Below are positions 1-64,000 of a stretch of 64,000 nucleotides of DNA, in pieces. Within the stretch, counting starts at the first letter, position 1; the number at the start of each line of letters is the position of its first letter. The stretch comes from an uncultured bacterium. GTDB taxonomy: Bacteria; Cyanobacteriota; Vampirovibrionia; Gastranaerophilales; Gastranaerophilaceae. The position numbers were made by a program, and so were the translations under genes. The stretch is taken from positions 21 through 64,020 of the forward strand of contig CASFGU010000023.1 of the NCBI GenBank assembly GCA_949294395.1, read 5' to 3'. Under the pieces are notes generated by a model, which was given only the letters and a program-made list of their open reading frames with translations, was not told the origin of the DNA and did not search any database.

Positions 1-217
1 TTAGGTATATCAAGTATTTTAAGGAGAAAAAGTGAGTATTTTATGACCCTATAACCGGACATTTTGAGCTTTTCAATTACCTATTTCTCATTTTGAGGGA
101 AGCGCCTTAAATGCCTAATATTTCGATACTTTCAGGAGTATTAACTAGTGAAATTTTAGAATTAAACTACATGAAAAGTTATACTAAGCGTACATAATAA
201 TCAAACCATGTGTTCTT

Positions 218-523
218 TTACAGTAATTCATCTGCTTTCTTAGTCATTTTTTTTAAGAATGAATTTGTAGATTGAAAAATACCCTGCAAATATTCTTTGT
301 TACCGATTTCAGTGAACAATCTGTCAGTAAAATGCCGAACAAAAAAGATGTCGATGTTTCTGATGGCTCTATCGCCGGTTTCTTCCAGTTCACATAACTC
401 TTTGAATTTTTTAAACTTAGCCGGTGTATTAATCTTGCCTAAAACAACTTTCTTTGCATTATCACTAAACCTAAAACGCCCAAATGACGGCTGACGATAA
501 TTTGTTTGATTATTAACTAACAT
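218..523 (-). CDS. hypothetical protein (101 aa)
   Basis: Intact ORF in the track. I recognise no motif. Confidence 0.4.
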   Translation of the reverse strand: MLVNNQTNYRQPSFGRFRFSDNAKKVVLGKINTPAKFKKFKELCELEETGDRAIRNIDIFFVRHFTDRLFTEIGNKEYLQGIFQSTNSFLKKMTKKADELL

Positions 524-684
524 GGTACCTCCTATTTGTAATATGTGTAGAATAAAGTATGAAAATATTTTTTTTGCTACTTCATAAAATAAATTGTCTC
601 TTTAAGTTAATAATAATTAACATTTCTGTAATCCTGTCTTTATGCTATATGTAAACAACTGAGCAGAGCAACCATTTAAAAAGC

Positions 685-722
685 AATAGAGATAAGGGTT
701 TAACTCTTATCTCTATTTTTTA
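685..722. terminator. hairpin plus T-run (stem AATAGAGATAAG / CTTATCTCTATT)
   Basis: 12-bp perfect stem and 9-nt loop. T-run follows on +, A-run precedes, so it could act on either strand. Confidence 0.4.
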
Positions 723-743
723 AATTTTTTAAGTTTTTGTCAT

Positions 744-765
744 TTTGGGTGACTTTTGGGTGACT
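744..765. repeat. perfect tandem duplication of the 11-mer TTTTGGGTGAC
   Basis: Read directly: cattttgggtgacttttgggtgactatt. Intergenic. Confidence 0.9.
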
Positions 766-784
766 ATTCAATAAGATATTTAAA

Positions 785-818
785 AGGGTTTCAGGTTTTT
801 ATCTGAAACTCTTTTTTT
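785..818. terminator. hairpin plus T-run (AGGGTTTCAG / CTGAAACTCT)
   Basis: 10-bp stem with one G-U pair, followed by TTTTTT on +. An A-rich run upstream also allows minus-strand use, downstream of the GT6 operon. Confidence 0.4.
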
Positions 819-925
819 ATCTCTGCCCCCTATTTGCCCGCCCCGCGCAACTGATATTATTTGAATTAATTAAGGAAAATCCTTTTCAAGCCGGAACCAC
901 AATCTGCTTACTAACACCGGTCGCT

Positions 926-1744
926 TTATTTTTTTAACAATTTTTCAAAAAAAGAATATACAGGATTTTGAGTTTTCTTCTTGTCGGTTAAGCCTCTTAA
1001 ATAGTCCTGACCACCGTATCGAGGATGTGCCTTATCTGTTGACAGAATTTTTATATCATCCTTAAACGGATTATTCTTGTACCATTTGCGCGGCATCCAG
1101 CGTCCTTCCGGATAAAGATAATTAACCGGCATAATGAGCGGATTTTTATCAAGTAAATACTTATTCAGCATACTCTCATCGTGCCAGAGAGGAATAACCC
1201 CGTTATCAATATCAATACGGGTTAACTCAGCTAATTTTTCGCACATTTCAAGATATGAAGCCCCCCCCCCCCCGTTCAAAGCTCCGGTTGCGTAATGCTT
1301 TCCGGCGCCATAAGGGATGTATGCCTGTGATGCCGGATTTCTGTCATAGGTAAATTCATCGGGCTGTTTGTTATAAAATGCCGGATGAGAACCGGTCATT
1401 AAAAAATCATTTTCGGCAGAGGGCAGAATTTCTTCTCCTACCTTGCTCAAAAATTTTGTGTTTGCATTAAAGAAAAATAGGTAATCGTATTCTTTTAAGC
1501 GTTCTTTCTGTGAAAGAAATATTTCAAACCGCATCATTGTATCGTAAGGCCAACCGAGTTTTTTCTGATAAATTTTTAAAATATTTTTGTTTTCTTCGTA
1601 CTTCAATTTTTCCGCATCAGTAAAGACAAAGTAAGTTTTATTATCTTCCGGCAGAAAATATTTTTCACACCCCGGATAAAATTCATCCCAGAAACAGATG
1701 TATCTGCCTGTTACAATATATAAAACAGCTATTTTCTTCTTCAT
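926..1744 (-). CDS. glycosyltransferase family 6 (ABO / alpha-1,3-Gal(NAc)-transferase-like), bacterial NXN type
   Basis: Motifs AVLYIVTGRY..FWDEFY, FFFNANTKF (NXN in place of the DXD of animal GT6) and GALNGGGG..(27 aa)..WHDESMLNKYLL. These align by eye with the mammalian GTA/GTB segment GGFFGGS...WHDESHLNKYLL. Confidence 0.8.
   Translation of the reverse strand: MKKKIAVLYIVTGRYICFWDEFYPGCEKYFLPEDNKTYFVFTDAEKLKYEENKNILKIYQKKLGWPYDTMMRFEIFLSQKERLKEYDYLFFFNANTKFLSKVGEEILPSAENDFLMTGSHPAFYNKQPDEFTYDRNPASQAYIPYGAGKHYATGALNGGGGASYLEMCEKLAELTRIDIDNGVIPLWHDESMLNKYLLDKNPLIMPVNYLYPEGRWMPRKWYKNNPFKDDIKILSTDKAHPRYGGQDYLRGLTDKKKTQNPVYSFFEKLLKK
1261..1273 (-). repeat. homopolymer: C13 on + strand, G13 on the coding strand, inside the GT6 gene
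   Basis: Counted directly (gaag-CCCCCCCCCCCCC-gttc). Encodes the GGGG of ALNGGGGASY. Confidence 0.95.
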
Positions 1745-3216
1745 AACTTAATCCTTACTATTAGTTCTTTTTTTATAATCTTTATAATTACATCCTTCCA
1801 GCTTTCATCAATTCCTCGTTTATAAAGTTTAACGCTATCGTACCAGTCGCAATGGTTTAGGTCAAGGTGCCAGCGCCAGTTGTACTGATAAGGAAGCAGG
1901 ATTATGCAGGGTTTACCGAGTGCTCCTGCAACGTGTGCAAGCGAAGTGTCATTGCAGATTATAATATCCATATTCTCTACAGCGGCTGCCGTGTATGAAA
2001 AATTTTTAAATGTTTCGCTTAAGTCTATTATGTTTTTGCCGGAGAGTTTTTTTAATTCTTCCGAACCTTCAAACGTCTGGCATGAATAAATTTGAACATT
2101 ATTAAGTTCAAACAGCGGGTTGAACGCTTCGATATTTATAACCCTTCCTGTTTCATAGAACGTGTTGCCCTGCCATTTTATTCCTATTTTAATTTTCTTG
2201 TTATTAAAAAAGTTTTCTTTATACCATTTGACTTTTTCAACGTTAGCTGACAGATATTTACCGGTTGGTTGAAAAATATTAAGGTTATTTCGCTTTAAAA
2301 GATACGGGAGGCTTAATAGCGGTGCGTGAACATCAAAATCAATATCCTTTTGCGCTTTAAAAGTTTCCATAACCTCTATATCAGGAAAATTTTCGAGGAA
2401 CCATTCCGCAAGTTCCTGCTGGGGCTTAAAAATTATTTTTTTACAGCGAGCTTGGAGTTCTTTGAGGTATCTGGAATACATAATAACATCGCCAAATCCG
2501 GCTTCGTAATAGACATAAATTGTTTTGTCTGAAATATTTTCCCCCTGCCAGAGCGGCGCTTTTGCTGTTAAATCCGGATACGTTGTTTCCTGTGTTTTTA
2601 TGGCGGTTTCACGGCATAGGCGTGCTTCAAATGGTTTGAAGCCGCGCTCGTAGTCTTTGTTTCTAAAGTATGCAAGTGAGAGAAAATAAAGGCTTTCCCT
2701 GTCATCGGGATTTATCCTTAATACTCTGTTATAATATGTGATTGCCCCGCGCGGATTGTTAAGAAGAAGGTAGAGGGCGGCAAGGTTAAAGTTTGCTTTT
2801 TCAGAGGCAGGATTAAGTTCAAGAGCTTTCAGATAGGCTTGTTCTGCAGCATCAAAGTTTTCGAGGTTTTTGTAAGCAAGACCGAGGTTAAACCACAGGG
2901 TAAAGCTGCCGCTGTCAGTAATAAATGCTTCTTTTATAACTGACACGGCATTATCCCACTTTTCTTGTTTTATGTAGAGCCCAGCAAGATTTTCGTAAGT
3001 ATATATGTTTTTTTCAAGCTTTATTGATTTTTTGAATAGTTTTTCCGCCTCGTCATATTTTTCTGTCTGATATTTTAAAAGTCCGAGAAGATTGAATATT
3101 TCACTGTTTTGAGGGTTAATTTTCAGTGCTTCAACATAAAGCTTTTCAGCCTTTGAAAATTCTCTTTTCGCATGATGAGAAAACGCTCTTTCTAATAATT
3201 CTTTTGATTTATCCAT
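1741..3216 (-). CDS. TPR-repeat protein with C-terminal GT9-like (heptosyltransferase-fold) domain
   Basis: The N-terminal ~190 aa are TPR-like repeats (AEKLYVEALKINPQN, AEQAYLKALELNPAS, YYNRVLRINPDD). The C-terminus has GIKWQGN...CNDTSLAHVAGALGKP, typical of GT9-type sugar-nucleotide binding. Its stop overlaps the GT6 start (ATGA). Confidence 0.6.
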   Translation of the reverse strand: MDKSKELLERAFSHHAKREFSKAEKLYVEALKINPQNSEIFNLLGLLKYQTEKYDEAEKLFKKSIKLEKNIYTYENLAGLYIKQEKWDNAVSVIKEAFITDSGSFTLWFNLGLAYKNLENFDAAEQAYLKALELNPASEKANFNLAALYLLLNNPRGAITYYNRVLRINPDDRESLYFLSLAYFRNKDYERGFKPFEARLCRETAIKTQETTYPDLTAKAPLWQGENISDKTIYVYYEAGFGDVIMYSRYLKELQARCKKIIFKPQQELAEWFLENFPDIEVMETFKAQKDIDFDVHAPLLSLPYLLKRNNLNIFQPTGKYLSANVEKVKWYKENFFNNKKIKIGIKWQGNTFYETGRVINIEAFNPLFELNNVQIYSCQTFEGSEELKKLSGKNIIDLSETFKNFSYTAAAVENMDIIICNDTSLAHVAGALGKPCIILLPYQYNWRWHLDLNHCDWYDSVKLYKRGIDESWKDVIIKIIKKELIVRIKL

Positions 3217-3395
3217 AAAACCCTTCTGGTTTTAAGTATATCAGAAAATTTACGTGAGGGCTAGTACATTCCGGTGATTTTAGGATTGATTGGAGTTAAA
3301 ACTTTAAACTTATAAGTTAACCGTACTTCTGATTAAAAATTTTCCCGTTAAATTTAATATCAAAATGGCTCTAAAAACGAAAGGAGATATAAAAA

Positions 3396-4691
3396 ATGAG
3401 TTTTAATCCGTTAAAAGAAAAGGGCATTGCTCCTGAAAAACAGCTGAGAAGCTGGCATAAAATTGCACACAGACATTTTAACAAATATGAGGTGGACTGT
3501 TACACACGCACAAGACAGATTTTGATGAATGGGATTGAGATAGAGGCGTGGAATTTTAAACATAATTTTGCAAGAATAACCAATGATGAAGAAATAAAAC
3601 GTTTTCTGGCAGAAACAAAACGCATAGAGGATATGCAGCAGACAACAATTAACTGGATGGCGCCAGCAGACCAGTCGGTTCTGGAAACAACACTGGGCTA
3701 CGAGCAGGTTGCTGTTGATTTAACTGCCTGGATGGCGCAGAACGAGCCGGATGATTATGTCAGAGAAACCTTTAACTTCGGGTTGCTCGAGGATTTTGAC
3801 CATTTATACAGATACAGCCAGTGGGCTTATATGGAACACGGAATTGATCCTGATGACATAGTTCAGGCTCAAACTGATGTTATGTTAAGCAGACCGACAC
3901 AAAATCATCACAACAACAATATTCTTCGTCTGCGCGAACATTACGACAAATCAACCGCAGCACCGCAGACAAAAGTTAATATTTTAACCCTTGTTTCCGG
4001 TGAACAGCAGACGCACAACTATTATGCCGAACACGGTATGCAATACGGCAATGAGTGTCTGAGAGAAACTTACGCTGAAATAAAAGACGTTGAAGAAGAA
4101 CACGTTACCATGTATGAATCCCTCATAGACCCTACTGAATCTTTGTATGAAAAACTGCTTTTGCACGAATTTACAGAAGTTTGTACGTACAACAACTGTA
4201 TGGAAGATGAGATTGACGATATGCTTAAACCTGTCTGGGAAGAGTTTCTTGCTTACGAACTCGGACATCTGCAGATTGCGGCTGAATTGTTTAAAAAATA
4301 CGAAAGACGTGATCCTGAAGAAGTTATCGGTACGGAACTTGTTTATCCTTGCAGATTCAAATCTCAAAAAGAGTATGTTGCAAAAATTCTGGAAACCGAA
4401 ATTGACAAGCGTCTGGGGCTGGATAAGGATTACACTGTAATTAAAAAGCTTCCGGACAACTGGCCATCGTATAATGTTCAGGAAAAAGTGAGTGAGGATG
4501 GAGCACCTACTGAAATGACAATCAGGGTAATCGCAGAGCAGAAAGACCGTGACTTGATTATAGCCTCCGACAAATTGAAAAAGGATGCCCCGAAACTCCT
4601 TGAAAAAGGGCTTGAAACAAAAGCCCTTGCGCCTGATACTGTGACTGTTGATGAATACAAAGCAATGAGTGCCGAAAAATTTGAGATGTAG
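3396..4691 (+). CDS. hypothetical protein, possibly a ferritin-like di-iron protein
   Basis: 431-aa ORF with RBS GGAGA upstream. Several E..H motifs (VEEEHV, YELGHL, GEQQTH) on predicted helices. The family is not recognised with certainty. Confidence 0.35.
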   Translation: MSFNPLKEKGIAPEKQLRSWHKIAHRHFNKYEVDCYTRTRQILMNGIEIEAWNFKHNFARITNDEEIKRFLAETKRIEDMQQTTINWMAPADQSVLETTLGYEQVAVDLTAWMAQNEPDDYVRETFNFGLLEDFDHLYRYSQWAYMEHGIDPDDIVQAQTDVMLSRPTQNHHNNNILRLREHYDKSTAAPQTKVNILTLVSGEQQTHNYYAEHGMQYGNECLRETYAEIKDVEEEHVTMYESLIDPTESLYEKLLLHEFTEVCTYNNCMEDEIDDMLKPVWEEFLAYELGHLQIAAELFKKYERRDPEEVIGTELVYPCRFKSQKEYVAKILETEIDKRLGLDKDYTVIKKLPDNWPSYNVQEKVSEDGAPTEMTIRVIAEQKDRDLIIASDKLKKDAPKLLEKGLETKALAPDTVTVDEYKAMSAEKFEM

Positions 4692-4730
4692 ATGAAGTTC
4701 CGGCTAAAACTCTGATATTTTCTTTAATAA

Positions 4731-4758
4731 AAGAGGGATGAAAATATCCCTCTTTTTG
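4731..4758 (+). terminator. rho-independent terminator
   Basis: AAGAGGGAT-gaaaat-ATCCCTCTT followed by TTTGT, 40 nt after the stop at 4691. Confidence 0.7.
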
Positions 4759-4772
4759 TATACAATACTGGT

Positions 4773-5711
4773 ATGATGAAGTTTTTCAGAGCTGGTGTAA
4801 TTTATTCAAATCTGGCACTGCTTGGGGCTGCTTGTATCTGGGGTGTTTCCTTTGTTGCGCAGAAAGCAGGTATGGAATATGTAGGGCCGTTTACATTTAA
4901 TGCTGCAAGAACATTTTTAGGCGGCTTAAGTCTCCTTCCTGTTATTGCAGTGTTTAAACTTCTGTCATTAAAAAATGACACACGAACTCCGGAAGAAAAG
5001 TTTGAGCAGCATAAAACTCTTGCCGCAGGCGGAATGCTTTGCGGGCTTCTTCTGTTTGGCGCACTTTCAATAAATCAATATTGTATGATTTATGCTCCTG
5101 CCGGAAAGGCCGGATTTATAACTTCTCTTTATATAATATTTGTTCCGCTGATTGCGGTATTTATGAAGAAAAAACTTCGTATAAATGTTAAAATAAGCGT
5201 TCTGCTTGCCGTGACAGGGTTGTATCTTCTCTGTTTTAAAAATACCGGACATGTGGAATTTACGGATGTCCTGCTTCTTTTAAGCGCTTTTGTTTTCGGA
5301 CTTCATATAATCACAGTGAATTATTACTCTCACAGGGTAAGTTCTGCAAAATTGTCCTGTGTGCAATTTTTTACCGCCTGTATTCTCTCCCTGCCTCTTA
5401 TGTTTATGTTTGAGAACCCGCAGATTGCCGATATAATGCGCGGCGCAAAACCTGTATTATTTTCCGGTGTAATCGCAACCGGGGTAGCTTATACCCTCCA
5501 AATTCTGGGACAAAAAGGCACAACGCCTGTAGTTGCTTCACTGTTTATGAGTCTGGAATCTGTTTTTGCAATGCTCGGCGGGATTGTTCTTCTCGGAGAA
5601 GTCTTTACCATCAGGGAAGCCGCCGGCTGTGTGTTTATGATTTGTGCAATCCTTCTCTCGCAAATCAGGCTTCCGTTTTTAAATCCACGCAAGTCCGATA
5701 GAAAATATTGA
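4773..5711 (+). CDS. DMT-superfamily (EamA-type) transporter
   Basis: About 10 predicted TM helices in two EamA-like halves. GVSFVAQK and the LGE..T motif near the C-terminus. Confidence 0.75.
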   Translation: MMKFFRAGVIYSNLALLGAACIWGVSFVAQKAGMEYVGPFTFNAARTFLGGLSLLPVIAVFKLLSLKNDTRTPEEKFEQHKTLAAGGMLCGLLLFGALSINQYCMIYAPAGKAGFITSLYIIFVPLIAVFMKKKLRINVKISVLLAVTGLYLLCFKNTGHVEFTDVLLLLSAFVFGLHIITVNYYSHRVSSAKLSCVQFFTACILSLPLMFMFENPQIADIMRGAKPVLFSGVIATGVAYTLQILGQKGTTPVVASLFMSLESVFAMLGGIVLLGEVFTIREAAGCVFMICAILLSQIRLPFLNPRKSDRKY

Positions 5712-6008
5712 AATTAACAAAGAGCCGAAAAGAGCGCTCCAGAACCCGCTTATTTCAATCCCGGGAACAAGATACGCCGCAAACATGAATAAAAGAGCGT
5801 TTATCACAAGCGTGAAAATTCCGAGTGTCAGAATATTAATAGGAAGGGTCAGCAGAATTAATACCGGTTTTATAAAGGTATTGATTAGTGCAATCACAAC
5901 GGCTGCAATCATAGCCGCTGTAAAGTTGTCGATTTCAATACCCGGAATAATCCAGCCGGCAAACATTATTATTAACGCAAGACCTATCCACTTTAAAATT
6001 AATACCAT
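5679..6008 (-). CDS. small 4-TM membrane protein, phage holin family IV / YvlD-like
   Basis: 109 aa. GWIIPGIEI..F and AYLVPGIEISGFWSALFGSLLIS repeats are typical of this family. Confidence 0.55.
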   Translation of the reverse strand: MVLILKWIGLALIIMFAGWIIPGIEIDNFTAAMIAAVVIALINTFIKPVLILLTLPINILTLGIFTLVINALLFMFAAYLVPGIEISGFWSALFGSLLISIFSIGLAWI

Positions 6009-6075
6009 AATATATTCTCCCTGTCAGTTTTAATTTTATACAATTATCCGGAAAATTCAATGCCTGAAAGTATAA

Positions 6076-6108
6076 TAAAAAAGCAGGCTCTCAATGCCTG
6101 CTTTTTCA
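6076..6108 (-). terminator. rho-independent terminator (symmetric)
   Basis: AAAAAGCAGGC-tctcaat-GCCTGCTTTTT, immediately downstream of the permease stop at 6113. Confidence 0.65.
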
Positions 6109-6112
6109 GTTA

Positions 6113-7435
6113 TTAACGTAAGAATTTCAGATAAATATAAGCCGTACTCAGTATAAGTGATATTAATACTGTAACAACACCGTACTTCATAAACTGCATA
6201 AACGAAATTTTGTGACCTTTAGCAGCAGAAGTTTCAGAAACAATAACGTTTGCGGCAGCCCCTATTATTGTGAGGTTTCCTCCAAGACATGCCCCTAATG
6301 ACAGGCACCACCAGAGAGGTTCTGCGTAAGCCGCGCCCATAACCTTTTCAATTTCAAGAATCATAGGGGTCATTGTAGCTGTGTACGGTATATTGTCAAT
6401 TACGCCGGAAATTAAGCCCGAGCCCCACAGAATAAGCAGTGAGGCAGCAGCTTTTGAGCCTTCCGTAATATTAATAATCCATTTTGCCATAAGCGCAATA
6501 CCTCCGGATGCCTCAAGCCCGCCTATGATTATGAATAATCCGATAAAGAAGAAAATAGTATTCCATTCCACATCTTTGAATATATCAGTCGGTTTTTCAA
6601 AAACTAAAAGCAAGCTGGCACCGAGCATTGCCATAACAGAAGTTTCAATATGTGTCATGTCATGGGTTACAAACCCTAAGATTACACCGGCAAGGACAAT
6701 TACGCTCCGTATCATAAGTGCTTTGTCTGTAATTGTATTTGAATTGTCAAGTTCTGCAACCTGTTTCATTTTTTCTTCAGTTGTAACAAGGTGTTTACGG
6801 AAGAATAAAGTCATTACAGCAAGTACAACAAAAAGAATTATAAATACAATAAGAGTTAATTCCTTAACGAAATCCATAAAAGAAAGCCCAGCAGCACTTC
6901 CAATAATAATGTTAGGCGGATCTCCGATGAGTGTTGAGGTACCGCCTATGTTTGATGCGAAAACTTCCGTAATCAAATACGGCACAGGATTAATATCCAG
7001 TTTTTTCGCAATAAAGAAGGTGACTGGCATGATTAAAATAACTGTTGTAACATTGTCAAGAAAAGCTGATGTGACAGCTGTGAATAAGCCGAGCACAAAC
7101 AGTATTAAAACCGGCTTGCCGCCTGTGTGCTTGAGCATTTCGTTCGCAATCCAGTTAAAGATACCGCTTCTGGTTGCAATGTTTACAATAATCATCATTG
7201 ATACAAGTAAAAATATTACGTTAAAATCAATGTAATTGATAAAATAAAGGCTGTTAAGAGCCCCGTCAACGGTTTTGTGCTGGCTTAAAAGTCCGAGAAG
7301 TATTGTTGCCACTGCACCCAGCAGTGCAACAGTTGCTTTCGGAATCTTTTCAAGAGCAATAAAAATGTAGGCAATAATAAGTATCGCAGCAGAAACTCCG
7401 ACACTGTGAGCCTGAACAAAGTTTAGTAGATCCAT
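6113..7435 (-). CDS. ArsB/NhaD-superfamily (SLC13 / YbiR-like) ion permease
   Basis: 440 aa, polytopic. Motifs FLDNVTTV, GGTSTLIGDPPNIII and DNIPYTATM..P are typical of this permease superfamily. Confidence 0.7.
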   Translation of the reverse strand: MDLLNFVQAHSVGVSAAILIIAYIFIALEKIPKATVALLGAVATILLGLLSQHKTVDGALNSLYFINYIDFNVIFLLVSMMIIVNIATRSGIFNWIANEMLKHTGGKPVLILFVLGLFTAVTSAFLDNVTTVILIMPVTFFIAKKLDINPVPYLITEVFASNIGGTSTLIGDPPNIIIGSAAGLSFMDFVKELTLIVFIILFVVLAVMTLFFRKHLVTTEEKMKQVAELDNSNTITDKALMIRSVIVLAGVILGFVTHDMTHIETSVMAMLGASLLLVFEKPTDIFKDVEWNTIFFFIGLFIIIGGLEASGGIALMAKWIINITEGSKAAASLLILWGSGLISGVIDNIPYTATMTPMILEIEKVMGAAYAEPLWWCLSLGACLGGNLTIIGAAANVIVSETSAAKGHKISFMQFMKYGVVTVLISLILSTAYIYLKFLR

Positions 7436-7534
7436 TTACTATTCTCCCCTTTAACATATAAAAAATCAGTACCATACCAGAAGTTGATATGATACTGAGA
7501 TTTTATTTAAAAAATAAAATAATTTCAATAGGAT

Positions 7535-8128
7535 TTATCTTTTTATAGTATCGTTGGATTTAAGATATTCTTTTGCAATTTCATCTTTTACATACATTTT
7601 GCCGTCTTTTTTAATAAAGATTTCAAAAATATCAGGATCAGAGCATTTGTCAGGATCAGTGCTGTTGTACATGCAGTTAGGTTGCTTTTCTGAACCGTTT
7701 ACGTCGACTCTTATTTTTGCGTCTGCTGCAAAATCTGTAATAGGCATAATCCATTCAATCCCGTCGCTTGAGATAAATGCAATCTGGTTTGCCACGCAGT
7801 TTGGTACATCATCAACCGTGTTTAGTTTGCTTGCGAATAGCTTGCAGAATTTTGTGTCGCCTGAAATAGATGAATCTGCGGCAGCAGGTTCTATTTCGTC
7901 AAATCCTTCTTTGCCGAGTTTTGTCGCGTACATATCTTCATCGTTAATAAGTTCTGTAACGATTCTTTCTGTGAGATAGTATGCTTTTTTAAACAGAATT
8001 TTATTTTTTGCGGGTTTTACCTGCATAATTGCCGGAATTAGCATTGTTGCAATTATTGAAAGAATTGCAAGGCAGACCATCATTTCCGCTAAGGTAAAAC
8101 CGTATTTAAAATTAGTCATTTTTTTCAT
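7535..8128 (-). CDS. prepilin-type N-terminal cleavage/methylation-domain protein (197 aa)
   Basis: Leader MKKMTNFKYG then FTLAEMMVCLAILSIIATMLIPAI: G-1, F+1, E+5 and a hydrophobic helix. Confidence 0.8.
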   Translation of the reverse strand: MKKMTNFKYGFTLAEMMVCLAILSIIATMLIPAIMQVKPAKNKILFKKAYYLTERIVTELINDEDMYATKLGKEGFDEIEPAAADSSISGDTKFCKLFASKLNTVDDVPNCVANQIAFISSDGIEWIMPITDFAADAKIRVDVNGSEKQPNCMYNSTDPDKCSDPDIFEIFIKKDGKMYVKDEIAKEYLKSNDTIKR

Positions 8129-8152
8129 TTTTTATTTGTCCTTTTTTATTTT

Positions 8153-9811
8153 TTACCAGATAATAACAATTGCTCCAGGCTTACCTGCGGTGGCTGCCAT
8201 ATTTGATACATCCGCATCTGAGCATGATATAGGGCCTCTAAATGTTGAACTTAATTCAACCCCATTAAATTTTCTTATATGCTTGCCGGCCCAGCACCTA
8301 TCTTCTGAGGTGCCGCCGTCGCCGCCACGTCCGAAAGTGTTCAGGTCAATCTCACCGGAACCTGTCGGTACATCATCCATATTTGCAATGTTGGCAGCAC
8401 GGCTGTATGATGATTTTGCGCCATAGACGTTCGGTGATTGTCCTGTCTTGACATTTGATTGTGTAGGGGCTGCCGAAAGTTTTTGTGGGGAGCCGTCTGC
8501 AGGTATTTCAGCCGGTAATTCTTCTACAGGCAAAGGAACCTTCCCTTTCCCGCCTAATCCGCCGGGAACAGAAATTTGATCATCATTTATAGATGTTCTT
8601 TCGCCGGGATTTCCGTTATTACCGGAGTTAAGTGCAGGAGGAAGTCCGCCTCTTCCCGGTTCTAATTTCACAGAAGAACTTTTAAACGACCGTACAAATA
8701 TTGCAAGATATTCTCCGGCAGTACCGCCTTCTCCTGCTGTCATATATTTGGTTTCGTATTCATGACTGTAGGTGTAAGTTGGCGTATGAAGACCTGCACT
8801 ACATGTAGCGTATGAGGTACTTGTACCGTCAGTTCCAGGTGTGCCTGGGGTGACTGTTGTACATATATCGCACTCAGTAGATGGCGAAGCCGAAGCCGGC
8901 CCGCCGCCTGTTCCGCCGGTAACAGAGCAAGATGTTGCGATACTGCCATTTATATAGAGAGCAGCAGACGCTCCGTCGCCATCACCTCCTGCAAGCCCGC
9001 TACCATTAGAAGCTGAGCTTCCTGATGCACCGGTGGCAGCAAGCAAGGAGTCTTGTGTTATCCCAAGATCTACAGGTAATACTGCAGTACTGCAGGTTGC
9101 ACTGGCTCCGCCAGAACCTCCTCCGGTGGGATCCCCAGGCATTTCGTTTGTGCTAGCTTCCCAGCTGCAGGTAACTGTTGCGGTGTCGTATGCGCTACAA
9201 TCTGACGATGATATATAATCTGCAACTTTTGTACCGTCGCAGGTACACTCCCCGTAAGAGGTAAGATATATATGATAAGCATCACTACCATCACCGCCAG
9301 CCCCTGAAGTTGCACAGGCATATATAGTATCTCCGCTAACCAGACTTTTCCATTCTGAATAATCAATATAATAAGGATCACCCATTAGATTCTGTGAGCA
9401 ATATGAAGGTCGTGGGTCTGCATTAGTATTACACCATCCTGTAGCGTCCGTAGTCCCCGTATTTATAGTTGAAGCCCTGGTAGTCCCATCGTATCCGGCA
9501 TCCCCGCCTGAGCCGCCGCCGCCTACAAGCTGGATATAAAAGTAGTTAGCTTTTGCCGGAGGTTCAAATTTGCATTCGGTAACTTTTCTTTTAAATAATC
9601 TTGTTTTTTCAACGTAACGTTCTTCATATAAATCCCCGCTGCTATCTCTGTAACAGGCATATTTCCCGTGTACAATTTTTTTTGGAACACGGGTATGTTT
9701 TTTGGTAATTACTGACATAGATCCGGCTGTAATCAAGGATGCAATCATAAGTAGTAACAGCATCTCAATAAGAGAAAATCCGGATTGTGATTTGTTGCGT
9801 ATTTGTATCAT
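8153..9811 (-). CDS. large prepilin-type protein with Gly/Cys-rich domain (552 aa), paralogue P1
   Basis: Leader MIQIRNKSQSG then FSLIEMLLLLMIASLI. Core motifs HGKYACY, CKFEPPAKANYFYIQLVGGGGSGG, GTAGEYLAIFV and PGRGG. The terminal residues are GKPGAIVIIW. 16 Cys. RBS GAGGAG. Confidence 0.75.
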   Translation of the reverse strand: MIQIRNKSQSGFSLIEMLLLLMIASLITAGSMSVITKKHTRVPKKIVHGKYACYRDSSGDLYEERYVEKTRLFKRKVTECKFEPPAKANYFYIQLVGGGGSGGDAGYDGTTRASTINTGTTDATGWCNTNADPRPSYCSQNLMGDPYYIDYSEWKSLVSGDTIYACATSGAGGDGSDAYHIYLTSYGECTCDGTKVADYISSSDCSAYDTATVTCSWEASTNEMPGDPTGGGSGGASATCSTAVLPVDLGITQDSLLAATGASGSSASNGSGLAGGDGDGASAALYINGSIATSCSVTGGTGGGPASASPSTECDICTTVTPGTPGTDGTSTSYATCSAGLHTPTYTYSHEYETKYMTAGEGGTAGEYLAIFVRSFKSSSVKLEPGRGGLPPALNSGNNGNPGERTSINDDQISVPGGLGGKGKVPLPVEELPAEIPADGSPQKLSAAPTQSNVKTGQSPNVYGAKSSYSRAANIANMDDVPTGSGEIDLNTFGRGGDGGTSEDRCWAGKHIRKFNGVELSSTFRGPISCSDADVSNMAATAGKPGAIVIIW

Positions 9812-9842
9812 TTAATGCTCCTCTATGCTTTCTCAAGAATTT

Positions 9843-10772
9843 TTACCATATTATAACAGCTGCACCATCATTTCCCGGCCGCCCCTGAGCTCCTCCGTTT
9901 CCAGGTGCTGCAGTAACTATATCAGTATCAACCCCTATTGCCTGCAGATAGTTTGTAAATTGTGAAACATCCGCTGCTGTAGTCATATTGGTATCCACCG
10001 TCATTGAAACTTCATAATTGCCGTCAGCATCGCTATAATTGACGAGTGTTCCGCTCATAGTTGTTGTGTTATTGATTCCGTAATCTCCGTTAAATAGTAA
10101 CTGTTCTGTAACGTAAGCATCCGGCTCTGTTCCTGCAATATCGTCCATTGCACAGTATGATACCTGTAAATAATCAGTATAAGCTTTGCAATAAGGCTGT
10201 CTGGAACAGGTATATTTTGCACTTGTTACCGTACAATTTAATACGTGGCTCCCATCCATTGTTGATTTATCAAAACCGTATCCGCCGCCCAGAACCGTTG
10301 CTATCGTTTTAGTTCCGCTGCTATCTACGGTATCAACAGTGGATGAAGTTGATGAACCCCCAACCGCAGCGCCTTTCCCGGGGGTTATTTGCAATTCTTT
10401 TCCTATATCTGTAACAAAGAAACTCTGGTATTCTCCGGCATTCCCGCCATAGCCGCTGGATGAAGATGAACCGGCTCCGCCTCCGCCGACAAGATTTATT
10501 ATATAATACTGAGCATTTTTAATAGGTTTAAACCGGCAAATACTTACTGTTTCAGCTGTACGCGGCATATTTTCAATAAAGTACTGCTGCGTCAGTGTTC
10601 CACTATTGTAGTAGCATTCAAACCTGCCGTGCGGCGCTTTTTCAGCCACAGGTTTACGTTTTTTTGTAAAAACGTTAGCACTGGCTGTTACGAATATAGC
10701 AACTATACCCATAACTACCAGTGTTTCAAACAGTGAAAATGCTAATTTATTATTTTTGTCAAATGTTATCAT
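9843..10772 (-). CDS. prepilin-type protein with Gly-rich domain (309 aa), paralogue P2 (minimal version)
   Basis: Leader ...NNKLA then FSLFETLVVMGIVAIFV. PHGRFECYY, CRFKPIKNAQYYIINLVGGGGAGSSSSSGYGGNAGEYQSFFV, ITPGKGAAVGG. Ends GNDGAAVIIW. 6 Cys. Confidence 0.75.
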   Translation of the reverse strand: MITFDKNNKLAFSLFETLVVMGIVAIFVTASANVFTKKRKPVAEKAPHGRFECYYNSGTLTQQYFIENMPRTAETVSICRFKPIKNAQYYIINLVGGGGAGSSSSSGYGGNAGEYQSFFVTDIGKELQITPGKGAAVGGSSTSSTVDTVDSSGTKTIATVLGGGYGFDKSTMDGSHVLNCTVTSAKYTCSRQPYCKAYTDYLQVSYCAMDDIAGTEPDAYVTEQLLFNGDYGINNTTTMSGTLVNYSDADGNYEVSMTVDTNMTTAADVSQFTNYLQAIGVDTDIVTAAPGNGGAQGRPGNDGAAVIIW

Positions 10773-10783
10773 CTAGAGGTTCC

Positions 10784-12406
10784 TTACCACACTATTACAA
10801 CAGCTCCGCTGTGTCCTTTTTGTGCCGGACATACAACTTCCGGATTATTTAATTTTATCTCATTGCCGTCATCATCTTTAAGTGCTGAGCCATCTCTTGT
10901 ACGGCATGTGTAAACTTGATGGTTTTCAGGCGGTGTTGTATAGGTTTCATTAGCAATAGCTACTCCGTTAAGCGAAATAGTTTCAACTGATGCTGTTTCT
11001 CTGACTATAGAATATGCACCATCTCCGCCCATACCGGTCAGTGTTTCTGTAATTTTTGAAGGCATTTTGCTGTCCTGATCGAGTTCAACAAATGTTGAAA
11101 ACCCGGATGTTAAAGCAAATCGGCCGTCTGCATCCACAGCATCAGTATCCACAAGAGTGTTCCCTTTGAGCCAGAAGTTGTAACTCCCGCCAAGAGCGGT
11201 GGCTTTACCTCCCTTTGCTCTTAGTGCTTCTGTTGCTGAGGCATTTTTCAATTTTATAACAGTATCACCGCCGTCAGTTCCTGCAGGAGAAACATAAGAT
11301 GTTCCTTCATCTCCGCCGCGGCCGATACTTATATCAAGTGACTCTGTTAAACCAGGGAAAAACATTGAGATATATTCTCCGTTATTCCCCATAAATCCAT
11401 ACCTTGTAGAGGCTTTTGTTCCCTGTCTTTTGTATGTTATATCCGGCAGACCTGCTGTTCCGTCAACCTGATAAACTCCGGCTCCGCTATTTGAATGTAT
11501 GTAGCTGACATAGCTGGAAAATGCCGGATTGCTGCAATCTGTGGCCGGATCTGTTGAAAGTGTTCCGCCCGATGTTCCCGGAACCAGGACTATTCCTGCA
11601 AGATGACCATTTGTGCCGTTTTCTCCCCCGGCTAAAACACAGCTAACGTCAGGAGTTGTCACTGTCATGTTCCCTCCGCCTGTGTATAGATCTGTAGGGT
11701 TAATGGTGAAAGGACTTCCGAGAGTTATATCTGTTGTTATCTGCGCGCATGTCCCCGGGCCGCCGCTGCCGCCAGGTGCACTATTTACGTGTCCGTCCCC
11801 ATAAGTTATTGAGTAGGGTTCTCCGTTGCTACCTGCAGCCGCGCAAACATCAAGAGTTATTGACGGTTTATGAGAATTCCAGTATGTTCCAAGCCAGGAT
11901 GTAGGACAGGTACCGCCGCTGCCTCCTGCTGCATCACCCGGATCCGCAATAGTACAATTACTCAGGTCATAAGCGCCGCCGCTTCCCCAGGTAAGGGTAA
12001 CACTATCGTATAAGCCTGTATCAGGTGCGTTTATGACGCCGGATTCAAATATAGGAGTTGTTGAGGTTGGATCATCTGTAACATAAGTGCCCCCGGCTCC
12101 TCCTCCGATTGCCTGTACAATAAAGAACGAAGCTTTTGCCGGCGGATTAAATTCACACTGTGTAACTTCTATCGGTGTAGTTTCTCCATATATTTCATCT
12201 GCTGTGTATTGCATAAGCTTATCACCGTCATAGTAGCACTCAAATCTCCCGTGTGGCGCTCTGTCTGTCTTTTTAGGCATTTTGTTGTATGCTATAGGTG
12301 CCATTGACACTATTAAAAATGATAAAATTACAAGAACAAGCAGCATTTCTGCAAGTGAAAAACCTTTATGTGAGTGCGTATTACTTCTGTTAAGCATATT
12401 TATCAT
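10784..12406 (-). CDS. large prepilin-type protein with Gly/Cys-rich domain, paralogue P3
   Basis: The ORF track extends to 12442. The ATG at 12406 has GGAGA 7 nt upstream. Leader ...THSHKG then FSLAEMLLVLVILSFLIV. PHGRFECYY, CEFNPPAKASFFIVQAIGGGAGG, GNNGEYISMFF, IGRGGDEG. Ends GHSGAVVIVW. 10 Cys. Confidence 0.75.
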   Translation of the reverse strand: MINMLNRSNTHSHKGFSLAEMLLVLVILSFLIVSMAPIAYNKMPKKTDRAPHGRFECYYDGDKLMQYTADEIYGETTPIEVTQCEFNPPAKASFFIVQAIGGGAGGTYVTDDPTSTTPIFESGVINAPDTGLYDSVTLTWGSGGAYDLSNCTIADPGDAAGGSGGTCPTSWLGTYWNSHKPSITLDVCAAAGSNGEPYSITYGDGHVNSAPGGSGGPGTCAQITTDITLGSPFTINPTDLYTGGGNMTVTTPDVSCVLAGGENGTNGHLAGIVLVPGTSGGTLSTDPATDCSNPAFSSYVSYIHSNSGAGVYQVDGTAGLPDITYKRQGTKASTRYGFMGNNGEYISMFFPGLTESLDISIGRGGDEGTSYVSPAGTDGGDTVIKLKNASATEALRAKGGKATALGGSYNFWLKGNTLVDTDAVDADGRFALTSGFSTFVELDQDSKMPSKITETLTGMGGDGAYSIVRETASVETISLNGVAIANETYTTPPENHQVYTCRTRDGSALKDDDGNEIKLNNPEVVCPAQKGHSGAVVIVW

Positions 12407-12545
12407 ACTCAAATCTCCATTTCTCTGCCCAAAAATAATCAATCCCGTATATTTTAATTATACCATATATTTTACAAAATGTAACTATTTTCAGATAGAT
12501 TTTACATAAATCTTAACTCTATATCATATTACAGATTTCTCTGCC

Positions 12546-12575
12546 TTGACACATCCACTATTTTTATGATATAAT
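12546..12575 (+). promoter_or_regulatory. sigma70-like promoter for the divergent pilin gene
   Basis: TTGACA, 18 nt, TATAAT (12546-12551 and 12570-12575), 13 nt before the first ATG. Confidence 0.5.
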
Positions 12576-12588
12576 ATTTACATATACA

Positions 12589-13446
12589 ATGGGGTTGTTG
12601 GATATGTTTATGAAAAAAGAAAAAGCATTTACTTTAGCGGAATTGATGATGGTTTTTGTTGTCATTGGGGTTATTGCTTCCATTGCGGTAGTTACCATAA
12701 AGCCTTTTGAAAAGTCCGTTAAATATTTATATTACAGAATGTATAATGTTATTAATACTGCTATTTATAATGCTATGTTTACCAGAGCAGAATTCCCGGT
12801 CGATTCAAATGATTTTTGTACTGCCTTGTTGGAATTTATTAATTCTAATGAAAATCATTGCGACATTGCAAGAAATGTCAGCCTTTCAGATACTGAATAT
12901 CCGGAGGACAAAGTCCAAATTTTTGCCTCAAACGGTGTTAGATTGTATATTGCTGCTAATGCTGACGGTTCGCCATTTACTCATACTGAGGTGGAAACCA
13001 GCGGTATTAGTGTTACATACAAATATTTCGTAGTTATCGCTGACTTAAATGCTGAAAAAGGTCCTAATACTTCCTTGTGGAAAGAAAATAAAATGGCTGA
13101 TATTGTTGCTTTTGTCGTTACTGATTCTACCGAAGTTGTTCCTGTAGGCTATCCGGAAGTCGATACCCGTTATATGTATGCTAGGGTTGTTTACCCTCCT
13201 GTAGATGATGATCCGGAAAGCAATCTTTCGGAAGCTGTTTCTTATTATGAAGCTAAGAATAGAGCATGGGGTACAACAGTAGATTCTTCTGAAGCTATGT
13301 CTTTTAATTTTCAGGATGATTTCCCTGCTGATTCCCCATTCAAATTACCTCCGGAAGCTTATCCTACAGCACCTTCTTTAGATTTTTCTCAAGGGTGTCT
13401 GGCTAGTAACTCTCCTTGCTATGTAAAAATTGAAGAATACGAATAA
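12589..13446 (+). CDS. prepilin-type N-terminal methylation-domain protein (about 280 aa)
   Basis: MKKEKA then FTLAELMMVFVVIGVIASIAVV. The real start may be the ATG at 12604 or 12610. Acidic/proline-rich C-terminal half. Confidence 0.75.
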   Translation: MGLLDMFMKKEKAFTLAELMMVFVVIGVIASIAVVTIKPFEKSVKYLYYRMYNVINTAIYNAMFTRAEFPVDSNDFCTALLEFINSNENHCDIARNVSLSDTEYPEDKVQIFASNGVRLYIAANADGSPFTHTEVETSGISVTYKYFVVIADLNAEKGPNTSLWKENKMADIVAFVVTDSTEVVPVGYPEVDTRYMYARVVYPPVDDDPESNLSEAVSYYEAKNRAWGTTVDSSEAMSFNFQDDFPADSPFKLPPEAYPTAPSLDFSQGCLASNSPCYVKIEEYE

Positions 13447-13521
13447 TTTTCTTTGTTGTTATTTTCATGAATTTATGCTAATTTTTTGTTAGCAGGTTAT
13501 GCTATCCAAAATGAGGGTATT

Positions 13522-14361
13522 ATGAATAAAAAGAGTATTATAATTACGTCTGTTATTATAGCTGCAGTTCTTGTAGCCGGCGGTGCAGGTTTGTGGGCTT
13601 ATAATTCATCAGCATACGTATATACCGCTGATGCTGTTATTGAACCGGATTTTGTTCCTGTGGAAGCCTCTACGTCCGGCAAAATTAAAAATATTTTTGT
13701 AAAGCCGGATCAAAATGTTACCAGAGGGCAGATTATTGCAGAAATAGAGGTTGTGGAAAATGTTGTTATCAAGCAGCCGTCTGCATCAGGAAATGATGTT
13801 GCTGTAAAAAAAGCAAAACTTAACAAAGCCGAAAAAAATTATAAGCATTTTGCAATAATGTATAAAGACGGGGTTATTCCTCAAGAAGAATATGATCGCT
13901 CATTGAATCAGCTTACAAGGGCTCAGGATGATTATGAAAAAGCAGTTGAGGCTTCTGACTCCGGTAGTGCAAAACAAAAAACAGTTGTTAAAAAGAATAT
14001 TTCAACCTCAAAGGTTTATGCTCCAAAAGATGGTGTTGTTAGTCTTAGCTATCTTAATAAAGGAGAAACCGCGGTTAAGGATAAACCTGTAGTTCTTTTA
14101 GATGCTAACAGACCGAAAGTAACAGCGTATTTTAACCCGAAATATGCAGAAGATTTGAAGGTCGGAAAGGAAGTTAATATCCGTCTAAATAATTACGGTT
14201 CGAAAAAGTTTACCGGTGTGATTGACGCTGTCGGTACGGAACCGGAAATGGATGCCCGTAATAAATCACTTGTTATTCCTGTGCAGATTTCCTTTAAGGA
14301 TGATTTAAACGGCTATACTATCGAAAAAGGTCAACAGGTTAAGGTTAAATTTAAAAAGTAA
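13522..14361 (+). CDS. HlyD-family membrane-fusion (periplasmic adaptor) protein
   Basis: N-terminal TM, lipoyl-like hairpin VEASTSGKIKNIFVKPDQNVTRGQIIAEIE, a coiled-coil, then a second half-lipoyl segment VYAPKDGVV. The start at 13522 has GAGGG upstream; the track start is 13486. Confidence 0.65.
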   Translation: MNKKSIIITSVIIAAVLVAGGAGLWAYNSSAYVYTADAVIEPDFVPVEASTSGKIKNIFVKPDQNVTRGQIIAEIEVVENVVIKQPSASGNDVAVKKAKLNKAEKNYKHFAIMYKDGVIPQEEYDRSLNQLTRAQDDYEKAVEASDSGSAKQKTVVKKNISTSKVYAPKDGVVSLSYLNKGETAVKDKPVVLLDANRPKVTAYFNPKYAEDLKVGKEVNIRLNNYGSKKFTGVIDAVGTEPEMDARNKSLVIPVQISFKDDLNGYTIEKGQQVKVKFKK

Positions 14362-14437
14362 TAAATCTTTACGCGTTTAGTGGCAAAAAAAAATTTTTTC
14401 AGGTTATACTTTATTAGGGAGATAACCTCAAATTATT

Positions 14438-15139
14438 ATGTTTAACCGTATATCAAACGAGAATAAAAGCAAATATTATTTTAAAGCTGTTCCTGATGGA
14501 CAGAAGGCTCGCAAAAGTTATTCCGATTACCGCAACCACAAGAGTGAAAAAACTGATGTATTTACGGGAGTGAAAGTTGCGGCAGGTGCAACCGCAGGAG
14601 CGGTGCTGCCTGTACTTTATTTTTTAAAAAAGCGTGATGGTAAAATAAAAGGAATAAAGCAGTTTTTTTCGCTTGAATACGGTTTTAAAGAGATGATGAC
14701 AGTCAGTCTTGGCGCAATTACCGGAGGTGTACTTGCTGGTATTGCCGGAGAAAAAAATAAAGTTCATAAAAAAAGAAAACTGGATGAGGGAGTTTTTCAG
14801 TTTATGAACACCGCAGTTCCGACAACTCTTGTCTGCGGCGCAATAAAACTCTGCGAAAAAATTAAACCACTGAACCACAGCACCTATAAAATGATAGGTA
14901 CAGGTGCGGGACTTATCAGCGGAATGTATCTCGGTGCAGAAATTTCAAATAAAATAAATGATCCGAAGGATAAAGTTCCGGACAGAAAATTAACAATGAA
15001 AGATGCTATTGCAAATGTGGATGATGCGTTCGGTGCACTTGTCATTGCGAAGTTTCCGGGAGTTAAGCATCTGCATGTTGAAAAAGCCCTGCCTGTAATC
15101 TTTTCATGGTGCGGATACAGGGCAGGGCAGAGTAATTAA
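14438..15139 (+). CDS. hypothetical membrane protein (233 aa)
   Basis: ORF with Gly-zipper-like TM segments (GATAGAVLPV, GAITGGVLAGIAG, GTGAGLISGMYLGA). No family recognised. Confidence 0.45.
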   Translation: MFNRISNENKSKYYFKAVPDGQKARKSYSDYRNHKSEKTDVFTGVKVAAGATAGAVLPVLYFLKKRDGKIKGIKQFFSLEYGFKEMMTVSLGAITGGVLAGIAGEKNKVHKKRKLDEGVFQFMNTAVPTTLVCGAIKLCEKIKPLNHSTYKMIGTGAGLISGMYLGAEISNKINDPKDKVPDRKLTMKDAIANVDDAFGALVIAKFPGVKHLHVEKALPVIFSWCGYRAGQSN

Positions 15140-15183
15140 TTTTCATGATTTCCCCGGCAGGTTTGCTCAGCCGGCATAATTTA

Positions 15184-15555
15184 TTAATTTTGAGGATTAT
15201 TTTCCGGAGGCTCTGACGGGGTGGTATTTTCAATTTTGATTTCCCCGTTTTCTTCTACAAAGTTGACATCTTTTGTCTTTCTTTTTTCAAGGATTTTTTT
15301 CAAAGCCGGATCGTCAGATCTTATGTCTGCGTTCTCCAGTTCCCGCTTTTTCTTTTCTTTTTGAGCCTGAATGTCTTGAGTTTCATCAATTTCCTGTTTC
15401 CTGAAAATTTGCTGCTGCATTAACTGCATATCGTGGCGGTGTATTCCCTGAAGCCCCTGAATGTCATTTACGGCTGACGGCGGAAGTTCAGGATACGCTC
15501 CGGCTGTGCAGGTGCAAATTCCGCAGGCAATGATTAAGAGTGCAAGCTTTTTCAT
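15184..15555 (-). CDS. small secreted (possibly lipo-) protein, charged and coiled
   Basis: Signal peptide MKKLALLIIACGICTCTAGA. The mature part resembles the N-terminal pre-POTRA segment of the TpsB at 51192. Confidence 0.55.
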   Translation of the reverse strand: MKKLALLIIACGICTCTAGAYPELPPSAVNDIQGLQGIHRHDMQLMQQQIFRKQEIDETQDIQAQKEKKKRELENADIRSDDPALKKILEKRKTKDVNFVEENGEIKIENTTPSEPPENNPQN

Positions 15556-15569
15556 AAAAATACTCCTTT

Positions 15570-16295
15570 CTACTTAATCTGGAAAGTAACATTTGCAACT
15601 GATGTAATTTTTTTATCAATTGTAGAGGTGTCGCTAATGCCCATATCTGAAACGTTTGTGGAATCTACCGGTGTAATCTGGAAAACTCCCATTCTGACAG
15701 ATTGAATTTTGCCGGTTCTGTTGTGTGTAGCTTTTAACATGGCATCAGCACGCTGTTTTGCGTCTTTGGTGGCTTCTTCAAGCATCTGAACTTTGTCATC
15801 AGCAAGTTTCGAATAAAAGTATTCAGGATTGTAAGCATCAATATCTATGCCGTCTTTTATCAGTGAAGGAAGTTCTACAGAAAGTGTTTTAATTTTTTGT
15901 ACATCCTTTGAGGTTACAAACATTGGCTGAGATATGTTGTAGTAAGCAATTTCATTTGTTGAATTACCGTTCGGTAGGGTTTTATAGGTGTAATAGCCGT
16001 TAGGGGATTTTACTTCAATCTCATCATCTGCAAAACCTTTTGATTTGATGAAGTTTTTAACCTCCGGAACCTGTTTGCTTATGGTATCGTAAGCGCCGGC
16101 TTTCGTTGACTGTCTTGTCATTATCCGGAATTCAAGACGTCCGCTATCCGATGTAACGGTTTTGTAAGATGAACCGGTTACTGAAATTACGTCTTTGGAA
16201 ATTCTTGCGGTTACAATTTGAGTTGCCATGATAAGCCCCGCTGCAAGCACTACAGCTAAAATAGTAATCTGAAATTTTTCTAATTTTTCAAACAT
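15570..16295 (-). CDS. SIMPL-domain (DUF541) periplasmic protein
   Basis: N-terminal TM/signal. Typical SIMPL layout with EATKDAKQRADAMLKA and GKIQSVRMGVFQITP. Confidence 0.75.
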   Translation of the reverse strand: MFEKLEKFQITILAVVLAAGLIMATQIVTARISKDVISVTGSSYKTVTSDSGRLEFRIMTRQSTKAGAYDTISKQVPEVKNFIKSKGFADDEIEVKSPNGYYTYKTLPNGNSTNEIAYYNISQPMFVTSKDVQKIKTLSVELPSLIKDGIDIDAYNPEYFYSKLADDKVQMLEEATKDAKQRADAMLKATHNRTGKIQSVRMGVFQITPVDSTNVSDMGISDTSTIDKKITSVANVTFQIK

Positions 16296-16385
16296 ATACT
16301 TCTCCTGTCTACAGATGATAACCTTTTTATTTATTATAACACATATTTGAATTTTACAAAAGTGTAATTTAGTGATATAATATAG

Positions 16386-17822
<1,437 letters not shown>

Positions 17823-17823
17823 A

Positions 17824-18690
17824 TCAGCGTTTGCAATGGCAGTCATCCGGCTTGCCGAATAAAAGCCTCATCATACCCATACGGCTTTTGAGGGTTCTTG
17901 AAACCGTGCAGGTTATGTCATCTACGTTGCTGGTAATTGAATTTACGTTGTCCATTGTCTGCGTAAGATTTCGGGTTGCGCAGTCAATGTTTTTTGTAAT
18001 TTCTTTTATATTGCGGGTAGTCTGATTGAGATTTTCAATACTTTCATCTGTCATATCCTGCTTAATGGAACGGTTAAGCTTCAATGTTGTTAAGCGCAGA
18101 TTTCTTGTTGTCATCTCAAGGTTGCCGGTTGTTCTATTTATGTTACGTTGATTTTCTTTAACTGTGGAATTGAGCGTGTTGAGTAAATCTCCTGCATTTT
18201 TTGTTGTGTTATTTAGTGTTTCTATAAATGTTGAAACATTATCCACGATTAAATCAAGTGTGCCGTTTTCGCTCTGTTCATTCAGAAAGGCTTCTACGCT
18301 TGCAGAAGTTTTGCCCTTGATACGATCCCCGTTTTTTAGCATCGTTTCTGAGGGAAGCTGCGGGTAAACTATATCAATATAGTCAAACTTTTTTCTGTAA
18401 TTTTTTACGCGTGCCGTAACGTTTTTGGGAAGCTGCAAGTCTGCTGGGAAAAATAATATATGGACTTCTGTCTTTGTGTAATCGTCGACAGGCTTGACTT
18501 TAGTTACTTTCCCTATATTAAAACCTTTATAAAATACGCTCATCTTTGGCGGAAGCGGTTCTGCTTCGTCAAACTCAGCAACAATGCGTGTGTATGAAAG
18601 ATACCGGTAAAAGTAATATCCTCCCGGGATTATGACAGCTAAAAATAATAATATTAAAAGTGTTGTTATGATAAAGTTTCTGATTCCCAT
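17824..18690 (-). CDS. MlaD/MCE-domain protein with long helical C-terminal region
   Basis: N-terminal TM, MCE-like beta segment (VFYKGFNIGKVTKVKPVDD...), then about 150 aa of N/T-rich heptad-like helix. Confidence 0.55.
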   Translation of the reverse strand: MGIRNFIITTLLILLFLAVIIPGGYYFYRYLSYTRIVAEFDEAEPLPPKMSVFYKGFNIGKVTKVKPVDDYTKTEVHILFFPADLQLPKNVTARVKNYRKKFDYIDIVYPQLPSETMLKNGDRIKGKTSASVEAFLNEQSENGTLDLIVDNVSTFIETLNNTTKNAGDLLNTLNSTVKENQRNINRTTGNLEMTTRNLRLTTLKLNRSIKQDMTDESIENLNQTTRNIKEITKNIDCATRNLTQTMDNVNSITSNVDDITCTVSRTLKSRMGMMRLLFGKPDDCHCKR

Positions 18691-18746
18691 ACTGGGAATT
18701 TATTATTTTATATCATATAAAACAATTATCTTATGAGGCTATTCTG

Positions 18747-19619
18747 TTAGTCAATAAAGCTAATCTCATAGGCGCCGTTATCAATGTAGAACTTCAACTT
18801 TATCACTTCCCCGTTGTATCCTTCCGGAGGTGTCCTGTAGACAGGAAGCCGCATAAGCATATAATATATCTGGTCATTCAGACTTTTGTTATTTGACTGA
18901 TAGATAAATCCTCTGTTTAAGAGTTTTCCGTTTTGTGCAAGGCTGAATTTAATTGCGCATTCACCTTTGCCGCTGATTTTTACTAGATCAAGTTTGGAGA
19001 GCAGCGCAAGTCTAATGCTGTTTTTGTAATTTTCAAATTCTGTTTTATCCATAACAGGTTTTTGGGGTTTTTGCTGTGTTTGCGCTGTATTTTTGGGAAC
19101 AGGTGCTGCTTTTTGTTTTTTGTCAGGTGCGGAGGTTTTTGTTGAAGGTTTGTGTGGGGATGTTTTCTGCGCTGAAGTTGCTGCCGGTTTGACCGGTTTT
19201 TCCTGCGCGGAACTTTTTGCGGCTGATTTTTTCTCCTGAACTTTTTTCTGAATTGGTTGCTGTGAAGTTGTTGTTTCCGGCTGAACATCCTTGAGAATTT
19301 CTGGTGCCGGAATATTTCCGGCTGGTTCGGATTTTTTTACTGTATTGTTCCAGATTTTATCAATATTCGGAATGGCAGGAGCCGGCTTTTCTGATTTTTG
19401 CGGTTCGACCGTTTTTTGAGGTTTTTTGTCAGGAATTGTCCAAGGGATTATTGCAAGTATAAGGCAGAATATGAATATTACGATTGATACAATTTGTCCT
19501 GCCGGTATAGCTTTAAAACTTGGGGCGGCTTGTGGAACTTCTTCAAACGTATTATTTCCGCAATCGCAGTAATCCGGTTTTATTTTGTATTCTGCATTAC
19601 AATCTTTACATCTGAACAT
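18747..19619 (-). CDS. zinc-ribbon / TM / Pro-Lys-rich linker / TonB-C-like protein
   Basis: MFRCKDCNAEYKIKPDYCDCGN (CxxC...CxC), one TM, a P/K/Q-rich spacer, and a C-terminal ~90 aa with TonB-C-like pattern (GECAIKFSLAQNGKLLNRGFIYQSNNKSLND). Confidence 0.5.
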   Translation of the reverse strand: MFRCKDCNAEYKIKPDYCDCGNNTFEEVPQAAPSFKAIPAGQIVSIVIFIFCLILAIIPWTIPDKKPQKTVEPQKSEKPAPAIPNIDKIWNNTVKKSEPAGNIPAPEILKDVQPETTTSQQPIQKKVQEKKSAAKSSAQEKPVKPAATSAQKTSPHKPSTKTSAPDKKQKAAPVPKNTAQTQQKPQKPVMDKTEFENYKNSIRLALLSKLDLVKISGKGECAIKFSLAQNGKLLNRGFIYQSNNKSLNDQIYYMLMRLPVYRTPPEGYNGEVIKLKFYIDNGAYEISFID

Positions 19620-19621
19620 TT

Positions 19622-20488
19622 TTACCTCAAGTATTTTATCCTCTCAACATCGGAGTAGTCTGACGGCTTACTGTACTTATCAAATGTAGCAAGAACAAAG
19701 CCTCCTGTCACGTTTGTTACAATACGTTTTGTTCCCTGCGGAAAGTTCAGAATAGGCTGTCCCTGATAACTCAGAAGAAGCGGTTTTATCTGTCTTACGG
19801 CAAGCGACGTATATTCAGGATTGTCAGACCAGACTTTCAGGTTGGAAATCTGTCCGTAGCGGTCAACCGTAAACGAAAATCTAAACCTTGTGCCGAGCGG
19901 TGCATCGATTTTGACATCCCTCATAACTTTGTTTTGCAGATTACTCCGCCAGCGGTTCCATACAATAATTTCTTCCTGTTCCGTAAGCTGTTTAACCTGC
20001 GGCTGCTGCGGAGTCGGCTGAACTACTTCTTTTTGCTGCGGTTGAATTTTTGTTTCAGTTTCAGCCTCAGGGGTTTCTGTTTTAACTGTTTTCGTTTCGG
20101 TTTTTTGCTCCGGATGTAGAATTTCTTTGATTGATGCCGGAAGTTCCCGCGGTTTAGTTGTTTTTACTTCTTTAGCAGACGACTCTTGTGCCTGTTTTTT
20201 AATCTCTTTTACATTTTTTTGAGATTTATTTCCTTCCGTGCTTATAAACTTTTGAGTTTCTTTGATAACTTCCTGCGGTGTAATTTTTATTTTTTCTTCT
20301 GTTTGTTTAAGGGGTTGAATTTCTTTTACGCGGATTTCTTTTTCTTGAATTTCAGGTTCTGTTGTTTGCATTTCGACTTCAGCAGGTGAAAAGAGCACCT
20401 GCTTGTAAAGTGCCGGTTTTATTACCTCAACGGTTATTGTGGCGATTATGAATGCTAAAATTGTTATTGCTAATAAGAATTTGTTCAT
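19622..20488 (-). CDS. TM / Glu-Lys-Gln-rich linker / TonB-C-like protein
   Basis: N-terminal TM, a charged spacer, and C-terminal GTRFRFSFTVDRYGQISNLKVWSDNPEYTSLAVRQI resembling TonB-C. Confidence 0.45.
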   Translation of the reverse strand: MNKFLLAITILAFIIATITVEVIKPALYKQVLFSPAEVEMQTTEPEIQEKEIRVKEIQPLKQTEEKIKITPQEVIKETQKFISTEGNKSQKNVKEIKKQAQESSAKEVKTTKPRELPASIKEILHPEQKTETKTVKTETPEAETETKIQPQQKEVVQPTPQQPQVKQLTEQEEIIVWNRWRSNLQNKVMRDVKIDAPLGTRFRFSFTVDRYGQISNLKVWSDNPEYTSLAVRQIKPLLLSYQGQPILNFPQGTKRIVTNVTGGFVLATFDKYSKPSDYSDVERIKYLR

Positions 20489-22047
20489 TATTTATCCAGT
20501 TTTGAAATAAGAGAATCTGCTGCATATATTGAGTAGTTTGTTCCTGCAAGAAGATATGTTTCCGCAATCAAAAGTGCTGTCGGTACCAGTGCTGCAATAA
20601 GGCTTAAAAATATTCCGTTAAAATCCCCGCCTATTTCTGTCATAAAGTAGGAAGTGTTCATTGAAAATTCAATAAATATAATTGCAATTCCTATTATGAA
20701 AGAACGGTTTTCTTCCCGTTTAATCTTTCTTGTGTTTTCAAGTCCGTAAATATCTGTACCGTGTGAGAGATAATCCCTGTATCCGTCAAGTTTTATAACA
20801 TTTGAGCCGGAAATTTTCTTTGCGGATAAAAATGCGTTCACAAACGAGAAAAAGGCAAAAATAATAAGCATTGTGGCTAAAATGAGAAATACCGGTGAAA
20901 ATCTCAATCCTGATATTCTCACCCAGCCGGCAGCTTCCGGAAAACACATTGCAAGGGTATTTGACACCCCGTACGCAAGAAACGGTGCTGTCAAAATTCC
21001 TATTATAACTTCTCCGGCTCCTTTTAGCCGTAGCATAAAGGTTTTTTCTCTTATGTAGTGTAATTTTGTATCGCTCAGGCTGTTTACAAATCGTTCTATC
21101 CAGATTTGATAACCGTTTAAAACAATTTCAAAATCTTCGCGGAACTCGTATTTGTCGAGTTCTTTTGAAAGTTTGTGTCCGCTGAATTTGAAATATCCTG
21201 AAGAAACCGCAAGCGCTGCCTCTATCATTGTGAAAAATGCCGAAATCAACAGAGCAAATACAATTCTGCCGTTCGGGTTCATATAATAAATGAGGTTTAT
21301 TGCATAAAACGCTACAAAAAATATTGCGGATATAAACATCATAAAATTATAGGCTAATTTTGATGTCCCGCCGTTTTCTGCTGCCTGCAGCATCATAAAA
21401 ATTCCCTGCTTGAGAGTGAGCGCAATCCCAAACACTATTACAGAAAAAATCCCCAGAATCTTTATGTTTGTCGGCATATTTAAAAAAGTTCCACTCTCCG
21501 TTACCGGAAGCCCCATAAGGTAATTGGTAATCCCGAATGCAGTCACAACAGATGACATAAATAATGCAATATTTATAAATACTGCTGCTCTGAAGTTTGA
21601 AGAAAGCCTTTTGCTGAGGTCGTTTATTGAAAAGGCTATCTGTTTTACAATTGCAACCCTGTGTTTGTCTATTTCGGTTTTCTGGCTTTCAAGTTTGGTT
21701 TTTACCGGGGATGCAGACTGCGGGGCTGATTTAAGATTCTGTACAGGATTTTCGCTGTCAGCAGAGAGTTTTATGCTGATGAATTCGTTGCTGTCTTTTA
21801 TAAGGAGTTTACAAAGTTTTTCAAAGGAGAGTTTTCCCTCAAGAGGTTTTCCTTTAAATAAAATCTGCTCTGTATTAAAATTATTCAGTACTGAAAACCT
21901 TCCGGTTTCATTGTCAATTTCAACCGTCAGCATATAGTCAAAACCAAGGTCAAGATAAAAATCGAACTGTTCGTTCCCTCCGATTGTTATAAAATCTTTC
22001 CCGCTGAAAGTTTGTTCTTTTTGGCTTGTAGATATTGTAATTCGCAT
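20488..22047 (-). CDS. polytopic membrane protein with N-terminal FHA-like domain
   Basis: The first ~95 aa have an FHA-like beta pattern (ITIGGNEQFDFYLD...FSVLNN...ILFKGKPL) but lack the canonical R/S/H/N residues. About 8 TM helices follow. Its stop overlaps the downstream start. Confidence 0.35.
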   Translation of the reverse strand: MRITISTSQKEQTFSGKDFITIGGNEQFDFYLDLGFDYMLTVEIDNETGRFSVLNNFNTEQILFKGKPLEGKLSFEKLCKLLIKDSNEFISIKLSADSENPVQNLKSAPQSASPVKTKLESQKTEIDKHRVAIVKQIAFSINDLSKRLSSNFRAAVFINIALFMSSVVTAFGITNYLMGLPVTESGTFLNMPTNIKILGIFSVIVFGIALTLKQGIFMMLQAAENGGTSKLAYNFMMFISAIFFVAFYAINLIYYMNPNGRIVFALLISAFFTMIEAALAVSSGYFKFSGHKLSKELDKYEFREDFEIVLNGYQIWIERFVNSLSDTKLHYIREKTFMLRLKGAGEVIIGILTAPFLAYGVSNTLAMCFPEAAGWVRISGLRFSPVFLILATMLIIFAFFSFVNAFLSAKKISGSNVIKLDGYRDYLSHGTDIYGLENTRKIKREENRSFIIGIAIIFIEFSMNTSYFMTEIGGDFNGIFLSLIAALVPTALLIAETYLLAGTNYSIYAADSLISKLDK

Positions 22048-22059
22048 AAATAAAATCCC

Positions 22060-22857
22060 CTAATAAGGCTGAACGGTCATAGGTTCTGAAAGCATAATCT
22101 GAAGGTTTGTTCCCTCCGGTACAACAATTTCTTCGCCTTTTGAAGCTACTGCTGATACCGCGCCTACGGTTCCGCCGATTGCAGCCCCTCTAATCAGTGC
22201 GTCTCTTGGATCTGCCCCGAAAATCATAGAGATTGCAGCAATTGCAACCCCGCTTAATACACCGCCGAGAACTCGTTTTGTTATTTTTCCGGCTCTTGAA
22301 GAGTCTGCTACTATATAAACTTTGTTTGTCGAAAGCGGAATTATCCGTCCGTCAGGTGTCATAAGCCGGTTAAAGTTAATACCTATTTTGCCGTTCCCCA
22401 TAGCAAAAGTTGCCCTGTTGGAATCTACAACGCTTCCGCTCAAAATACTTCCCTCAGGTGCAATTACGGTTCCGTTTACTGTCCAGTCAGATACCAACTG
22501 AGCGCTTACATTGTCACTGTTTGCAATGCTTTCAGAACTTATGGACGAATTAAGCATTGCGTTAAACTGAGTTCCGGCTTCTACATACACAACCCCGCCG
22601 CTTAACTGAGGCTGCTCAAGCGTGATTTCAGGCAGTTTAAATTCCTGGGGCGGAACCGGCTTTATTTCTTCCGGAGGCACAATAAGGTTTTTTCTGTCAA
22701 ATTCTTCCTGTGCCTCATCGCTGAAATCATAGATTACTTCTTCTTCCGGCGCCGGTTTGTCCGTCCTTTCATAAATGTGAAGGCTGTCCGCAGCAAAAGC
22801 ACAATTCCAGAAGAAAGATACACATATAAAAACACTTAAAATCTTTTTCAGGTTCAT
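22060..22857 (-). CDS. secreted protein with TrbI/VirB10-like beta-barrel domain and C-terminal glycine zipper
   Basis: Signal peptide. AGTQFNAMLNSSISS...VSAQLVSD...IAPEGSILSGSV...IGINFNRLMTPDGRIIPL matches the TrbI/VirB10 C-terminal pattern by eye. The tail is GGVLSGVAIAA...GAAIGGTVGAVSAVA. Confidence 0.45.
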   Translation of the reverse strand: MNLKKILSVFICVSFFWNCAFAADSLHIYERTDKPAPEEEVIYDFSDEAQEEFDRKNLIVPPEEIKPVPPQEFKLPEITLEQPQLSGGVVYVEAGTQFNAMLNSSISSESIANSDNVSAQLVSDWTVNGTVIAPEGSILSGSVVDSNRATFAMGNGKIGINFNRLMTPDGRIIPLSTNKVYIVADSSRAGKITKRVLGGVLSGVAIAAISMIFGADPRDALIRGAAIGGTVGAVSAVASKGEEIVVPEGTNLQIMLSEPMTVQPY

Positions 22858-22939
22858 TACAATATATTATACTTACACCAACTGTATTTGTAAATGCAGA
22901 TTTGCAATTGTAAAGTAAAAATTATATAATTAGTTTAAG

Positions 22940-23689
22940 ATGAGAAAATTTTACGTTTTTTTTAGTATATCGCTGCTTTTGTCCGGTCTGCTGTGTGCGC
23001 AGGCAGCGTCAAGGTATAATGTTTATACTCCGACTGTTTATAAGCAGGGAAATCTTGTTCAGGCTCCTCTGAAAGTTGAGGGGGATGTGATTGAACTTCT
23101 TGTCGACTATTCAGGGAGTATGGAAACGTGGATTAATCTTGCAAAATCTATGCTCGTTAGTATTCTGCCGAAAATTACCGAAAAAACAAATGTCGGTTTA
23201 AGAGTTTTCGGACAGGGAAGCCGTAATGCGTTTAAATTCTTTAACGGCTGCAAGGCGACCGCTCTTGTAAGCCGTGCAAAACCTATGAATACTGACGGAA
23301 TTATAAGCGGTCTTGAAAGCACGCTTATCGGCGGTTCAACCCCTCTTACTTATGCACTCAGGCAGGTTGTATATAATGATTTTGTGTCGCTCAATGCAAA
23401 TACCGGCAAGAAAATTATCCTTGTTACAGATGGCGGCGAAACCTGCGGTGGCGACCCTTGTGAATTTGTAAGAAATCTTGTCAGATACAGAAAAGATATA
23501 ATTATTGATGTTGTAATGGTTAACGGTTCAAATAAGCTTCGCTGTCTTGCGGATGAAACAGGCGGTAAATATTACAATACACTTAATTCAGTCGACTTTA
23601 ATGACGCTCTGAATAAAACCTTTGGTGCAGAACCTCAGCAGTCATCACCGCAGCAAAACGGTAATGTTCATTATCAGTTTATAAATTAA
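22940..23689 (+). CDS. secreted von Willebrand factor A (VWA) domain protein
   Basis: Signal peptide. MIDAS motif DYSGSM, then GGSTPL, then ILVTDGGE. Confidence 0.8.
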   Translation: MRKFYVFFSISLLLSGLLCAQAASRYNVYTPTVYKQGNLVQAPLKVEGDVIELLVDYSGSMETWINLAKSMLVSILPKITEKTNVGLRVFGQGSRNAFKFFNGCKATALVSRAKPMNTDGIISGLESTLIGGSTPLTYALRQVVYNDFVSLNANTGKKIILVTDGGETCGGDPCEFVRNLVRYRKDIIIDVVMVNGSNKLRCLADETGGKYYNTLNSVDFNDALNKTFGAEPQQSSPQQNGNVHYQFIN

Positions 23690-23730
23690 AAGCTTATCCG
23701 CTGTGTTAGTTTGATTGAATTTTAGACAAT

Positions 23731-23768
23731 AAAAAAAGGAAGTAAATTTATATTTACTTCCTTTTTTC
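23731..23768. terminator. bidirectional rho-independent terminator
   Basis: AAGGAAGTAAAT-ttat-ATTTACTTCCTT flanked by an A-run and a T-run, between convergent genes. Confidence 0.7.
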
Positions 23769-23787
23769 TATTTTTGAGGCATTGTGA

Positions 23788-26700
23788 TTATTTTTTATTG
23801 TCGTTTGTTTTGATTACTCTGCCGTCAGTAGAGGTTACGGTACCTTTGATGTTCATATTCTTGTCTGCTGTATTCCAGATTGCAACGTTGCCTTTGTTTT
23901 GAACTTTACCGGTTTCAGTTATGTTAAGCTCGGTACCGTGGTTTGTGATGTAGAGCTTGTTGGCATTGTTAACAATTGTTCCGCTTATATTCATTGCTCC
24001 GTTGTCGTTCTGGATTACTGCGTTGCCTGTTTCGTTCTGGATAGCACCGGAGATGTCAGTTCCGCCTTCGCCTGTGCTCCATACTTTCAGGATGCCGTTG
24101 CCATCAATTGTACCGCTGATGTTAAGTTCGTCACCTCTGCTTGTAACATTCAACTTGCCGTTGTTGTTAGTAACAGTTCCGTTGATGTTCATATCGCCGG
24201 TCATATTTGTAAGGATTGCGTTGCCGTTGTTGGTTACCGAACCGTCGATTGTTAATCCGTCCTCACCGGTATTCAGCATTGTCATAGAACCTTCGTTGTC
24301 GATTTCAGCATTTTTACCGACATTAATTCCGCCTTTGCTAGATACGGTCAATTTATTTTCCTTACCGGTATATTTACCGTTGATATTGAGGTTTCCTTTG
24401 TTGTTTGTAATTGTTGTTGTACCTGTTGATTCGATTTCACCGTCAATTGCAGTTCCTTCAGTACCGTTGTTGAGGAGTGTTAACGAACCATCGTTTTTGA
24501 TACGGTTTGTATCAGCTAAGTTCAACTTGGTGCCGCTATTTTGTAATCTCAGGTTGTTAGTGTTTTCAATGTCACCTGTAACATTAAGTGCACCTTTATC
24601 GTTTCTTACCAGGACATCGCCGGAGTTGTTTACGGTTCCTGCAAGGTCTGTGCCTTCAGAACCGGAGTTCCATACGTTCAATGTTTCGCTGTTGTTAAGT
24701 TTTGCTGATTCTGAAATATTTAACTTTGTACCCTGGTTAGTGATGCTTGTTTTAACATCAACCTTTTCGTTGGCTTTTTCGGTGTTAATAGTTCCGTTGA
24801 TATTCATTGCGCCGGCTTTGTTTGTAATTATTGCAGTGCCGTTGTTATCAATTTGACCGTTAACAGTTAAGCCGTTAGTACCTTTGTTCTGCATTGAAAG
24901 GCTGTTTGTGTTACCGATAACGCCTTCTTTGCCTACAGTCAGACCGTTGCCGGCTGTAATAGTTGCTTTACCGTTGTTAGCGATAAGTCCGTTAACTTTA
25001 ACAGCGCCTTTCTGGTTGTTGACAATCATACTTGCATTTCTATCGGTATCAGAGTTTGTAATTGTACCGTTTAATGCAATTTCACCGTTACCTGTATTTG
25101 CAATGTTTAATTGTCCGTTATTTGTTATAGAACCGTCGTTTGTAAGTCCGTTTTTAGCAGTAATTGTAGTTTTATTGTTGTTTTTGATGTCTGCACTCTG
25201 ATTGATTTTCAAGCTGCCGTTCTGGTTAGAGATTAAGAGTTCTCCATCATTTTCGGTAGTACCATCAAACTGCATCCCGCCGGCACCTGTGTTGTAAATT
25301 GTTACATTGCCGCCTTTTTCAAAGTTTTCGCCGCCGTTAACAAGTTTGTTTGTTTTGCCGAATTGCATTGCGTTACCTTTATTGGTAAGTCTTAATTCAT
25401 TTTCGCCGGTATAGATTTCGGCATCAACATACATATTGCCTTTATCGTTCTGGATTACAGCATTGCCGTTGTTAACGAGGGTGCCGAGAACTTCAGTACC
25501 TTCACTGCCTGTGTTCCATACTTTTAATGAGTCAGCGTTGTTTAATTCAGCGTCAGAAGCAATTTTTAACTGTTCACCTTTGTTTGTAATGCTTACTCTG
25601 CCTGACTGGTTGTTAACATTTCCGGAAATGATGAAGTCGCCTTTAGTGTTTGTAATAACTGTATTGCCTTCAGCGTTAACGAGTTCACCATTGAAAGCCA
25701 ATCCGTCAGCCCCTGTGTTTTGTATACCGAGATAACCTGTGTTGGTAAGTTCGGAGTCTTCTGCAATATTCATTGCGCTTCCGTTGTTGATGAGGTTCAA
25801 GGTATCAACGTTAGCTACTTTACCGTTGATATTCATTTCGCCGTTGTAGTTCTGTATAACGGCTTTTGAATTGTTTTCAACAGTACCGTTAACATCAATA
25901 CCGTTAGCGCCTTTGTTCCACATTCTCAAGCTGCCGTCGTTTTTAACCTTAGAGCCTTCTGCAAGAGTTAAGCCTGTACCGTTGCTGATAACATCAAGGT
26001 CAGCCTTATCAGAGTTATTAATTGTTCCTGAGATGTTGAATTCTCCTTTATCGTTCTGAATTACGGCTGAACCGTTGTTAGCGATTGTACCTGTAAGGTT
26101 TGTACCGGCAACGCCAGTGTTCCAAACTTTTAAGGTGCTATCGTTTGTTAACGTACCGCTGAGATTTAAAGCGCCTTTTCTGTTAGTAATATTTATAGAG
26201 CCGTTTTTGCTTGCAATTTTGCCGCCGATGTTTGCATTGTTGCCGTTATTTGTAATTACAACATTATCGCCGGAATTAATAGTACCGTCTACGTTCAAAT
26301 TGCCGTCGCCGGAGTTAACCATTGAAAGAGCCCCGTCGTTTGTAATCTTAGCGGATGAAGTAACATTAAGAGCTTCACCGTAGTTAGATGCGCTGATTTT
26401 ACCGCTGCTTGTTACATTGCCGCTAATTTCAAGGTCGCCGTTGTGGTTAACCAGCAGTGTGTCGCCGTTTGTTTCAACTGTGCCTGCAATTTTTAAACCA
26501 TCAGCACCTTTGTTGCCAATATTAGTTTTTGCGTTTTCCGCAAAGTTTTTAATTGTACCGTTAATTTCAGTGCCGCCTTTATCAGCATAAGAAGTGATAA
26601 CGATTTTACCATCTTTTGCAGCAAGTGTATTAGCATTTGAAACTGATGTATTTACAAGGTTGTTGAATAAAACGTTTGCCTGATTATTTGTATTAATAAC

Positions 26701-27294
26701 ATCATTATTTTTAATACCTGTAATCATACCGGCATTGTCACCGATTACAACATTTCTGCCTGAAAGCGAGATGCCTTCTCTTGTAATAACTTTACCGTTG
26801 ATAGTTACATCTGCATTGTTCTGGTCTAATCTATAGTAACCGAGATCCGGTGAATTTTTGTATTTTTCGTAATCAGACTGTGTCGGTGTTAATACAGAAA
26901 GTGAGCCGACATTAATTACACCGGAAGCCCCGACAACCATACCTTTCGGTGAAATGAAGATTGCCTGCCCGTTGTAGAATTTGCCGTCTCTCATTGAATT
27001 AACTAGACCGTTGATGTTTACCTGATTATCAACTAAGTTAACAAATTTTGATACGTTTTCTGTACCGTATTTAAAAATCAAGTTGGCTATGTCGCCTTCT
27101 GATAAGTTGAAGTTGTCATACTGTCTAAAGCCCACACCGTTGTGCTGGTCTGTAGGATTAATGTTGTAAATCCCGTTGTTTCCTGTGACTCCGGTAATAT
27201 CGGTAGCGTTTGCCTGAAGTGACTGTGTAGCCAGGAAGCAGGCTGCTAATAATGATACTGCCAATCTGCCTTTGTTAAGTTTTCTCTGTTTCAT
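23788..27294 (-). CDS. TpsA-like exoprotein (filamentous-haemagglutinin N-terminal domain plus beta-helical repeats), no adjacent TpsB
   Basis: The start at 27294 has AGGAAAG upstream; the track start is 27339. Signal peptide. TPS-domain motifs NGIYNINP...FRQYDNFNLSEGDIANL...FVNLVDNQVNINGLVN...AIFISPKGMVVGASGVINVGSLSVLTP. About 12 copies of a ~66-aa super-repeat follow. Confidence 0.85.
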   Translation of the reverse strand: MKQRKLNKGRLAVSLLAACFLATQSLQANATDITGVTGNNGIYNINPTDQHNGVGFRQYDNFNLSEGDIANLIFKYGTENVSKFVNLVDNQVNINGLVNSMRDGKFYNGQAIFISPKGMVVGASGVINVGSLSVLTPTQSDYEKYKNSPDLGYYRLDQNNADVTINGKVITREGISLSGRNVVIGDNAGMITGIKNNDVINTNNQANVLFNNLVNTSVSNANTLAAKDGKIVITSYADKGGTEINGTIKNFAENAKTNIGNKGADGLKIAGTVETNGDTLLVNHNGDLEISGNVTSSGKISASNYGEALNVTSSAKITNDGALSMVNSGDGNLNVDGTINSGDNVVITNNGNNANIGGKIASKNGSINITNRKGALNLSGTLTNDSTLKVWNTGVAGTNLTGTIANNGSAVIQNDKGEFNISGTINNSDKADLDVISNGTGLTLAEGSKVKNDGSLRMWNKGANGIDVNGTVENNSKAVIQNYNGEMNINGKVANVDTLNLINNGSAMNIAEDSELTNTGYLGIQNTGADGLAFNGELVNAEGNTVITNTKGDFIISGNVNNQSGRVSITNKGEQLKIASDAELNNADSLKVWNTGSEGTEVLGTLVNNGNAVIQNDKGNMYVDAEIYTGENELRLTNKGNAMQFGKTNKLVNGGENFEKGGNVTIYNTGAGGMQFDGTTENDGELLISNQNGSLKINQSADIKNNNKTTITAKNGLTNDGSITNNGQLNIANTGNGEIALNGTITNSDTDRNASMIVNNQKGAVKVNGLIANNGKATITAGNGLTVGKEGVIGNTNSLSMQNKGTNGLTVNGQIDNNGTAIITNKAGAMNINGTINTEKANEKVDVKTSITNQGTKLNISESAKLNNSETLNVWNSGSEGTDLAGTVNNSGDVLVRNDKGALNVTGDIENTNNLRLQNSGTKLNLADTNRIKNDGSLTLLNNGTEGTAIDGEIESTGTTTITNNKGNLNINGKYTGKENKLTVSSKGGINVGKNAEIDNEGSMTMLNTGEDGLTIDGSVTNNGNAILTNMTGDMNINGTVTNNNGKLNVTSRGDELNISGTIDGNGILKVWSTGEGGTDISGAIQNETGNAVIQNDNGAMNISGTIVNNANKLYITNHGTELNITETGKVQNKGNVAIWNTADKNMNIKGTVTSTDGRVIKTNDNKK

Positions 27295-27466
27295 AATGTT
27301 ATCTTTCCTCATAAATTGCCCCATATACATATTAAACATCTAAACATTTAAAAAATTGCTATAATATCATAAAATATTACAAAATATTAAGTAAACTTTT
27401 GTTTAATATTCTGCAAAAAAGAATACAACCATTAGTTATGGCTGTATTCATGAGAAATTTTATTTG

Positions 27467-29362
27467 TCAAGCACGCAGGGCTCGTAATGAATTTAGGATT
27501 GCTATGACAGCAACTCCGACATCTGCAAATACTGCTCCCCACATCGTTATGATACCGAAAGCGCCGAGTATCAGGAATAATATTTTTATACCTATGGCAA
27601 ATGCAATATTTTCTTTTACTAAAAGCATTGTTTTTTGTGAAATTTGGATAGCAGTTGTAATTCTTGAAGGCTTATCGTCCATAATAACAATATCAGCGGC
27701 TTCTATCGCGGCATCTGACCCCATTGCACCCATTGCGATGCCAACATCGGCTCTGGTAAGCACAGGCGCATCGTTTATTCCGTCGCCGGCAAAGATTACG
27801 CTGCGATTTTTCTGCTTTTTAGCAATGAGTTCTTCAAGCTTTGCGACTTTTTGCGCAGGAAGAAGCTGCGAGTATATTTTATCTATACCGAGTTTTCTGC
27901 CTGTGGTATCTGCCGTTTCTTTTCTGTCGCCGGTCAGTATAATGGTTTGCCGTGCAAGCTTTTTCAAGCCTTGTATTGCGTCTATGGAATCTTCTTTTAT
28001 TTCATCCGCTATAACTATGTAGCCTAAATATGTGTTGTTAGCTGCAACATAAACAACAGTTCCGGAGCATTGTGCCTCTTTAATAATGATGCCGTTAGTT
28101 TCAAGAAGTCTGCTGCTGCCGGCAAGTATTTCCCCGCCGTTTACTACTGCTTTAACGCCGTTTCCGGCAACTTCGTGTATCTCTTTTATTTCTGCGGAAT
28201 TTATCTCTTTGCCGTAAGCTTCTTTTATTGAAAGTGCTATCGGGTGACTGGAGTAGTTTTCTGCGTAAGCCGCTGTTTTTAGCAGTTCATCTTCGCTTAC
28301 CCCTTCGGGCATGATGGAAACTACTTTAAATACACCCTTTGTAAGTGTGCCTGTTTTGTCAAATACAACAGCATCAGGCTTTGAAAGAGCTTCTATAAAT
28401 GAACTTCCTTTGATAAGAATTCCTTTCTTAGAGGCGCCTCCTATTCCTGCAAAAAATCCGAGCGGAACCGAGATTACGAGTGCACACGGGCATGAGATTA
28501 CAAGGAATGTCAGTGCTCTTGAGAACCATTCCTGGAATATGGCCCCTTTGATTATTAGAGGCGGTATAAATGCGAGCAAAATTGCTGCAATAACTACAAC
28601 CGGAGTATAATATCTTGCAAATTTTGTTATGAAATTCTCTGTTCTGGCTTTTTTCTCTCCTGCGCTTTCAACAAGTTCAAGAATTTTTGCGGCTGTAGAT
28701 TCTCCGAATTCTCTGGTAGTCTTTATTTTTAAAAGCCCGTCAAGGTTAATACATCCGCTTATGGCTGAGCTTCCTTCCTTAACCCTGCGCGGAACGGATT
28801 CGCCGGTAAGAGCAGAAGTGTCAAGCACGGCGCAGCCTTCTATGACAGTTCCGTCAATAGGGATCTTTTCACCTGTTTTGACTGTTATTATGCTACCGAT
28901 TGTAACTTCCGAGGGCGAAACTTTTACAAGCTTGCCGTCTTTTTCTATATTAGCGTAATCCGGACGGATGTCCATTAATTCGGCTATTGATTTGCGTGAC
29001 TTGCCGACTGCATAATCCTGAAACATTTCGCCAATCTGATAAAGTACCATAACCATTACTGCTTCGGGATACTCTTTAATGCCAAAAGCCCCGAGTGTTG
29101 CAATACTCATCAGAAAGTTTTCATCAAATACTTCACCTTTAAATATGTTTTTTATTGCCCTGAATACTACATCCCAGCCGGCTATGGCGTAAGCAGTGAA
29201 GTATATTGCAAACTTTAAACCATGTGGTACAAAAAAGCCTGCTCCAAACAGGATAAGTGCCGGAATGACCCGTATCAATACATTTTTGCCGTTGCCGTGT
29301 TCATGTCCGCAATGATGGTGGCTGCAGCCGTTGTGTGAGTGATGTTCATGGTTATTTTGCAT
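27467..29362 (-). CDS. heavy-metal P1B-type ATPase (Zn/Cd/Co-type)
   Basis: His/Cys-rich N-terminus (HEHHSHNGCSHHHCGHEHG), transmembrane CPC motif (SCPCALV), DKTGTLT, GDGINDAP. Confidence 0.95.
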   Translation of the reverse strand: MQNNHEHHSHNGCSHHHCGHEHGNGKNVLIRVIPALILFGAGFFVPHGLKFAIYFTAYAIAGWDVVFRAIKNIFKGEVFDENFLMSIATLGAFGIKEYPEAVMVMVLYQIGEMFQDYAVGKSRKSIAELMDIRPDYANIEKDGKLVKVSPSEVTIGSIITVKTGEKIPIDGTVIEGCAVLDTSALTGESVPRRVKEGSSAISGCINLDGLLKIKTTREFGESTAAKILELVESAGEKKARTENFITKFARYYTPVVVIAAILLAFIPPLIIKGAIFQEWFSRALTFLVISCPCALVISVPLGFFAGIGGASKKGILIKGSSFIEALSKPDAVVFDKTGTLTKGVFKVVSIMPEGVSEDELLKTAAYAENYSSHPIALSIKEAYGKEINSAEIKEIHEVAGNGVKAVVNGGEILAGSSRLLETNGIIIKEAQCSGTVVYVAANNTYLGYIVIADEIKEDSIDAIQGLKKLARQTIILTGDRKETADTTGRKLGIDKIYSQLLPAQKVAKLEELIAKKQKNRSVIFAGDGINDAPVLTRADVGIAMGAMGSDAAIEAADIVIMDDKPSRITTAIQISQKTMLLVKENIAFAIGIKILFLILGAFGIITMWGAVFADVGVAVIAILNSLRALRA

Positions 29363-29384
29363 AAAACTCCTTTCGATAAAACAA

Positions 29385-29498
29385 TTGAATAATTATTCAA
29401 CTATATCTATATTATAATTGAATAACTGTTCAATTGTCAAGTGTAATAATAAAAATCTTTACAATATATTGACAATTGAACAACTGTTGAACTATAAT
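29385..29498. promoter_or_regulatory. divergent promoter region with three ArsR/SmtB-type operator repeats
   Basis: Perfect palindrome TTGAATAATTATTCAA (29385-29400). TTGAATAACTGTTCAA (29418-29433) lies between TTGACA and TATAAT of the ATPase promoter on the minus strand. AATTGAACAACTGTTGAAC (29474-29492) lies between TTGACA (29469) and TATAAT (29493) of the arsR promoter. Confidence 0.7.
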
Positions 29499-29504
29499 AT
29501 AGTT

Positions 29505-29822
29505 ATGAGTGAGATTGTTACAAAATTAAAGCCGTTATTGCCTGATACTAATCTATTGTATGAGCTTTCTGACTTTTTTAAGGTTATGGGTGATGGAACA
29601 AGGATACAATTACTCTGGGCGCTTGAAGAAAGTGAAATGTGCGTTAATGATCTTGCATCTCTTTTGAATATGACAAAATCCGCAGTATCACACCAGTTGA
29701 AAGTTTTGCGCGTTGCAAAACTTGTAAAGGCACAGAAAAAGGGAAAAAATGTTTATTATTCATTAAGCGATGAGCATGTAAAAACCGTATTTCAGATGGC
29801 GCTGGAACATATTTGCGAGTAA
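29505..29822 (+). CDS. ArsR/SmtB-family metalloregulator (CzrA/SmtB-like, alpha5 site)
   Basis: wHTH LFKVMGDGTRIQLLWAL...VNDLA...KSAVSHQLKVLR. The alpha5 motif D-x-H-x10-H-x2-E is present (DEHVKTVFQMALEHICE). The ATG at 29505 is only 6 nt after the -10 box. The upstream part of the track ORF is operator DNA. Confidence 0.9.
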   Translation: MSEIVTKLKPLLPDTNLLYELSDFFKVMGDGTRIQLLWALEESEMCVNDLASLLNMTKSAVSHQLKVLRVAKLVKAQKKGKNVYYSLSDEHVKTVFQMALEHICE

Positions 29823-29982
29823 ATTTCTGCCGTAGAAGGTGTGGAGATTGTGCCGGAAGCAATTCTGCATATATGCTGCTGGCTTTTAAGACCGTGAAAA
29901 TACCTATATGAAAATGCTTATATGGAAATGGCGTCTTGTGCGCGTTTGGAAGATAGTTTAAACTGTAAGCACTTTGTAAAAA

Positions 29983-31008
29983 ATGAAAAAGGAGCTTACA
30001 ATGACAGAACTAAATATTTTTAAAAACGCTGAAAATGCAGCAAAACTTTTAAAGCTAAAAACGGCAAGCGGTAGTGTTTCTCAGCCTGATATAAAAAAAA
30101 TTTCTAAATTAAAGCAATATGTAATAAGTAAGTATGATAAAATTTCACGCGAAAATCTTCCGCTTACGCAAGAGTTAATAAAGAATATTTCTGATATTGA
30201 AACTTCTGTTTACAAATATGAAACCCTTAAAAAATCGGATTTTGCGGAGGCTGCTGCCGACGAAAAATCAAATATTTTAACATCAATTGATCGAATTTTA
30301 AATTACAGTAAAAATCTTGCGGAAGAACCGGTGCTGCTTGACGGCGCTGTCAGCAACGCCAAATACGTATGGCGCGCTTCTAAAGGAAGTTGTGCTACAT
30401 GTCAGGCACTGGACGGAACAGAGTATGTTTTGAAAGAAGATATTCCGCCCAAACCCCATCCGAATTGCAAATGTACGGTTGAGATGATAAAGGATGAGAA
30501 TACACAGCCTTGTGACTGCCAGAGGCTGTATGAAAAAATTGACGAAATTTCCTCCTCAGTCGAAACTGTAATTCCCGCACTTGAAGATATAAAAAATTCT
30601 GCCGCCGAACTTATGCTTGTTGCTGCAAATATGCCGGCAGCCTCTCTCGGGTACAGTATTCTTGATGAAATAAATACAGCACAGGAGGCGTATCATGATT
30701 TTCAGCGGAATAAGTCGGAGATGATTGCATTCCGCGGATATGACAAGTATTACCACGCAAAAGCCAACTGCGAAGCATCACGCCGCGGATTAAGCGGGGA
30801 GGCTGTTGCTTATCTTGCAAGTATTGGAAAAGAAATTATTGATATTTATACAAAAACAAAATCTAAAAGATTAACCCTCATTGAGGCTGTTAAAGATTCA
30901 CTTGAGGATTTGCAGGCAGATTTTTACGGAATTAGCCGGAAGAGTAATAATGGAAGCTGTGGTATTAATGTGGAAAATATCGGAACTATTATTAATAAAT
31001 CTGAATAA
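29983..31008 (+). CDS. fusion protein: helical N-terminus, phage MuF-like motif, serum-amyloid-A-like C-terminal domain
   Basis: YVWRASKGSCATCQALDGTEYVLKEDIPPKPHPNCKC resembles the MuF/SPP1-gp7 C-terminal motif. AYHDF...YDKYYHAKANCEASRRGLSGEAVAYLASIGKEII...KDSLEDLQADFYG aligns by eye with vertebrate SAA (AYSDM...[34 protein letters not shown]...EDSLADQAANEWG). An alternative start at 30001 has AAGGAG 6 nt upstream. Confidence 0.6.
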   Translation: MKKELTMTELNIFKNAENAAKLLKLKTASGSVSQPDIKKISKLKQYVISKYDKISRENLPLTQELIKNISDIETSVYKYETLKKSDFAEAAADEKSNILTSIDRILNYSKNLAEEPVLLDGAVSNAKYVWRASKGSCATCQALDGTEYVLKEDIPPKPHPNCKCTVEMIKDENTQPCDCQRLYEKIDEISSSVETVIPALEDIKNSAAELMLVAANMPAASLGYSILDEINTAQEAYHDFQRNKSEMIAFRGYDKYYHAKANCEASRRGLSGEAVAYLASIGKEIIDIYTKTKSKRLTLIEAVKDSLEDLQADFYGISRKSNNGSCGINVENIGTIINKSE

Positions 31009-31028
31009 GTATATTTTATAATGTATTT

Positions 31029-31454
31029 ATGAAACTTATTTTTAAAATAATACTAAAAATATTTAAAATCATCTTTCTGTTTATCCTAGCAGCAATGGCG
31101 CTCGGCGGGATATTTACGGTTCTGCTTGCCGGTATTAGAGGTACTCAGGCTGTTATCTTCTTATTGTATGCTTTAATTGTTGCACTTACAGCGTTTTTAT
31201 ATTTGTTTATAGATTTTAAATTAAAAAGTTCGGTTATATTTCTTGCGGTGCTGAGTGTTTATCTATGGATGCTTGACGGGATTCCCGCGGTCAAATATGC
31301 TTTTGATTTAGATATGTGTTATGACGATGGAATTTGTGCGGAAAATATTGAAATAAACTACACCGGATACGGAAAAATTCTGATTACCAGAGAAAATTGT
31401 ATCCGTTATGGCTGGATATGGGATGAAGAAAAACGGTTCTGTAATATACGTTAA
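31029..31454 (+). CDS. small membrane protein (3 TM) with Cys-rich C-terminal tail
   Basis: 141 aa, 20 nt downstream of the MuF-SAA gene. Four Cys in the last 50 aa. Confidence 0.5.
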   Translation: MKLIFKIILKIFKIIFLFILAAMALGGIFTVLLAGIRGTQAVIFLLYALIVALTAFLYLFIDFKLKSSVIFLAVLSVYLWMLDGIPAVKYAFDLDMCYDDGICAENIEINYTGYGKILITRENCIRYGWIWDEEKRFCNIR

Positions 31455-31464
31455 AACGGAAGTA

Positions 31465-31497
31465 CCCCCCCCTGCACTGCACTGCACTGCCGGCAGT
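31465..31497. repeat. C8 tract, (CTGCA) x 3.8, and 12-bp palindrome ACTGCCGGCAGT
   Basis: Read directly: agtaCCCCCCCCtgcactgcactgcactgccggcagt. Lies between convergent genes. Confidence 0.9.
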
Positions 31498-31505
31498 ATT
31501 ATTTG

Positions 31506-32390
31506 TTATGAGTAAATCAGGATATTGCTGTAGTAGAGTTCTTTTACAAGTGCAATAATTTTTTTGATGAATAGTTTGTAGGCTTCCCTGTCTGCTTCTC
31601 CTGAAAGAATAATGTCAGCTTTTGACATTGTCGGATGAATATGAGTTTTTGCTTTGTTAAGCGCATTTCTGTAAACATCATCACCTGAGGAGCCGAGATT
31701 TCTTTCGGCAGCACGCCGGTAAAATCTTTCTTTTTGAATTTCACGCGAAACATCTACATAAATCCTGAAGTCAAAAGCATCAGCGACTTTTTCTGTTAAG
31801 GTGAACAGACCTTCCGAGATAATGATTTTAGACGGAACAGCTTTTGTAACATTATCTTTTCTTATAGCGGTTCCGGACATATCATATTGGGGAAGATAGA
31901 CAGTTTTTCCGAGAAGAAGTGACTTTATATGCTGCTTCATCAATTCAAGTTCAAGAGCTTCCGGCACATCTAAGTCGTAGTGTTTTGCAAACTCAGCAAA
32001 GCTTCCGGCTTCTTTTACCATATCAGAGCGATCATAGTAATAGTCGTCCGTATTAATACGGGTTATAGCATTTTCAATGCAGTATTCCTGAGCAAAAACT
32101 TCAATTGTATTAATAATATCAAGAGTAATTGTTGATTTGCCGCTTGCGGTTTCTCCGGCAATTCCTATTGCGCATGCACGGGCTTTGCAGCCGGATAAAA
32201 ACAATGCCATCTTATGAATGGCATTATTTGACACAAATTTGAATATAGAATCAGGTGAATCCATTTCATCCGCAAAAATTTTATTAAGTCTTTTTTCTAT
32301 AGACTGAAGAAAGATAAGATTGCCGTTTCTTTTTGTCTGAAACTGAGCATTATGAGCAGTTTTTAAACTTTCACTGATTGTGTTTTGCAA
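31506..32390 (-). CDS. uridine kinase / phosphoribulokinase-family P-loop kinase
   Basis: Walker A GIAGETASGKST, DDYYYD, IIISEGLF and FYRRAAERNLG follow the Udk/PRK pattern. TTG start in the track. About 70 aa of N-terminal extension. Confidence 0.65.
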   Translation of the reverse strand: MQNTISESLKTAHNAQFQTKRNGNLIFLQSIEKRLNKIFADEMDSPDSIFKFVSNNAIHKMALFLSGCKARACAIGIAGETASGKSTITLDIINTIEVFAQEYCIENAITRINTDDYYYDRSDMVKEAGSFAEFAKHYDLDVPEALELELMKQHIKSLLLGKTVYLPQYDMSGTAIRKDNVTKAVPSKIIISEGLFTLTEKVADAFDFRIYVDVSREIQKERFYRRAAERNLGSSGDDVYRNALNKAKTHIHPTMSKADIILSGEADREAYKLFIKKIIALVKELYYSNILIYS

Positions 32391-32508
32391 TTTATATTCC
32401 TTATTATTGCGTAACTTTTTTTATAATTTTACTACAATAAATCATAAACAAAGCAAAATTTGTCCAAATGTTAAAAAAAGTTCATCAATCTTTACACCGT
32501 GAAATATT

Positions 32509-32832
32509 TTATAAAATATCTCTTGTGGAAGAGCCAATCCAGTCCAGATAATTCTTTGAACCTTCATCTATTTTTATGGAAACAACTTCCGGTGTATCAT
32601 AAGGGTGAAGTTTTAATATTTTGAATTTTAATTCTTCAAAAAGCATTTTTCTGGTCTTGAACAGCATTAAATATTCTTTGTCCTGAGTGACTTCGTCGTT
32701 CCAGAAATAAATGGAGGTGACTTCCGGTATAATATTAACGCACGCCGCAAGCTTCTCTTCTACTGTAATCCGGGCAATTTCTTTTGCCTGATTTATATCG
32801 TTAATTGTGCACAAAACAATAATATATTCCAT
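32509..32832 (-). CDS. cutA: divalent-cation tolerance protein CutA
   Basis: 107 aa. LAACVNI....S.Y.W......D.E..L..KT and HPYD.PE are characteristic. Confidence 0.9.
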   Translation of the reverse strand: MEYIIVLCTINDINQAKEIARITVEEKLAACVNIIPEVTSIYFWNDEVTQDKEYLMLFKTRKMLFEELKFKILKLHPYDTPEVVSIKIDEGSKNYLDWIGSSTRDIL

Positions 32833-32922
32833 AAAAGCTCCTTTTTCCTTTTAATATTATAGTATAAAAAAGTTTTTCAATCCTGTGATAATGTGCTATT
32901 ATATGTTCAAAAAGGATTTAGT

Positions 32923-33513
32923 ATGAAAAACAATCAACTGGAAGATTATTGTGCATATCTGCACCTGATTACGAAAAAATTAAATCAGTATTTTGAATCA
33001 CAAAAGCCTTATATATTTTGTAAAGAAGGCTGTTCAAAATGCTGTCGTCACGGGGAATACCCGTGTTCGGAGCTGGAGTTTTCTTTTTTGCGTATTGGAT
33101 ACGCTGCTCTGGATTTGCCAACTCAAAAGCTTATTGTGTCAAAGGTTCTAAAAATAAATGAGGAGAAACAAAATTTCAAAGGCGACGTCTTTAATTATGA
33201 GTGTCCGTTTTTGATAAATGACAGGTGTGCTGTGTATAATTACAGACCGCTCATCTGCAGGACATTCGGACTTCCGTATTATGATGGGGAAAATAAGATT
33301 AAGGTTCCTTTTTGTGTGTATGAGGGGCTGAATTACAATCAGGTTTATGATATGGAAACTCATTCTATTTCAGTTGATATGTACAAAAAAACAGGCTATA
33401 AAGAGGAGCCGCTTGCGTTTAATGTGAGCCTTAAATTCCTTATTACAAAAGTCGGAAAAGAAACAATGGGGCTGGATTTCGGCGAGGAAAAAACAATTCT
33501 GGACTGGATGTGA
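32923..33513 (+). CDS. YkgJ-family (UPF0153) cysteine-cluster protein
   Basis: CKEGCSKCC...C and CPFL..DRCAVYNYRPLICRTFG motifs. The start at 32923 follows AAGGA. Confidence 0.7.
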   Translation: MKNNQLEDYCAYLHLITKKLNQYFESQKPYIFCKEGCSKCCRHGEYPCSELEFSFLRIGYAALDLPTQKLIVSKVLKINEEKQNFKGDVFNYECPFLINDRCAVYNYRPLICRTFGLPYYDGENKIKVPFCVYEGLNYNQVYDMETHSISVDMYKKTGYKEEPLAFNVSLKFLITKVGKETMGLDFGEEKTILDWM

Positions 33514-34253
33514 ATATGCAGGAGATTTTTTTACTAACTGAAGATAATATTAAAATTGGAATTAACCACTACAGGAATAATTTTGAGGAAGTTTTGATAA
33601 TTTGCCCGGGCTGGTTTATGACAAAGGACAGCAGGGCATTTCGAGAGATGTCTATAGAGTTTTCCAAATATATGGATGTTTTGGCAATGGATTTTCGCGG
33701 GCACGGAAAAAGCAGCGGGTTTTATACTTTTATGAGCAAGGAAACCCGGGATTTATCGACGGTTGTTAATTTTGCAAAAGAACATTACAAAAACGTATAT
33801 TTGCTGGGATTTTCTCTCGGCGGCGGTCTTGTATTAACTTATTCTGCACTGGAGGGTAATATTGATAAGGTTATCGCTATTTCTGCGCCGGCTGATTTTT
33901 ACAAAATTGAAAATAGAATGTGGCGTCCTGAGGCGTGGATACCTACATTGTTTAAAAAGTTTGAGCCGGAGCGCTGGTTATCTGTAAGACCGGAGCCGCT
34001 TTTGCGTAAAAAATTAAAACCTGTAGATATAGTTGATAAAATTACCTGTCCTGTGCTTTTCATTGCTGGAAAGAAGGATCCTACAGTCTTTGAGTGGCAT
34101 ACAAGAGCTCTGTTTGAAAGAGCTGTTTGCCCGAAACATTATGAGCTTTTTGAAAACGGCAGGCATGCAGAGGATTTGTTTATGGATGAAAAAGATAGAT
34201 TTATGAACATTTGCCTTGAATGGCTCGGAGCGAAAGTGGGTGCTTATGTATGA
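33510..34253 (+). CDS. alpha/beta-fold hydrolase
   Basis: Nucleophile elbow GFSLGG, HG oxyanion motif (RGHGKS), C-terminal H (GRHAED). Confidence 0.75.
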   Translation: MNMQEIFLLTEDNIKIGINHYRNNFEEVLIICPGWFMTKDSRAFREMSIEFSKYMDVLAMDFRGHGKSSGFYTFMSKETRDLSTVVNFAKEHYKNVYLLGFSLGGGLVLTYSALEGNIDKVIAISAPADFYKIENRMWRPEAWIPTLFKKFEPERWLSVRPEPLLRKKLKPVDIVDKITCPVLFIAGKKDPTVFEWHTRALFERAVCPKHYELFENGRHAEDLFMDEKDRFMNICLEWLGAKVGAYV

Positions 34254-34599
34254 TGATGTTTTTGAAAGGTTAGCAAAATCAGAATTCAGAAGCCGGTTTA
34301 AGCTTCAAGAAAAAGACAGGCTCTACCTTGAACAGAAAGGTTTTGATGTAATAAAATCACATGCAAAAGATTTTATTGCCGCAAGGGTTGCCCCTGCTCA
34401 AATTCCAAACGACGGCAAACAAACCCCGACTAAAGGACATCCGGTTTTTACTGCACAGCACGCAACTGCTACCTGCTGCAGAGGCTGTATCAGCAAATGG
34501 CATAAATTTCCTAAGTGTGTCGAGCTTTCTGTTAAGCAGCAGGAATATCTGGTAAATATAATTATGGAATGGTTAAGACGTCAGACAGAGCAGGATTGA
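34246..34599 (+). CDS. DUF4186-domain protein
   Basis: FRSRFKL..KD..Y...KG...I..HA.DF...R...A...NDGKQTP..GHPVF.AQHATATCCR.C..KWH pattern. The ATG at 34246 overlaps the upstream stop. Confidence 0.7.
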   Translation: MYDDVFERLAKSEFRSRFKLQEKDRLYLEQKGFDVIKSHAKDFIAARVAPAQIPNDGKQTPTKGHPVFTAQHATATCCRGCISKWHKFPKCVELSVKQQEYLVNIIMEWLRRQTEQD

Positions 34600-34601
34600 T
34601 T

Positions 34602-35072
34602 ATGGAATATAAAACAAATGTTATGAGAATGCTAGATAAGCATAAAATTTCTTATAAAAAATACTGTTACAAGGGCACAGGTGCTGTAAGCGGGGTTGAA
34701 GTCGCTGCTGTTTTAAAGCAAAATCCTCTGCAGGTCTTTAAAACTCTTGTGACTGTTGCAAAATCAAACAAGTATTACGTATTTATGCTGCCTGTTGAAA
34801 AAGAGCTGGATTTAAAAAAAGCTGCGCACGCAGCAGGCGAAAAATCTGTTGAAATGCTGAAATCAAAAGAGCTTTTACACCTTACAGGTTATATACACGG
34901 CGGCTGTTCCCCTATTGGAATGAAAAAGTTTTTTACAACCATAATTGATGCTTCTGCTACGAATTTTAAAACAATTATATTCAGTGCCGGAAAAATCGGT
35001 TATCAGGTCGAAATGAGTCTTGATGACTTAAGCCATATTATAAAATTTAATCTGGCTGATATAACAGCATAA
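34602..35072 (+). CDS. ybaK: Cys-tRNA(Pro)/Cys-tRNA(Cys) deacylase YbaK
   Basis: NVMRMLDKHKISY..., FKTLV and GYIHGGCSPIGMKK are typical of YbaK/EbsC. Confidence 0.85.
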   Translation: MEYKTNVMRMLDKHKISYKKYCYKGTGAVSGVEVAAVLKQNPLQVFKTLVTVAKSNKYYVFMLPVEKELDLKKAAHAAGEKSVEMLKSKELLHLTGYIHGGCSPIGMKKFFTTIIDASATNFKTIIFSAGKIGYQVEMSLDDLSHIIKFNLADITA

Positions 35073-35082
35073 AAGAAAAGAT

Positions 35083-35113
35083 GAGGAGCCGTTTTTATTC
35101 AAAACGGCTCCTT
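35083..35113. terminator. bidirectional rho-independent terminator
   Basis: GAGGAGCCGTTTT-tattc-AAAACGGCTCCT between convergent ybaK and the giant gene. Confidence 0.75.
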
Positions 35114-35118
35114 AATGT

Positions 35119-38100
35119 TTATAACTGACTGGTGTAGCTGTCTTTCATTGAATTTGCCCTGCGTAAATTCAGATAAAGAATTTTGTTTGCAGTAGCCTTG
35201 TCAAGGTTGATGAATTTGACACCGGCAAGTTCATCTTTTGTCACGCGGACAACTTCAACTTCGACATCTATTACCATATCTTCGTAAAGAATTTTTACTC
35301 TTGCGGTTTCACCGACTTTGAGTTTCCGTTCTTTATTATCAATCAGAGCGCCTGTCTTTGAAATATCGTAGATAGGTACATCCGATTTTATGTTTTGTCC
35401 TTTTGTCGGGAATCTCATAGAAACACGTTTTGTCGCTTTATATGTTTCTTTGTCAATTTCCTTAAACTCAGGAGTTGTTGTATTATGCTGAATCTTCATA
35501 TCTTTATAAGTCAATCTTAAGAAACTGTTTTCGTTGCCGAATAAATTGACTACTTCATAAGGATTGTAATTAACAACCGGCGCCTGAGTTTTAAGAACAA
35601 CAAGATTGCCCATATCAAGTCCGAATGAACCGGTCTTTTGAGTGTACAACTGTACTGTAGAATCAACGAGTCTGCGGAAATCATTATCAACTACAGCCAG
35701 CCATCTGTAAACATAGTCGCTGCCGTAACTTCCTTCTCCGCCGCGGTTCCCGTTGCGGAATTCTGCGTAGTTATTTATGATTGCATCCCTTATGGTAAGA
35801 TTTAAGTCTTTTGTATCAACGTAAGCATCGTTTGTATAAATTTTATTGATATTCATACCTCTGTTGTAACCGGTATCTGCACTTCCTGGAGCAGTATTAA
35901 CAGAAATTGCAACATCGTCGGCAAGATATGCGTTTCCGTCCGGTATCTGAAATTCATTATTGAAAATTTCAATTGTTTCAAATTTAGTTTTTTCATTATA
36001 AGTTCTTGTTGAGGTATCGCCTCCGTTTACGTCTGCAACAAAGTCTTTATTTACACCCTCAATATCAAATGAGAGTTTAGCACCTTCTCCTACTGTGTTG
36101 AAACCTGTTGCATAGTGTCTTTCTCCGTCAAGTTCATAAGAACCGTTCTCTTTCGGATCAAATCCGTCAGGGTGATGAACTGTACTTACATCTGATGCTG
36201 CAGCATCATAGGCGTTAGCGTAGATGTTATCAGCCATTAATGACACATCAGCTTTCTGGAATGTCTGTCCGTTTACATCTTCATATTCTCCCTGACCGTT
36301 ATTTGCGCCTTTTACGTAAGCGTTGTAGATTTTGAGAGTAGAATTTGCATCCGCGCCGCCGTCAAGGTCAAGAACCTCGATTGCAATTGTCTGCGGAACA
36401 ACACTGTCCTCCCCGCTGCCGAGTTTTATCAAATCGTGCGGATAAAGCAGGTCGTCCATCGGATCTTCAAAGCTTGTGGTCTTTCCTATATTATAGATTG
36501 TTAAATCTTTTGCCTTGCTTAGCAGGTGCAGGTGATTCCCTGATGTAATCTCGTTAATTGTTGCTTCCGAGCCCAGAGTAAAATCAATAGAACCGCGTTT
36601 TGATATAAGCTGCCAGATGTTTGTAGGGTTATCAGATTTAACATTTTCTAGCTTAATATCATTTTCAGCTTCAAAGCTTACCCACGAATCCGGATTTACA
36701 TCAGTCCTCTGTGTGTATGTTAATGCCTTTTCACCGCCTATTTCATTGCTGGAAATAACAGAGATATTCTGCCCTTCAATATTTGCGCCGCCGTCTGTTG
36801 CAGCATTGGTAATTGAATAGCCTCTGAAATACTCTTCATCATCAGGTGTCGGGTTCTGATCAGGCTGTCTCCAGTCAGCGGCTGTAAGGATTACATTGCC
36901 GTCGGCTTTGATATGGTTAACTTTCATATCAGAAGCTTTGCTTCTCAGGTTGACTAATCTGACACCGTCGGGATTAGCGTCGCTGTTTATTGCGTTTGCG
37001 GTAACAGAGCCGCCTATGTTAATATTAAGTGTTTCTGTGTAGTCTCTAGTCGGCGCGTTAACACTGAAACCAGGGTTTGCATCATCAGTTGCCCCGATAT
37101 TTCCGTCGATAACGTTCATAATAAGGTTAGAAGAAGCCGCGAGCATTGTCTTATCAGCGCTGTTGTTCCCTCCGTAATTTAGAACATCCCCGCCTGTCTG
37201 GTTTATTGTAATGCTTCCGCCAGACTGAACATTATTATCTGTATTGTCGTGACCTATTACTATATCAGCCCCGCTGCTTGTAAGCGTTATATTGCTTGCA
37301 TTTGTTGTTGCAACTTTGCCGTCAATATCCATACCGCCGGCGCCTGTGTTTTTAACTTCAAGTTCGCCGTTGTCGTTTTGGACAGTTCCGGTTTCTGTTA
37401 CCTTCAAGGCTGCGTTGGTGTTTTCAACTTTTGTAGCACCGCTCTTGTTGTTGATTAACCCGGCAATTTCCATACCGCCGTCACCGCTGTTTGTAACTGT
37501 AGTCTGTCCGTTGTTATTTACAATCTGACCGCCATTTTCAACAGTCAATTTGCCTGCAGTGTTGGAAACTGTTGTTGTGCCATTGTTGTTGTTAACAAGA
37601 CCTGTAGAGGTTACTGTCATTCCATCCTGACTGTTATTTTTTAATACGTTAGCACCGTTATCATTATGTACAGTACCTGAAATTGTAGCACTGCCGTTGT
37701 TGTTTGTAAGGTTATTGGTGCCGTTTTTGTTTGTTACAAGTCCGCTTTCGGCAATTAATAAGCCTCCATCGCCATTATTTGTGATGTCTGTTGTTCCTTT
37801 AGCATTTTCAACGGTACCTTCAATATTAAGTTTAGCCTTTTCATTAGTAATCTTAATATCACCTTCTGTAGCCGCAACTTTACCGGTTGAGGCAATATCA
37901 AGTCCTGAGGCACTCTGGGCTGTAACGTTTACATTTCCTTTGCCGGAATGTTTAATCAATCCTGCAATAGAGAATTTACCGGCATTTTCAGTATTTTTAA
38001 CATTAATGGTGCCGCTTGTGCCGTCTGCAACAACCTGTCCTTTTTCAGTTACTGTCAAATCTCCGGCATTATTTGTAATGTTAAGTTCTCCGCCGTTTGT

Positions 38101-41100
38101 GTTGGATACAATACCGGTATCTTGAATTGTAATACCGCCTTCTGCATCATTTGTAAGGTTTGAGGTGCCTTCTGTGTGCATTAAGCCTTCAACAACAATA
38201 CCGCCTGCAGTTTCGTTTTTAATTGTTGTATTGCCGAGCGCGTCAATTGTTGCAGTCTGCACACCTTTTTCATCAAGTTTATTCAGAATATTTACACCGT
38301 TTTGCGATGTAATATTCAATAAACCTGTGCCGTCATCCTCTTTTTTGCCTTTTGCATTTTCAATCAATCCTTTGACATCAACAGTGCCGTTTGAAGTGAT
38401 TGTTGTGTTTGCAAAATCATGTCCCTGATTAATAACCTTGTTGCTTTCCTGTTGAATGGTTCCGTTAATTGTGTAACTGCCATCCATTCTGTTGTTTGCA
38501 AGGTTGTTTACAACAAGTTTGTTATCAGTATTATTTGTAATTGTAATATTACTGTAACCGTCTGTGTATCTGACTTCGCCTTCGCCGGAAACTGTACCGT
38601 TAAAGGTTACATTTCCGCCTTCTGTGGAAGTGTTAAACACTACGATTTCTTTTTTACCATCGCCGTCTGCGTCAGTGTAGAGAATTTTGATATTGTTGTT
38701 TTCGCTCAGGTAATCAGAAACATCAGCTCCCTGAAGATCAATAACTTCTGTGTCATTGCCGGCAGAGTCTTTGACGAAATGAGTTAACATATCATCTGTA
38801 ATTGTAATGTTTCTATCTCCGTAACCTGCCTGAACTTTTCCGTTGTTGACAATAGAATTTGCATTTACGGTTACATTTTTGCCAGCAAGTATCCGGTCGC
38901 CGTCATTCAGTGTAAGCTCTCCTGCCGGAACGTCAAATGTCACATTCCCCTGCGCCGCAACAATATCTTTTGAGTCCGCGTTGATAATGTTTTTGAATGT
39001 AATATCTCCGCTTTCATTCAACACATTGAAACCTCCGGCATTGTTTGTTATCACGCCGTTAAATAGTATGTTTGAAGTTATTGCGTTTGAGATAAGCGAA
39101 TTTCTGCTGTCATAGTAGTTGTTGATTATAATATTATCTTTAACCCTGTCATTTCCATATTCTTTTACAAGGCTAACATTATCGTTGACTTTTTCTCCGG
39201 TTACGGCAAGATTATCAAGGTTTTCGCCGTTTACAATAAATCCTGTATTTCCGTAGCTGAGCGCAATATTATTGAAGATTAAATCATAATCGGAATAATT
39301 TTCAATAAATACACTTGAGCCGAATATTTTAAACAGTCCGTTTCCTGTAATATCTTCCCTCAAAATTCCGTTCAACTCGATTTTTGAAGGTTCAGCCGCA
39401 ATGTTGTTAAATTTTATTGAATTGTTGTCTGTTGTAACATCCGGAAGCGGGTTTTGAGTAAGATATTCAATCTGTGCTTCAAGAGATGTTATTGAATTAT
39501 CTAAATCTGAAACATTTTGGGAAATTGTTTCATTAATTTTTGTGAGATCTTCAAAAGCTGTGTTGATACTGTCATAACTTGATTGAAGCTGCGCTTTATA
39601 TGTTTCATCTTCACTATCAAATACCAGTTTGCCGTCATATACAGATGTTTCAACACTGCCGATAGTTGTTGTTGTCATCTTAGCACTTTCGGTATCGATT
39701 GCATTGTTCAACAGCGTAATCTGAGCATCTGTTAGTCCGGATTCATTTTGTAAATAGTTATTTATTTCTTCATCAGTAAGGTTTGCATCGGTTAATTTGC
39801 TGTATACTTCATCAAATTTTTCCTGAGAAATCTGATTTTCTCCATCCCCGACAATTGCACTTTGAATATTATTTTTGGATTGTGCTGCAACTTCAGCTGA
39901 TGTGATTGTATCTGTATTGTTATTTATGTCATCAAGGATACCCTGAAGCTGTTCAAGCTGCTGTTCGTACAAAGCAAGCTGTTCTTTATTTGTTTCTTCA
40001 GTTGTGTTAAGTCTGTTTTTCTGTTCTGTAAGATAATCTATCTGATTTTGAATTTCATTTTTTGCATCCTCTGTTAACTCTGAACCGTCGATAGTCCCGC
40101 CTTCAAGAATTTCATAGTCCTGATTAGCTATAAATCCTTCCAGTTTTTCTTGAACAACATTGCCGTTTTCGTCGATCAGCATGTATTTGTTATAGCTTTC
40201 TCCGGCTGTAACCTCGCCATCAAGAGCAAGAGAGTTATTAATAGCCTGATTAATATGTGAACTGCTGCTTGATTTTGTAATAGGGATACCAAACAAAAGT
40301 CTGCTTATTTTTTTAGAATTAATTTGAGATGTTAGCGTGTTGTTTCCATTGGAGTAGTTTACTAAAACATCTCTGCCTGAGGATATTTTAGCGCCGGTTC
40401 TTATGTTGAGTGCATTGTTTGTTGTGTAGTTAAGATGTCCGTCAGCTTCTCCTGTTGCAACAGCTGCTTCAATGAATAAATCAGCTTTTTGGACAAGAGT
40501 ATTAATTGAATTTTTCATAAAGTCAATCTGAACTGCTTCCCCGCCGTTAATCTGTCCTTCAAGATTAATAGTATTATTTATCGTTAAATCCAGATAGGAT
40601 TTTGACATTGGATCTCTGAAACCAACGTGATTAGCTTTTGTATAAGTTTCCGAGCTTAATTCATTTGAAGAATCCTGTGAGATTGATACATAATTTCCGG
40701 AAAGAACGGTATCTGCTCCGAGAATATCAAGAGTATTGTTGTTAGTTACAGTAAGGTTTGATGTAGCTCTATTCCTGTTTGTAAAGCCGGAATGTTCTGT
40801 CTTAACAAACTGGTGGAAAGTACTGTCCGTATTTTGTTTTACATCAAGTTTGTTTTTAGCCTGCAGTTTTGAATTCTGAATTTTAATTTTGTTATTCTGG
40901 GTTATTGTATTGTTGATAGTAGCACCTGCATCTGTTGCAAAACCACCGGCATCGTCATCATACTGAATAAGCCCAAGTGAGCCGAAATCTACATCAGATT
41001 CTATATTTATATCATTCGCCTCGATTGTAGAGTTAGAAATATTGATAGCTTCTGTGTTTTCGTTATATTTAATATCGTTGCTCAATGTTCCGCCGTTAAT

Positions 41101-44100
41101 TGTTGTAAAGCCGGCTGAATTGGAAGTTTTTTCCATAGCAATCTTGTTGCTGCTGTCAACTTTGAGATTTACATTTCCGTTTTCTGATTTTATTTCAGCA
41201 TTATTTACGGATATGTTATTTGATGTGTTAATGTTGTTTTTAGCGCTGCCTTTCGCAATTGCGGCGAGGGCTGCAGAATTTTCACTCAAATAAGTTTCTG
41301 CCTGGTTCAATGCGTTTGATGTAAGGCCGAAATTGTTTTTAACCCCTACTTTGCCGGTAGTATTAATATCTGAACTGCCTGTTGTTTCGGTTAAAATATT
41401 ATATATTCCGGCAGTAACCAGTCCTCCGCTTTTCGTCTTCATTGTAGAATATGCGTTTCTGTTTACGTTTGAGGTAATCGCAACACTGTCTGCTGTAATA
41501 TCTCCGTTAAGATTTACAGATGTATTTGAATTAACTTTTGCGTTTGATTCATTAACAGAACCACTCACAATTGATAGATTTGCACTAACCATTTCATTAT
41601 GTGCATTTGATGTATCGTTCATTTCAATAGTAATATCTTTAGCGATTTCACTTCCGCCGGCGAGTGTTATAGATGAAGTTCCGCCGACTGTTGAGTTTAA
41701 GCTAAGTGTATTTACTGAAACAGCACCTATTGAACTGCTTGTTGAACCGGTTTTTGCGGTTTTATTCAGGTTTGAAGCGAGTTTCATATTGTTTGCTTTA
41801 ATGTTATTTGCATTAACATTAACGTTGGAATCGGCATTTACTGTTGCATTCTGGGTTGTTACAGAGGCGAGGATAAATCCTAAATCTGCCGCTTTTGAGA
41901 ATACTTCCGCTGTTATTGCTCCGGCAAGTGTATTATCAGCTGCATTTACGCCTGATAACACATTTACGTTGTCTGCTTTTGAAATCGTAAGGTTAGGATT
42001 ATTAATAGCAGCTGCGAACGTAGCGGAAGCCTCAGAATTTTGCTCGCTGCCGCTGACGCCGATTGCGGTTAATGATCCGAGATACATTGTAGTACCTGTA
42101 GTTATACCGTTTGTAGCAGCTACTATATTTAAGTCGTTATTTAATGCAATATCGCCTGAGGCGTCTATTATCGCGTTGGTTACGGCATTGGAAACAGCAG
42201 AATTTACAAGAATTCCGACTGAAATACCTGATGCCTGATATGCCTGCATTTCTGAATTTAAAGAGCTTGTATTATTAGCTTTTACGTTCAAATTGTCAGC
42301 ATCAATATCAACTGCACCTGTAACAAGAGCTTTTGTATTGTTAGTTGTTTTTACATCCGCAACAACAGCATTCACGCTTGCTCCGGAAATTCCGGCACCG
42401 AATGCTTTTGCGGAAATATTATCTGTTGATTCAGCAATTACATCAATATTACCTGCCTGAACTTTCCCGCCGTTGATTTGAGCGGTAGTCTGCGCATTGT
42501 TTCTGAAATATGCAACATTTCCGCCGACGGACACGCCGCTTAAAGATGCCTGATTTGCACTTGTATTAGCATTAATATTATTTGAAGCTTTAACTGAAAC
42601 TTTATTGCTTCCGGCGTCAACATTACCGCCCAGTGAAGCGTTAGTTTTATAGTTCATATTTGTAACAAGTACGTTTGCAGCAAGCGCGCCTAATCCGATT
42701 GCGGCATTCTCATTTGATTTCTTAAATTGAAGTGTATTTGAAGCATTAACGTCAACCGAACCGTTTGAAGTAACATTTGCATTGACATTTGCGGAAGTTC
42801 CGCCTTTTGAACCTGTTCCTGCAAGTTCAACCGAACCTGAATTATAGCCCGCACTTACTTTATTCCCGTCTTTATCAACAATTTGAAGATTGTTTAATAC
42901 GGAATCGTTTCCGCTGACTGTGGAATTTGCCGTTTCTTGAGTTGTTGTAACAGCATCAGAGTTATCAGCAACAAGATAACTATTTGTATCACTATCCGAG
43001 AATTTAGAACCGATTGAGGTAACTGAAACAGAACCCGCCATGCCGGACATTCCGGCAGCTGCGGAAGCAGTTAATACATCAATATTTAAATCCGATACGG
43101 CATCAACGTCCAGAGAACCGACGTTTACTGCACTATCAGAATTTACTTCCGCAAGTACGGCATTGTTTATGATATTTACATTTGAGGAACCTGCAGCAGC
43201 TCCTGTAGCTCCGACAGCAGCAACACCTGCTCTTGCTGTTAAATCAAAATCTTCATAAGCGTTAACTTTTAAAGCTCCGTTTGTCGAGATTTCTTTCCCG
43301 CTGTTATTTATCTGTGCTTTAACTTCATTTTCAATAACATTTACGTTCACTGATAATCCGCCGGCAAAACCGCCGCCTGCCGCTGTATAGTTATCAGAAG
43401 TAACTGCAGTTTTATTCTGCGCATCGAGAGTAATGGATGAACTTTTTGAAACTGCAGAGTTATTGATTTCTGCTGTGTTTTTATTTGTCAGAACATTCAC
43501 AATAGAACCTGTACCGGCTGCAACGGCTCCGCCTGACACATTAGCATAAACAGCCTTAACCGTTGTATCCTGATCGGTTGTAATATTAACCGCACCATTA
43601 CTTGATACTGTTGAATTTGAAACTCCTGCATAGAGTTCATTTTTAACAGTGTTAACAAGTGCGGACACATTTACCCCTGCAAGCCCTGAAATTGCAACTG
43701 AGAATGCATTGAAATCAAGTTTCTGATCAGATTTTGCATTGACTGTAAGTGAAGTTATATCATTAAGAATCGCATTGGCAATATAAGCCTTTGTTCTGTC
43801 CTGAATAATATTCGTAACCCCGTTAGCGTTCACACCAACAGCAAGACCGCCAAAATTCGCACCTGCAAGCCCGCCTGTCATTTTATCAATCTGCTGGGCA
43901 TTAACCTTCCAAGTTCCGCCGTTAACAGTTACCCCGTCAACGTATGAAAGAATATCATTATCCATAACGTTTGCGATAACCGCTAACCCGATAGCCGCAC
44001 CAATACCGGCAATTCCGGCAGATGCAAGATTACTGCCCATTGTGATGGAAGATTCTGCTCTGACGTTTGAATTGCCCGCTACATTAATATTCTTATCCTG

Positions 44101-47100
44101 TGTTCCCGTAATTGCCGCGGTCAAATCGTTGTTAACCACGTTTGAAATCACATTAGCGCCGATTTGTCCGCCGACACCTGCAACTCCTGCAGCAGCAATT
44201 AAATCAAACACATTAAATGTATTTTTGGCATTTACGTCGAGTGAGTTTGCAGTAATATCAGAGTTTTCAATTTTTGCTTCCGTATTTGCAGAATTCTGGT
44301 TTGTAATAGCCAGACCCTGAACATTTGCGCCTTCTCCAGCAACACCTACTGAGGCACTCATTGAGGCTATATTATTTGTACTGGAAGCTTCCACATCAAC
44401 ATCTCCGGCACGTTTATCCGCACTGCCGATTGTTGAATTTGAGATTTTAGCGCTTGTTGTATTAACTGTGCTGTTTTCATTAACATATCCTGATACAACA
44501 GCCGTTGCAGACGCTGCAACTCCGCCCATGATTCCGTTAAGAGTATTTGTATCATGAGCCTTGACAGATACATTACCGTTTTTAACAGTTGTATTATCAA
44601 GTAAAGCGTTTGTATCGCCCCTTACGACATTTACAAGTGCTGTTCCTGAAACTGCCGCAGTACCGGAGGCAGCAACGCTTCCGACAGCGTCATATGTCAC
44701 TGTATCCGAGGTGGCAAGAATATTTAAATTACTTGAATTTTCTATAACAGAATCTTTAACACTTGCATTAACGTCATTAATAATAGTATTAACAACAGCA
44801 GAGCCGCCGACTGCAGCAGTTCCGGCTGCAGTTACGTTAAGTGCCGAAATTATAGGGGTATAACCTGAAATATCTATTGAAGTCGAATTTCCAGGGTCTA
44901 AACCCAATAAAGTTGTATAAAGTCCTGCTTTATCCCCATATTTAGTTTTGTTGTAATCCTGAGAAGCTTTTACATCTATATTATGTGTCACATCAAGGAT
45001 AGCGTTATCAACAGATGCGTTTACGTGTGAATTTATAACATTCACAATACCGAGCCCTGCAACATCTGCTGTACCTGCAGCAGACACGAGAGCCGTTATT
45101 GCGCCGACAGATTCTTCCGAGCGTGCGTTTACTTCAAGACTGTTTGCTTTTATGTTTGTTTTGTTTGTGGATGTTTCTTTGCCAACATTTGCGTTTACGT
45201 TATTGTCAAATGTATTAACAAAAGCAACTCCGCCGACAGATGCTGTGCCTGAACCTGAAACCGCAAGGTTGTCGGACTGAGAATCAACTGTTTCTGACGC
45301 AATAACTTTTACGTCACCTGCTTTTGAATTTTCGCTTATTCCGCTGATTTGTACATTATCACCTATTGAAGCTGATGTTGTATTCACAACCGTATTAACA
45401 TTAGCGGAACCGTTAACAGCAACATTACCTGCGCCGCCTCCGATTACCATAATAGTTCTTATAACTTCTTTATTTTCAGCTTTTACATTAACGTTTCCAC
45501 CTGTTTTAATAACAGCATTATCCCCGATAGACGCCGAAGTTGTACCTGTCACTACATTTACAAATGCAGAACCGCCTACAGCTGCCTTTCCGCCTGCAGT
45601 CAAACTTCCGACAATTGCGTTTATGATTACAAAGTCGTCTGCCAGAACATCAACTGCACTTGCAATAATTTCTGTATTATTGCCGATTGAAGCAGTCACA
45701 TTATTATTTATAACCTTTGTGATAATAGAACCGCTGACACCTGCTGTTCCGCCGCCAACAAGGTCATAAGACATCTGCCAGCCGTCAAGAGATGAGACAT
45801 TATTATCATCAATCAATTTTGCAATATCAGCAATATCTGTTATAATATAGTTTCCGTTATCGTCTTTTTTGCCGCCTGATGCGTTTTGTGCAGTTGCGCT
45901 TACTGTAACAGCCCCATTTTCTGAATCTACAATTGTGCCGTCATTAATTTTTGCGCCTACTGTTTTATTAAGTACATCAACCGCAATAGAGCCGCCTATA
46001 CCAACTTTAGAACTTCCTGCAAGAGTTCCGCCTCTTGATACCATATCGGAATTATCGTAAGCGATTACATCAAGTCCGTTTGAAGTTATTCTTCCGCCGG
46101 CTTCTGCAAGTGTGCTGTTAGTAAGTACGTTTGCCGCGACATTTGCCGCTGCCGCGAATTTACCCGTAGATATAGTGGCCGCTGCCGGAATTATATTAAG
46201 ATTTTCATAAGACTGAGCTTTTGCACTCACCTTACCGCCGGCAGTAACTGTAGAATTAACTTTTGATTGAGTGTCGTTTGTATAAACATTTGTAATAATA
46301 TTCCCGCCGAGAGCATTGCCCTGACTGCGTGCAAGTCCTGCAACGGCAGTAATTCCCTGAATATCGTTTTTGTAGTTTGCAATATTTGATACGGCACCGG
46401 TTGAATTAATTGAGCCGCCTGTAATGTATGAGTAAATATCACTGTTCAGGACGTTAACAATGGCGTTTGCCATAGCGGAACTTGCACCGCTTGTGTTAAG
46501 CCCCATATTTACGGCTAAGAATTTCAGAACCTCAATCTGGTCTGCGTTGACCGATACAGATGCAGAATTTGCGATTGTACTGTCTGCGATTTCAGCTTTC
46601 ACCGCGTTATTAATAACGTTCACAACTGTTCCGAGCCCGACTCCCACTCCGCTTGTTGAAGAGGAGAATTGTGCTGAACCTGCAATGTTGGAATTTCTTA
46701 TTTCAGAATAAGCAGATGTATTTATATCTCCTGCGGCATTAATTGTTGAATTGTTTATTGCTGCAGTAATTGTGTTTCCTATAACATCGACCCCTATAGC
46801 GCCGTCAAATGAATACGACGACGAACCTCCGGCTATAACAGAACCTGCTGCGCCGAAAGATATTATATCATCAGTTTTTCCGCCGCGGTTGTTTGCTTTT
46901 ACATTTACATTTGATGCGTTAGAAATCGCTGTATTATTTGTGATTTCTGCGGTTGTGGATTTATCGAGAATATTGATATTACCCGCAATTCCGGCGCCTA
47001 TATTTGTATTTGAGCCTTTGGTCAAAGTAAGTCCGCCGGCACCTTTATAGCCTTTTGAGTAATTGTTTGCGATTACGTTAACATCAGCATTTCCGCTTTT

Positions 47101-50100
47101 CCCTTCCGCATTTTTAATTGTTGCATTTGATACGGAAGCTTTTACATCGTTATCAATCACTGTTGCATTGAATGAACCGCCGACAGCAGCTTTTGTGCCG
47201 CTCTGTGAATTTGATGCGGCTCCTACGCCAAGCGCAACATCTATATTATTGTTATCTTCATTAGCTTCAACATTTAATTTTTTATCGCCGTCTGAGGTGA
47301 AGTTTACGGTTGTACCGTTCAAAAGAGCATGAGTTGAACCGCCGCGCGATGAAACATTGACTGCCGCACCGGCTCCAAGATTTCCGGCTTTTGAAAGTCC
47401 TGTTGCAATATTCAGATTCTGGTTATTTTGAGAGGCTTTTACATCAAGATTTTTACCTACATTCACGGTTCCGTTTCCAATAGAAGCCTCAACTGCAGTG
47501 TCATTTGATTCAACGGTTACAACACCTGCTGCTGCAGCCGAGAAATTATTTGAAGCAGTAGATGCGTTTGCTGTTGTTGAAAGCGTAGTAGCTCCGGCAA
47601 GAGCCTGTCCCTGTGAGGTTGTGCTTGTTACTCCGTCTTTTATATCAGTCTGATTCTGATCATTTGTACTGTTTAATGAATCTTTTACATTTTCATCTTT
47701 TAAATTATCAGTAACAGAACTTCCTGACGCATTTGCAACTGCATCGTCCTTAGAAGATGTCTTACCTTTAATTTTATTAACAATAGAAGAAATTTTGTCC
47801 TGCCATCCGCCAAAACCATTGGTAGATTGATTATCTCCTGTCTGTTGTGATTTATCGACAGTTACACCGCCGGCAAAAGCGCCTGCAAATCCTATATTCA
47901 TAGCCTGTGATGAGGCTGCGGCAGTAACTGAAGCATTCTCAGCAGCCGTAACAGTTGCGCCGTCAAGAACTTTTGCGCTCACATTTTTATTAACATTATT
48001 AACGATTACAGTAGCACCTACAGCACCGCCCGAGGACGCCTGAGAAGTTTGAGAACCGCCTGTTTCACTCTGTTTTGAAAGTGAACCTCCAATATTTAAA
48101 ACGGAAGTCTTATCCGTAGCTGTTCTTTCATCATTCATTAAGATTGAATTATTGGTTAATCCTGATTTATCTTTAACTGTCGCAATCTTACCTTCGCCAG
48201 CTTTTACATTGACATTTTTAGCGCTGACTTTTGCATTGCTTCCAATTTGTGAAGATGTTTTTCCAGAAATATCCTGTACCAGAACAGAACCAGCAAGCGC
48301 AAATTTGTCTGATTTAGAACCTGTTGCAATAGCGGAAAGATAGGCAGCTTCATTTGCCGAATATAAACCGACCTCGCCGTTTACAGCATTAATAACTGCT
48401 GAGTTTCCGATAAGAGCCTCTGCATTATTTGTAAATTCATTAATAAGAACGGAGCCTCCCAAGCCGACTTTACCGCCGGATGCACTACCTCTGAAAAGTT
48501 TGGTTATATCACCGGCTCCGTTATAATTTACAACGGAATTTACGGAATTAAGGATAACACTGCCGTTATTTGAGGTAACAGCAGCACCATCAGAAATTTT
48601 TGCCATTGTGTTATTGGCAATTGAGTTATAAACCACAGCACCTGAAGCCCCGACGCTTTCACCGGCAGCTGAGGCAGATGCATGGTTATTAAAGAGCAGG
48701 TCATAATCAAATGTTTTGTCATCAGGTGTCGCAAGTTCAAATTCAGCATCTGACAAATCTATACCTGAATAAGAGTTTCCATCCGTATTTGAACCGTTAA
48801 ATCTTGTAAAATCCCAGCTTACGTCAGAACCTGTCGAAAGAGCAAAGCCGTCACTGACAATCTCTTTATCTCCAATTTTGACATTAAGTCTAAGGCTTGC
48901 CAAATCCAGCGGGAGTTCGGTCGTAGCATTAACTTTTACATCCTGCCCTGCAGTAACGTTCGCATTCTGCCCGATTACTGCATTGGTGTTATTTGTCTGG
49001 GAATTCACAACAACTGCAACCCCCGGAGCAAATTTTGCACCGTCTGTTGCTTCCGATTTTGCACTGTTTTTGGTGTAATCAACCGTATTTGCATTTACAG
49101 TAACATTGTTACCTGCATTGACCTCGGCATCATTTCCGATTTCTGCAGTTGTATTGATTATGCTGTTATTCAAATTAACAACACCGGACATTTCAACTGC
49201 TGATGAGGACGGAGCAGATGTAGGATTATCTTTATTTGCGCTGCTGCTGCTTAAACCGCCCAGCATTCCTTTTATCTTACCGATTACTCCGTTTGATTGT
49301 GCGTCAGTGGTACCTTCACTCTTAGTTGCATCGGTATCTTTTGACGCATCATATTTACTGCCGGCTGTTGACAATTTAGTATCTGATATATGGAGATTTT
49401 GAGCGCTCACATTTACGCTTTCAGTTGTGTTAACTGTTCCATTTACAGACGCTTTTGTATTTACCCTGTCATTTTTTATTAAAAGGGAAATTCCTGCGGT
49501 TGAACCGGCTTTTTCTCCTTGATCCTGATATTTAATATTATTGTCAATTTTTATATTATTTTGGGTATTATTTACCGCACCCGCATTCAAATTTTTTGCA
49601 GCTACAGTCGAATCTTTATCAATATTAACAAGCGTATCTGATTTTGAGGTGTGATTTACTGCCATTAATTCATAAGAATTTGCATTCTGACCTTTTAGTG
49701 TAGAGATAAGCTTATTAGAGATTTTGATATTGGAAATATTCTGAGAAATTGCGGCAGTTGTGACATCTCCGCCGGCATTTATATCAGAATTTGTTATATT
49801 TATTTTTGATAAGGTTTCGTTCCCGAGAGCATATACATTCGCTTTGCTGTCCGATAAATTGTTTTTTGAAATCTCAGTATCCGCAACCGCATTTGTTGCA
49901 ATCGTTATATCTCCGGAGGAATTAATTTCCGAATTAATTATGTCAATAACTGCATGTGCTCTGGCGCCCGTAAAATCATCATAAGCGCCATTTTCTGACA
50001 TATTGAAATACTCGTTGAAATTTATAGCTGCATCAAGCATGGCACCTTTTACATTCCAGATTGAAGTATCCAGCTTGTCGGAAGCCTGCGCAAGCATTTC

Positions 50101-51006
50101 AACTTCAGAACCCGCAATTTTCGCATTCTCAATTTTTATACTTGCAGACACAGGATCGGTTTTACCGACTTTTTCAAATGTTCCTGCTTCTCTTACGCTG
50201 GAAGCATTCGCAACAATTGAAACCTTTCCGTCTTTTAAAGCATATCCGCTGCCTGCTGTAATATCATTTGAAACAAGCTGGTTAAAAAGGGTTTCGGCAC
50301 GCGAAAGCATTGCCTCATTTGTTTCGCCGTTTGCACCATTAAATACAAGGCTGTCCTGTCCCTGAACACCGGCAACAATTCCTGCGGAACTATTCTGCCC
50401 GTCAGCTTTTGCTATCTCTATATTCTTACCGTAAAGTTCTACATCTCCGCGTGAAATAATCTTACCGTTGATAGTAATATTCCCCTGCGAATCAGTTTTC
50501 AATGCTGTTAAATCCTGAGTCGTTGCAATATTGTTTATGAAATTATTATAGGAATTTTGAGAAGGGGTGATTAAGGATAGGGAACCTACATTTAGAACGC
50601 CTGATGCGCCTATTACAACGCCTCCCGGGGATACGAATATGGCATGCCCGTTGTAGAAGTTGTTATTCATCATTGTATTTAAGATACCGTTGATGTTAAC
50701 CCCGTTATTTACAAGGTTTACGAACTTGTCGTATCCCATTGTATAGATAAGATTGGCTATATCGCCCTGAGAAAGGTTAAAATCACCGAAGTGTGCAAAT
50801 CCGGTGTTTCCGTGAATTTGCCCCGGCGTAATATCGTAGATGTTGCCATTCGGTGTTATACCAGCTCCGATACTACTGTCAGGCGCCTCGGTAATCTCGC
50901 TGGCAATAACCGGTACAAGAAGCGACTGCTGTACTATAAAGCTCAATGCTAAAAATACAGAAAATGCTTTAGTCACAAATCTTTTAAACGATTTAACCTT
51001 TTTCAT
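35119..51006 (-). CDS. giant TpsA-type exoprotein (5295 aa): signal peptide, TPS domain, very long beta-helical repeat shaft, helical insert, second repeat zone, C-terminal PilZ-like domain
   Basis: One uninterrupted 15.9-kb ORF. The N-terminal TPS motifs parallel the 23788 paralogue. There are hundreds of Gly/Ala/Asn/Thr/Val-rich repeats (e.g. GTAAVGGSAVVNTIINDVNASV). It is divergent from a TpsB gene. Confidence 0.9.
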   Translation of the reverse strand: MKKVKSFKRFVTKAFSVFLALSFIVQQSLLVPVIASEITEAPDSSIGAGITPNGNIYDITPGQIHGNTGFAHFGDFNLSQGDIANLIYTMGYDKFVNLVNNGVNINGILNTMMNNNFYNGHAIFVSPGGVVIGASGVLNVGSLSLITPSQNSYNNFINNIATTQDLTALKTDSQGNITINGKIISRGDVELYGKNIEIAKADGQNSSAGIVAGVQGQDSLVFNGANGETNEAMLSRAETLFNQLVSNDITAGSGYALKDGKVSIVANASSVREAGTFEKVGKTDPVSASIKIENAKIAGSEVEMLAQASDKLDTSIWNVKGAMLDAAINFNEYFNMSENGAYDDFTGARAHAVIDIINSEINSSGDITIATNAVADTEISKNNLSDSKANVYALGNETLSKINITNSDINAGGDVTTAAISQNISNIKISNKLISTLKGQNANSYELMAVNHTSKSDTLVNIDKDSTVAAKNLNAGAVNNTQNNIKIDNNIKYQDQGEKAGSTAGISLLIKNDRVNTKASVNGTVNTTESVNVSAQNLHISDTKLSTAGSKYDASKDTDATKSEGTTDAQSNGVIGKIKGMLGGLSSSSANKDNPTSAPSSSAVEMSGVVNLNNSIINTTAEIGNDAEVNAGNNVTVNANTVDYTKNSAKSEATDGAKFAPGVAVVVNSQTNNTNAVIGQNANVTAGQDVKVNATTELPLDLASLRLNVKIGDKEIVSDGFALSTGSDVSWDFTRFNGSNTDGNSYSGIDLSDAEFELATPDDKTFDYDLLFNNHASASAAGESVGASGAVVYNSIANNTMAKISDGAAVTSNNGSVILNSVNSVVNYNGAGDITKLFRGSASGGKVGLGGSVLINEFTNNAEALIGNSAVINAVNGEVGLYSANEAAYLSAIATGSKSDKFALAGSVLVQDISGKTSSQIGSNAKVSAKNVNVKAGEGKIATVKDKSGLTNNSILMNDERTATDKTSVLNIGGSLSKQSETGGSQTSQASSGGAVGATVIVNNVNKNVSAKVLDGATVTAAENASVTAAASSQAMNIGFAGAFAGGVTVDKSQQTGDNQSTNGFGGWQDKISSIVNKIKGKTSSKDDAVANASGSSVTDNLKDENVKDSLNSTNDQNQTDIKDGVTSTTSQGQALAGATTLSTTANASTASNNFSAAAAGVVTVESNDTAVEASIGNGTVNVGKNLDVKASQNNQNLNIATGLSKAGNLGAGAAVNVSSRGGSTHALLNGTTVNFTSDGDKKLNVEANEDNNNIDVALGVGAASNSQSGTKAAVGGSFNATVIDNDVKASVSNATIKNAEGKSGNADVNVIANNYSKGYKGAGGLTLTKGSNTNIGAGIAGNINILDKSTTAEITNNTAISNASNVNVKANNRGGKTDDIISFGAAGSVIAGGSSSYSFDGAIGVDVIGNTITAAINNSTINAAGDINTSAYSEIRNSNIAGSAQFSSSTSGVGVGLGTVVNVINNAVKAEIADSTIANSASVSVNADQIEVLKFLAVNMGLNTSGASSAMANAIVNVLNSDIYSYITGGSINSTGAVSNIANYKNDIQGITAVAGLARSQGNALGGNIITNVYTNDTQSKVNSTVTAGGKVSAKAQSYENLNIIPAAATISTGKFAAAANVAANVLTNSTLAEAGGRITSNGLDVIAYDNSDMVSRGGTLAGSSKVGIGGSIAVDVLNKTVGAKINDGTIVDSENGAVTVSATAQNASGGKKDDNGNYIITDIADIAKLIDDNNVSSLDGWQMSYDLVGGGTAGVSGSIITKVINNNVTASIGNNTEIIASAVDVLADDFVIINAIVGSLTAGGKAAVGGSAFVNVVTGTTSASIGDNAVIKTGGNVNVKAENKEVIRTIMVIGGGAGNVAVNGSANVNTVVNTTSASIGDNVQISGISENSKAGDVKVIASETVDSQSDNLAVSGSGTASVGGVAFVNTFDNNVNANVGKETSTNKTNIKANSLEVNARSEESVGAITALVSAAGTADVAGLGIVNVINSHVNASVDNAILDVTHNIDVKASQDYNKTKYGDKAGLYTTLLGLDPGNSTSIDISGYTPIISALNVTAAGTAAVGGSAVVNTIINDVNASVKDSVIENSSNLNILATSDTVTYDAVGSVAASGTAAVSGTALVNVVRGDTNALLDNTTVKNGNVSVKAHDTNTLNGIMGGVAASATAVVSGYVNENSTVNTTSAKISNSTIGSADKRAGDVDVEASSTNNIASMSASVGVAGEGANVQGLAITNQNSANTEAKIENSDITANSLDVNAKNTFNVFDLIAAAGVAGVGGQIGANVISNVVNNDLTAAITGTQDKNINVAGNSNVRAESSITMGSNLASAGIAGIGAAIGLAVIANVMDNDILSYVDGVTVNGGTWKVNAQQIDKMTGGLAGANFGGLAVGVNANGVTNIIQDRTKAYIANAILNDITSLTVNAKSDQKLDFNAFSVAISGLAGVNVSALVNTVKNELYAGVSNSTVSSNGAVNITTDQDTTVKAVYANVSGGAVAAGTGSIVNVLTNKNTAEINNSAVSKSSSITLDAQNKTAVTSDNYTAAGGGFAGGLSVNVNVIENEVKAQINNSGKEISTNGALKVNAYEDFDLTARAGVAAVGATGAAAGSSNVNIINNAVLAEVNSDSAVNVGSLDVDAVSDLNIDVLTASAAAGMSGMAGSVSVTSIGSKFSDSDTNSYLVADNSDAVTTTQETANSTVSGNDSVLNNLQIVDKDGNKVSAGYNSGSVELAGTGSKGGTSANVNANVTSNGSVDVNASNTLQFKKSNENAAIGLGALAANVLVTNMNYKTNASLGGNVDAGSNKVSVKASNNINANTSANQASLSGVSVGGNVAYFRNNAQTTAQINGGKVQAGNIDVIAESTDNISAKAFGAGISGASVNAVVADVKTTNNTKALVTGAVDIDADNLNVKANNTSSLNSEMQAYQASGISVGILVNSAVSNAVTNAIIDASGDIALNNDLNIVAATNGITTGTTMYLGSLTAIGVSGSEQNSEASATFAAAINNPNLTISKADNVNVLSGVNAADNTLAGAITAEVFSKAADLGFILASVTTQNATVNADSNVNVNANNIKANNMKLASNLNKTAKTGSTSSSIGAVSVNTLSLNSTVGGTSSITLAGGSEIAKDITIEMNDTSNAHNEMVSANLSIVSGSVNESNAKVNSNTSVNLNGDITADSVAITSNVNRNAYSTMKTKSGGLVTAGIYNILTETTGSSDINTTGKVGVKNNFGLTSNALNQAETYLSENSAALAAIAKGSAKNNINTSNNISVNNAEIKSENGNVNLKVDSSNKIAMEKTSNSAGFTTINGGTLSNDIKYNENTEAINISNSTIEANDINIESDVDFGSLGLIQYDDDAGGFATDAGATINNTITQNNKIKIQNSKLQAKNKLDVKQNTDSTFHQFVKTEHSGFTNRNRATSNLTVTNNNTLDILGADTVLSGNYVSISQDSSNELSSETYTKANHVGFRDPMSKSYLDLTINNTINLEGQINGGEAVQIDFMKNSINTLVQKADLFIEAAVATGEADGHLNYTTNNALNIRTGAKISSGRDVLVNYSNGNNTLTSQINSKKISRLLFGIPITKSSSSSHINQAINNSLALDGEVTAGESYNKYMLIDENGNVVQEKLEGFIANQDYEILEGGTIDGSELTEDAKNEIQNQIDYLTEQKNRLNTTEETNKEQLALYEQQLEQLQGILDDINNNTDTITSAEVAAQSKNNIQSAIVGDGENQISQEKFDEVYSKLTDANLTDEEINNYLQNESGLTDAQITLLNNAIDTESAKMTTTTIGSVETSVYDGKLVFDSEDETYKAQLQSSYDSINTAFEDLTKINETISQNVSDLDNSITSLEAQIEYLTQNPLPDVTTDNNSIKFNNIAAEPSKIELNGILREDITGNGLFKIFGSSVFIENYSDYDLIFNNIALSYGNTGFIVNGENLDNLAVTGEKVNDNVSLVKEYGNDRVKDNIIINNYYDSRNSLISNAITSNILFNGVITNNAGGFNVLNESGDITFKNIINADSKDIVAAQGNVTFDVPAGELTLNDGDRILAGKNVTVNANSIVNNGKVQAGYGDRNITITDDMLTHFVKDSAGNDTEVIDLQGADVSDYLSENNNIKILYTDADGDGKKEIVVFNTSTEGGNVTFNGTVSGEGEVRYTDGYSNITITNNTDNKLVVNNLANNRMDGSYTINGTIQQESNKVINQGHDFANTTITSNGTVDVKGLIENAKGKKEDDGTGLLNITSQNGVNILNKLDEKGVQTATIDALGNTTIKNETAGGIVVEGLMHTEGTSNLTNDAEGGITIQDTGIVSNTNGGELNITNNAGDLTVTEKGQVVADGTSGTINVKNTENAGKFSIAGLIKHSGKGNVNVTAQSASGLDIASTGKVAATEGDIKITNEKAKLNIEGTVENAKGTTDITNNGDGGLLIAESGLVTNKNGTNNLTNNNGSATISGTVHNDNGANVLKNNSQDGMTVTSTGLVNNNNGTTTVSNTAGKLTVENGGQIVNNNGQTTVTNSGDGGMEIAGLINNKSGATKVENTNAALKVTETGTVQNDNGELEVKNTGAGGMDIDGKVATTNASNITLTSSGADIVIGHDNTDNNVQSGGSITINQTGGDVLNYGGNNSADKTMLAASSNLIMNVIDGNIGATDDANPGFSVNAPTRDYTETLNINIGGSVTANAINSDANPDGVRLVNLRSKASDMKVNHIKADGNVILTAADWRQPDQNPTPDDEEYFRGYSITNAATDGGANIEGQNISVISSNEIGGEKALTYTQRTDVNPDSWVSFEAENDIKLENVKSDNPTNIWQLISKRGSIDFTLGSEATINEITSGNHLHLLSKAKDLTIYNIGKTTSFEDPMDDLLYPHDLIKLGSGEDSVVPQTIAIEVLDLDGGADANSTLKIYNAYVKGANNGQGEYEDVNGQTFQKADVSLMADNIYANAYDAAASDVSTVHHPDGFDPKENGSYELDGERHYATGFNTVGEGAKLSFDIEGVNKDFVADVNGGDTSTRTYNEKTKFETIEIFNNEFQIPDGNAYLADDVAISVNTAPGSADTGYNRGMNINKIYTNDAYVDTKDLNLTIRDAIINNYAEFRNGNRGGEGSYGSDYVYRWLAVVDNDFRRLVDSTVQLYTQKTGSFGLDMGNLVVLKTQAPVVNYNPYEVVNLFGNENSFLRLTYKDMKIQHNTTTPEFKEIDKETYKATKRVSMRFPTKGQNIKSDVPIYDISKTGALIDNKERKLKVGETARVKILYEDMVIDVEVEVVRVTKDELAGVKFINLDKATANKILYLNLRRANSMKDSYTSQL
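35122..35430 (-). other. PilZ-like domain at the extreme C-terminus of the giant protein
   Basis: K-RVSMR (RxxxR), 15 aa, DISKTG (DxSxxG), then the beta-barrel pattern LKVGETARVKILYEDMVIDVEVEVVRV...AGVKFINLD. Confidence 0.75.
39440..40090 (-). other. about 215-aa alpha-helical / coiled-coil insert within the giant protein
   Basis: ELTEDAKNEIQNQIDYLTEQKNRLNTTEETNKEQLALYEQQLEQLQGILDD ... SITSLEAQIEYLTQNP. E/Q/L-rich heptad-like sequence, unlike the flanking beta repeats. Confidence 0.6.
50557..50856 (-). other. TPS (haemagglutination-activity) secretion domain core of the giant protein
   Basis: NGNIYDITPGQIHGNTGFAHFGDFNLSQGDIANL...FVNLVNNGVNINGILN...AIFVSPGGVVIGASGVLNVGSLSLITP. Confidence 0.85.
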
Positions 51007-51108
51007 ATTTAATTTTCCCCTTAATCATCATCTATAAAATAAATTTGGATAGTTTTTTATTATCATGAACCAAAATAGAAAATTTTTTCTACTAAAGCTA
51101 AAGTTATG

Positions 51109-51122
51109 TTACAAATTTGTAA
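51109..51122. promoter_or_regulatory. perfect 14-bp palindrome TTACAAATTTGTAA in the tpsA/tpsB divergent region
   Basis: Read directly. A further half-site ATGTTACAAA repeats 18 nt downstream. Confidence 0.3.
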
Positions 51123-51191
51123 AATAATGTTACAAAAAGTGCATAAATTTTATATCTTTAGTATCCTGAAAAAAAGGTGATTTGTTAAAAG

Positions 51192-53057
51192 ATGGATTTG
51201 AAAAAGATAGTATTAGTTGCAATATGCTGTTCCTGCATTCATAATGCGTCGTATGCTGCCGGCGAAATTCCAGCAGGGGTAATGGATGCTGCAGGAAGCG
51301 CGCAGAATCTGCATGTTCATGACATGGACAGGCTTAAAGATCTTCAAAGACGCGAGGAACAGGAGCAGGACTGGCAGGATTTGAAAAGACGCCAGAAAGA
51401 ACAACAGGAAAATCCTGATAAAGTAAAATCAAAAAAAGAAAAAAAGAAAGATGTTATAAAGGCACGTGCCGAAGAATATGCTACAAAAGGCGTTTATATT
51501 GATAAAATCAGAGTTGCGCCGAGCCAGATTTTAACACAGGAAGAAATCGAAAATATTATAAGTGATTATCAGGGTGAAAACCTGACTTTTGATAAAGTAA
51601 AAGAGATTATTAACCGTATAAATACTCTATACCTTGAGAAGGGTTTTGTGACTGCCAAGGCATTTGTCCCTGAACAGGATATTGTAGACGGTTCTTTGTA
51701 TATTGACCTTTTTGAAGGCAAAGTCGGCGAGGTGTCTGTTGTTGATAATAAATGGACAAAAGAATCTTATATTAAGAAAAGAATTTCAGCAAAGCCTTAC
51801 AAACTTTTTGATATAGTTGAACTTGAGCAGGATGTTCTGAACTTTAATAAATATACCCCGGGAATAGAATTGAGCGCGAACTTAAAACCCGGTGAAAAAA
51901 GGATGGGAACAACTGATATAGAGCTTGCAGCCAGAGAAAAACTCCCGTTCCATACAAGTTTTATTTTTGATAACGCAGGCAGATCCACAATCGGTAATCT
52001 TCGCGGCGGTGTTGCACTGACACATGACAGTTTGTTCGGGTACCGTGATAAACTGACTTTAGGTGCTTATGTTAGCAGCCACTCAAATACTCCGTTTGCG
52101 GACTATAATATTCCGGTTAACAAAAAAGACGGGCGTGTCGGCTTCTCTTTCTCCTCAAGCTATGCACATATTGCTCAGGGTGATTACAAAATGTTCAACA
52201 TCCGCAGCCGCTCTTATGTGTATTCGCTCTATTTCAATCAGCCGTTGATTAGAAAACCATACTTTGAATTATCGAGTTTCAGTTCAGTTGACTACAAGCA
52301 GGCGACTACATCTTTTGACGGCTATGATTTATACACTGATAAAATTACAAGTGCCAGAACCGGTTTTAATATGCGTTACGATACCAAACGCGGTATCTGG
52401 TATTTAAACCAGTATGTGTCTTATGCAATGCCGATTTTCGATGATAATTCAAATTACGTAAAACTTGAAGGCGGAATTATCAGACTGCACGATTTCGGTC
52501 ATGGAATTGTAGGTCAGTTTAGAGGTGCATATCAGGCTATTCCTAAAAAAGATGTAGTTCCATATATTGATCAGTTTCAAGCAGGCGGTCTTTCGTCGGT
52601 CAGAGGCTACTCGGAAGGTCTTTTGATAGGCAGAAGCGGCTACCTGTTAAGCGGTGAACTTTTGTTCCCGATTGCTCCTTCTGCGATTAAATCAAAAGAC
52701 AAGAAGAAAGAAACCCCGTTTCTCGGAAAATATGTTAAAGGGGTTGCGTTTGTAGACCATGCCATGGTATTCCCGTTTAAGGGCGAAGGTCCGGGTGCTT
52801 CCGGTATTGATTCAAACGATGTACTGCTCGGCATAGGGCTGGGGTTGAGAGTTACACTGCCAAAAGACCTTACCGCAAGACTTTACTGGGGCTTCCCTAT
52901 GATTAGAAACTCCCACGAAGCTGTCCAGCATGCCGGAAGATTTCATTTTGATATAGTCTTAACTCCTGATTATGACGCATTGTTAAAGCTCAGACATCCT
53001 AAGGATGATAATAAAGAAAAGGTCAAAAAAGAGCCGGCTAAGATTAAGTCGTTGTAG
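51192..53057 (+). CDS. TpsB transporter (ShlB/FhaC/HecB family, POTRA plus 16-strand barrel)
   Basis: Signal peptide. POTRA-like IDKIRVAPSQILTQEEIENIISDYQGENLTFDKVKEIINRINTLYLEKGFVTAKAFVPEQDIVDGSLYIDLFEGKVGEV. Barrel motifs QAGGLSSVRGY and a C-terminal aromatic-rich strand. Confidence 0.9.
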   Translation: MDLKKIVLVAICCSCIHNASYAAGEIPAGVMDAAGSAQNLHVHDMDRLKDLQRREEQEQDWQDLKRRQKEQQENPDKVKSKKEKKKDVIKARAEEYATKGVYIDKIRVAPSQILTQEEIENIISDYQGENLTFDKVKEIINRINTLYLEKGFVTAKAFVPEQDIVDGSLYIDLFEGKVGEVSVVDNKWTKESYIKKRISAKPYKLFDIVELEQDVLNFNKYTPGIELSANLKPGEKRMGTTDIELAAREKLPFHTSFIFDNAGRSTIGNLRGGVALTHDSLFGYRDKLTLGAYVSSHSNTPFADYNIPVNKKDGRVGFSFSSSYAHIAQGDYKMFNIRSRSYVYSLYFNQPLIRKPYFELSSFSSVDYKQATTSFDGYDLYTDKITSARTGFNMRYDTKRGIWYLNQYVSYAMPIFDDNSNYVKLEGGIIRLHDFGHGIVGQFRGAYQAIPKKDVVPYIDQFQAGGLSSVRGYSEGLLIGRSGYLLSGELLFPIAPSAIKSKDKKKETPFLGKYVKGVAFVDHAMVFPFKGEGPGASGIDSNDVLLGIGLGLRVTLPKDLTARLYWGFPMIRNSHEAVQHAGRFHFDIVLTPDYDALLKLRHPKDDNKEKVKKEPAKIKSL

Positions 53058-53220
53058 AGATTAAGACTTAATTTAACTTTATGGAGATTGTGTTAGCCGT
53101 TTTTCTGTTATCAGAGATTTTGTACGCCGGCGGTTATAATTTTAATCAGGATAAAGTTGTTAAACTGTATTGGCCAGCGTGGTTAAAGTGTTATTCTGCT
53201 GTCTGTTATAAGCTTTTGTT

Positions 53221-53775
53221 ATGAAAAAGTTTGATACCGGACAGTTTAACCTCGGGCAGGATATGGCATTATTTTATGAGAGGGTGAAGTGTAAAACACT
53301 CTGTCAAAAGTATAATAATCTTTCACCGGACATGCTGCCTGCACGGCATTCATTAATGAAAACCATTCTTGGAAGTATCGGCAGCGCTTTTCTGATAGAA
53401 CAGCCTTTTATATGTGATTACGGCTATAATATTAAAATAGGTGATAATTTTTATTCAAACCATAACCTTTTAATCCTTGATACGGATGAAGTAACATTCG
53501 GGGATAATGTGTTAATCGGACCGGACTGTTCTTTCTATACGCTTGAGCATCCTGTAGATGTTCATCTGCGGCGCCGCGGGATGAACTTTTCAAAGCCGGT
53601 AACCGTAGGAAATAATGTCTGGATTGGCGGGCATGTCACTGTGCTTGCGGGAGTTACCATAGGAGATAACAGCGTTATCGGCGCCGGAAGTCTTGTCACT
53701 AAAGATATTCCTGCAAATTCGCTGGCTCTCGGTGTTCCTTGCAGGGTTGTGAAAACGCTTGTCACGTCTGATTAG
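53221..53775 (+). CDS. sugar O-acetyltransferase (Maa/LacA family, left-handed beta-helix)
   Basis: N-terminal Mac domain, hexapeptide repeats (IGDNVLIGPD, VGNNVWIGGHVTVLAGVTIGDNSVIGAGSLV). Confidence 0.85.
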   Translation: MKKFDTGQFNLGQDMALFYERVKCKTLCQKYNNLSPDMLPARHSLMKTILGSIGSAFLIEQPFICDYGYNIKIGDNFYSNHNLLILDTDEVTFGDNVLIGPDCSFYTLEHPVDVHLRRRGMNFSKPVTVGNNVWIGGHVTVLAGVTIGDNSVIGAGSLVTKDIPANSLALGVPCRVVKTLVTSD

Positions 53776-55343
53776 TGTTTCAGGTGGTTTTCCTCTTTAT
53801 CTATATACTCGCAATGAAGTGCGGATTCAAGCTGGTCAAAAATTTCACGGTAGTGATACTGCAGCGCGTGCTGCGCCTTGTGATGAAGGTCATCAAGATG
53901 GTAGTGCATTGCAATCTCAAGGTTTGCAAGCGACATATTGTAGTCGTAAAGAGTGTTTACATATAAAATTTTTGCTTCGTTATAATTGTTTCTTGCCTGC
54001 TGGAGTGCAATATAATCGTTTTCCATTTTTTCGTAGCGCTCATCTGCAAGCTGGTAATTCTCTAGAGCTTCCTCAACTTTTTCCTGAACATTAATTACCT
54101 GCTGTTCGCCTTTGTTAACGTTAATGAAACATCTTTTTACCTCAAAATATAAATTTTGTTTGAATAAATCAATGTCATTTTCTGCAAGTTCAACCTGAGC
54201 TTTGCCCCTGTCTATTTCGTGCTTAAGCTGTTTAAAGTTGATTGCGGTGGTCATATTAACCGCCATGTTAAGGTTGTTGTTTGCAAGAGTCCGGGTGTTA
54301 TTGAACCCGTAGCCTACAGAGCCTGTAATATCAGGATAGTATTCTCTTTTTATGTATAAGAGGGATTGTTTCATTGCATCAAGCGTTGCATCGAGAACCC
54401 ATAAGTCCGGACTGTTTTTATAAGCCAGATCGTAAGCCCTGTCAACGGAAAACGGCAGTTCAAGAAGTTCTGATGTGACAATTTCCGACACATTATTTTT
54501 TTCTATTCGGGTGCGGTATGCTATATTTTTAATATTTTTGTCCTGTAATGTTTCGGGAATTTTGTTTTCATTTGTGTATTTTGATTTATCGTAAAGTTCT
54601 TTCGGGGTATAAATATCGTGAAAGTTAAATGTTTTGATTTTTTTTATTCTGAAATCAGGCGAAAACGCGATATACAAAGAGTTAGCAAGATCTGCCATTG
54701 CAACATCGTAATCCATCTGCGCGTCGGTTAATCTCATTTTGGCTTCTGTAAGAAATACTTCAGCGTTTACAAAATCTATTTTAGGTTTTTTCCCTGATTC
54801 GTAAAACTGTTTTGCCCGCCAGTAATTTTTTATACAGATTAAAGTATTGTTGTATTCAATATCTCTTATGGCCTGAGCTTTCAAAGCGTTATAGTATTTT
54901 GTTTTTACATCATAAATAGTGTTGCAGATGCTGTCCATAAACTGGTATTCTGCCGCAAGCTGATAGAACTTTTCCATTTTAATAAGCGCGCTTGTTTTGC
55001 CGAAGTTCCAGATAAGCTGGTTTATATAAACATCTACGGAGGGAAGATTTCTGTTAGATGAGCCGTCGTAGTCTTTGTTGGAATTGTAATCCTGATAAAT
55101 TCCGGCGCCGGCACCTAGTGTCGGAAAATAATTGGCTTTTGCTATTCCTACATTACTTTTTGCAACTTCAAGGTTATATTCATATTTTTTTATATTAGGA
55201 CTGTGGTTGATTGCAATACCCACGCAGTCCTCAAGAGTAAGCATTTCGCCTTTTTTAACCGGAGGGGTATCTTCTATTGCGGAAACAGAAGTTCCGCACC
55301 ACATTAACAATGCTATTAATATTAAAGCCCTTATTTTTTGCAT
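53772..55343 (-). CDS. TolC-family outer-membrane efflux protein
   Basis: Signal peptide and two OEP repeats with long helical segments. The N-terminal motif LTLEDCVGIAINHSPNIK is typical. Confidence 0.8.
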   Translation of the reverse strand: MQKIRALILIALLMWCGTSVSAIEDTPPVKKGEMLTLEDCVGIAINHSPNIKKYEYNLEVAKSNVGIAKANYFPTLGAGAGIYQDYNSNKDYDGSSNRNLPSVDVYINQLIWNFGKTSALIKMEKFYQLAAEYQFMDSICNTIYDVKTKYYNALKAQAIRDIEYNNTLICIKNYWRAKQFYESGKKPKIDFVNAEVFLTEAKMRLTDAQMDYDVAMADLANSLYIAFSPDFRIKKIKTFNFHDIYTPKELYDKSKYTNENKIPETLQDKNIKNIAYRTRIEKNNVSEIVTSELLELPFSVDRAYDLAYKNSPDLWVLDATLDAMKQSLLYIKREYYPDITGSVGYGFNNTRTLANNNLNMAVNMTTAINFKQLKHEIDRGKAQVELAENDIDLFKQNLYFEVKRCFINVNKGEQQVINVQEKVEEALENYQLADERYEKMENDYIALQQARNNYNEAKILYVNTLYDYNMSLANLEIAMHYHLDDLHHKAQHALQYHYREIFDQLESALHCEYIDKEENHLKH

Positions 55344-55383
55344 GTGTAAACCAGCATTTATTCCGCTTTATTATTTTAAACCG

Positions 55384-56004
55384 TTAAATTTTATTTAACA
55401 AGAGCGCAAGATTTTTTTCTTCAATAATTATGTTAGCCTGTTCTTTCAATACAGGTTTTGCGCAGAATGCGCAGCGTTTTGCGGCATATTTAAACATACT
55501 CAAATCGTTCGCGCCGTCGCCTGTAACAAGCGTGTCCTCCGGCGGTATTGCGAGAAGTTCCTGCAGTTTTTTTAGCATTCTGCCTTTGCTGTCGCCAAAC
55601 ATCATCTCACCGCCTAATTCTCCTGACAAAAGTCCATCCTTTGAATGGAGTGTATTTGAAAATTCCGCATCAAGCCCGAGGCTTTCTTTAAAAGGAACCG
55701 TTGCATTTGTAAAACCTCCGGAAAAACAAACAACTTTATATCCCAGTTGTTTGAGGCCGGCAATAGCTTCCGCAGCACCGTTCATAACAGGCAGATTGGT
55801 GCAAATTCGGTTAACAGTTTCGACTTTTAATCCTTTTAATAGAGAAACTCTTTTTTGAAGGCTTTCAAAAAAGTCAATCTCTCCGCGCATTGCTTTTCCG
55901 GTAATTTCTTTTACTTCTTTTTCTATACCTGTTTCACGGGCGAGAAATTCTAAAGTTTCCCCGTCCATTAAAGTTGAATCAAAGTCAAAAACTGCTAACT
56001 TCAT
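55384..56004 (-). CDS. serB: phosphoserine phosphatase (HAD family)
   Basis: FDFDSTL motif I, SGGF motif II, K...GDGANDL motif III. Sits downstream of serA. Confidence 0.85.
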   Translation of the reverse strand: MKLAVFDFDSTLMDGETLEFLARETGIEKEVKEITGKAMRGEIDFFESLQKRVSLLKGLKVETVNRICTNLPVMNGAAEAIAGLKQLGYKVVCFSGGFTNATVPFKESLGLDAEFSNTLHSKDGLLSGELGGEMMFGDSKGRMLKKLQELLAIPPEDTLVTGDGANDLSMFKYAAKRCAFCAKPVLKEQANIIIEEKNLALLLNKI

Positions 56005-56020
56005 TTGTTACTATCCTCTG

Positions 56021-57616
56021 TTACTGTGCGCTCAGATTAACGTATTTCGGATTATGAACGCCGTCAATTTTTTCTATTTCAGAAAGTACGTTCCCGTCAA
56101 CTTCTGAATCGACGTTAATAACCATAATAGATTCGGTTTCGTGTCTGTCGTTTTTCTGAACAACGTTCATCGAACCTATATTGATATTGTTTTCGCCGAT
56201 AACTTTTGCAACTTTCGCAATCATTGAAGGCTTGTTGATATGAGGTACAAGAAGCATGTGTTTTTGCGGGCGGATGCTTGTTTCGTAATCGTTAATCTTC
56301 ACGATACGCGGAATATCTTTTGCAACAAGCGCCCCTGCCACAGTGCAGGTGCCTTTATCCGTTGTAAGTTTTATTGTCAGAAGTCCTGCAAAGTTGCATT
56401 TAACTTTTGAGCGTGAAGATATAATATCAATGCCCCGTTTTTGGGCAATGAAAGGTGCGTTTACGTAATTCACACCTTCAAGCATAGAGGATAAAACACC
56501 TTTCAAAACTGCAACCTCAAGCGGCTGAATATCAAGTTCTGCAAGGTCTCCCTGAGCGGTAATTTCAATTTTCTTAATTTGTCCGCTGCACATTTGCATA
56601 GCAAGTTCGCCGGAGTTTTCTGCAATCTGCATGTAATCTTTGACAGGCTCAAGTTTATCAGGTCTAAGCGATGGAATATTTACTGCAGATGAAGCAGAGC
56701 CGCCTGAGAGAACTTCTTTAATCTGTTCTGCTACATCAATTGCGACGTTCATCTGGGCTTCCTGTGTGCTGGCGCCTAAATGCGGGGTAAGAACAATATT
56801 CCCTTCACAATGGATAAGCGGACATTCTGCAATATTCGGTTCGTTTTCGTAAACATCAATTGCTGTTCCTGCAACCTGTCCTGCTTCAATTGCGTCTTTC
56901 AAATCCTGTTCGTTAATAATTCCGCCCCTTGCACAGTTTACAAGTCTTACTCCTTTTTTCATTTTTGCAATTGTGTCTTTATTGATTAAATTTACTGTTT
57001 CTTTAGTCTTTGGAACGTGGACTGTTATAAAGTCGCATTTCCCCCAGAAATCGTCAATATCCGGAACATATTCCGCCCCATTTTTTTCAACGGTTTCTTT
57101 TGAGGCGTAAGGGTCATAAACAACAACCTTCATGCCGAGAGCCTGCGCAACTTCTGCCACGTGCGACCCTATTTTCCCGAGACCTATTATGCCGAGCGTT
57201 TTTTTGTAAAGTTCACATCCTGTGAATTTTGACCTGTCCCATCTTCCGGCTCTGGTGGAAGCGGCAGCAGGGGCAATGTTTCTTGCCATTGCAAGCATAA
57301 GCGCAATAGTGTGTTCTGCAGCAGCCATGGTGTTTCCGTCAGGAGAATTTACAACGATAATTCCTTTTTGAGTTGCGGCATCCACATCAATATTATCAAC
57401 GCCAACGCCTGCACGGCCGATTATTTTTAAGTTTTTGCCGGCTTCAATTACTTTTGCCGTAACTTTAGTCTGGCTTCTTACCATAAGAGCATCATACTGC
57501 GGAATAACTTTTATAAGTTCCTCTTCCGGCATTGTCGGAAGAAAGTCAGCTTCTGCCGCAGCCTCTATAATTTTTCCTGCAGCTTCATTAATTTTATCTG
57601 TTATTAAAACTTTCAT
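56021..57616 (-). CDS. serA: D-3-phosphoglycerate dehydrogenase (long form with ASB and ACT domains)
   Basis: [26 protein letters not shown] and TPHLGAST motifs, with a C-terminal ACT-like domain. Confidence 0.95.
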
Positions 57617-57686
57617 TATGCACCTTTCCTGTTAATTCTTGTTCTGAAAGACTCCCGAAATAAAGTCGGGAGTATAATTGAGAAAA

Positions 57687-58838
57687 TTATTTGCTTAATT
57701 CTTCAAGAAGTGTTTTTACGCCGTCGCCGGTGTTAAATTTGTGTCCGAGTTTTTGAAGCGAAGCTTCCAGCGCACCGACAGCAGATATTAAATCTCTGTC
57801 GCAGACAAACCCGAGGGTGCCCATTCTAAAGATTTTATCTTTAAGCTGGTTCTGACCGTTTGCAACGACTATATCGTAATCTTCCTTGAGCGTTTTTCTA
57901 ATATCCGGTACGGAAATACCCTCAGGCGGAAGAATTGATGTGATGGCATAACTTGCATTTTCGTCATTTTCAACAAGAAGTTTTAAATTAATTGCCTTTA
58001 AAGCTTTTCTAAGCGCCATAGCATGGCGTTTATGGCGGGCGTTCACATTATCGATACCTTCTTCTTTAATCATTTTCAGCGCCACATTTAGACCTGCAAT
58101 CAGGTTAACTGCAGGAGTGAACGGGGTAGAGTTTGCTCGGACGGATTTTCTGTGAGCTGCCCAGTCAAAATAAAATGACGGATGTTTGCATTGTTCATAA
58201 AGTTTCCAAGCTTTTTCATCTGCTGTCAGAAACGCAAGCCCCGGAGGTATCATAAAGCCTTTCTGAGAACCCGAAATAAGCACATCAATTCCCCACTCAT
58301 CAGGTTTGCAAGGCATTGCGCAGACGCTTGTTACGCCATCAACTACAGAAACAGCCCCGTGTTCTTTGATTATTGAACAGAGAGTTTTAACATCATTAGC
58401 CGCACCTGTTGAGGTTTCGCTATGGGTCAGGGTAACAATTTTAATTTCTTTATTTGTGTCTTCATCAAGCCGTTTTTTCAGAACTTCAGGGTCAATAACT
58501 TCTCCGGCTTGTACCTCAATTTTTTCAACTATGGCGCCGCGGGATTCTGCAATTTTTGCCCACCTGTTCCCGAAATTTCCTATAACAAGGCAGAGAACTC
58601 TGTCGCCTTCATTTACAAGGTTTTCAAGTGCCGCGCACATGGCCCCTGTTCCGCTTGAGGTGAACATAAACACATCATTTTTTGTTTGAAAAACGTATTT
58701 AAGGTTTTCGTAAACTTTTTCAAGTATGGAGGAAAATTCCGAACTCCTGTGGCCTATCGGGTGTTTTGCAATTTCCAGCAGTACGGATTCCGGTACCGGT
58801 GTAGGGCCTGGAATCATTAAAAATGTTTTGTCTTTCAT
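57687..58838 (-). CDS. class-V aminotransferase, probable phosphoserine aminotransferase of the serine operon
   Basis: PGPTPVP start and SGSQKG (PLP lysine). Operon context with serA and serB. RBS AAAGGAGGA. Confidence 0.8.
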   Translation of the reverse strand: MKDKTFLMIPGPTPVPESVLLEIAKHPIGHRSSEFSSILEKVYENLKYVFQTKNDVFMFTSSGTGAMCAALENLVNEGDRVLCLVIGNFGNRWAKIAESRGAIVEKIEVQAGEVIDPEVLKKRLDEDTNKEIKIVTLTHSETSTGAANDVKTLCSIIKEHGAVSVVDGVTSVCAMPCKPDEWGIDVLISGSQKGFMIPPGLAFLTADEKAWKLYEQCKHPSFYFDWAAHRKSVRANSTPFTPAVNLIAGLNVALKMIKEEGIDNVNARHKRHAMALRKALKAINLKLLVENDENASYAITSILPPEGISVPDIRKTLKEDYDIVVANGQNQLKDKIFRMGTLGFVCDRDLISAVGALEASLQKLGHKFNTGDGVKTLLEELSK

Positions 58839-58940
58839 TTGTGTATATCCTCCTTTTACTTATTATTAATATTGTTACTCATGTCACAGACAAGGGATAT
58901 TTTTTAATAAAAGTATATATATTTTTCGTAATATTTAAAG

Positions 58941-59118
58941 TTATGCAAGATTAAAACAAAATTTAACCTCAACGTAATGAGCAGCCGTTGTTCAGCGAAA
59001 TGTTGGCAAAAGCAAGTGCTGTCTGAGCGGCAGCGAGTTCACTTGCTTTGGATTGAGCTGATTACAGACGGCTAGCGAGTGTAGTTTCTGGTTAAATTTT
59101 TGTTTTAATCTTGTATAA
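58941..59118. repeat. 178-bp element with about 28-bp terminal inverted repeats and a GC-richer structured core (MITE-like or structured RNA)
   Basis: The left arm TTATGCAAGATTAAAACAAAATTTAACC matches the reverse complement of the right arm GGTTAAATTTTTGTTTTAATCTTGTATAA, with one mismatch and one 1-nt indel. Internal stem AAAGCAAGTG / CACTTGCTTT and others. Confidence 0.6.
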
Positions 59119-59143
59119 CTAAAATTAATATATATTTAAAAAC

Positions 59144-59174
59144 TTGACTGAGAGCTGATCCAAAGTGTTAATAT
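59144..59174 (+). promoter_or_regulatory. promoter TTGACT, 19 nt, TAATAT upstream of the flavoprotein gene
   Basis: Spacer counted as 19 nt. Shares ACTTGACTGAGAGC with the promoter at 60722-60752. The -10 box ends 6 nt before the ATG. Confidence 0.5.
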
Positions 59175-59180
59175 AAAATA

Positions 59181-59816
59181 ATGGATAGAAGAAATTTTAT
59201 TAAAAGCACAGTTATTGCTGCAGCAGGTGCTGCCGTTATCGGTACGGCCATCGGTTTTGAAGCGAATAAAACAGGAGGGAAAAAGATGAAGATACTTGTT
59301 ATTACCGGAAGTCCGAGAAAGAACGGGAATTCAAATACTTTAGCAGATAATTTTATAAAAGGTGCTGAAGAAGCCGGCCATTCAGTTGTCCGGTTTGATG
59401 CTGCATTTAAAAATGTTCACCCGTGTGTTGCCTGCAATAAATGCGGAATGAATGGGGAGTGCGTTTTTAAGGATGATTTTGAATTTGTGAAAGCTAATAT
59501 CGTGGATGCAGATTGTGTTGTCTTTGCAACCCCTATGTATTATTTTGGAATTTCAGCCCAGCTTAAGGCTGTTATTGACCGGTTTTATGCTATCAACGGT
59601 AAAATCCACGTTTCTAAAAAAGGGGTTCTTCTTATGACTTACGCTGATACCTCAGAACGGACAGCACAGCCTATAATCAGTCATTACGAGACACTGTTAC
59701 GTTATCTCGGATGGATGGATGCAGGAAAGATTATTGCTTCCGGCGTCTGGAATGCTGGAGATGTAAATAATACTCAGTACACGCAAAAAGCTTATGAACT
59801 CGGAGAAAATATTTAA
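59181..59816 (+). CDS. flavodoxin-fold NADPH-dependent FMN reductase / iron-sulfur flavoprotein-like protein with Tat-type signal
   Basis: MDRRNFIKSTVIAAAGAAV is a twin-arginine motif (RRxFIK). The core is MKILVITGSPRKNGNSN...CVACNKCGMNGEC. An internal ATG at 59286 follows AGGAGGG. Confidence 0.7.
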   Translation: MDRRNFIKSTVIAAAGAAVIGTAIGFEANKTGGKKMKILVITGSPRKNGNSNTLADNFIKGAEEAGHSVVRFDAAFKNVHPCVACNKCGMNGECVFKDDFEFVKANIVDADCVVFATPMYYFGISAQLKAVIDRFYAINGKIHVSKKGVLLMTYADTSERTAQPIISHYETLLRYLGWMDAGKIIASGVWNAGDVNNTQYTQKAYELGENI

Positions 59817-59822
59817 AATTTT

Positions 59823-59858
59823 AAAAAGAGACGCCGGTATTTAAGGCGCCTCTTTTTG
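59823..59858. terminator. bidirectional terminator
   Basis: AAAGAGACGCC-ggtatttaa-GGCGCCTCTTT, one mismatch, flanked by an A-run and a T-run, between convergent genes. Confidence 0.6.
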
Positions 59859-59860
59859 TT

Positions 59861-60694
59861 TTACATTGCCTCTTTTAAAGTTTTGAGAGCCTTAATAGTG
59901 TTCGGAAAACCTACATAGGGCAGGCACTGGATTATTGCGGCAGTAATTGTTTCTTTGGAATTTCCTGCTTTCAAATTGCCTTTAATGTGGCTTTTTAAAG
60001 TTTCTGAATTGCCGGTTGTGACAAGAATACTTATTACAAGAAGTTCTCTTGTTTTCAAATCAAGACCTTCTCTTGTATAGAAATCACCAAAACAGACTTC
60101 TGTTAAAAATCTTGCAACCTCTGCTCCTGTATCATCAGGAAGTCCTTCTAAAGATTTTTTGATTTCATCGCCGTAGAGCGGATCTTGAATTGCCGAGCCT
60201 TTTTCGAATCTTTCTTCCTCTTTTACAGTTGCGGTGCTCTCAAGCGGAGTTTTAATGTTTCTTTCTTTGAATACCTGATTTAAAACCTCAAGTGCATTAA
60301 GGGTTTTCGGGAAGCCGATAAAAGGTGCGCACTGATAAATGGCTTCTCTCAGTTCAACAGGAGTAACCCCGACATTTAATGCAGCATTGATATGTGCTTT
60401 TAACTGCGGGAGGGTGTGCTGAACTGCAAGCGAGGTTACGGTAATCATTTCCCTTGTTTTATTGTCAAGTTCTCCCACAGTGAATACTTCACCGAAAATG
60501 TATTTCTGCAAAATTGCAAGCATCTCAGGGTCATTGCCGGATGTAGATAGGGCTTCCCCTCCAAAAAGTGCATTGTAATTCTTTTTGCAGATTTCTGTGC
60601 GGGGAAGCGGGGTGTCAGTTCCTGTCGTAGCTATTGCTGAAGCTGTCTGTGCCAAGATTGCTGTTGCCGCTATTGCTGCTATTTTCTTTTTCAT
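59861..60694 (-). CDS. secreted carboxymuconolactone-decarboxylase (CMD/AhpD-like) family protein, two CMD repeats
   Basis: Signal peptide. Two copies of the pattern L..KTRE...V..L......L..H......G.....E......Q...Y.GFP...... Confidence 0.8.
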   Translation of the reverse strand: MKKKIAAIAATAILAQTASAIATTGTDTPLPRTEICKKNYNALFGGEALSTSGNDPEMLAILQKYIFGEVFTVGELDNKTREMITVTSLAVQHTLPQLKAHINAALNVGVTPVELREAIYQCAPFIGFPKTLNALEVLNQVFKERNIKTPLESTATVKEEERFEKGSAIQDPLYGDEIKKSLEGLPDDTGAEVARFLTEVCFGDFYTREGLDLKTRELLVISILVTTGNSETLKSHIKGNLKAGNSKETITAAIIQCLPYVGFPNTIKALKTLKEAM

Positions 60695-60721
60695 AATTTT
60701 TCTCCTTATTTTACCAATAAA

Positions 60722-60752
60722 ATTTTACACCATTAGAGCTGCTCTCAGTCAA
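60722..60752 (-). promoter_or_regulatory. promoter TTGACT, 19 nt, TAAAAT upstream of the CMD gene
   Basis: On the minus strand: CACTTGACTGAGAGCAGCTCTAATGGTGTAAAAT. Spacer counted as 19 nt and contains the palindrome AGAGC-A-GCTCT. Confidence 0.5.
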
Positions 60753-60805
60753 GTGAAAAGTTTTTTATGATACAATTATTTTTATAAAAAATAAACAAAA
60801 TGTTT

Positions 60806-60918
60806 TCTAGGGTTCCGCGGCACCTGCCGGCTGGTCCGAGAGAAAACTCACTTATAAAAGGTGTACACGGAGGGAAAAAAGCCCGGGAGATAATTGAAAC
60901 TTATCTCGCGGTTTTTTT
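60806..60918 (+). promoter_or_regulatory. guanidine-I (ykkC) riboswitch with intrinsic terminator expression platform
   Basis: CTAGGGTTCCGCGG...CTGGTCCGAGAG...ACACGGAGGGAAAAAAGCCCGGGAGA matches the conserved ykkC cores. The terminator stem CCGGGAGATAA / TTATCTCGCGG plus T7 overlaps the aptamer 3' end. A sugE/gdx gene lies downstream. Confidence 0.9.
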
Positions 60919-60946
60919 ATGTAATCAAAAAGAAAGGAGAAACTTT

Positions 60947-61264
60947 ATGGAATGGATTGTTTTATTAATTGCAGGACTTTTTGAAATAAGCTGGGCAATA
61001 GGGTTAAAGTATTCGCACGGGTTTACGCAGATTGTACCGTCAGTTCTTACTGTAATCTGTATGATAGCGAGTTTTTATTTTCTTGCACTGGCGCTTAAAA
61101 GTCTGCCTCTTGGAACGGCTTACGCTGTGTGGACGGGAATTGGCACTATCGGAACGGTTATTCTCGGAATTATTCTTTTTAAAGAACCCGTTACCGCGGT
61201 GAGGATATTTTGTATTGCGTTAATTGTAAGCGGAATTACAGGACTCAAACTCATTTCAAATTAA
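60947..61264 (+). CDS. sugE: SMR-family guanidinium exporter (SugE/Gdx)
   Basis: 105 aa, 4 TM. MEWIVLLIAGLFEISWAIGLKYS with the conserved membrane Glu. GTAYAVWTGIG. RBS AAAGGAGA. Confidence 0.9.
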   Translation: MEWIVLLIAGLFEISWAIGLKYSHGFTQIVPSVLTVICMIASFYFLALALKSLPLGTAYAVWTGIGTIGTVILGIILFKEPVTAVRIFCIALIVSGITGLKLISN

Positions 61265-61340
61265 AAATAAAATATTTTTTAATATCACCGTATCTGACAT
61301 ACCTCTTTCTTAAAATATAGATAAGAAAGGATTTGTGTAT

Positions 61341-63341
61341 ATGGATAATTTTGAAAAGAAAGTATTTTTAACTTATTATTTTAACCTTGAATCGTTTTTC
61401 TTTTATGAGCGCTATTCTTATGATGAACTTCTGGACGAACTTATAAAAGAGTTTATGGATATTTCCGGGATTGTACCGACAAAGGGGCTTGAACTTTCAA
61501 GGAAGAAGCTTAACGGTATCGTAAGAAAAAATAACCACCTGCTTAAAAATTATTTAAAAGAAAAATTAATGACAGAAAAGTCGCATTCATCAATTGAGAA
61601 GAAGTGTGAACTTATTGCAAAAACATATTCTCTCTCTCCGACAGAGTATCAAATATTTATTTATTACCTTGTAAAGGCTTTTAATGAGGCAATTTTCGAC
61701 AATATGCTGAAAAGTACGAATATTGACGGTGCAAATTCAAGAGCAGTATGCCAGAACGTTTTGAACCTGAAATCGTTTTTCGGACTCCGTTCTCTAAAAA
61801 GTCTTGTGCAGAAAGGACTGTTGACCAAACAGACATATTCACGTTTTGAGTACGAAATGAATTCGCTTATATACGAAATTTTTCAAAATCCTGATATAAA
61901 AACAGAAAAGCAGATTATGGAACTTCTTCTCGGCAAACATCAGAAATCCGAGCTTTGCTGGAGTGATTTTGAATATATTAAGAATGAAAGAGATCTGACG
62001 CTTAATATTCTTACCGCAGCCGTAAAAAATCAGACAAAAGGGGTAAATATTCTGCTGTATGGTGATGTCGGAACCGGAAAAACCCAGCTGTGCAAGCTTA
62101 TTGCAAATAAAGCCGGCATTAATATGTATTCGGTGAAAATGCAGATAAATTCTCAGGAGGCTGACAGACGCGGCAGGCTGGGGGATTTGAAGTCAAAACA
62201 GACGATTCTCTCAAAACTCGGAAATTCCTGTATTCTGTTCGATGAGGCGGAAGATGTCATGAACAGAGGGTTTACTGAATACGGGTCTGCCTCGAAAGCC
62301 TATATGAACTCTATTCTGGAAGATACTCCGGTGCCTGTTTTCTGGACAACAAATAATATTTATGACGTTGATCCGGCTTTTTTGCGCAGAATGACTTATT
62401 CTATTGAATTTGAAAAATTGAGCGACGATATAAGATTAAACATCTGGAAGCGGGTTATAAAGAAAAATAAGTTCAAAGTAGATAATAAAAAACTGGTTGA
62501 GCTGAATAAGGCCTACGATATTCCTCCGTCATTGATTACAAATGCTGTAAAATCCGCACGACTTATTGACGGAAATCAGGAGGATTTTGAGGTTTTTGTG
62601 GAGAATGTTGCCAGAGTTGTTACTAAAAAGAAAAACGTGAAAAAGAAGAAAGAGTTTGAAATGACAGAATATAATGATAATTTAGTTAATACAGATATAG
62701 ATATAAAAGATTTGACCTCAAAAATAAAATCGTGCGGCCGGCTGAATTTTTCGCTCTGCCTTTACGGTGAACCCGGAACAGGCAAGAGCCTTTACGCAAG
62801 GTATCTTGCAAAAGAATTAGGAATTGAAGTTATTCTGAAACGGGCAAGCGATTTGATGTCAATGTATGTAGGAGAAACTGAACATAATATAGCGGAAGCT
62901 TTCGCGGAAGCTAAAGCCAAAAAAGCTATGCTGATTATAGATGAGGCGGATTCTTTTTTGCATACAAGAAATTCTGCACAGCGCCGGTGGGAAGTTTCGC
63001 AGGTTAATGAGATGCTTACCTGGATGGAAGCTCACGAGTATCCGTTTGTGTGTACAACCAACCTCCTTGATACACTTGATGAGGCAAGCCTTAGAAGATT
63101 TACATTTAAAATTAAATTTGACTTTATGAAAAAAGAACAGGTGGAAAATGCGTTTGAACACTTTTTCGGGATAAAGGATGCTGATGTAAATATAAAAGGG
63201 TTGACCGCCGGTGATTTTTCGACGGTTAAAAAGAAAGCGGATTTTCTCGGGATAAATACTGAGGCAGAACTTTCAAAGATGCTGGAGGATGAAGTCAAAA
63301 TTAAAAAATCAACTTCACTTAAAAATGTTGTCGGATTTTAG
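61341..63341 (+). CDS. tandem AAA+ ATPase (two classical AAA modules) with unknown ~230-aa N-terminal domain
   Basis: Walker A LYGDVGTGKT and LYGEPGTGKS. Walker B ILFDEAED and LIIDEADS. Second region of homology / Arg fingers PAFLRRM and EASLRRF. Confidence 0.8.
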   Translation: MDNFEKKVFLTYYFNLESFFFYERYSYDELLDELIKEFMDISGIVPTKGLELSRKKLNGIVRKNNHLLKNYLKEKLMTEKSHSSIEKKCELIAKTYSLSPTEYQIFIYYLVKAFNEAIFDNMLKSTNIDGANSRAVCQNVLNLKSFFGLRSLKSLVQKGLLTKQTYSRFEYEMNSLIYEIFQNPDIKTEKQIMELLLGKHQKSELCWSDFEYIKNERDLTLNILTAAVKNQTKGVNILLYGDVGTGKTQLCKLIANKAGINMYSVKMQINSQEADRRGRLGDLKSKQTILSKLGNSCILFDEAEDVMNRGFTEYGSASKAYMNSILEDTPVPVFWTTNNIYDVDPAFLRRMTYSIEFEKLSDDIRLNIWKRVIKKNKFKVDNKKLVELNKAYDIPPSLITNAVKSARLIDGNQEDFEVFVENVARVVTKKKNVKKKKEFEMTEYNDNLVNTDIDIKDLTSKIKSCGRLNFSLCLYGEPGTGKSLYARYLAKELGIEVILKRASDLMSMYVGETEHNIAEAFAEAKAKKAMLIIDEADSFLHTRNSAQRRWEVSQVNEMLTWMEAHEYPFVCTTNLLDTLDEASLRRFTFKIKFDFMKKEQVENAFEHFFGIKDADVNIKGLTAGDFSTVKKKADFLGINTEAELSKMLEDEVKIKKSTSLKNVVGF

Positions 63342-63403
63342 CCTCCGGCAGATTTTTGAATGGTAAATGGCACGAACGCTTGAAAAAAGAGAAATTATAT
63401 TGT

Positions 63404-64000
63404 ATGAATATTAATACGTCCGGAAATGGCAATTCTTATTTTTATAATGGAGTTATGGAAATGGAAGAAAAACCGAGATATTCAAGAGTTTCAGATATAA
63501 TTTCTCTTTTGCTTTTAATGCAGTCAAAATTAAACGGCGTATCGCTTGCTGATATTCAGGAGGAGTTTCACGTATCAAGAAGAACAGCCGAGAGAATGCG
63601 TGACAGCATTTTGAATATAATGCCGCAGATTGAAGAAATAGAAACAGATGACAGGTGCAAGCGCTGGGGCTTTAGACGTTTTTCGCTGGGTGAATTTGTG
63701 TCATTTACGCCGGATGAGGTGGCCGCTATTGAAAAAATAAAGACGGATTGCGATGAAATTACCTGCAGAGATTTGCAGAGCGTTATTAACAAAATAAAAA
63801 CCCTTAACCGCAGACGTATCAACAGTATGGAAGATGAAGTGGAGTTTCTTCTCCGGAGCGAGGGGTGTGCAATCAGACAGGCGCCTGTGTATAAGATTGA
63901 TTTGAATACAGTTTCAATAATCCGTCAGGCAATCAGGGAAAAGTTAAAAGTAAAAGCGGTTTATAACGGGAAAAATAAAATTCTGTCGCCGCTCGGGCTG
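63404..64000 (+). CDS. HTH plus WYL-domain transcriptional regulator (partial, runs off the window end)
   Basis: My own translation; it is not in the track because there is no stop. RYSRVSDIISLLLLMQSKLNGVSLADIQEEFHVSRRTAERMRD is YafY/DeoR-type HTH. The later ...LKVKAVYNGKNKILSPLGL looks like the start of a WYL domain. The start could also be the ATG at 63455 or 63461. Confidence 0.6.
   Translation, partial: MNINTSGNGNSYFYNGVMEMEEKPRYSRVSDIISLLLLMQSKLNGVSLADIQEEFHVSRRTAERMRDSILNIMPQIEEIETDDRCKRWGFRRFSLGEFVSFTPDEVAAIEKIKTDCDEITCRDLQSVINKIKTLNRRRINSMEDEVEFLLRSEGCAIRQAPVYKIDLNTVSIIRQAIREKLKVKAVYNGKNKILSPLGL

Follow-up and report, generated by a model that had tools for sequence, protein, structure and literature searches.

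A conserved triad of pilin-like proteins with Gly_rich_2-type domains in Gastranaerophilales, probably a pilus-borne adhesin set

The window, a stretch of 64,000 nucleotides from an uncultured, non-photosynthetic gut cyanobacterium of the Gastranaerophilaceae (Melainabacteria), carries on its minus strand three successive genes for pilin-like, glycine-rich proteins: P3 (positions 10784-12406, 540 aa, orthogroup A, 10 Cys), P2 (9843-10772, 309 aa, orthogroup B, the shortest, 6 Cys) and P1 (8153-9811, 552 aa, orthogroup C, the type greatest in length and Cys content, with 16 Cys here and up to 40 in relatives). The first-pass annotation had described them as three paralogous pilin-fused Gly-rich proteins; its coordinates match open reading frames of the minus strand, and its Cys totals were correct on recount. 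The start of P3 is an ATG at 12406, with a GGAG 8-9 nt upstream, and orthologues in the databases have the same called length, 540 aa. The last gene of the predicted operon, P4 (7535-8128, minus strand), encodes a small conventional pilin-like protein of 197 aa (N_methyl, 31.2 bits) which is not glycine-rich; a small pilin gene of this kind comes after the triad in the close relatives, as it does in one other group of loci. On the plus strand, P5 (12589-13446, 285 aa) is a divergent pilin-like gene (N_methyl, 25.1 bits; weakly GspH-like N-terminus), and many related loci likewise have a divergent pilin gene upstream of the triad. Intergenic gaps of only 11, 31 and 24 nt, together with a terminator-like hairpin just downstream of P4 (7466-7498, minus strand; 14-bp stem and T run), indicate a P3-P2-P1-P4 operon. 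By consensus match only, promoter-like sites lie upstream of P3 (12457-12485, minus strand; GTTACA-17-TATAAT with TG) and of P5 (12546-12575, plus strand; TTGACA-18-TATAAT, 12/12). The predicted layout is thus one in which P3, P2 and P1 are co-transcribed with P4 and adjoin the divergent P5.

The N-termini of P1, P2 and P3 are of class III (prepilin), with G or A at -1, F at +1 and E at +5 (P3, G15/F16 and E20; P2, A11/F12 and E16; P1, G11/F12 and E16), followed by about 20 hydrophobic residues, and matches to N_methyl and TIGR02532 were obtained. The helix of P3 has a P at mature position 22. The membrane helix leads straight into a strongly basic stretch, an unusual feature for what is presumably the periplasmic side. 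All five pilin-like proteins (P1-P5) retain E5, a residue that is often missing from the subunits at the very tip, GspK for example. The similarity among the three paralogues is far above chance at the sequence level: over the first 95-130 residues BLASTP gives E values of 2e-19 (P1/P3), 5e-17 (P2/P3) and 9e-13 (P1/P2), the GEY...PGxG block appears as a second HSP (E 3e-5 and 1e-3), and profile-profile comparison reaches 3.5e-13. The observation made in the first-pass annotation holds. Its five shared modules, in the same order, were recovered by regular expression with one exception, since modules i, iii, iv and v occur in all three proteins and module ii in P2 and P3, while P1 departs from the module ii pattern at a single residue (ANYFYIQLVGGGGSG, with Y in place of I). 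Beyond the helix, P3 consists of HGRFECYY, a strand with GGGAGG, an insertion of about 230 aa, the GEY/IGRGG glycine blocks and a C-terminal GAVVIVW; P2, of the HGRFECYY hairpin and a Gly_rich_2-type domain with an inserted four-Cys domain; and P1, of VHGKYACYR, GGGGSGG, an insertion of about 250 aa and the glycine blocks.

The region that follows the helix belongs to the phage/viral glycine-rich family, as had been suspected. The Pfam family concerned is PF21722 (Gly_rich_2), which P1 matches over residues 358-502 at 24.0 bits, just under the cut-off of 24.3; P2 and P3 of the window fall below threshold. Among the orthologues, 6/11 of the P1 group, 4/16 of the P2 group and 4/11 of the P3 group match at E<=0.01. 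Several family members exceed the cut-off, with orthologues of P1, P2 and P3 all represented; P0003 (27.7), P0021 (26.5), P0061 (27.0) and P0107 (33.6) score above it. The match of P0021 covers profile positions 3-225 of 226 and reaches the C-terminal W. In P2 the corresponding domain (9846-10538, minus strand; residues 79-309) runs from the C-x-F-x-P...YYIINLVGGGG strand to the terminal VIIW. Its AlphaFold model (pLDDT 84) has, in the glycine blocks, confident stretches that are neither helix nor strand, and a Foldseek search of BFVD with this model returned 46 matches at E<=1e-3, mostly viral proteins named "glycine-rich domain" and mycobacteriophage minor tail proteins. The model of P1 is poor (pLDDT 49.8). 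The best PDB matches of the P2 model, the Bxb1 tail tip (9d93) and ALK, are non-significant. The link with ALK/LTK drawn in the first-pass annotation is weak: ALK (PF12810; PDB 7NX1, 7N00, 9G5I) ranks 11 in the PDB fold search, with E 0.33 and a probability of 0.47, and no PF12810 match was obtained at E<=1. The Bxb1 tail tip 9D93 (gp33 brush, gp29 spike) and ALK have both been described with PPII bundles, those of ALK/LTK being PPII-type helices on a beta scaffold in a glycine-rich extracellular ligand-binding domain (PMC13243192). By analogy with the related phage proteins, the glycine-block scaffold of the triad is most likely of the polyglycine-II/PPII type. The domain is Gly_rich_2, and it replaces the usual alpha/beta globular domain of pilins.

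The insertions expected between the GGGG strand and the GEY block were confirmed in P1 (8747-9493, minus strand; residues 107-355) and in P3 (11402-12085, minus strand; residues 108-335), with only about 10 residues at this place in P2. The latter is thus the shortest version, as proposed, although hardly a minimal one, given its own four-Cys domain of about 120 aa (residues 168-288) ahead of the last glycine block. Sequence conservation is high in the glycine blocks and lower in the insertions: mean column identity is 0.54 in the P1 insertion vs 0.72-0.93 in the flanking glycine modules, and 0.53 vs 0.71-0.86 in P3, and it is in the insertions that length variation among orthologues is located. 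The number of Cys in the ectodomain, which ranges from 6 to 40, is even in 91/99 proteins (31/33, 29/33 and 31/33 by class), a sequence signature of extracytoplasmic disulfide bonding.

The complete triad was found in 33 loci, these being the loci with enough sequence to be scored; the order is one throughout and nearly all belong to Gastranaerophilales. Whichever class a protein belongs to, its nearest neighbour from a different locus falls in that class without exception (33/33 for each), and identity is 0.42-0.45 within classes vs 0.26-0.29 between them, with no within-genome excess. By sequence, P3, P2 and P1 thus represent three ancient, non-redundant orthogroups that form a conserved triad, and both the ordered triad and its orthogroup structure are new here, as are its operon setting with the two further pilin genes, the even Cys counts and the contrast between glycine blocks and insertions. 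A family profile built without the helix retrieved only 244 representatives among 1.84 billion; nearly all matches begin at residues 41-62 of the protein found, so that those proteins carry leader and helix. Distant relatives such as P0191 are single genes outside any triad.

Several known systems offer a comparison. The fusion of a prepilin motif to a non-pilin module, expected at the tip for adhesion, is typical of modular type IV pilins, of which Raynaud et al. surveyed 264 architectures in 2021, including PilB and PilC of Streptococcus sanguinis (PMC8179133). In that survey the architectures IPR012902-PF12810 (2 proteins) and IPR012902-PF12810x3 (1 protein) are listed in Dataset S1 and one PilY1 with PF12810 in Dataset S2, none of them discussed or studied (PMC8179133); the first-pass remark that no description of such a fusion was known is weakened by these entries. 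P1-P3 differ from the surveyed proteins in lacking a recognisable pilin globular module between helix and grafted domain, in belonging to PF21722 and not to PF12810, and in forming an ordered triad of paralogues. With the PF21722 proteins of phages and giant viruses they share the profile matches of orthologues above the cut-off, one of them full-length to the C-terminus, and the Foldseek matches; however, the viral proteins are devoid of prepilin leader, helix and HGRFxCYY module, and TM-scores are low (0.20-0.34), so that only the core is common to both. In phage gp38-type adhesins, glycine-rich motifs flank hypervariable receptor-binding loops at the fibre tip (PMC12892980). The triad resembles gp38 of Salmonella phage S16 and E. 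coli phage PP01 (PGII sandwich) in its conserved glycine modules and variable insertions, but where gp38 has short loops the insertions here amount to entire Cys-rich domains (120-550 aa), and the carrier would be a pilus instead of a tail fibre; gp38 is absent among the sequence and Foldseek matches listed. Finally, tips of filaments are occupied by modular pilins acting as adhesins, by the CofB trimer and by the GspIJK heterotrimer, and the minor-pilin operons of GspI-J-K and PilV-W-X also contain further small pilins and large subunits with extra domains (PMC8179133). By analogy with these and with the CofB/TcpB homotrimer, three pilin-type helices would cap the filament; nevertheless, GspI-J-K, PilV-W-X, CofB and TcpB have genuine pilin folds, whereas P1-P3 are glycine-rich-fold paralogues that all keep E5.

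What these proteins do can be read in more than one way. The three could be independent modular-pilin adhesins for different ligands, each at the tip or sporadically along the pilus, without a 1:1:1 complex. The insertions are indeed wholly different between classes and the lengths range from about 280 to about 1390 aa; PilB and PilC work individually (PMC8179133); and P0191-like relatives stand alone. Such a view is nonetheless rather unlikely, because every adequate locus holds one gene of each class in fixed order with no class lost, the classes split before the lineages separated, and the tight operon suggests stoichiometric co-production, whereas adhesins that can stand in for one another are usually gained, lost or altered in copy number. 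An equally doubtful reading would keep the proteins inside the envelope, as a short periplasmic pseudopilus (a type II secretion-like endopilus) or as prepilin-signal-anchored, bindosome-like proteins that are never displayed externally. In its favour, they are pilin-like only in the alpha1-N segment, the N-terminal helices match GspH and GspG models (weakly, far below cut-offs), genes for pilus machinery are missing from the neighbourhood, the host has a diderm envelope and TolC-like and Omp85 genes occur in the window, and type IV pili and type II-like secretion share components in cyanobacteria. Yet the phage and ALK relatives of the domain bind ligands or surfaces, the pilus-tip adhesin PilY1 can carry PF12810 as well, the variable Cys-rich inserts on a conserved scaffold resemble an exposed, diversifying binding surface, and ectodomains reaching about 1390 aa fit poorly into a piston-like pseudopilus.

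Far less probable is an origin from the tail-fibre or receptor-binding genes of a prophage remnant, in which raised G+C would reflect horizontal acquisition. Fold and Pfam relatives are mainly viral, G+C is 0.45 vs about 0.38 in flanking DNA, P1 has a weak PHROG tail-fibre-assembly match (E 9e-4) and there is a gene of the Phage_holin_4_2 family at a distance of 1.5 kb. However, the excess is confined to codon positions 1 and 2 and hence reflects amino-acid composition, the GC3 of the three genes (0.33) equalling the genomic background; the neighbours are housekeeping genes and transporters, and chromosomal synteny is kept across about 40 species. These data, together with the pilin leaders of nearly all family members and the lack of any close relative in 2.9 million viral contigs, largely refute the idea. 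Hardly any credence is left for reading VIIW as an outer-membrane beta-signal, a resemblance noted in the first-pass annotation, and the proteins as outer-membrane-inserted or BAM-dependent surface proteins: an alternating hydrophobic C-terminus ending in an aromatic residue occurs in 146/167 family members, but the Gly_rich_2 match of P0021 extends to the last residues, the terminal strand is confidently modelled in P2 (residues 304-308, pLDDT 94), the N-terminus is a prepilin signal and not a Sec or lipoprotein signal, and no beta-barrel is predicted. Profile and model alike thus refute this proposal and assign VIIW to the last strand of the glycine-rich domain.

As a whole, the best explanation, to which a probability of about one half is given, is that the Gly_rich_2 pilin-like trio is an adhesin head capping a type IV filament. 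Each protein comprises a prepilin leader, a hydrophobic alpha1-N helix, a short basic linker, a family-specific H-G-R/K-F/Y-x-C hairpin and Gly_rich_2 (PF21722), with variable disulfide-rich insertions grafted onto the glycine scaffold. The leaders would be cut by prepilin peptidase; the three alpha1-N helices, one from each protein, would then form the cap, with P4 and/or P5 as adaptors; and the glycine-rich ectodomains would act as a ligand-binding head, as in phage tail tips and fibres. Strict co-conservation suggests that P1, P2 and P3 possibly form a heterotrimer. Packing into the filament body is unlikely, since the P2 model is helical over no more than about 23 residues, lacks the alpha/beta globular domain of pilins and matches no pilin in the PDB beyond the helix; placement at the tip is an assumption. 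The retained E5 and the basic stretch behind the membrane helix also weigh against the best explanation. No pilus-assembly genes were found in the 64-kb window, nor, across 41 loci, at less than 10 kb from the triad, so that its link to a particular machine is indirect; the filament machinery would be encoded elsewhere in the genome, and pilA, pilB, pilC, pilT and pilD are present in Gastranaerophilales genomes (PMC5877343). That the proteins are processed, enter a filament in a 1:1:1 ratio, sit at its tip and serve as adhesins is in each case inferred. Most likely P1-P3 are disulfide-bonded subunits of a type IV filament, processed by prepilin peptidase, that form its tip or act as adhesins. 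They are probably a pilus-borne adhesin set and, as such, would be an unstudied variant of the "modular pilin" theme.

Five pilin-like genes lie between positions 7535 and 13446 of the window. Four of them follow one another on the minus strand, namely P3 (10784-12406), P2 (9843-10772), P1 (8153-9811) and the gene of a small pilin-like protein, P4 (7535-8128), while P5 (12589-13446, plus strand), which encodes another pilin-like protein, is divergent and lies upstream of P3. The P3-P2-P1-P4 series looks like a single operon, judging from its short intergenic gaps (11, 31 and 24 nt, in that order), a promoter-like site 5' of P3 (12485-12457, minus strand; a consensus match only) with a GGAG 8-9 nt before the P3 ATG at 12406 on the same strand, and a 14-bp hairpin with a T run 3' of P4 (7498-7466, minus strand; likewise a consensus match only). 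A perfect -35/-10 match, again by consensus only, is found 5' of P5 (12546-12575, plus strand). Around the cluster lie ordinary chromosomal genes, encoding a CitMHS transporter, an EamA protein, an HlyD-like protein and glutamate dehydrogenase. The G+C content of the cluster is raised (0.45). Since the excess sits in codon positions 1 and 2 and the GC3 of the triad genes (P3, P2 and P1) equals the background (0.33), this reflects amino-acid composition, and the normal GC3 rules out horizontal transfer as its source. Genes for pilus-assembly machinery were found neither in the window nor within 10 kb of the triad in 41 related loci, and a search for the Walker-A motif of the PilB/GspE assembly ATPase had no match in the window or in loci L001-L041. 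The TolC-like and Omp85 proteins encoded in the window indicate a diderm host.

Several other genes of the window deserve mention. A 5295-aa ORF (35119-51006, minus strand) has no cysteine at all and a PilZ domain near its C-terminus as sole Pfam match; it is divergent from the gene of a ShlB/FhaC-type (TpsB) Omp85 transporter (51192-53057, plus strand), and the two may form an unusual two-partner-secretion pair. A 341-aa protein (29983-31008, plus strand) carries at residues 233-323 a match to Serum amyloid A (PF00277, E 4.7e-9), a domain of mammalian type, here in a bacterium of the gut. The gene at 926-1744 (minus strand) encodes a glycosyltransferase of family 6 (PF03414, E 7.8e-31), the blood-group A/B transferase family, and adjoins that of a TPR and GT9-like protein (1741-3216). 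The minus-strand ORF run at 17824-27339 consists of one MlaD-like ORF followed by four of 265-519 aa and one of 1183 aa without Pfam match, and the region also includes a VWA-domain gene on the plus strand (22940-23689).

The paralogy of P1, P2 and P3 is statistically solid at the sequence level. BLASTP aligns their N-terminal 95-130 residues with E-values of 2e-19, 5e-17 and 9e-13, second HSPs fall at the GEY...PGxG block (E 3e-5 and 1e-3), and hhalign relates the P2 and P1 family profiles with an E-value of 3.5e-13. The first-pass annotation had listed five shared modules, i.e., an HGRFxCYY-type motif, a GGGG strand, a GEY block, (P/I)G(R/K)G and a terminal VI(I/V)W, and these do occur in the same order in the three proteins, except that module ii of P1 departs from the pattern at a single residue; its cysteine totals of 16 (P1), 6 (P2) and 10 (P3) were also correct. 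The insertions that it placed after the GGGG strand and before the GEY block amount to about 250 aa in P1 and about 230 aa in P3. P2 has about 10 residues at that site and in this respect is the minimal version, as proposed, but it carries its own four-cysteine insert of about 120 aa further on.

All three proteins begin with a class III signal, in which a short basic leader has G or A as its last residue (-1) and is followed by F at +1, E at +5 and about 20 hydrophobic residues (G11↓FSLIE in P1, A11↓FSLFE in P2 and G15↓FSLAE in P3). The N_methyl profile scores 22.9 bits on P3, above its cut-off of 21.2, and 18.4 and 18.3 bits on P1 and P2, both below it; TIGR02532 scores 19.8 on P3. Beyond the N-terminal helix, no pilin structure was matched in PDB sequence and fold searches, P4 and P5 gave helix matches only against the PDB, and the triad proteins have no similarity to GspH, I, J or K outside the helix. 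The about 50-residue alpha1, packed by its C-terminal half on an antiparallel beta-sheet, that defines a pilin globular domain is absent from the P2 model, whose helix covers residues 14-36 only. Directly after the membrane helix, on the side presumed to be periplasmic, there is a strongly basic stretch (KKHTRVPKK at 37-45 in P1, KKRKPVAEK at 37-46 in P2 and NKMPKKTDR at 41-49 in P3), also present in the orthologues.

What follows the helix is assigned to the Gly_rich_2 family (PF21722), an assignment that is well supported at the family level. With a gathering cut-off of 24.3 bits, P1 scores just below it (24.0 bits, E 4.4e-5), P2 and P3 of the window have no match, and four related database proteins score above it (P0003 27.7, P0021 26.5, P0061 27.0 and P0107 33.6 bits). 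Among orthologues, the profile is matched at E<=0.01 by 4 of 16 in the P2 group, 4 of 11 in the P3 group and 6 of 11 in the P1 group. For P0021, profile positions 3-225 of 226 are aligned, beginning at the C-x-F-x-P strand and including the final W. P0107 (866 aa) matches Lcl_C (Legionella collagen-like protein C-terminal) in addition to N_methyl and Gly_rich_2, and therefore extra modules can be inserted into the scaffold. With N_methyl and Gly_rich_2 in one polypeptide, these proteins are modular pilins as defined by Raynaud et al. 2021 (PMC8179133).

An AlphaFold2 model of P2, built from a 16-sequence alignment (mean pLDDT 84, pTM 0.65), comprises the helix, a basic linker of low confidence and a beta-hairpin module (49-81); after these, beta strands alternate with confident stretches, neither helix nor strand, located exactly at the glycine blocks. 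Foldseek searches of this model against predicted viral structures (BFVD) returned 46 matches at E<=1e-3 (best 2.1e-6, probability 1.0), with low TM-scores (0.20-0.34). They are dominated by proteins named 'glycine-rich domain-containing protein', from phages and giant viruses, together with mycobacteriophage minor tail proteins. The resemblance to the glycine-rich family of phage and viral fibre proteins noted at first pass is supported by profile and fold. The more specific link to ALK/LTK is weak: PF12810, the ALK-type family, has no match at E<=1 in P1, P2 or P3, it is absent from the families reported for 38 orthologues, and no PDB fold was matched by P2 at E<=1e-3, the best, all non-significant, being the Bxb1 tail tip (9d93, three chains, E 0.03-0.17) and ALK (9g5i_B, E 0.33). 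Bxb1 gp33 and gp29, S16 gp38 and ALK have been described as PPII-helix bundles in a 2026 paper (PMC13243192). The glycine blocks would likely have a polyglycine-II architecture. Searching the PDB with profiles of the P2, P1 and P3 family alignments retrieved nothing but the pilin helix and some spurious scFv linkers, a PHROGs search gave a single match (E 9e-4) and nothing useful, and the P1 model is poor (pLDDT 49.8), which makes its fold search meaningless.

At E<=1e-3, the ectodomain profile of P2, without the helix, matches only 244 of 1.84 billion cluster representatives, and all database copies are unnamed or 'hypothetical'. Since almost all matches start at residue 41-62 of the database protein, and 151 of 167 fetched proteins have the strict prepilin motif (the remainder being fragments or minor motif variants), this glycine-rich clade is always pilin-fused; its hallmark is the H-G-R/K-F/Y-x-C hairpin, which lies outside Pfam coverage. 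The C-terminal W is found in 146 of the 167. A distant branch of pilin-fused Gly_rich_2 proteins (P0191, P0189, P0176 and P0177) has an HGSWxC module, a much larger number of glycine blocks and the ending ...PGAVI(I/V)EW; the gene of P0191 (L042, 10001-11761) stands alone between dnaE and lysS, outside any triad.

Scanning one genome per species yielded 41 loci, labelled nearly all as Candidatus Gastranaerophilales, Melainabacteria or Candidatus Scatousia, and in one of them (L001) P2 is 96% identical to that of the window. Triad contigs L002, L004, L015, L029 and L037 are titled Brachyspira, Acutalibacteraceae, Muribaculaceae or Bacteroidaceae and likely represent Gastranaerophilales sequences that were misnamed or mis-binned; the 'Brachyspira sp. 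CAG:484' locus is presumably from a misnamed melainabacterium, and a few contigs with Bacteroidales or Clostridia bin names were probably binned wrongly. The same three gene types, in one order, are present in all related loci with sufficient sequence: P3-type (334-911 aa mature, ending in AVVI[VL]W), P2-type (282-392 aa) and P1-type (526-1387 aa, Cys-rich). In L005 the first triad gene is present with a miscalled start. In the 33 complete triads compared, each protein of every class (33/33 in all three) has its nearest neighbour in other genomes within its own class, mean identity being 0.42-0.45 within classes and 0.26-0.29 between them. Since, in addition, paralogues inside one genome are no more similar than paralogues across genomes, the triplication is judged to be older than these lineages, with all three copies kept. 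In most loci whose flanks are available, the triad has accessory pilin genes beside it: a small pilin gene on the downstream side and, divergently oriented upstream, a larger one, with further ones in some cases. The whole cluster appears to be present twice in some genomes, as two MAGs supply two loci each: L007/L008 (BRZ_QC__bin21) and L005/L013 (BRZ_PS__bin4). These loci are on separate contigs; the triads are complete in L005, L008 and L013, and L007 ends inside the third gene.

Cysteine counts without the membrane helix range from 6 to 40; of the 33 proteins in each class, 31, 29 and 31 have an even count, although the proteins of a class are related by descent and binomial p-values overstate their independence. 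By these counts, cysteines have plainly been gained and lost pairwise, the signature of a disulfide-bonded extracytoplasmic domain. The glycine modules have a column conservation of 0.71-0.93, the insertions, where the length variation is located, one of 0.53-0.54. The same layout of conserved glycine modules and variable insertions is seen in gp38-type phage adhesins: there a PGII sandwich is made of glycine-rich motifs, and the variable loops that bind the receptor project from it (PMC12892980).

Tip adhesion is a known role of modular pilins, and a CofB homotrimer or a GspI-J-K heterotrimer is found at filament tips (PMC8179133). The triad may be a counterpart of the hetero-oligomeric minor-pilin tip complexes (GspHIJK, FimU-PilVWX); its three classes are co-encoded and strictly co-conserved, with accessory pilins. 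By analogy, our preferred reading is that P1-P3 are processed by prepilin peptidase and come together at the tip of a type IV filament by way of their alpha1-N helices, probably in one copy each and with P4 and/or P5 serving as adaptors, so as to present the glycine-rich, disulfide-stabilised ectodomains as binding heads. We propose, tentatively and with a probability of roughly 0.25, that the Gastranaerophilales filament cap is a heterotrimer of glycine-rich (polyglycine-II-type) paralogues on alpha1-N helices, which replaces or crowns the canonical minor-pilin complex and serves as a receptor-binding head. Filament genes exist in the order: the genome of Ca. Gastranaerophilus termiticola has pilA, pilB, pilC, pilT and pilD, and other Gastranaerophilales have partial pilus sets (PMC5877343). 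Against the proposed mechanism stand the lack of assembly genes near the triad, the ectodomain without pilin fold, the retention of E5 by all subunits and the basic cluster on the presumed periplasmic side.

The first two of these points also speak for P1-P3 being periplasmic pseudopilus components or anchored envelope proteins, which we hold to be possible if rather improbable; that the three are adhesins acting independently of each other is doubtful to a similar degree. A phage remnant is very unlikely, given that a viral contig scan found no relative and that the G+C content of the cluster, with normal GC3, is no sign of transfer. The first-pass idea that VIIW is an outer-membrane beta-signal is still less credible: because the P0021 profile match reaches the final W, the terminal VIIW (strand 304-308 in the P2 model, pLDDT 94) is the last strand of the soluble Gly_rich_2 domain, and therefore the idea falls. 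A beta-barrel or BAM substrate was rejected on the same ground, and no barrel is predicted.

A pilin N-terminus with a grafted functional domain is an established kind of protein, and PF12810 has been found on pilins and on PilY1 in the datasets of Raynaud et al. 2021 (PMC8179133). The earlier statement that no description of such a fusion was known is weakened, since the PF12810 version is listed, uncommented, in their Dataset S1. Our literature search found no mention of PF21722, nothing linking type IV pilins with polyglycine, and no account of the PF21722 fusion, the missing pilin globular module, the HGRFxCYY module or a conserved three-paralogue operon in Gastranaerophilales. The fusion would extend the modular-pilin principle to the domain of phage tail tips and ALK/LTK receptors, and P2 (309 aa, with a confident model) offers a compact bacterial system for glycine-rich PPII-type scaffolds and insert display. 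If the one-of-each triad does form a heterotrimeric cap, the priming of the filament and the making of its tip would be solved in a new way, with a pilus tip built on the phage tail-fibre adhesin principle, in which variable disulfide-rich inserts would set ligand specificity, the ligands being host or microbial, in the gut. Gastranaerophilales are common, uncultured gut bacteria of humans and animals, and we know of nothing published on their surface biology. The locus is a concrete, conserved candidate for their attachment to the mucus of the host, to particles of food or to other microbes.

Follow-up and report, generated by a model that had tools for sequence, protein, structure and literature searches.

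How does a sensor for a cytoplasmic second messenger come to lie on a protein that is exported through Sec and an outer-membrane pore? This topological puzzle is posed by a locus of the Gastranaerophilales (Melainabacteria/Vampirovibrionia), little-studied gut bacteria whose sister group is the photosynthetic cyanobacteria, and it concerns c-di-GMP, by which bacteria in general switch between a motile and an attached way of life. The window (the whole stretch of 64,000 nucleotides that was analysed) contains a giant gene whose product ends in a PilZ domain. The gene, the N-terminal and central parts of its product, and the elements and genes considered with it are located as follows.

35119..51006, minus strand: giant exoprotein gene, an uninterrupted ORF of 5,295 codons plus stop
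50899..51006, minus strand: Sec-type signal peptide, aa 1-36 (MKKVKSFKRFVTKAFSVFLALSFIVQQSLLVPVIA, followed by SE), placed by inspection, with a hydropathy peak at aa 17-35
50407..50838, minus strand: TPS-like secretion domain, aa 57-200 (NCBIfam NF012204, 145.7 bits against a cutoff of 60)
50620-50637, minus strand: FxxPxG motif of the TPS domain, here FVSPGG
37210..50406, minus strand: shaft rich in N/G/S/T/A, presumed to be a beta-helix
39607-40389, minus strand: Glu/Gln-rich, coiled-coil-like segment of the shaft, about aa 3540-3800
35084..35112, minus strand: terminator-like hairpin with a T-run, 7 nt past the stop codon of the giant gene
51192..53057, plus strand: TpsB transporter gene, 621 aa (ShlB 80.6, POTRA_2 62.7 and Omp85 55.5 bits)
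23788..27339, minus strand: PilZ-less paralogue, 1,183 aa (NF012204, 153.8 bits)

The giant exoprotein has no cysteine, and its hydrophobic stretches are confined to the signal peptide and the Gly/Ala-rich repeats of the shaft. The signal peptide, which together with its boundary was assigned by inspection and hydropathy only, has a basic n-region, a hydrophobic core (aa 17-35) and a predicted boundary between VIA and SE; the ...QQS... leader recurs in homologues. NF012204 carries the name 'leukotoxin LktA family filamentous adhesin'. Since this model matches, Pfam Haemagg_act finds nothing in the giant exoprotein and the TPS domain has no sequence match in the PDB, we assign the domain to the LktA subtype and not to the FhaB subtype. 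A Pfam scan of the shaft matched no family. The TpsB gene is divergent from the giant gene across a 185-bp spacer, and the terminator-like hairpin is shared by the giant gene and a convergent ybaK-like gene. An N-terminal Sec signal peptide, a TPS domain and an adjoining TpsB gene, by which TpsA proteins are recognised, are thus all present. We propose that the product is a type Vb (two-partner-secretion) filamentous adhesin with predicted export, in keeping with the first-pass annotation, which had described a giant exoprotein of the two-partner-secretion type. The paralogue is 41% identical to the giant protein across the first ~255 aa and terminates inside shaft repeats; as had been noted earlier for this orphan, it has the TPS domain but no PilZ.

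The C-terminal region of the giant protein contains the following features.

35452..37209, minus strand: conserved C-terminal module, aa 4600-5185 (MAFFT column identity)
35122..35451, minus strand: PilZ domain with C-terminal helix and tail, aa 5186-5295 (Pfam, AF2, Foldseek)
35413..35427, minus strand: RxxxR motif RVSMR, aa 5194-5198, directly preceded by an invariant Lys
35350..35367, minus strand: DxSxxG motif DISKTG, aa 5214-5219
35173..35190, minus strand: ANKILY helix motif, aa 5273-5278, clade-specific (N 94% and Y 88% across the clade)

The assignment of the last ~110 residues as PilZ is solid. The peptide quoted in the first-pass annotation is present (35122-35430, minus strand; aa 5193-5295 of the 5,295-aa ORF), and both motifs that were recognised in it are intact. 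Pfam PilZ (PF07238) matches at 37.6 bits (E 3e-9; gathering cutoff 22.5). The alignment spans profile positions 24-96 only, because the spacer between RxxxR and DxSxxG is short in this subclade (15 aa in the window protein against the usual ~20-26). Relatives with longer spacers align from position 1-3; the scores of relatives range from 22.8 to 42.6 bits, some across positions 1-97. The AF2 model of the last 120 aa has six strands and a helix (95-119), with pLDDT of 85-94 in the barrel and the C-terminal helix. The 33 best PDB matches in Foldseek are all PilZ domains, mostly c-di-GMP complexes (prob 1.0, TM 0.5-0.68), and include Alg44, 4xrn, MapZ, YcgR, PA4608, MotI, BcsA, MrkH and PlzA. The confident core of the model and these matches agree with the canonical barrel that had been read from the sequence pattern. 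The ANKILY helix is likely a protein-protein contact surface. The best structural and sequence matches (Alg44, BcsA, YcgR, MapZ, PA4608, MotI/DgrA and Lpg0364) share the fold and both motifs, but such canonical PilZ receptors are cytoplasmic or are cytoplasmic domains of inner-membrane proteins, and none of them ends a Sec/TPS-exported protein.

The module at aa 4600-5185, directly before the PilZ, is more conserved than any other part of the last 1,500 aa. In distant orthologues its identity is 0.43-0.66 against 0.2-0.3 across most of the shaft, as taken per region from MAFFT columns, averaged BLAST HSP identity being uninformative. The shaft reaches 0.4, and the coiled-coil segment is lower still. 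Conservation peaks at aa 5046-5195 (YAEFRNGNR...VVDNDFRR...QLYT..TGSF...NPYEVVNL..ENSF.RLTYKD.KIQ). In an AF2 model of the last 429 aa, the PilZ part alone is confident and the upstream module has pLDDT below 50; a PDB profile search with the C-terminal region gave no match outside the PilZ part.

The comparison of reading frames indicates that the fusion of PilZ and exoprotein is not an assembly artefact. In 23 of 38 independent Gastranaerophilales genome loci, no stop interrupts the PilZ frame over at least 3,700 aa of upstream sequence, a lower bound set by the limit of the flank compared, and complete homologues that run from signal peptide to PilZ measure 4,864-6,412 aa. That a mis-assembly or an overlooked frameshift has joined a separate small PilZ gene to the giant ORF is extremely improbable. 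A few loci do show short frames, and public gene calls often detach the PilZ end, as in a 133-aa 'membrane PilZ domain protein Epm44'. However, this split call sits within a continuous 1,432-aa ORF, the frame is unbroken in the window as well as in the 23 independent assemblies, full-length homologues are known, and there is no conserved internal start. What looks like a 'stand-alone' PilZ protein, P0005 (393 aa, encoded midway along a 65-kb contig), is left over from the 3' end of a giant gene that has decayed: its start is TTG, the homology continues upstream of that start as far as a stop, and a different frame holds shaft-like sequence. The initial homology search returned only proteins of 164-429 aa, which could have pointed to a small PilZ gene in its own right; on inspection they proved to be fragments at contig ends or products of split gene calls. 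An internal start that would give a cytoplasmic C-terminal product was also rejected, as the Met of 'LMADNIY' is unconserved and is L/R/K/A/I elsewhere. The frequent splitting of gene calls into a small "PilZ protein" conceals the fusion architecture.

A survey of homologues for a C-terminal PilZ, which the first-pass annotation had proposed, shows that the window protein is not alone. A PilZ-only profile retrieved 395 cluster representatives (50% clustering, E <= 1e-3), and the fusion occurs in the 38 Gastranaerophilales genome loci. The complete chromosomes OZ006972.1 and CP091731.1 of this order also bear the gene. Among the matches listed, 65 representatives have at least 800 aa; 45 of these begin with a signal peptide and the rest look N-terminally truncated. 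In nearly all of the 65, the PilZ match stops within ~35 residues of the C-terminus. This placement holds in proteins of 0.9 to 6.4 kaa, and every complete family member carries a Sec signal peptide. Across 155 cluster representatives, the motif residues are conserved at 92% (R), 89% (R), 84% (D/N), 92% (S) and 97% (G), and K-R-x-x-x-R-F and D-I-S-x-x-G vary little or not at all even at 39% identity. The PilZ is under strong purifying selection, with dN/dS of 0.055-0.13. About 10% of the members, giants included, have lost RxxxR and/or DxSxxG but retain the PilZ domain and the ANK(I/L)xY helix.

The TpsA-like members of 0.9-2.5 kaa consist of signal peptide, NF012204 domain, shaft, acidic linker and PilZ. 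The linker, 100-260 aa of (TD)n/(SD)n, is disordered and lies before the PilZ; NCBIfam Sdr/Clf models match it. The Gram-positive Sdr/Clf MSCRAMM adhesins likewise have a long repeat of this kind before a C-terminal module, and in Sdr adhesins the repeat spans the wall above the anchor. They end in an LPXTG sortase anchor, however, whereas the mid-size members end in PilZ and the organisms are diderm. Small proteins of signal peptide, linker and PilZ alone also occur, and one locus bears three PilZ-ended genes in tandem. Mid-size paralogues are followed by a conserved gene of 565-710 aa, which does not encode a TpsB and has no counterpart in the window. Two apparent tandem-PilZ giants, P0012 (19 stretches) and P0099 (8 stretches), were set aside as spurious matches because they lack Pfam PilZ and consist of Ig-like or P-domain repeats encoded at high GC. 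Among the giant surface proteins of Gastranaerophilales, the PilZ-ended family predominates. The literature searched contained no description of a PilZ at the C-terminus of a two-partner-secreted exoprotein, so the earlier view that this architecture is undescribed stands. As judged by the sequence survey, the PilZ-ended exoproteins are a large, undescribed protein family.

Across the window and 759 kb of related loci, the lone c-di-GMP enzyme gene found codes for a REC-HD-GYP phosphodiesterase and belongs to one carrier genome, where it is 7 kb away from the PilZ end; a search of the same DNA for GGDEF and EAL (regex, and phmmer with consensus sequences) found none. HD-GYP genes are reported for Melainabacteria MEL.A1 (bioRxiv 10.1101/2021.11.05.467447). 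No c-di-GMP riboswitch was found within the window, and no conserved partner gene was seen beside the PilZ-ended genes.

TpsA proteins leave the cytoplasm N-terminus first, via Sec and then TpsB, and so the PilZ is the last, cell-proximal part of the molecule. With the domain fused at this end, a second messenger of the cytoplasm may have a direct effect on that part of a surface protein which is exported last. Our tentative reading, which we hold at rather less than even confidence, is that the C-terminal PilZ is a c-di-GMP-controlled stopper or anchor that sets retention versus release of the adhesin; binding of c-di-GMP, the compartment of action and the retention or release outcome are what we infer. 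The last 110 residues would be a functional c-di-GMP-binding PilZ. When c-di-GMP is high, the domain would fold around the nucleotide on the cytoplasmic face of the inner membrane and resist unfolding, and it may additionally dock through the conserved ANKILY helix; the adhesin would be kept tethered to the cell with its shaft exposed by way of TpsB. At low c-di-GMP, the labile apo-PilZ would be pulled through and the protein released, or its tail degraded. Surface retention would then depend directly on c-di-GMP, by means of the adhesin alone. Gating, retention or tethering, as suggested in the first-pass annotation, fits the conservation of the ligand-contact residues, the purifying selection, the strictly C-terminal placement, the disordered acidic tethers of the shorter paralogues and the REC-HD-GYP gene in one carrier genome. 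For proOmpA fused to DHFR that is stabilised by its ligand methotrexate, an arrest of SecYEG translocation is reported in vitro, so in principle export can be held up by a C-terminal domain that its ligand has locked. A natural ligand-gated translocation arrest, in which c-di-GMP locks the PilZ and blocks its passage through SecYEG, is the more specific and somewhat unlikely form of this reading. The adhesin would then be a trans-envelope tether, with its head outside, its acidic or disordered tail through both membranes and its sensor in the cytoplasm, to be let go once the messenger falls.

Several known systems resemble the window protein in part. LktA of Fusobacterium necrophorum has a secretion domain of the same family and is likewise a giant repetitive protein with a TpsB-type partner; we know of no description of a C-terminal PilZ for LktA. 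The prodomain of FhaB is ~1,200 aa long, periplasmic and without a nucleotide-binding domain. The TPS domain of FhaB belongs to Pfam Haemagg_act, whereas that of the window protein is of the LktA type (NF012204). FhaB/FhaC of Bordetella, also cited in PMC8472254, is a giant TpsA system in which the C-terminal region is kept in the envelope and controls maturation and release. As cited in the same paper, the large adhesins CdrA (a TpsA) and LapA show c-di-GMP-dependent retention via the C-terminal, cell-proximal end. CdrA/CdrB of Pseudomonas aeruginosa and LapA are similar to the window protein in size class, predicted surface location and the cell-proximal position of the C-terminus. In their case a separate inner-membrane receptor, LapD, senses c-di-GMP and controls the periplasmic protease LapG, whereas here the sensor lies within the adhesin; Pseudomonas gets the same outcome for LapA and CdrA indirectly, and direct coupling is proposed here. 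CdrA has a disulfide hook and a TAAG cleavage site. The window protein was rejected as a LapG-processed adhesin of the LapA/CdrA kind, as it has no (T/A/P)AA(G/V) site near the C-terminus and no Cys hook; TAAG-like strings are confined to the Ala/Gly-rich shaft (aa 1158-2649), with none in the last 2,600 aa. Both CdrA and the toxin ExlA are TPS substrates with retention under indirect c-di-GMP control; ExlA/ExlB of P. aeruginosa is held in or at TpsB at high c-di-GMP and released at low c-di-GMP, by a route from cytoplasmic c-di-GMP to the outer membrane that the authors call indirect and unknown (PMC8472254). ExlA is without PilZ, whereas the window protein ends in one.

Several observations speak against a stopper. 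A chain stuck in SecYEG would block the translocon at a cost to the cell, and the window protein has the short 15-aa inter-motif spacer. No diguanylate cyclase was found in the related DNA (759 kb), and the window has no c-di-GMP riboswitch. The ~10% of members without intact motifs, giants too, keep domain and helix, so that the ligand may be dispensable for the core role. The small signal-peptide-linker-PilZ proteins are hard to square with Sec arrest and suggest a PilZ clade that is truly exported. Together, these small proteins and the motif-loss members suggest a core anchoring or docking role that is not strictly ligand-dependent, possibly with an extracytoplasmic location. Both would suit a PilZ that is exported, refolds in the periplasm and forms a bulky stopper or dock under TpsB or at the envelope, comparable to the C-terminal hook of CdrA or to the prodomain and extreme C-terminus of FhaB; the adhesin would remain cell-bound until its removal by a protease. 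After export c-di-GMP would play no part, and the conserved Arg, Asp and Ser would bind another anionic envelope ligand or serve folding. The Sec signal peptide of every complete member and the lack of any TM-type feature that would hold the tail in the cytoplasm argue in the same direction, as do the precedents of FhaB and CdrA, both of which keep their C-terminal parts in the periplasm (PMC8472254, in part). We nevertheless consider such a plug unlikely: the c-di-GMP-contact residues are among the most conserved of the clade (89-97%) although a purely structural plug needs none of them, no extracytoplasmic PilZ ligand is known, and the closest structures are mostly c-di-GMP complexes.

The intact motifs and the conserved helix surface would equally serve a finished PilZ that reports c-di-GMP to a chaperone, SecA or a protease and so decides between export and degradation, the domain afterwards being merely exported or clipped. 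The sensor would then sit at the sole part of the chain that is certainly cytoplasmic when synthesis ends, and c-di-GMP binds secretion ATPases in other systems. This decision would probably come too late, however, since most of the 5,295-aa chain has probably been exported before the PilZ emerges, and the lack of a conserved partner gene beside the PilZ-ended genes also makes it improbable. Canonical motifs combined with systematic signal peptides, even on small proteins without other domains, could mean that the clade has c-di-GMP, or a dinucleotide related to it, as its ligand outside the cytoplasm, whether in the periplasm or in the gut lumen, and that binding alters the conformation or anchoring of the adhesin. 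With c-di-GMP regarded as cytoplasmic only (PMC8472254) and no exporter or other sign of an extracytoplasmic pool, we find this very doubtful. Delivery of the C-terminal module into a target cell in the manner of CdiA-CT, with the PilZ sequestering or sensing c-di-GMP there, has in its favour the TpsA/CdiA-like scaffold and the highly conserved pre-PilZ segment, which could be a processing or entry module. It is highly improbable, and a CdiA toxin was rejected on the same grounds: there is no VENN or pretoxin motif, the C-terminus is conserved in 38 genome loci across the order and is not polymorphic, and the next gene downstream is the convergent ybaK-like gene and not an immunity-like one. 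The small signal-peptide-PilZ proteins do not fit an effector either.

We return to the c-di-GMP-controlled stopper or anchor as the preferred reading. The routes known so far from c-di-GMP to surface adhesins all work indirectly, either by way of transcription or by the LapD/LapG protease relay. If this reading is true, no coupling of c-di-GMP to an adhesin seen so far would be as direct as a PilZ carried by the adhesin. Either answer to the topological puzzle would be new, whether a ligand-gated arrest of translocation or an extracytoplasmic clade of PilZ domains.

The C-terminal end of the giant TpsA-like exoprotein is a PilZ domain, encoded in the same frame as the rest of the gene. The features of the window that bear on this are as follows.

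Features of the giant gene and its predicted partner in the window
35119-51006, minus strand: giant exoprotein ORF, 5,295 codons without interruption
35413-35427, minus strand: RxxxR motif RVSMR, residues 5194-5198
35350-35367, minus strand: DxSxxG motif DISKTG, residues 5214-5219
35084-35112: terminator-like hairpin with T-run, 3′ of the giant gene's stop codon and common to it and a convergent ybaK-like gene
51192-53057, divergent from the giant gene: TpsB-type gene, 621 aa, with ShlB, POTRA_2 and Omp85 domains

The first-pass annotation had read PilZ motifs at the extreme C-terminus of a two-partner-secreted protein; the peptide it quoted is found at 35122-35430 (residues 5193-5295), inside the giant ORF, and the Pfam PilZ profile (PF07238) matches the protein with 37.6 bits (E 3e-9), over the gathering cutoff of 22.5 bits. 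The alignment is confined to profile positions 24-96 because the spacer between RxxxR and DxSxxG is just 15 residues in the window's subclade; in relatives with a longer spacer, it begins at position 1-3. In an AF2 model of the last 120 residues (alignment of 11 sequences, mean pLDDT 76.8), the barrel and the C-terminal helix reach 85-94, and the RxxxR arm is of low confidence, as expected of apo-PilZ. The top Foldseek matches in the PDB are exclusively PilZ domains (probability 1.0), the majority of them c-di-GMP complexes, and include 4xrn, Alg44 (4rt0/4rt1), Lpg0364, MapZ, YcgR, PA4608, PP4397, MotI, BcsA, MrkH and PlzA. Lpg0364 is also matched in a PDB-sequence profile search (E 5e-4), aligned across both motifs.

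The host protein has the features of a two-partner-secretion exoprotein, as had been proposed. It begins with a typical Sec signal peptide (MKKVKSFKRFVTKAFSVFLALSFIVQQSLLVPVIA|SE), after which comes a match to NCBIfam NF012204, 'leukotoxin LktA family filamentous adhesin' (145.7 bits, cutoff 60 bits). Pfam Haemagg_act does not match the giant protein, and the TPS domain is therefore of the LktA subtype; PilZ is the only Pfam family matched. Outside the identified domains, the protein is N/G/S/T/A-rich and Cys-free, and its strongly hydrophobic segments are confined to the signal peptide and to shaft repeats rich in Gly and Ala. The paralogue at 23788-27339, minus strand, does lack PilZ, as first noted: it keeps the TPS domain (49% identical to that of a mid-size PilZ member) and ends within shaft repeats.

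With one genome taken per species, the C-terminal module is encoded at 38 loci, 25 of them titled Gastranaerophilales, Melainabacteria or Cyanobacteria MAGs. The remaining titles comprise three Candidatus names, two Brachyspira (one 'Brachyspira sp. CAG:484') and uncultured or unclassified bins, a few with discordant labels. At 23 of the 38, one of which is a HiFi chromosome, the PilZ frame continues upstream without a stop for 3,700 aa or more, a lower bound set by the fetched flank. An exhaustive HMMER search with a PilZ-only profile returned complete homologues of 4,864-6,412 aa running from signal peptide through PilZ. Given these open frames and complete homologues, an artefact is scarcely credible as the source of the fusion. 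No conserved internal start codon was found in the giant gene. The last 110 codons show a dN/dS of 0.055-0.13 against six relatives, a rough value as dS is close to saturation. Among distant orthologues, column conservation increases toward the C-terminus, from 0.2-0.3 in most of the shaft (maximum 0.4; lower in the coiled-coil segment) to 0.43-0.66 over the greater part of the final ~700 residues, with the maximum directly upstream of PilZ. Over window positions 35122-39500, divergence from L007, a related locus, is mosaic: counted in codons back from the stop, the shaft part (431-1500) has a dS of 0.26, and the pre-PilZ module and PilZ have 1.1-1.4, which suggests recombination within the giant gene.

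Features of related loci (L, loci in other genomes)
L052 4104-8402, plus strand: uninterrupted TpsA-like ORF of 1,432 aa; likewise in L053-L055
L001 9872-11182: 3′ remnant of a giant gene, last ~390-436 codons including PilZ, rest of the gene deleted
L045 186-12937, plus strand: three tandem TpsA-like genes (1,664, 1,483 and 978 aa), each terminated by PilZ
L052 8458-10326, L047 6197-7894 and L045 12973-15105, minus strand: convergent gene 3′ of a mid-size PilZ-TpsA
L024 18534-19550, plus strand: response regulator of REC-HD-GYP type, with HHEKYDGSGYP, lying 7 kb 3′ of the giant gene's PilZ end

Short 'PilZ proteins' from word-indexed searches were rejected as independent genes; each is either a fragment at a contig end or a piece split off by the gene caller. 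One of them, the 133-aa 'membrane PilZ domain protein Epm44 [Clostridium sp. CAG:967]', corresponds to the tail of the 1,432-aa ORF, of which public gene calls retain the last 133 aa and cover the remainder with spurious minus-strand ORFs. The only seemingly free-standing copy, of 393 aa, is the leftover of the decayed giant gene in L001, also present in L002-L004 and L043 and identical across at least five samples, with TPR and GH77 genes upstream.

Counted as representatives of 50%-identity clusters, the PilZ-only profile matches 395 proteins at E ≤ 1e-3, of which 150 reach E ≤ 1e-10; two of the top 150, P0012 and P0099, with many weak stretches, are spurious repeat proteins. A signal peptide starts 45 of the 65 listed matches of at least 800 aa, and the other 20 look N-terminally truncated. 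Besides the giants, the family has mid-size members (0.9-2.5 kaa) composed of signal peptide, NF012204 domain (117-135 bits), shaft, a long, acidic, Pro-rich (TD)n/(SD)n linker, and PilZ; in the 1,432-aa member, a perfect (TD)n run longer than 260 residues precedes PilZ. The convergent gene conserved at mid-size loci is missing from the window. Its product is a coiled-coil protein of 565-710 aa whose centre is hydrophobic and Gly/Ala-rich; it matches no Pfam or NCBIfam family and is not a TpsB. Small proteins of 150-350 aa consist of signal peptide, low-complexity linker and PilZ, and nothing else (P0089, P0094, P0095, P0107, P0119, P0124, P0125, P0131-P0133, P0136, P0139, P0140, P0145, P0150; L049 975-1445). 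They retain intact RxxxR/DxSxxG motifs and a conserved tail, LLYLSI.LEADNNML.TKLS; one such gene is flanked by nth and rpsO in three samples.

Across 155 representatives, the predicted ligand-binding residues and a clade-specific helix, ANK(I/L)LY, rank among the most conserved positions: the RxxxR arginines at 92% and 89%, (D/N)xSxxG at 84% (D/N), 92% (S) and 97% (G), and the helix at 94% (N) and 88% (Y). About 10% of members have lost one or both motifs, retaining domain and helix; among them are giants (P0096, P0097, P0126, P0137, P0142, P0143, P0152) that keep the barrel and the ANK(I/L)xYxYM helix.

The REC-HD-GYP protein of L024, a Gastranaerophilales genome, has response-regulator c-di-GMP phosphodiesterase as its best NCBIfam match (290.9 bits), and HD-GYP genes are reported in Melainabacteria MEL.A1 (bioRxiv 10.1101/2021.11.05.467447). 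No GGDEF or EAL domain was found in 759 kb of related DNA, a weak negative because this sample is a single neighbourhood repeated across genomes. The window has no c-di-GMP riboswitch or c-di-GMP enzymes.

Several other features of the window were recorded. The mechanical ORF 60800-61264 probably has a wrong start, since its 5′ end overlaps a Guanidine-I riboswitch (RF00442, 84.5 bits, cutoff 63) at 60796-60891, plus strand. The 341-aa ORF at 29983-31008, plus strand, matches Serum amyloid A (PF00277, 37.0 bits, cutoff 30.8), a domain unusual in bacteria, and weakly Phage_Mu_F. At 926-1744, minus strand, adjoining a TPR protein gene, lies a family 6 glycosyltransferase (107 bits), a family that includes the blood-group A/B transferases. 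The region 7535-12442, minus strand, of elevated GC (0.45), contains the gene of a pilin-like protein (7535-8128) whose N-terminus carries a methylation motif and, after it, three ORFs of 309-552 aa without family match.

TpsA export runs N-terminus first, and PilZ would therefore be the last, cell-proximal portion. Its strictly terminal position across widely differing protein lengths, the disordered acidic tethers ahead of it and the conserved helix surface point to a role as anchor or stopper, and the conserved putative binding residues point to control of this end by c-di-GMP. Since some 10% of members lost the motifs yet keep domain and helix, anchoring or docking may be the core role, with c-di-GMP control layered on top. 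We tentatively favour, with rather less than even confidence, a model in which c-di-GMP-dependent resistance to translocation decides between tethering and release of the adhesin. At high c-di-GMP, PilZ would fold around its ligand on the cytoplasmic side and resist translocation, and the adhesin would remain tethered; at low c-di-GMP, apo-PilZ would pass through and the adhesin would be released. This would be a natural counterpart of proOmpA-DHFR, which is reportedly arrested in translocation by methotrexate. The physiological logic would be that of LapA and CdrA under LapD/LapG control. It would also be that of ExlA, whose retention depends on c-di-GMP in a manner as yet unexplained (PMC8472254).

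Jammed translocons would be costly, however, and neither the members with degenerate motifs nor the small signal-peptide-PilZ proteins sit easily with translocation arrest. All three points are better accommodated if PilZ is exported and serves as a periplasmic plug or dock, a possible though less probable reading, or if it senses outside the cytoplasm, which we think unlikely. Licensing before export ranks below arrest and the plug as a rather doubtful proposition. A CDI-like delivered effector is very improbable, as the VENN motif and an immunity gene are absent and the C-terminus is conserved; both, like the artefact, are less likely.

Our literature search found no description of this PilZ/TpsA-adhesin architecture. 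TpsA adhesins, PilZ receptors and c-di-GMP-controlled adhesin retention are each known in kind; what is new is the direct fusion of adhesin and PilZ, together with the topological problem that comes with it. Should translocation arrest or extracytoplasmic sensing prove true, the mechanism itself would be new.
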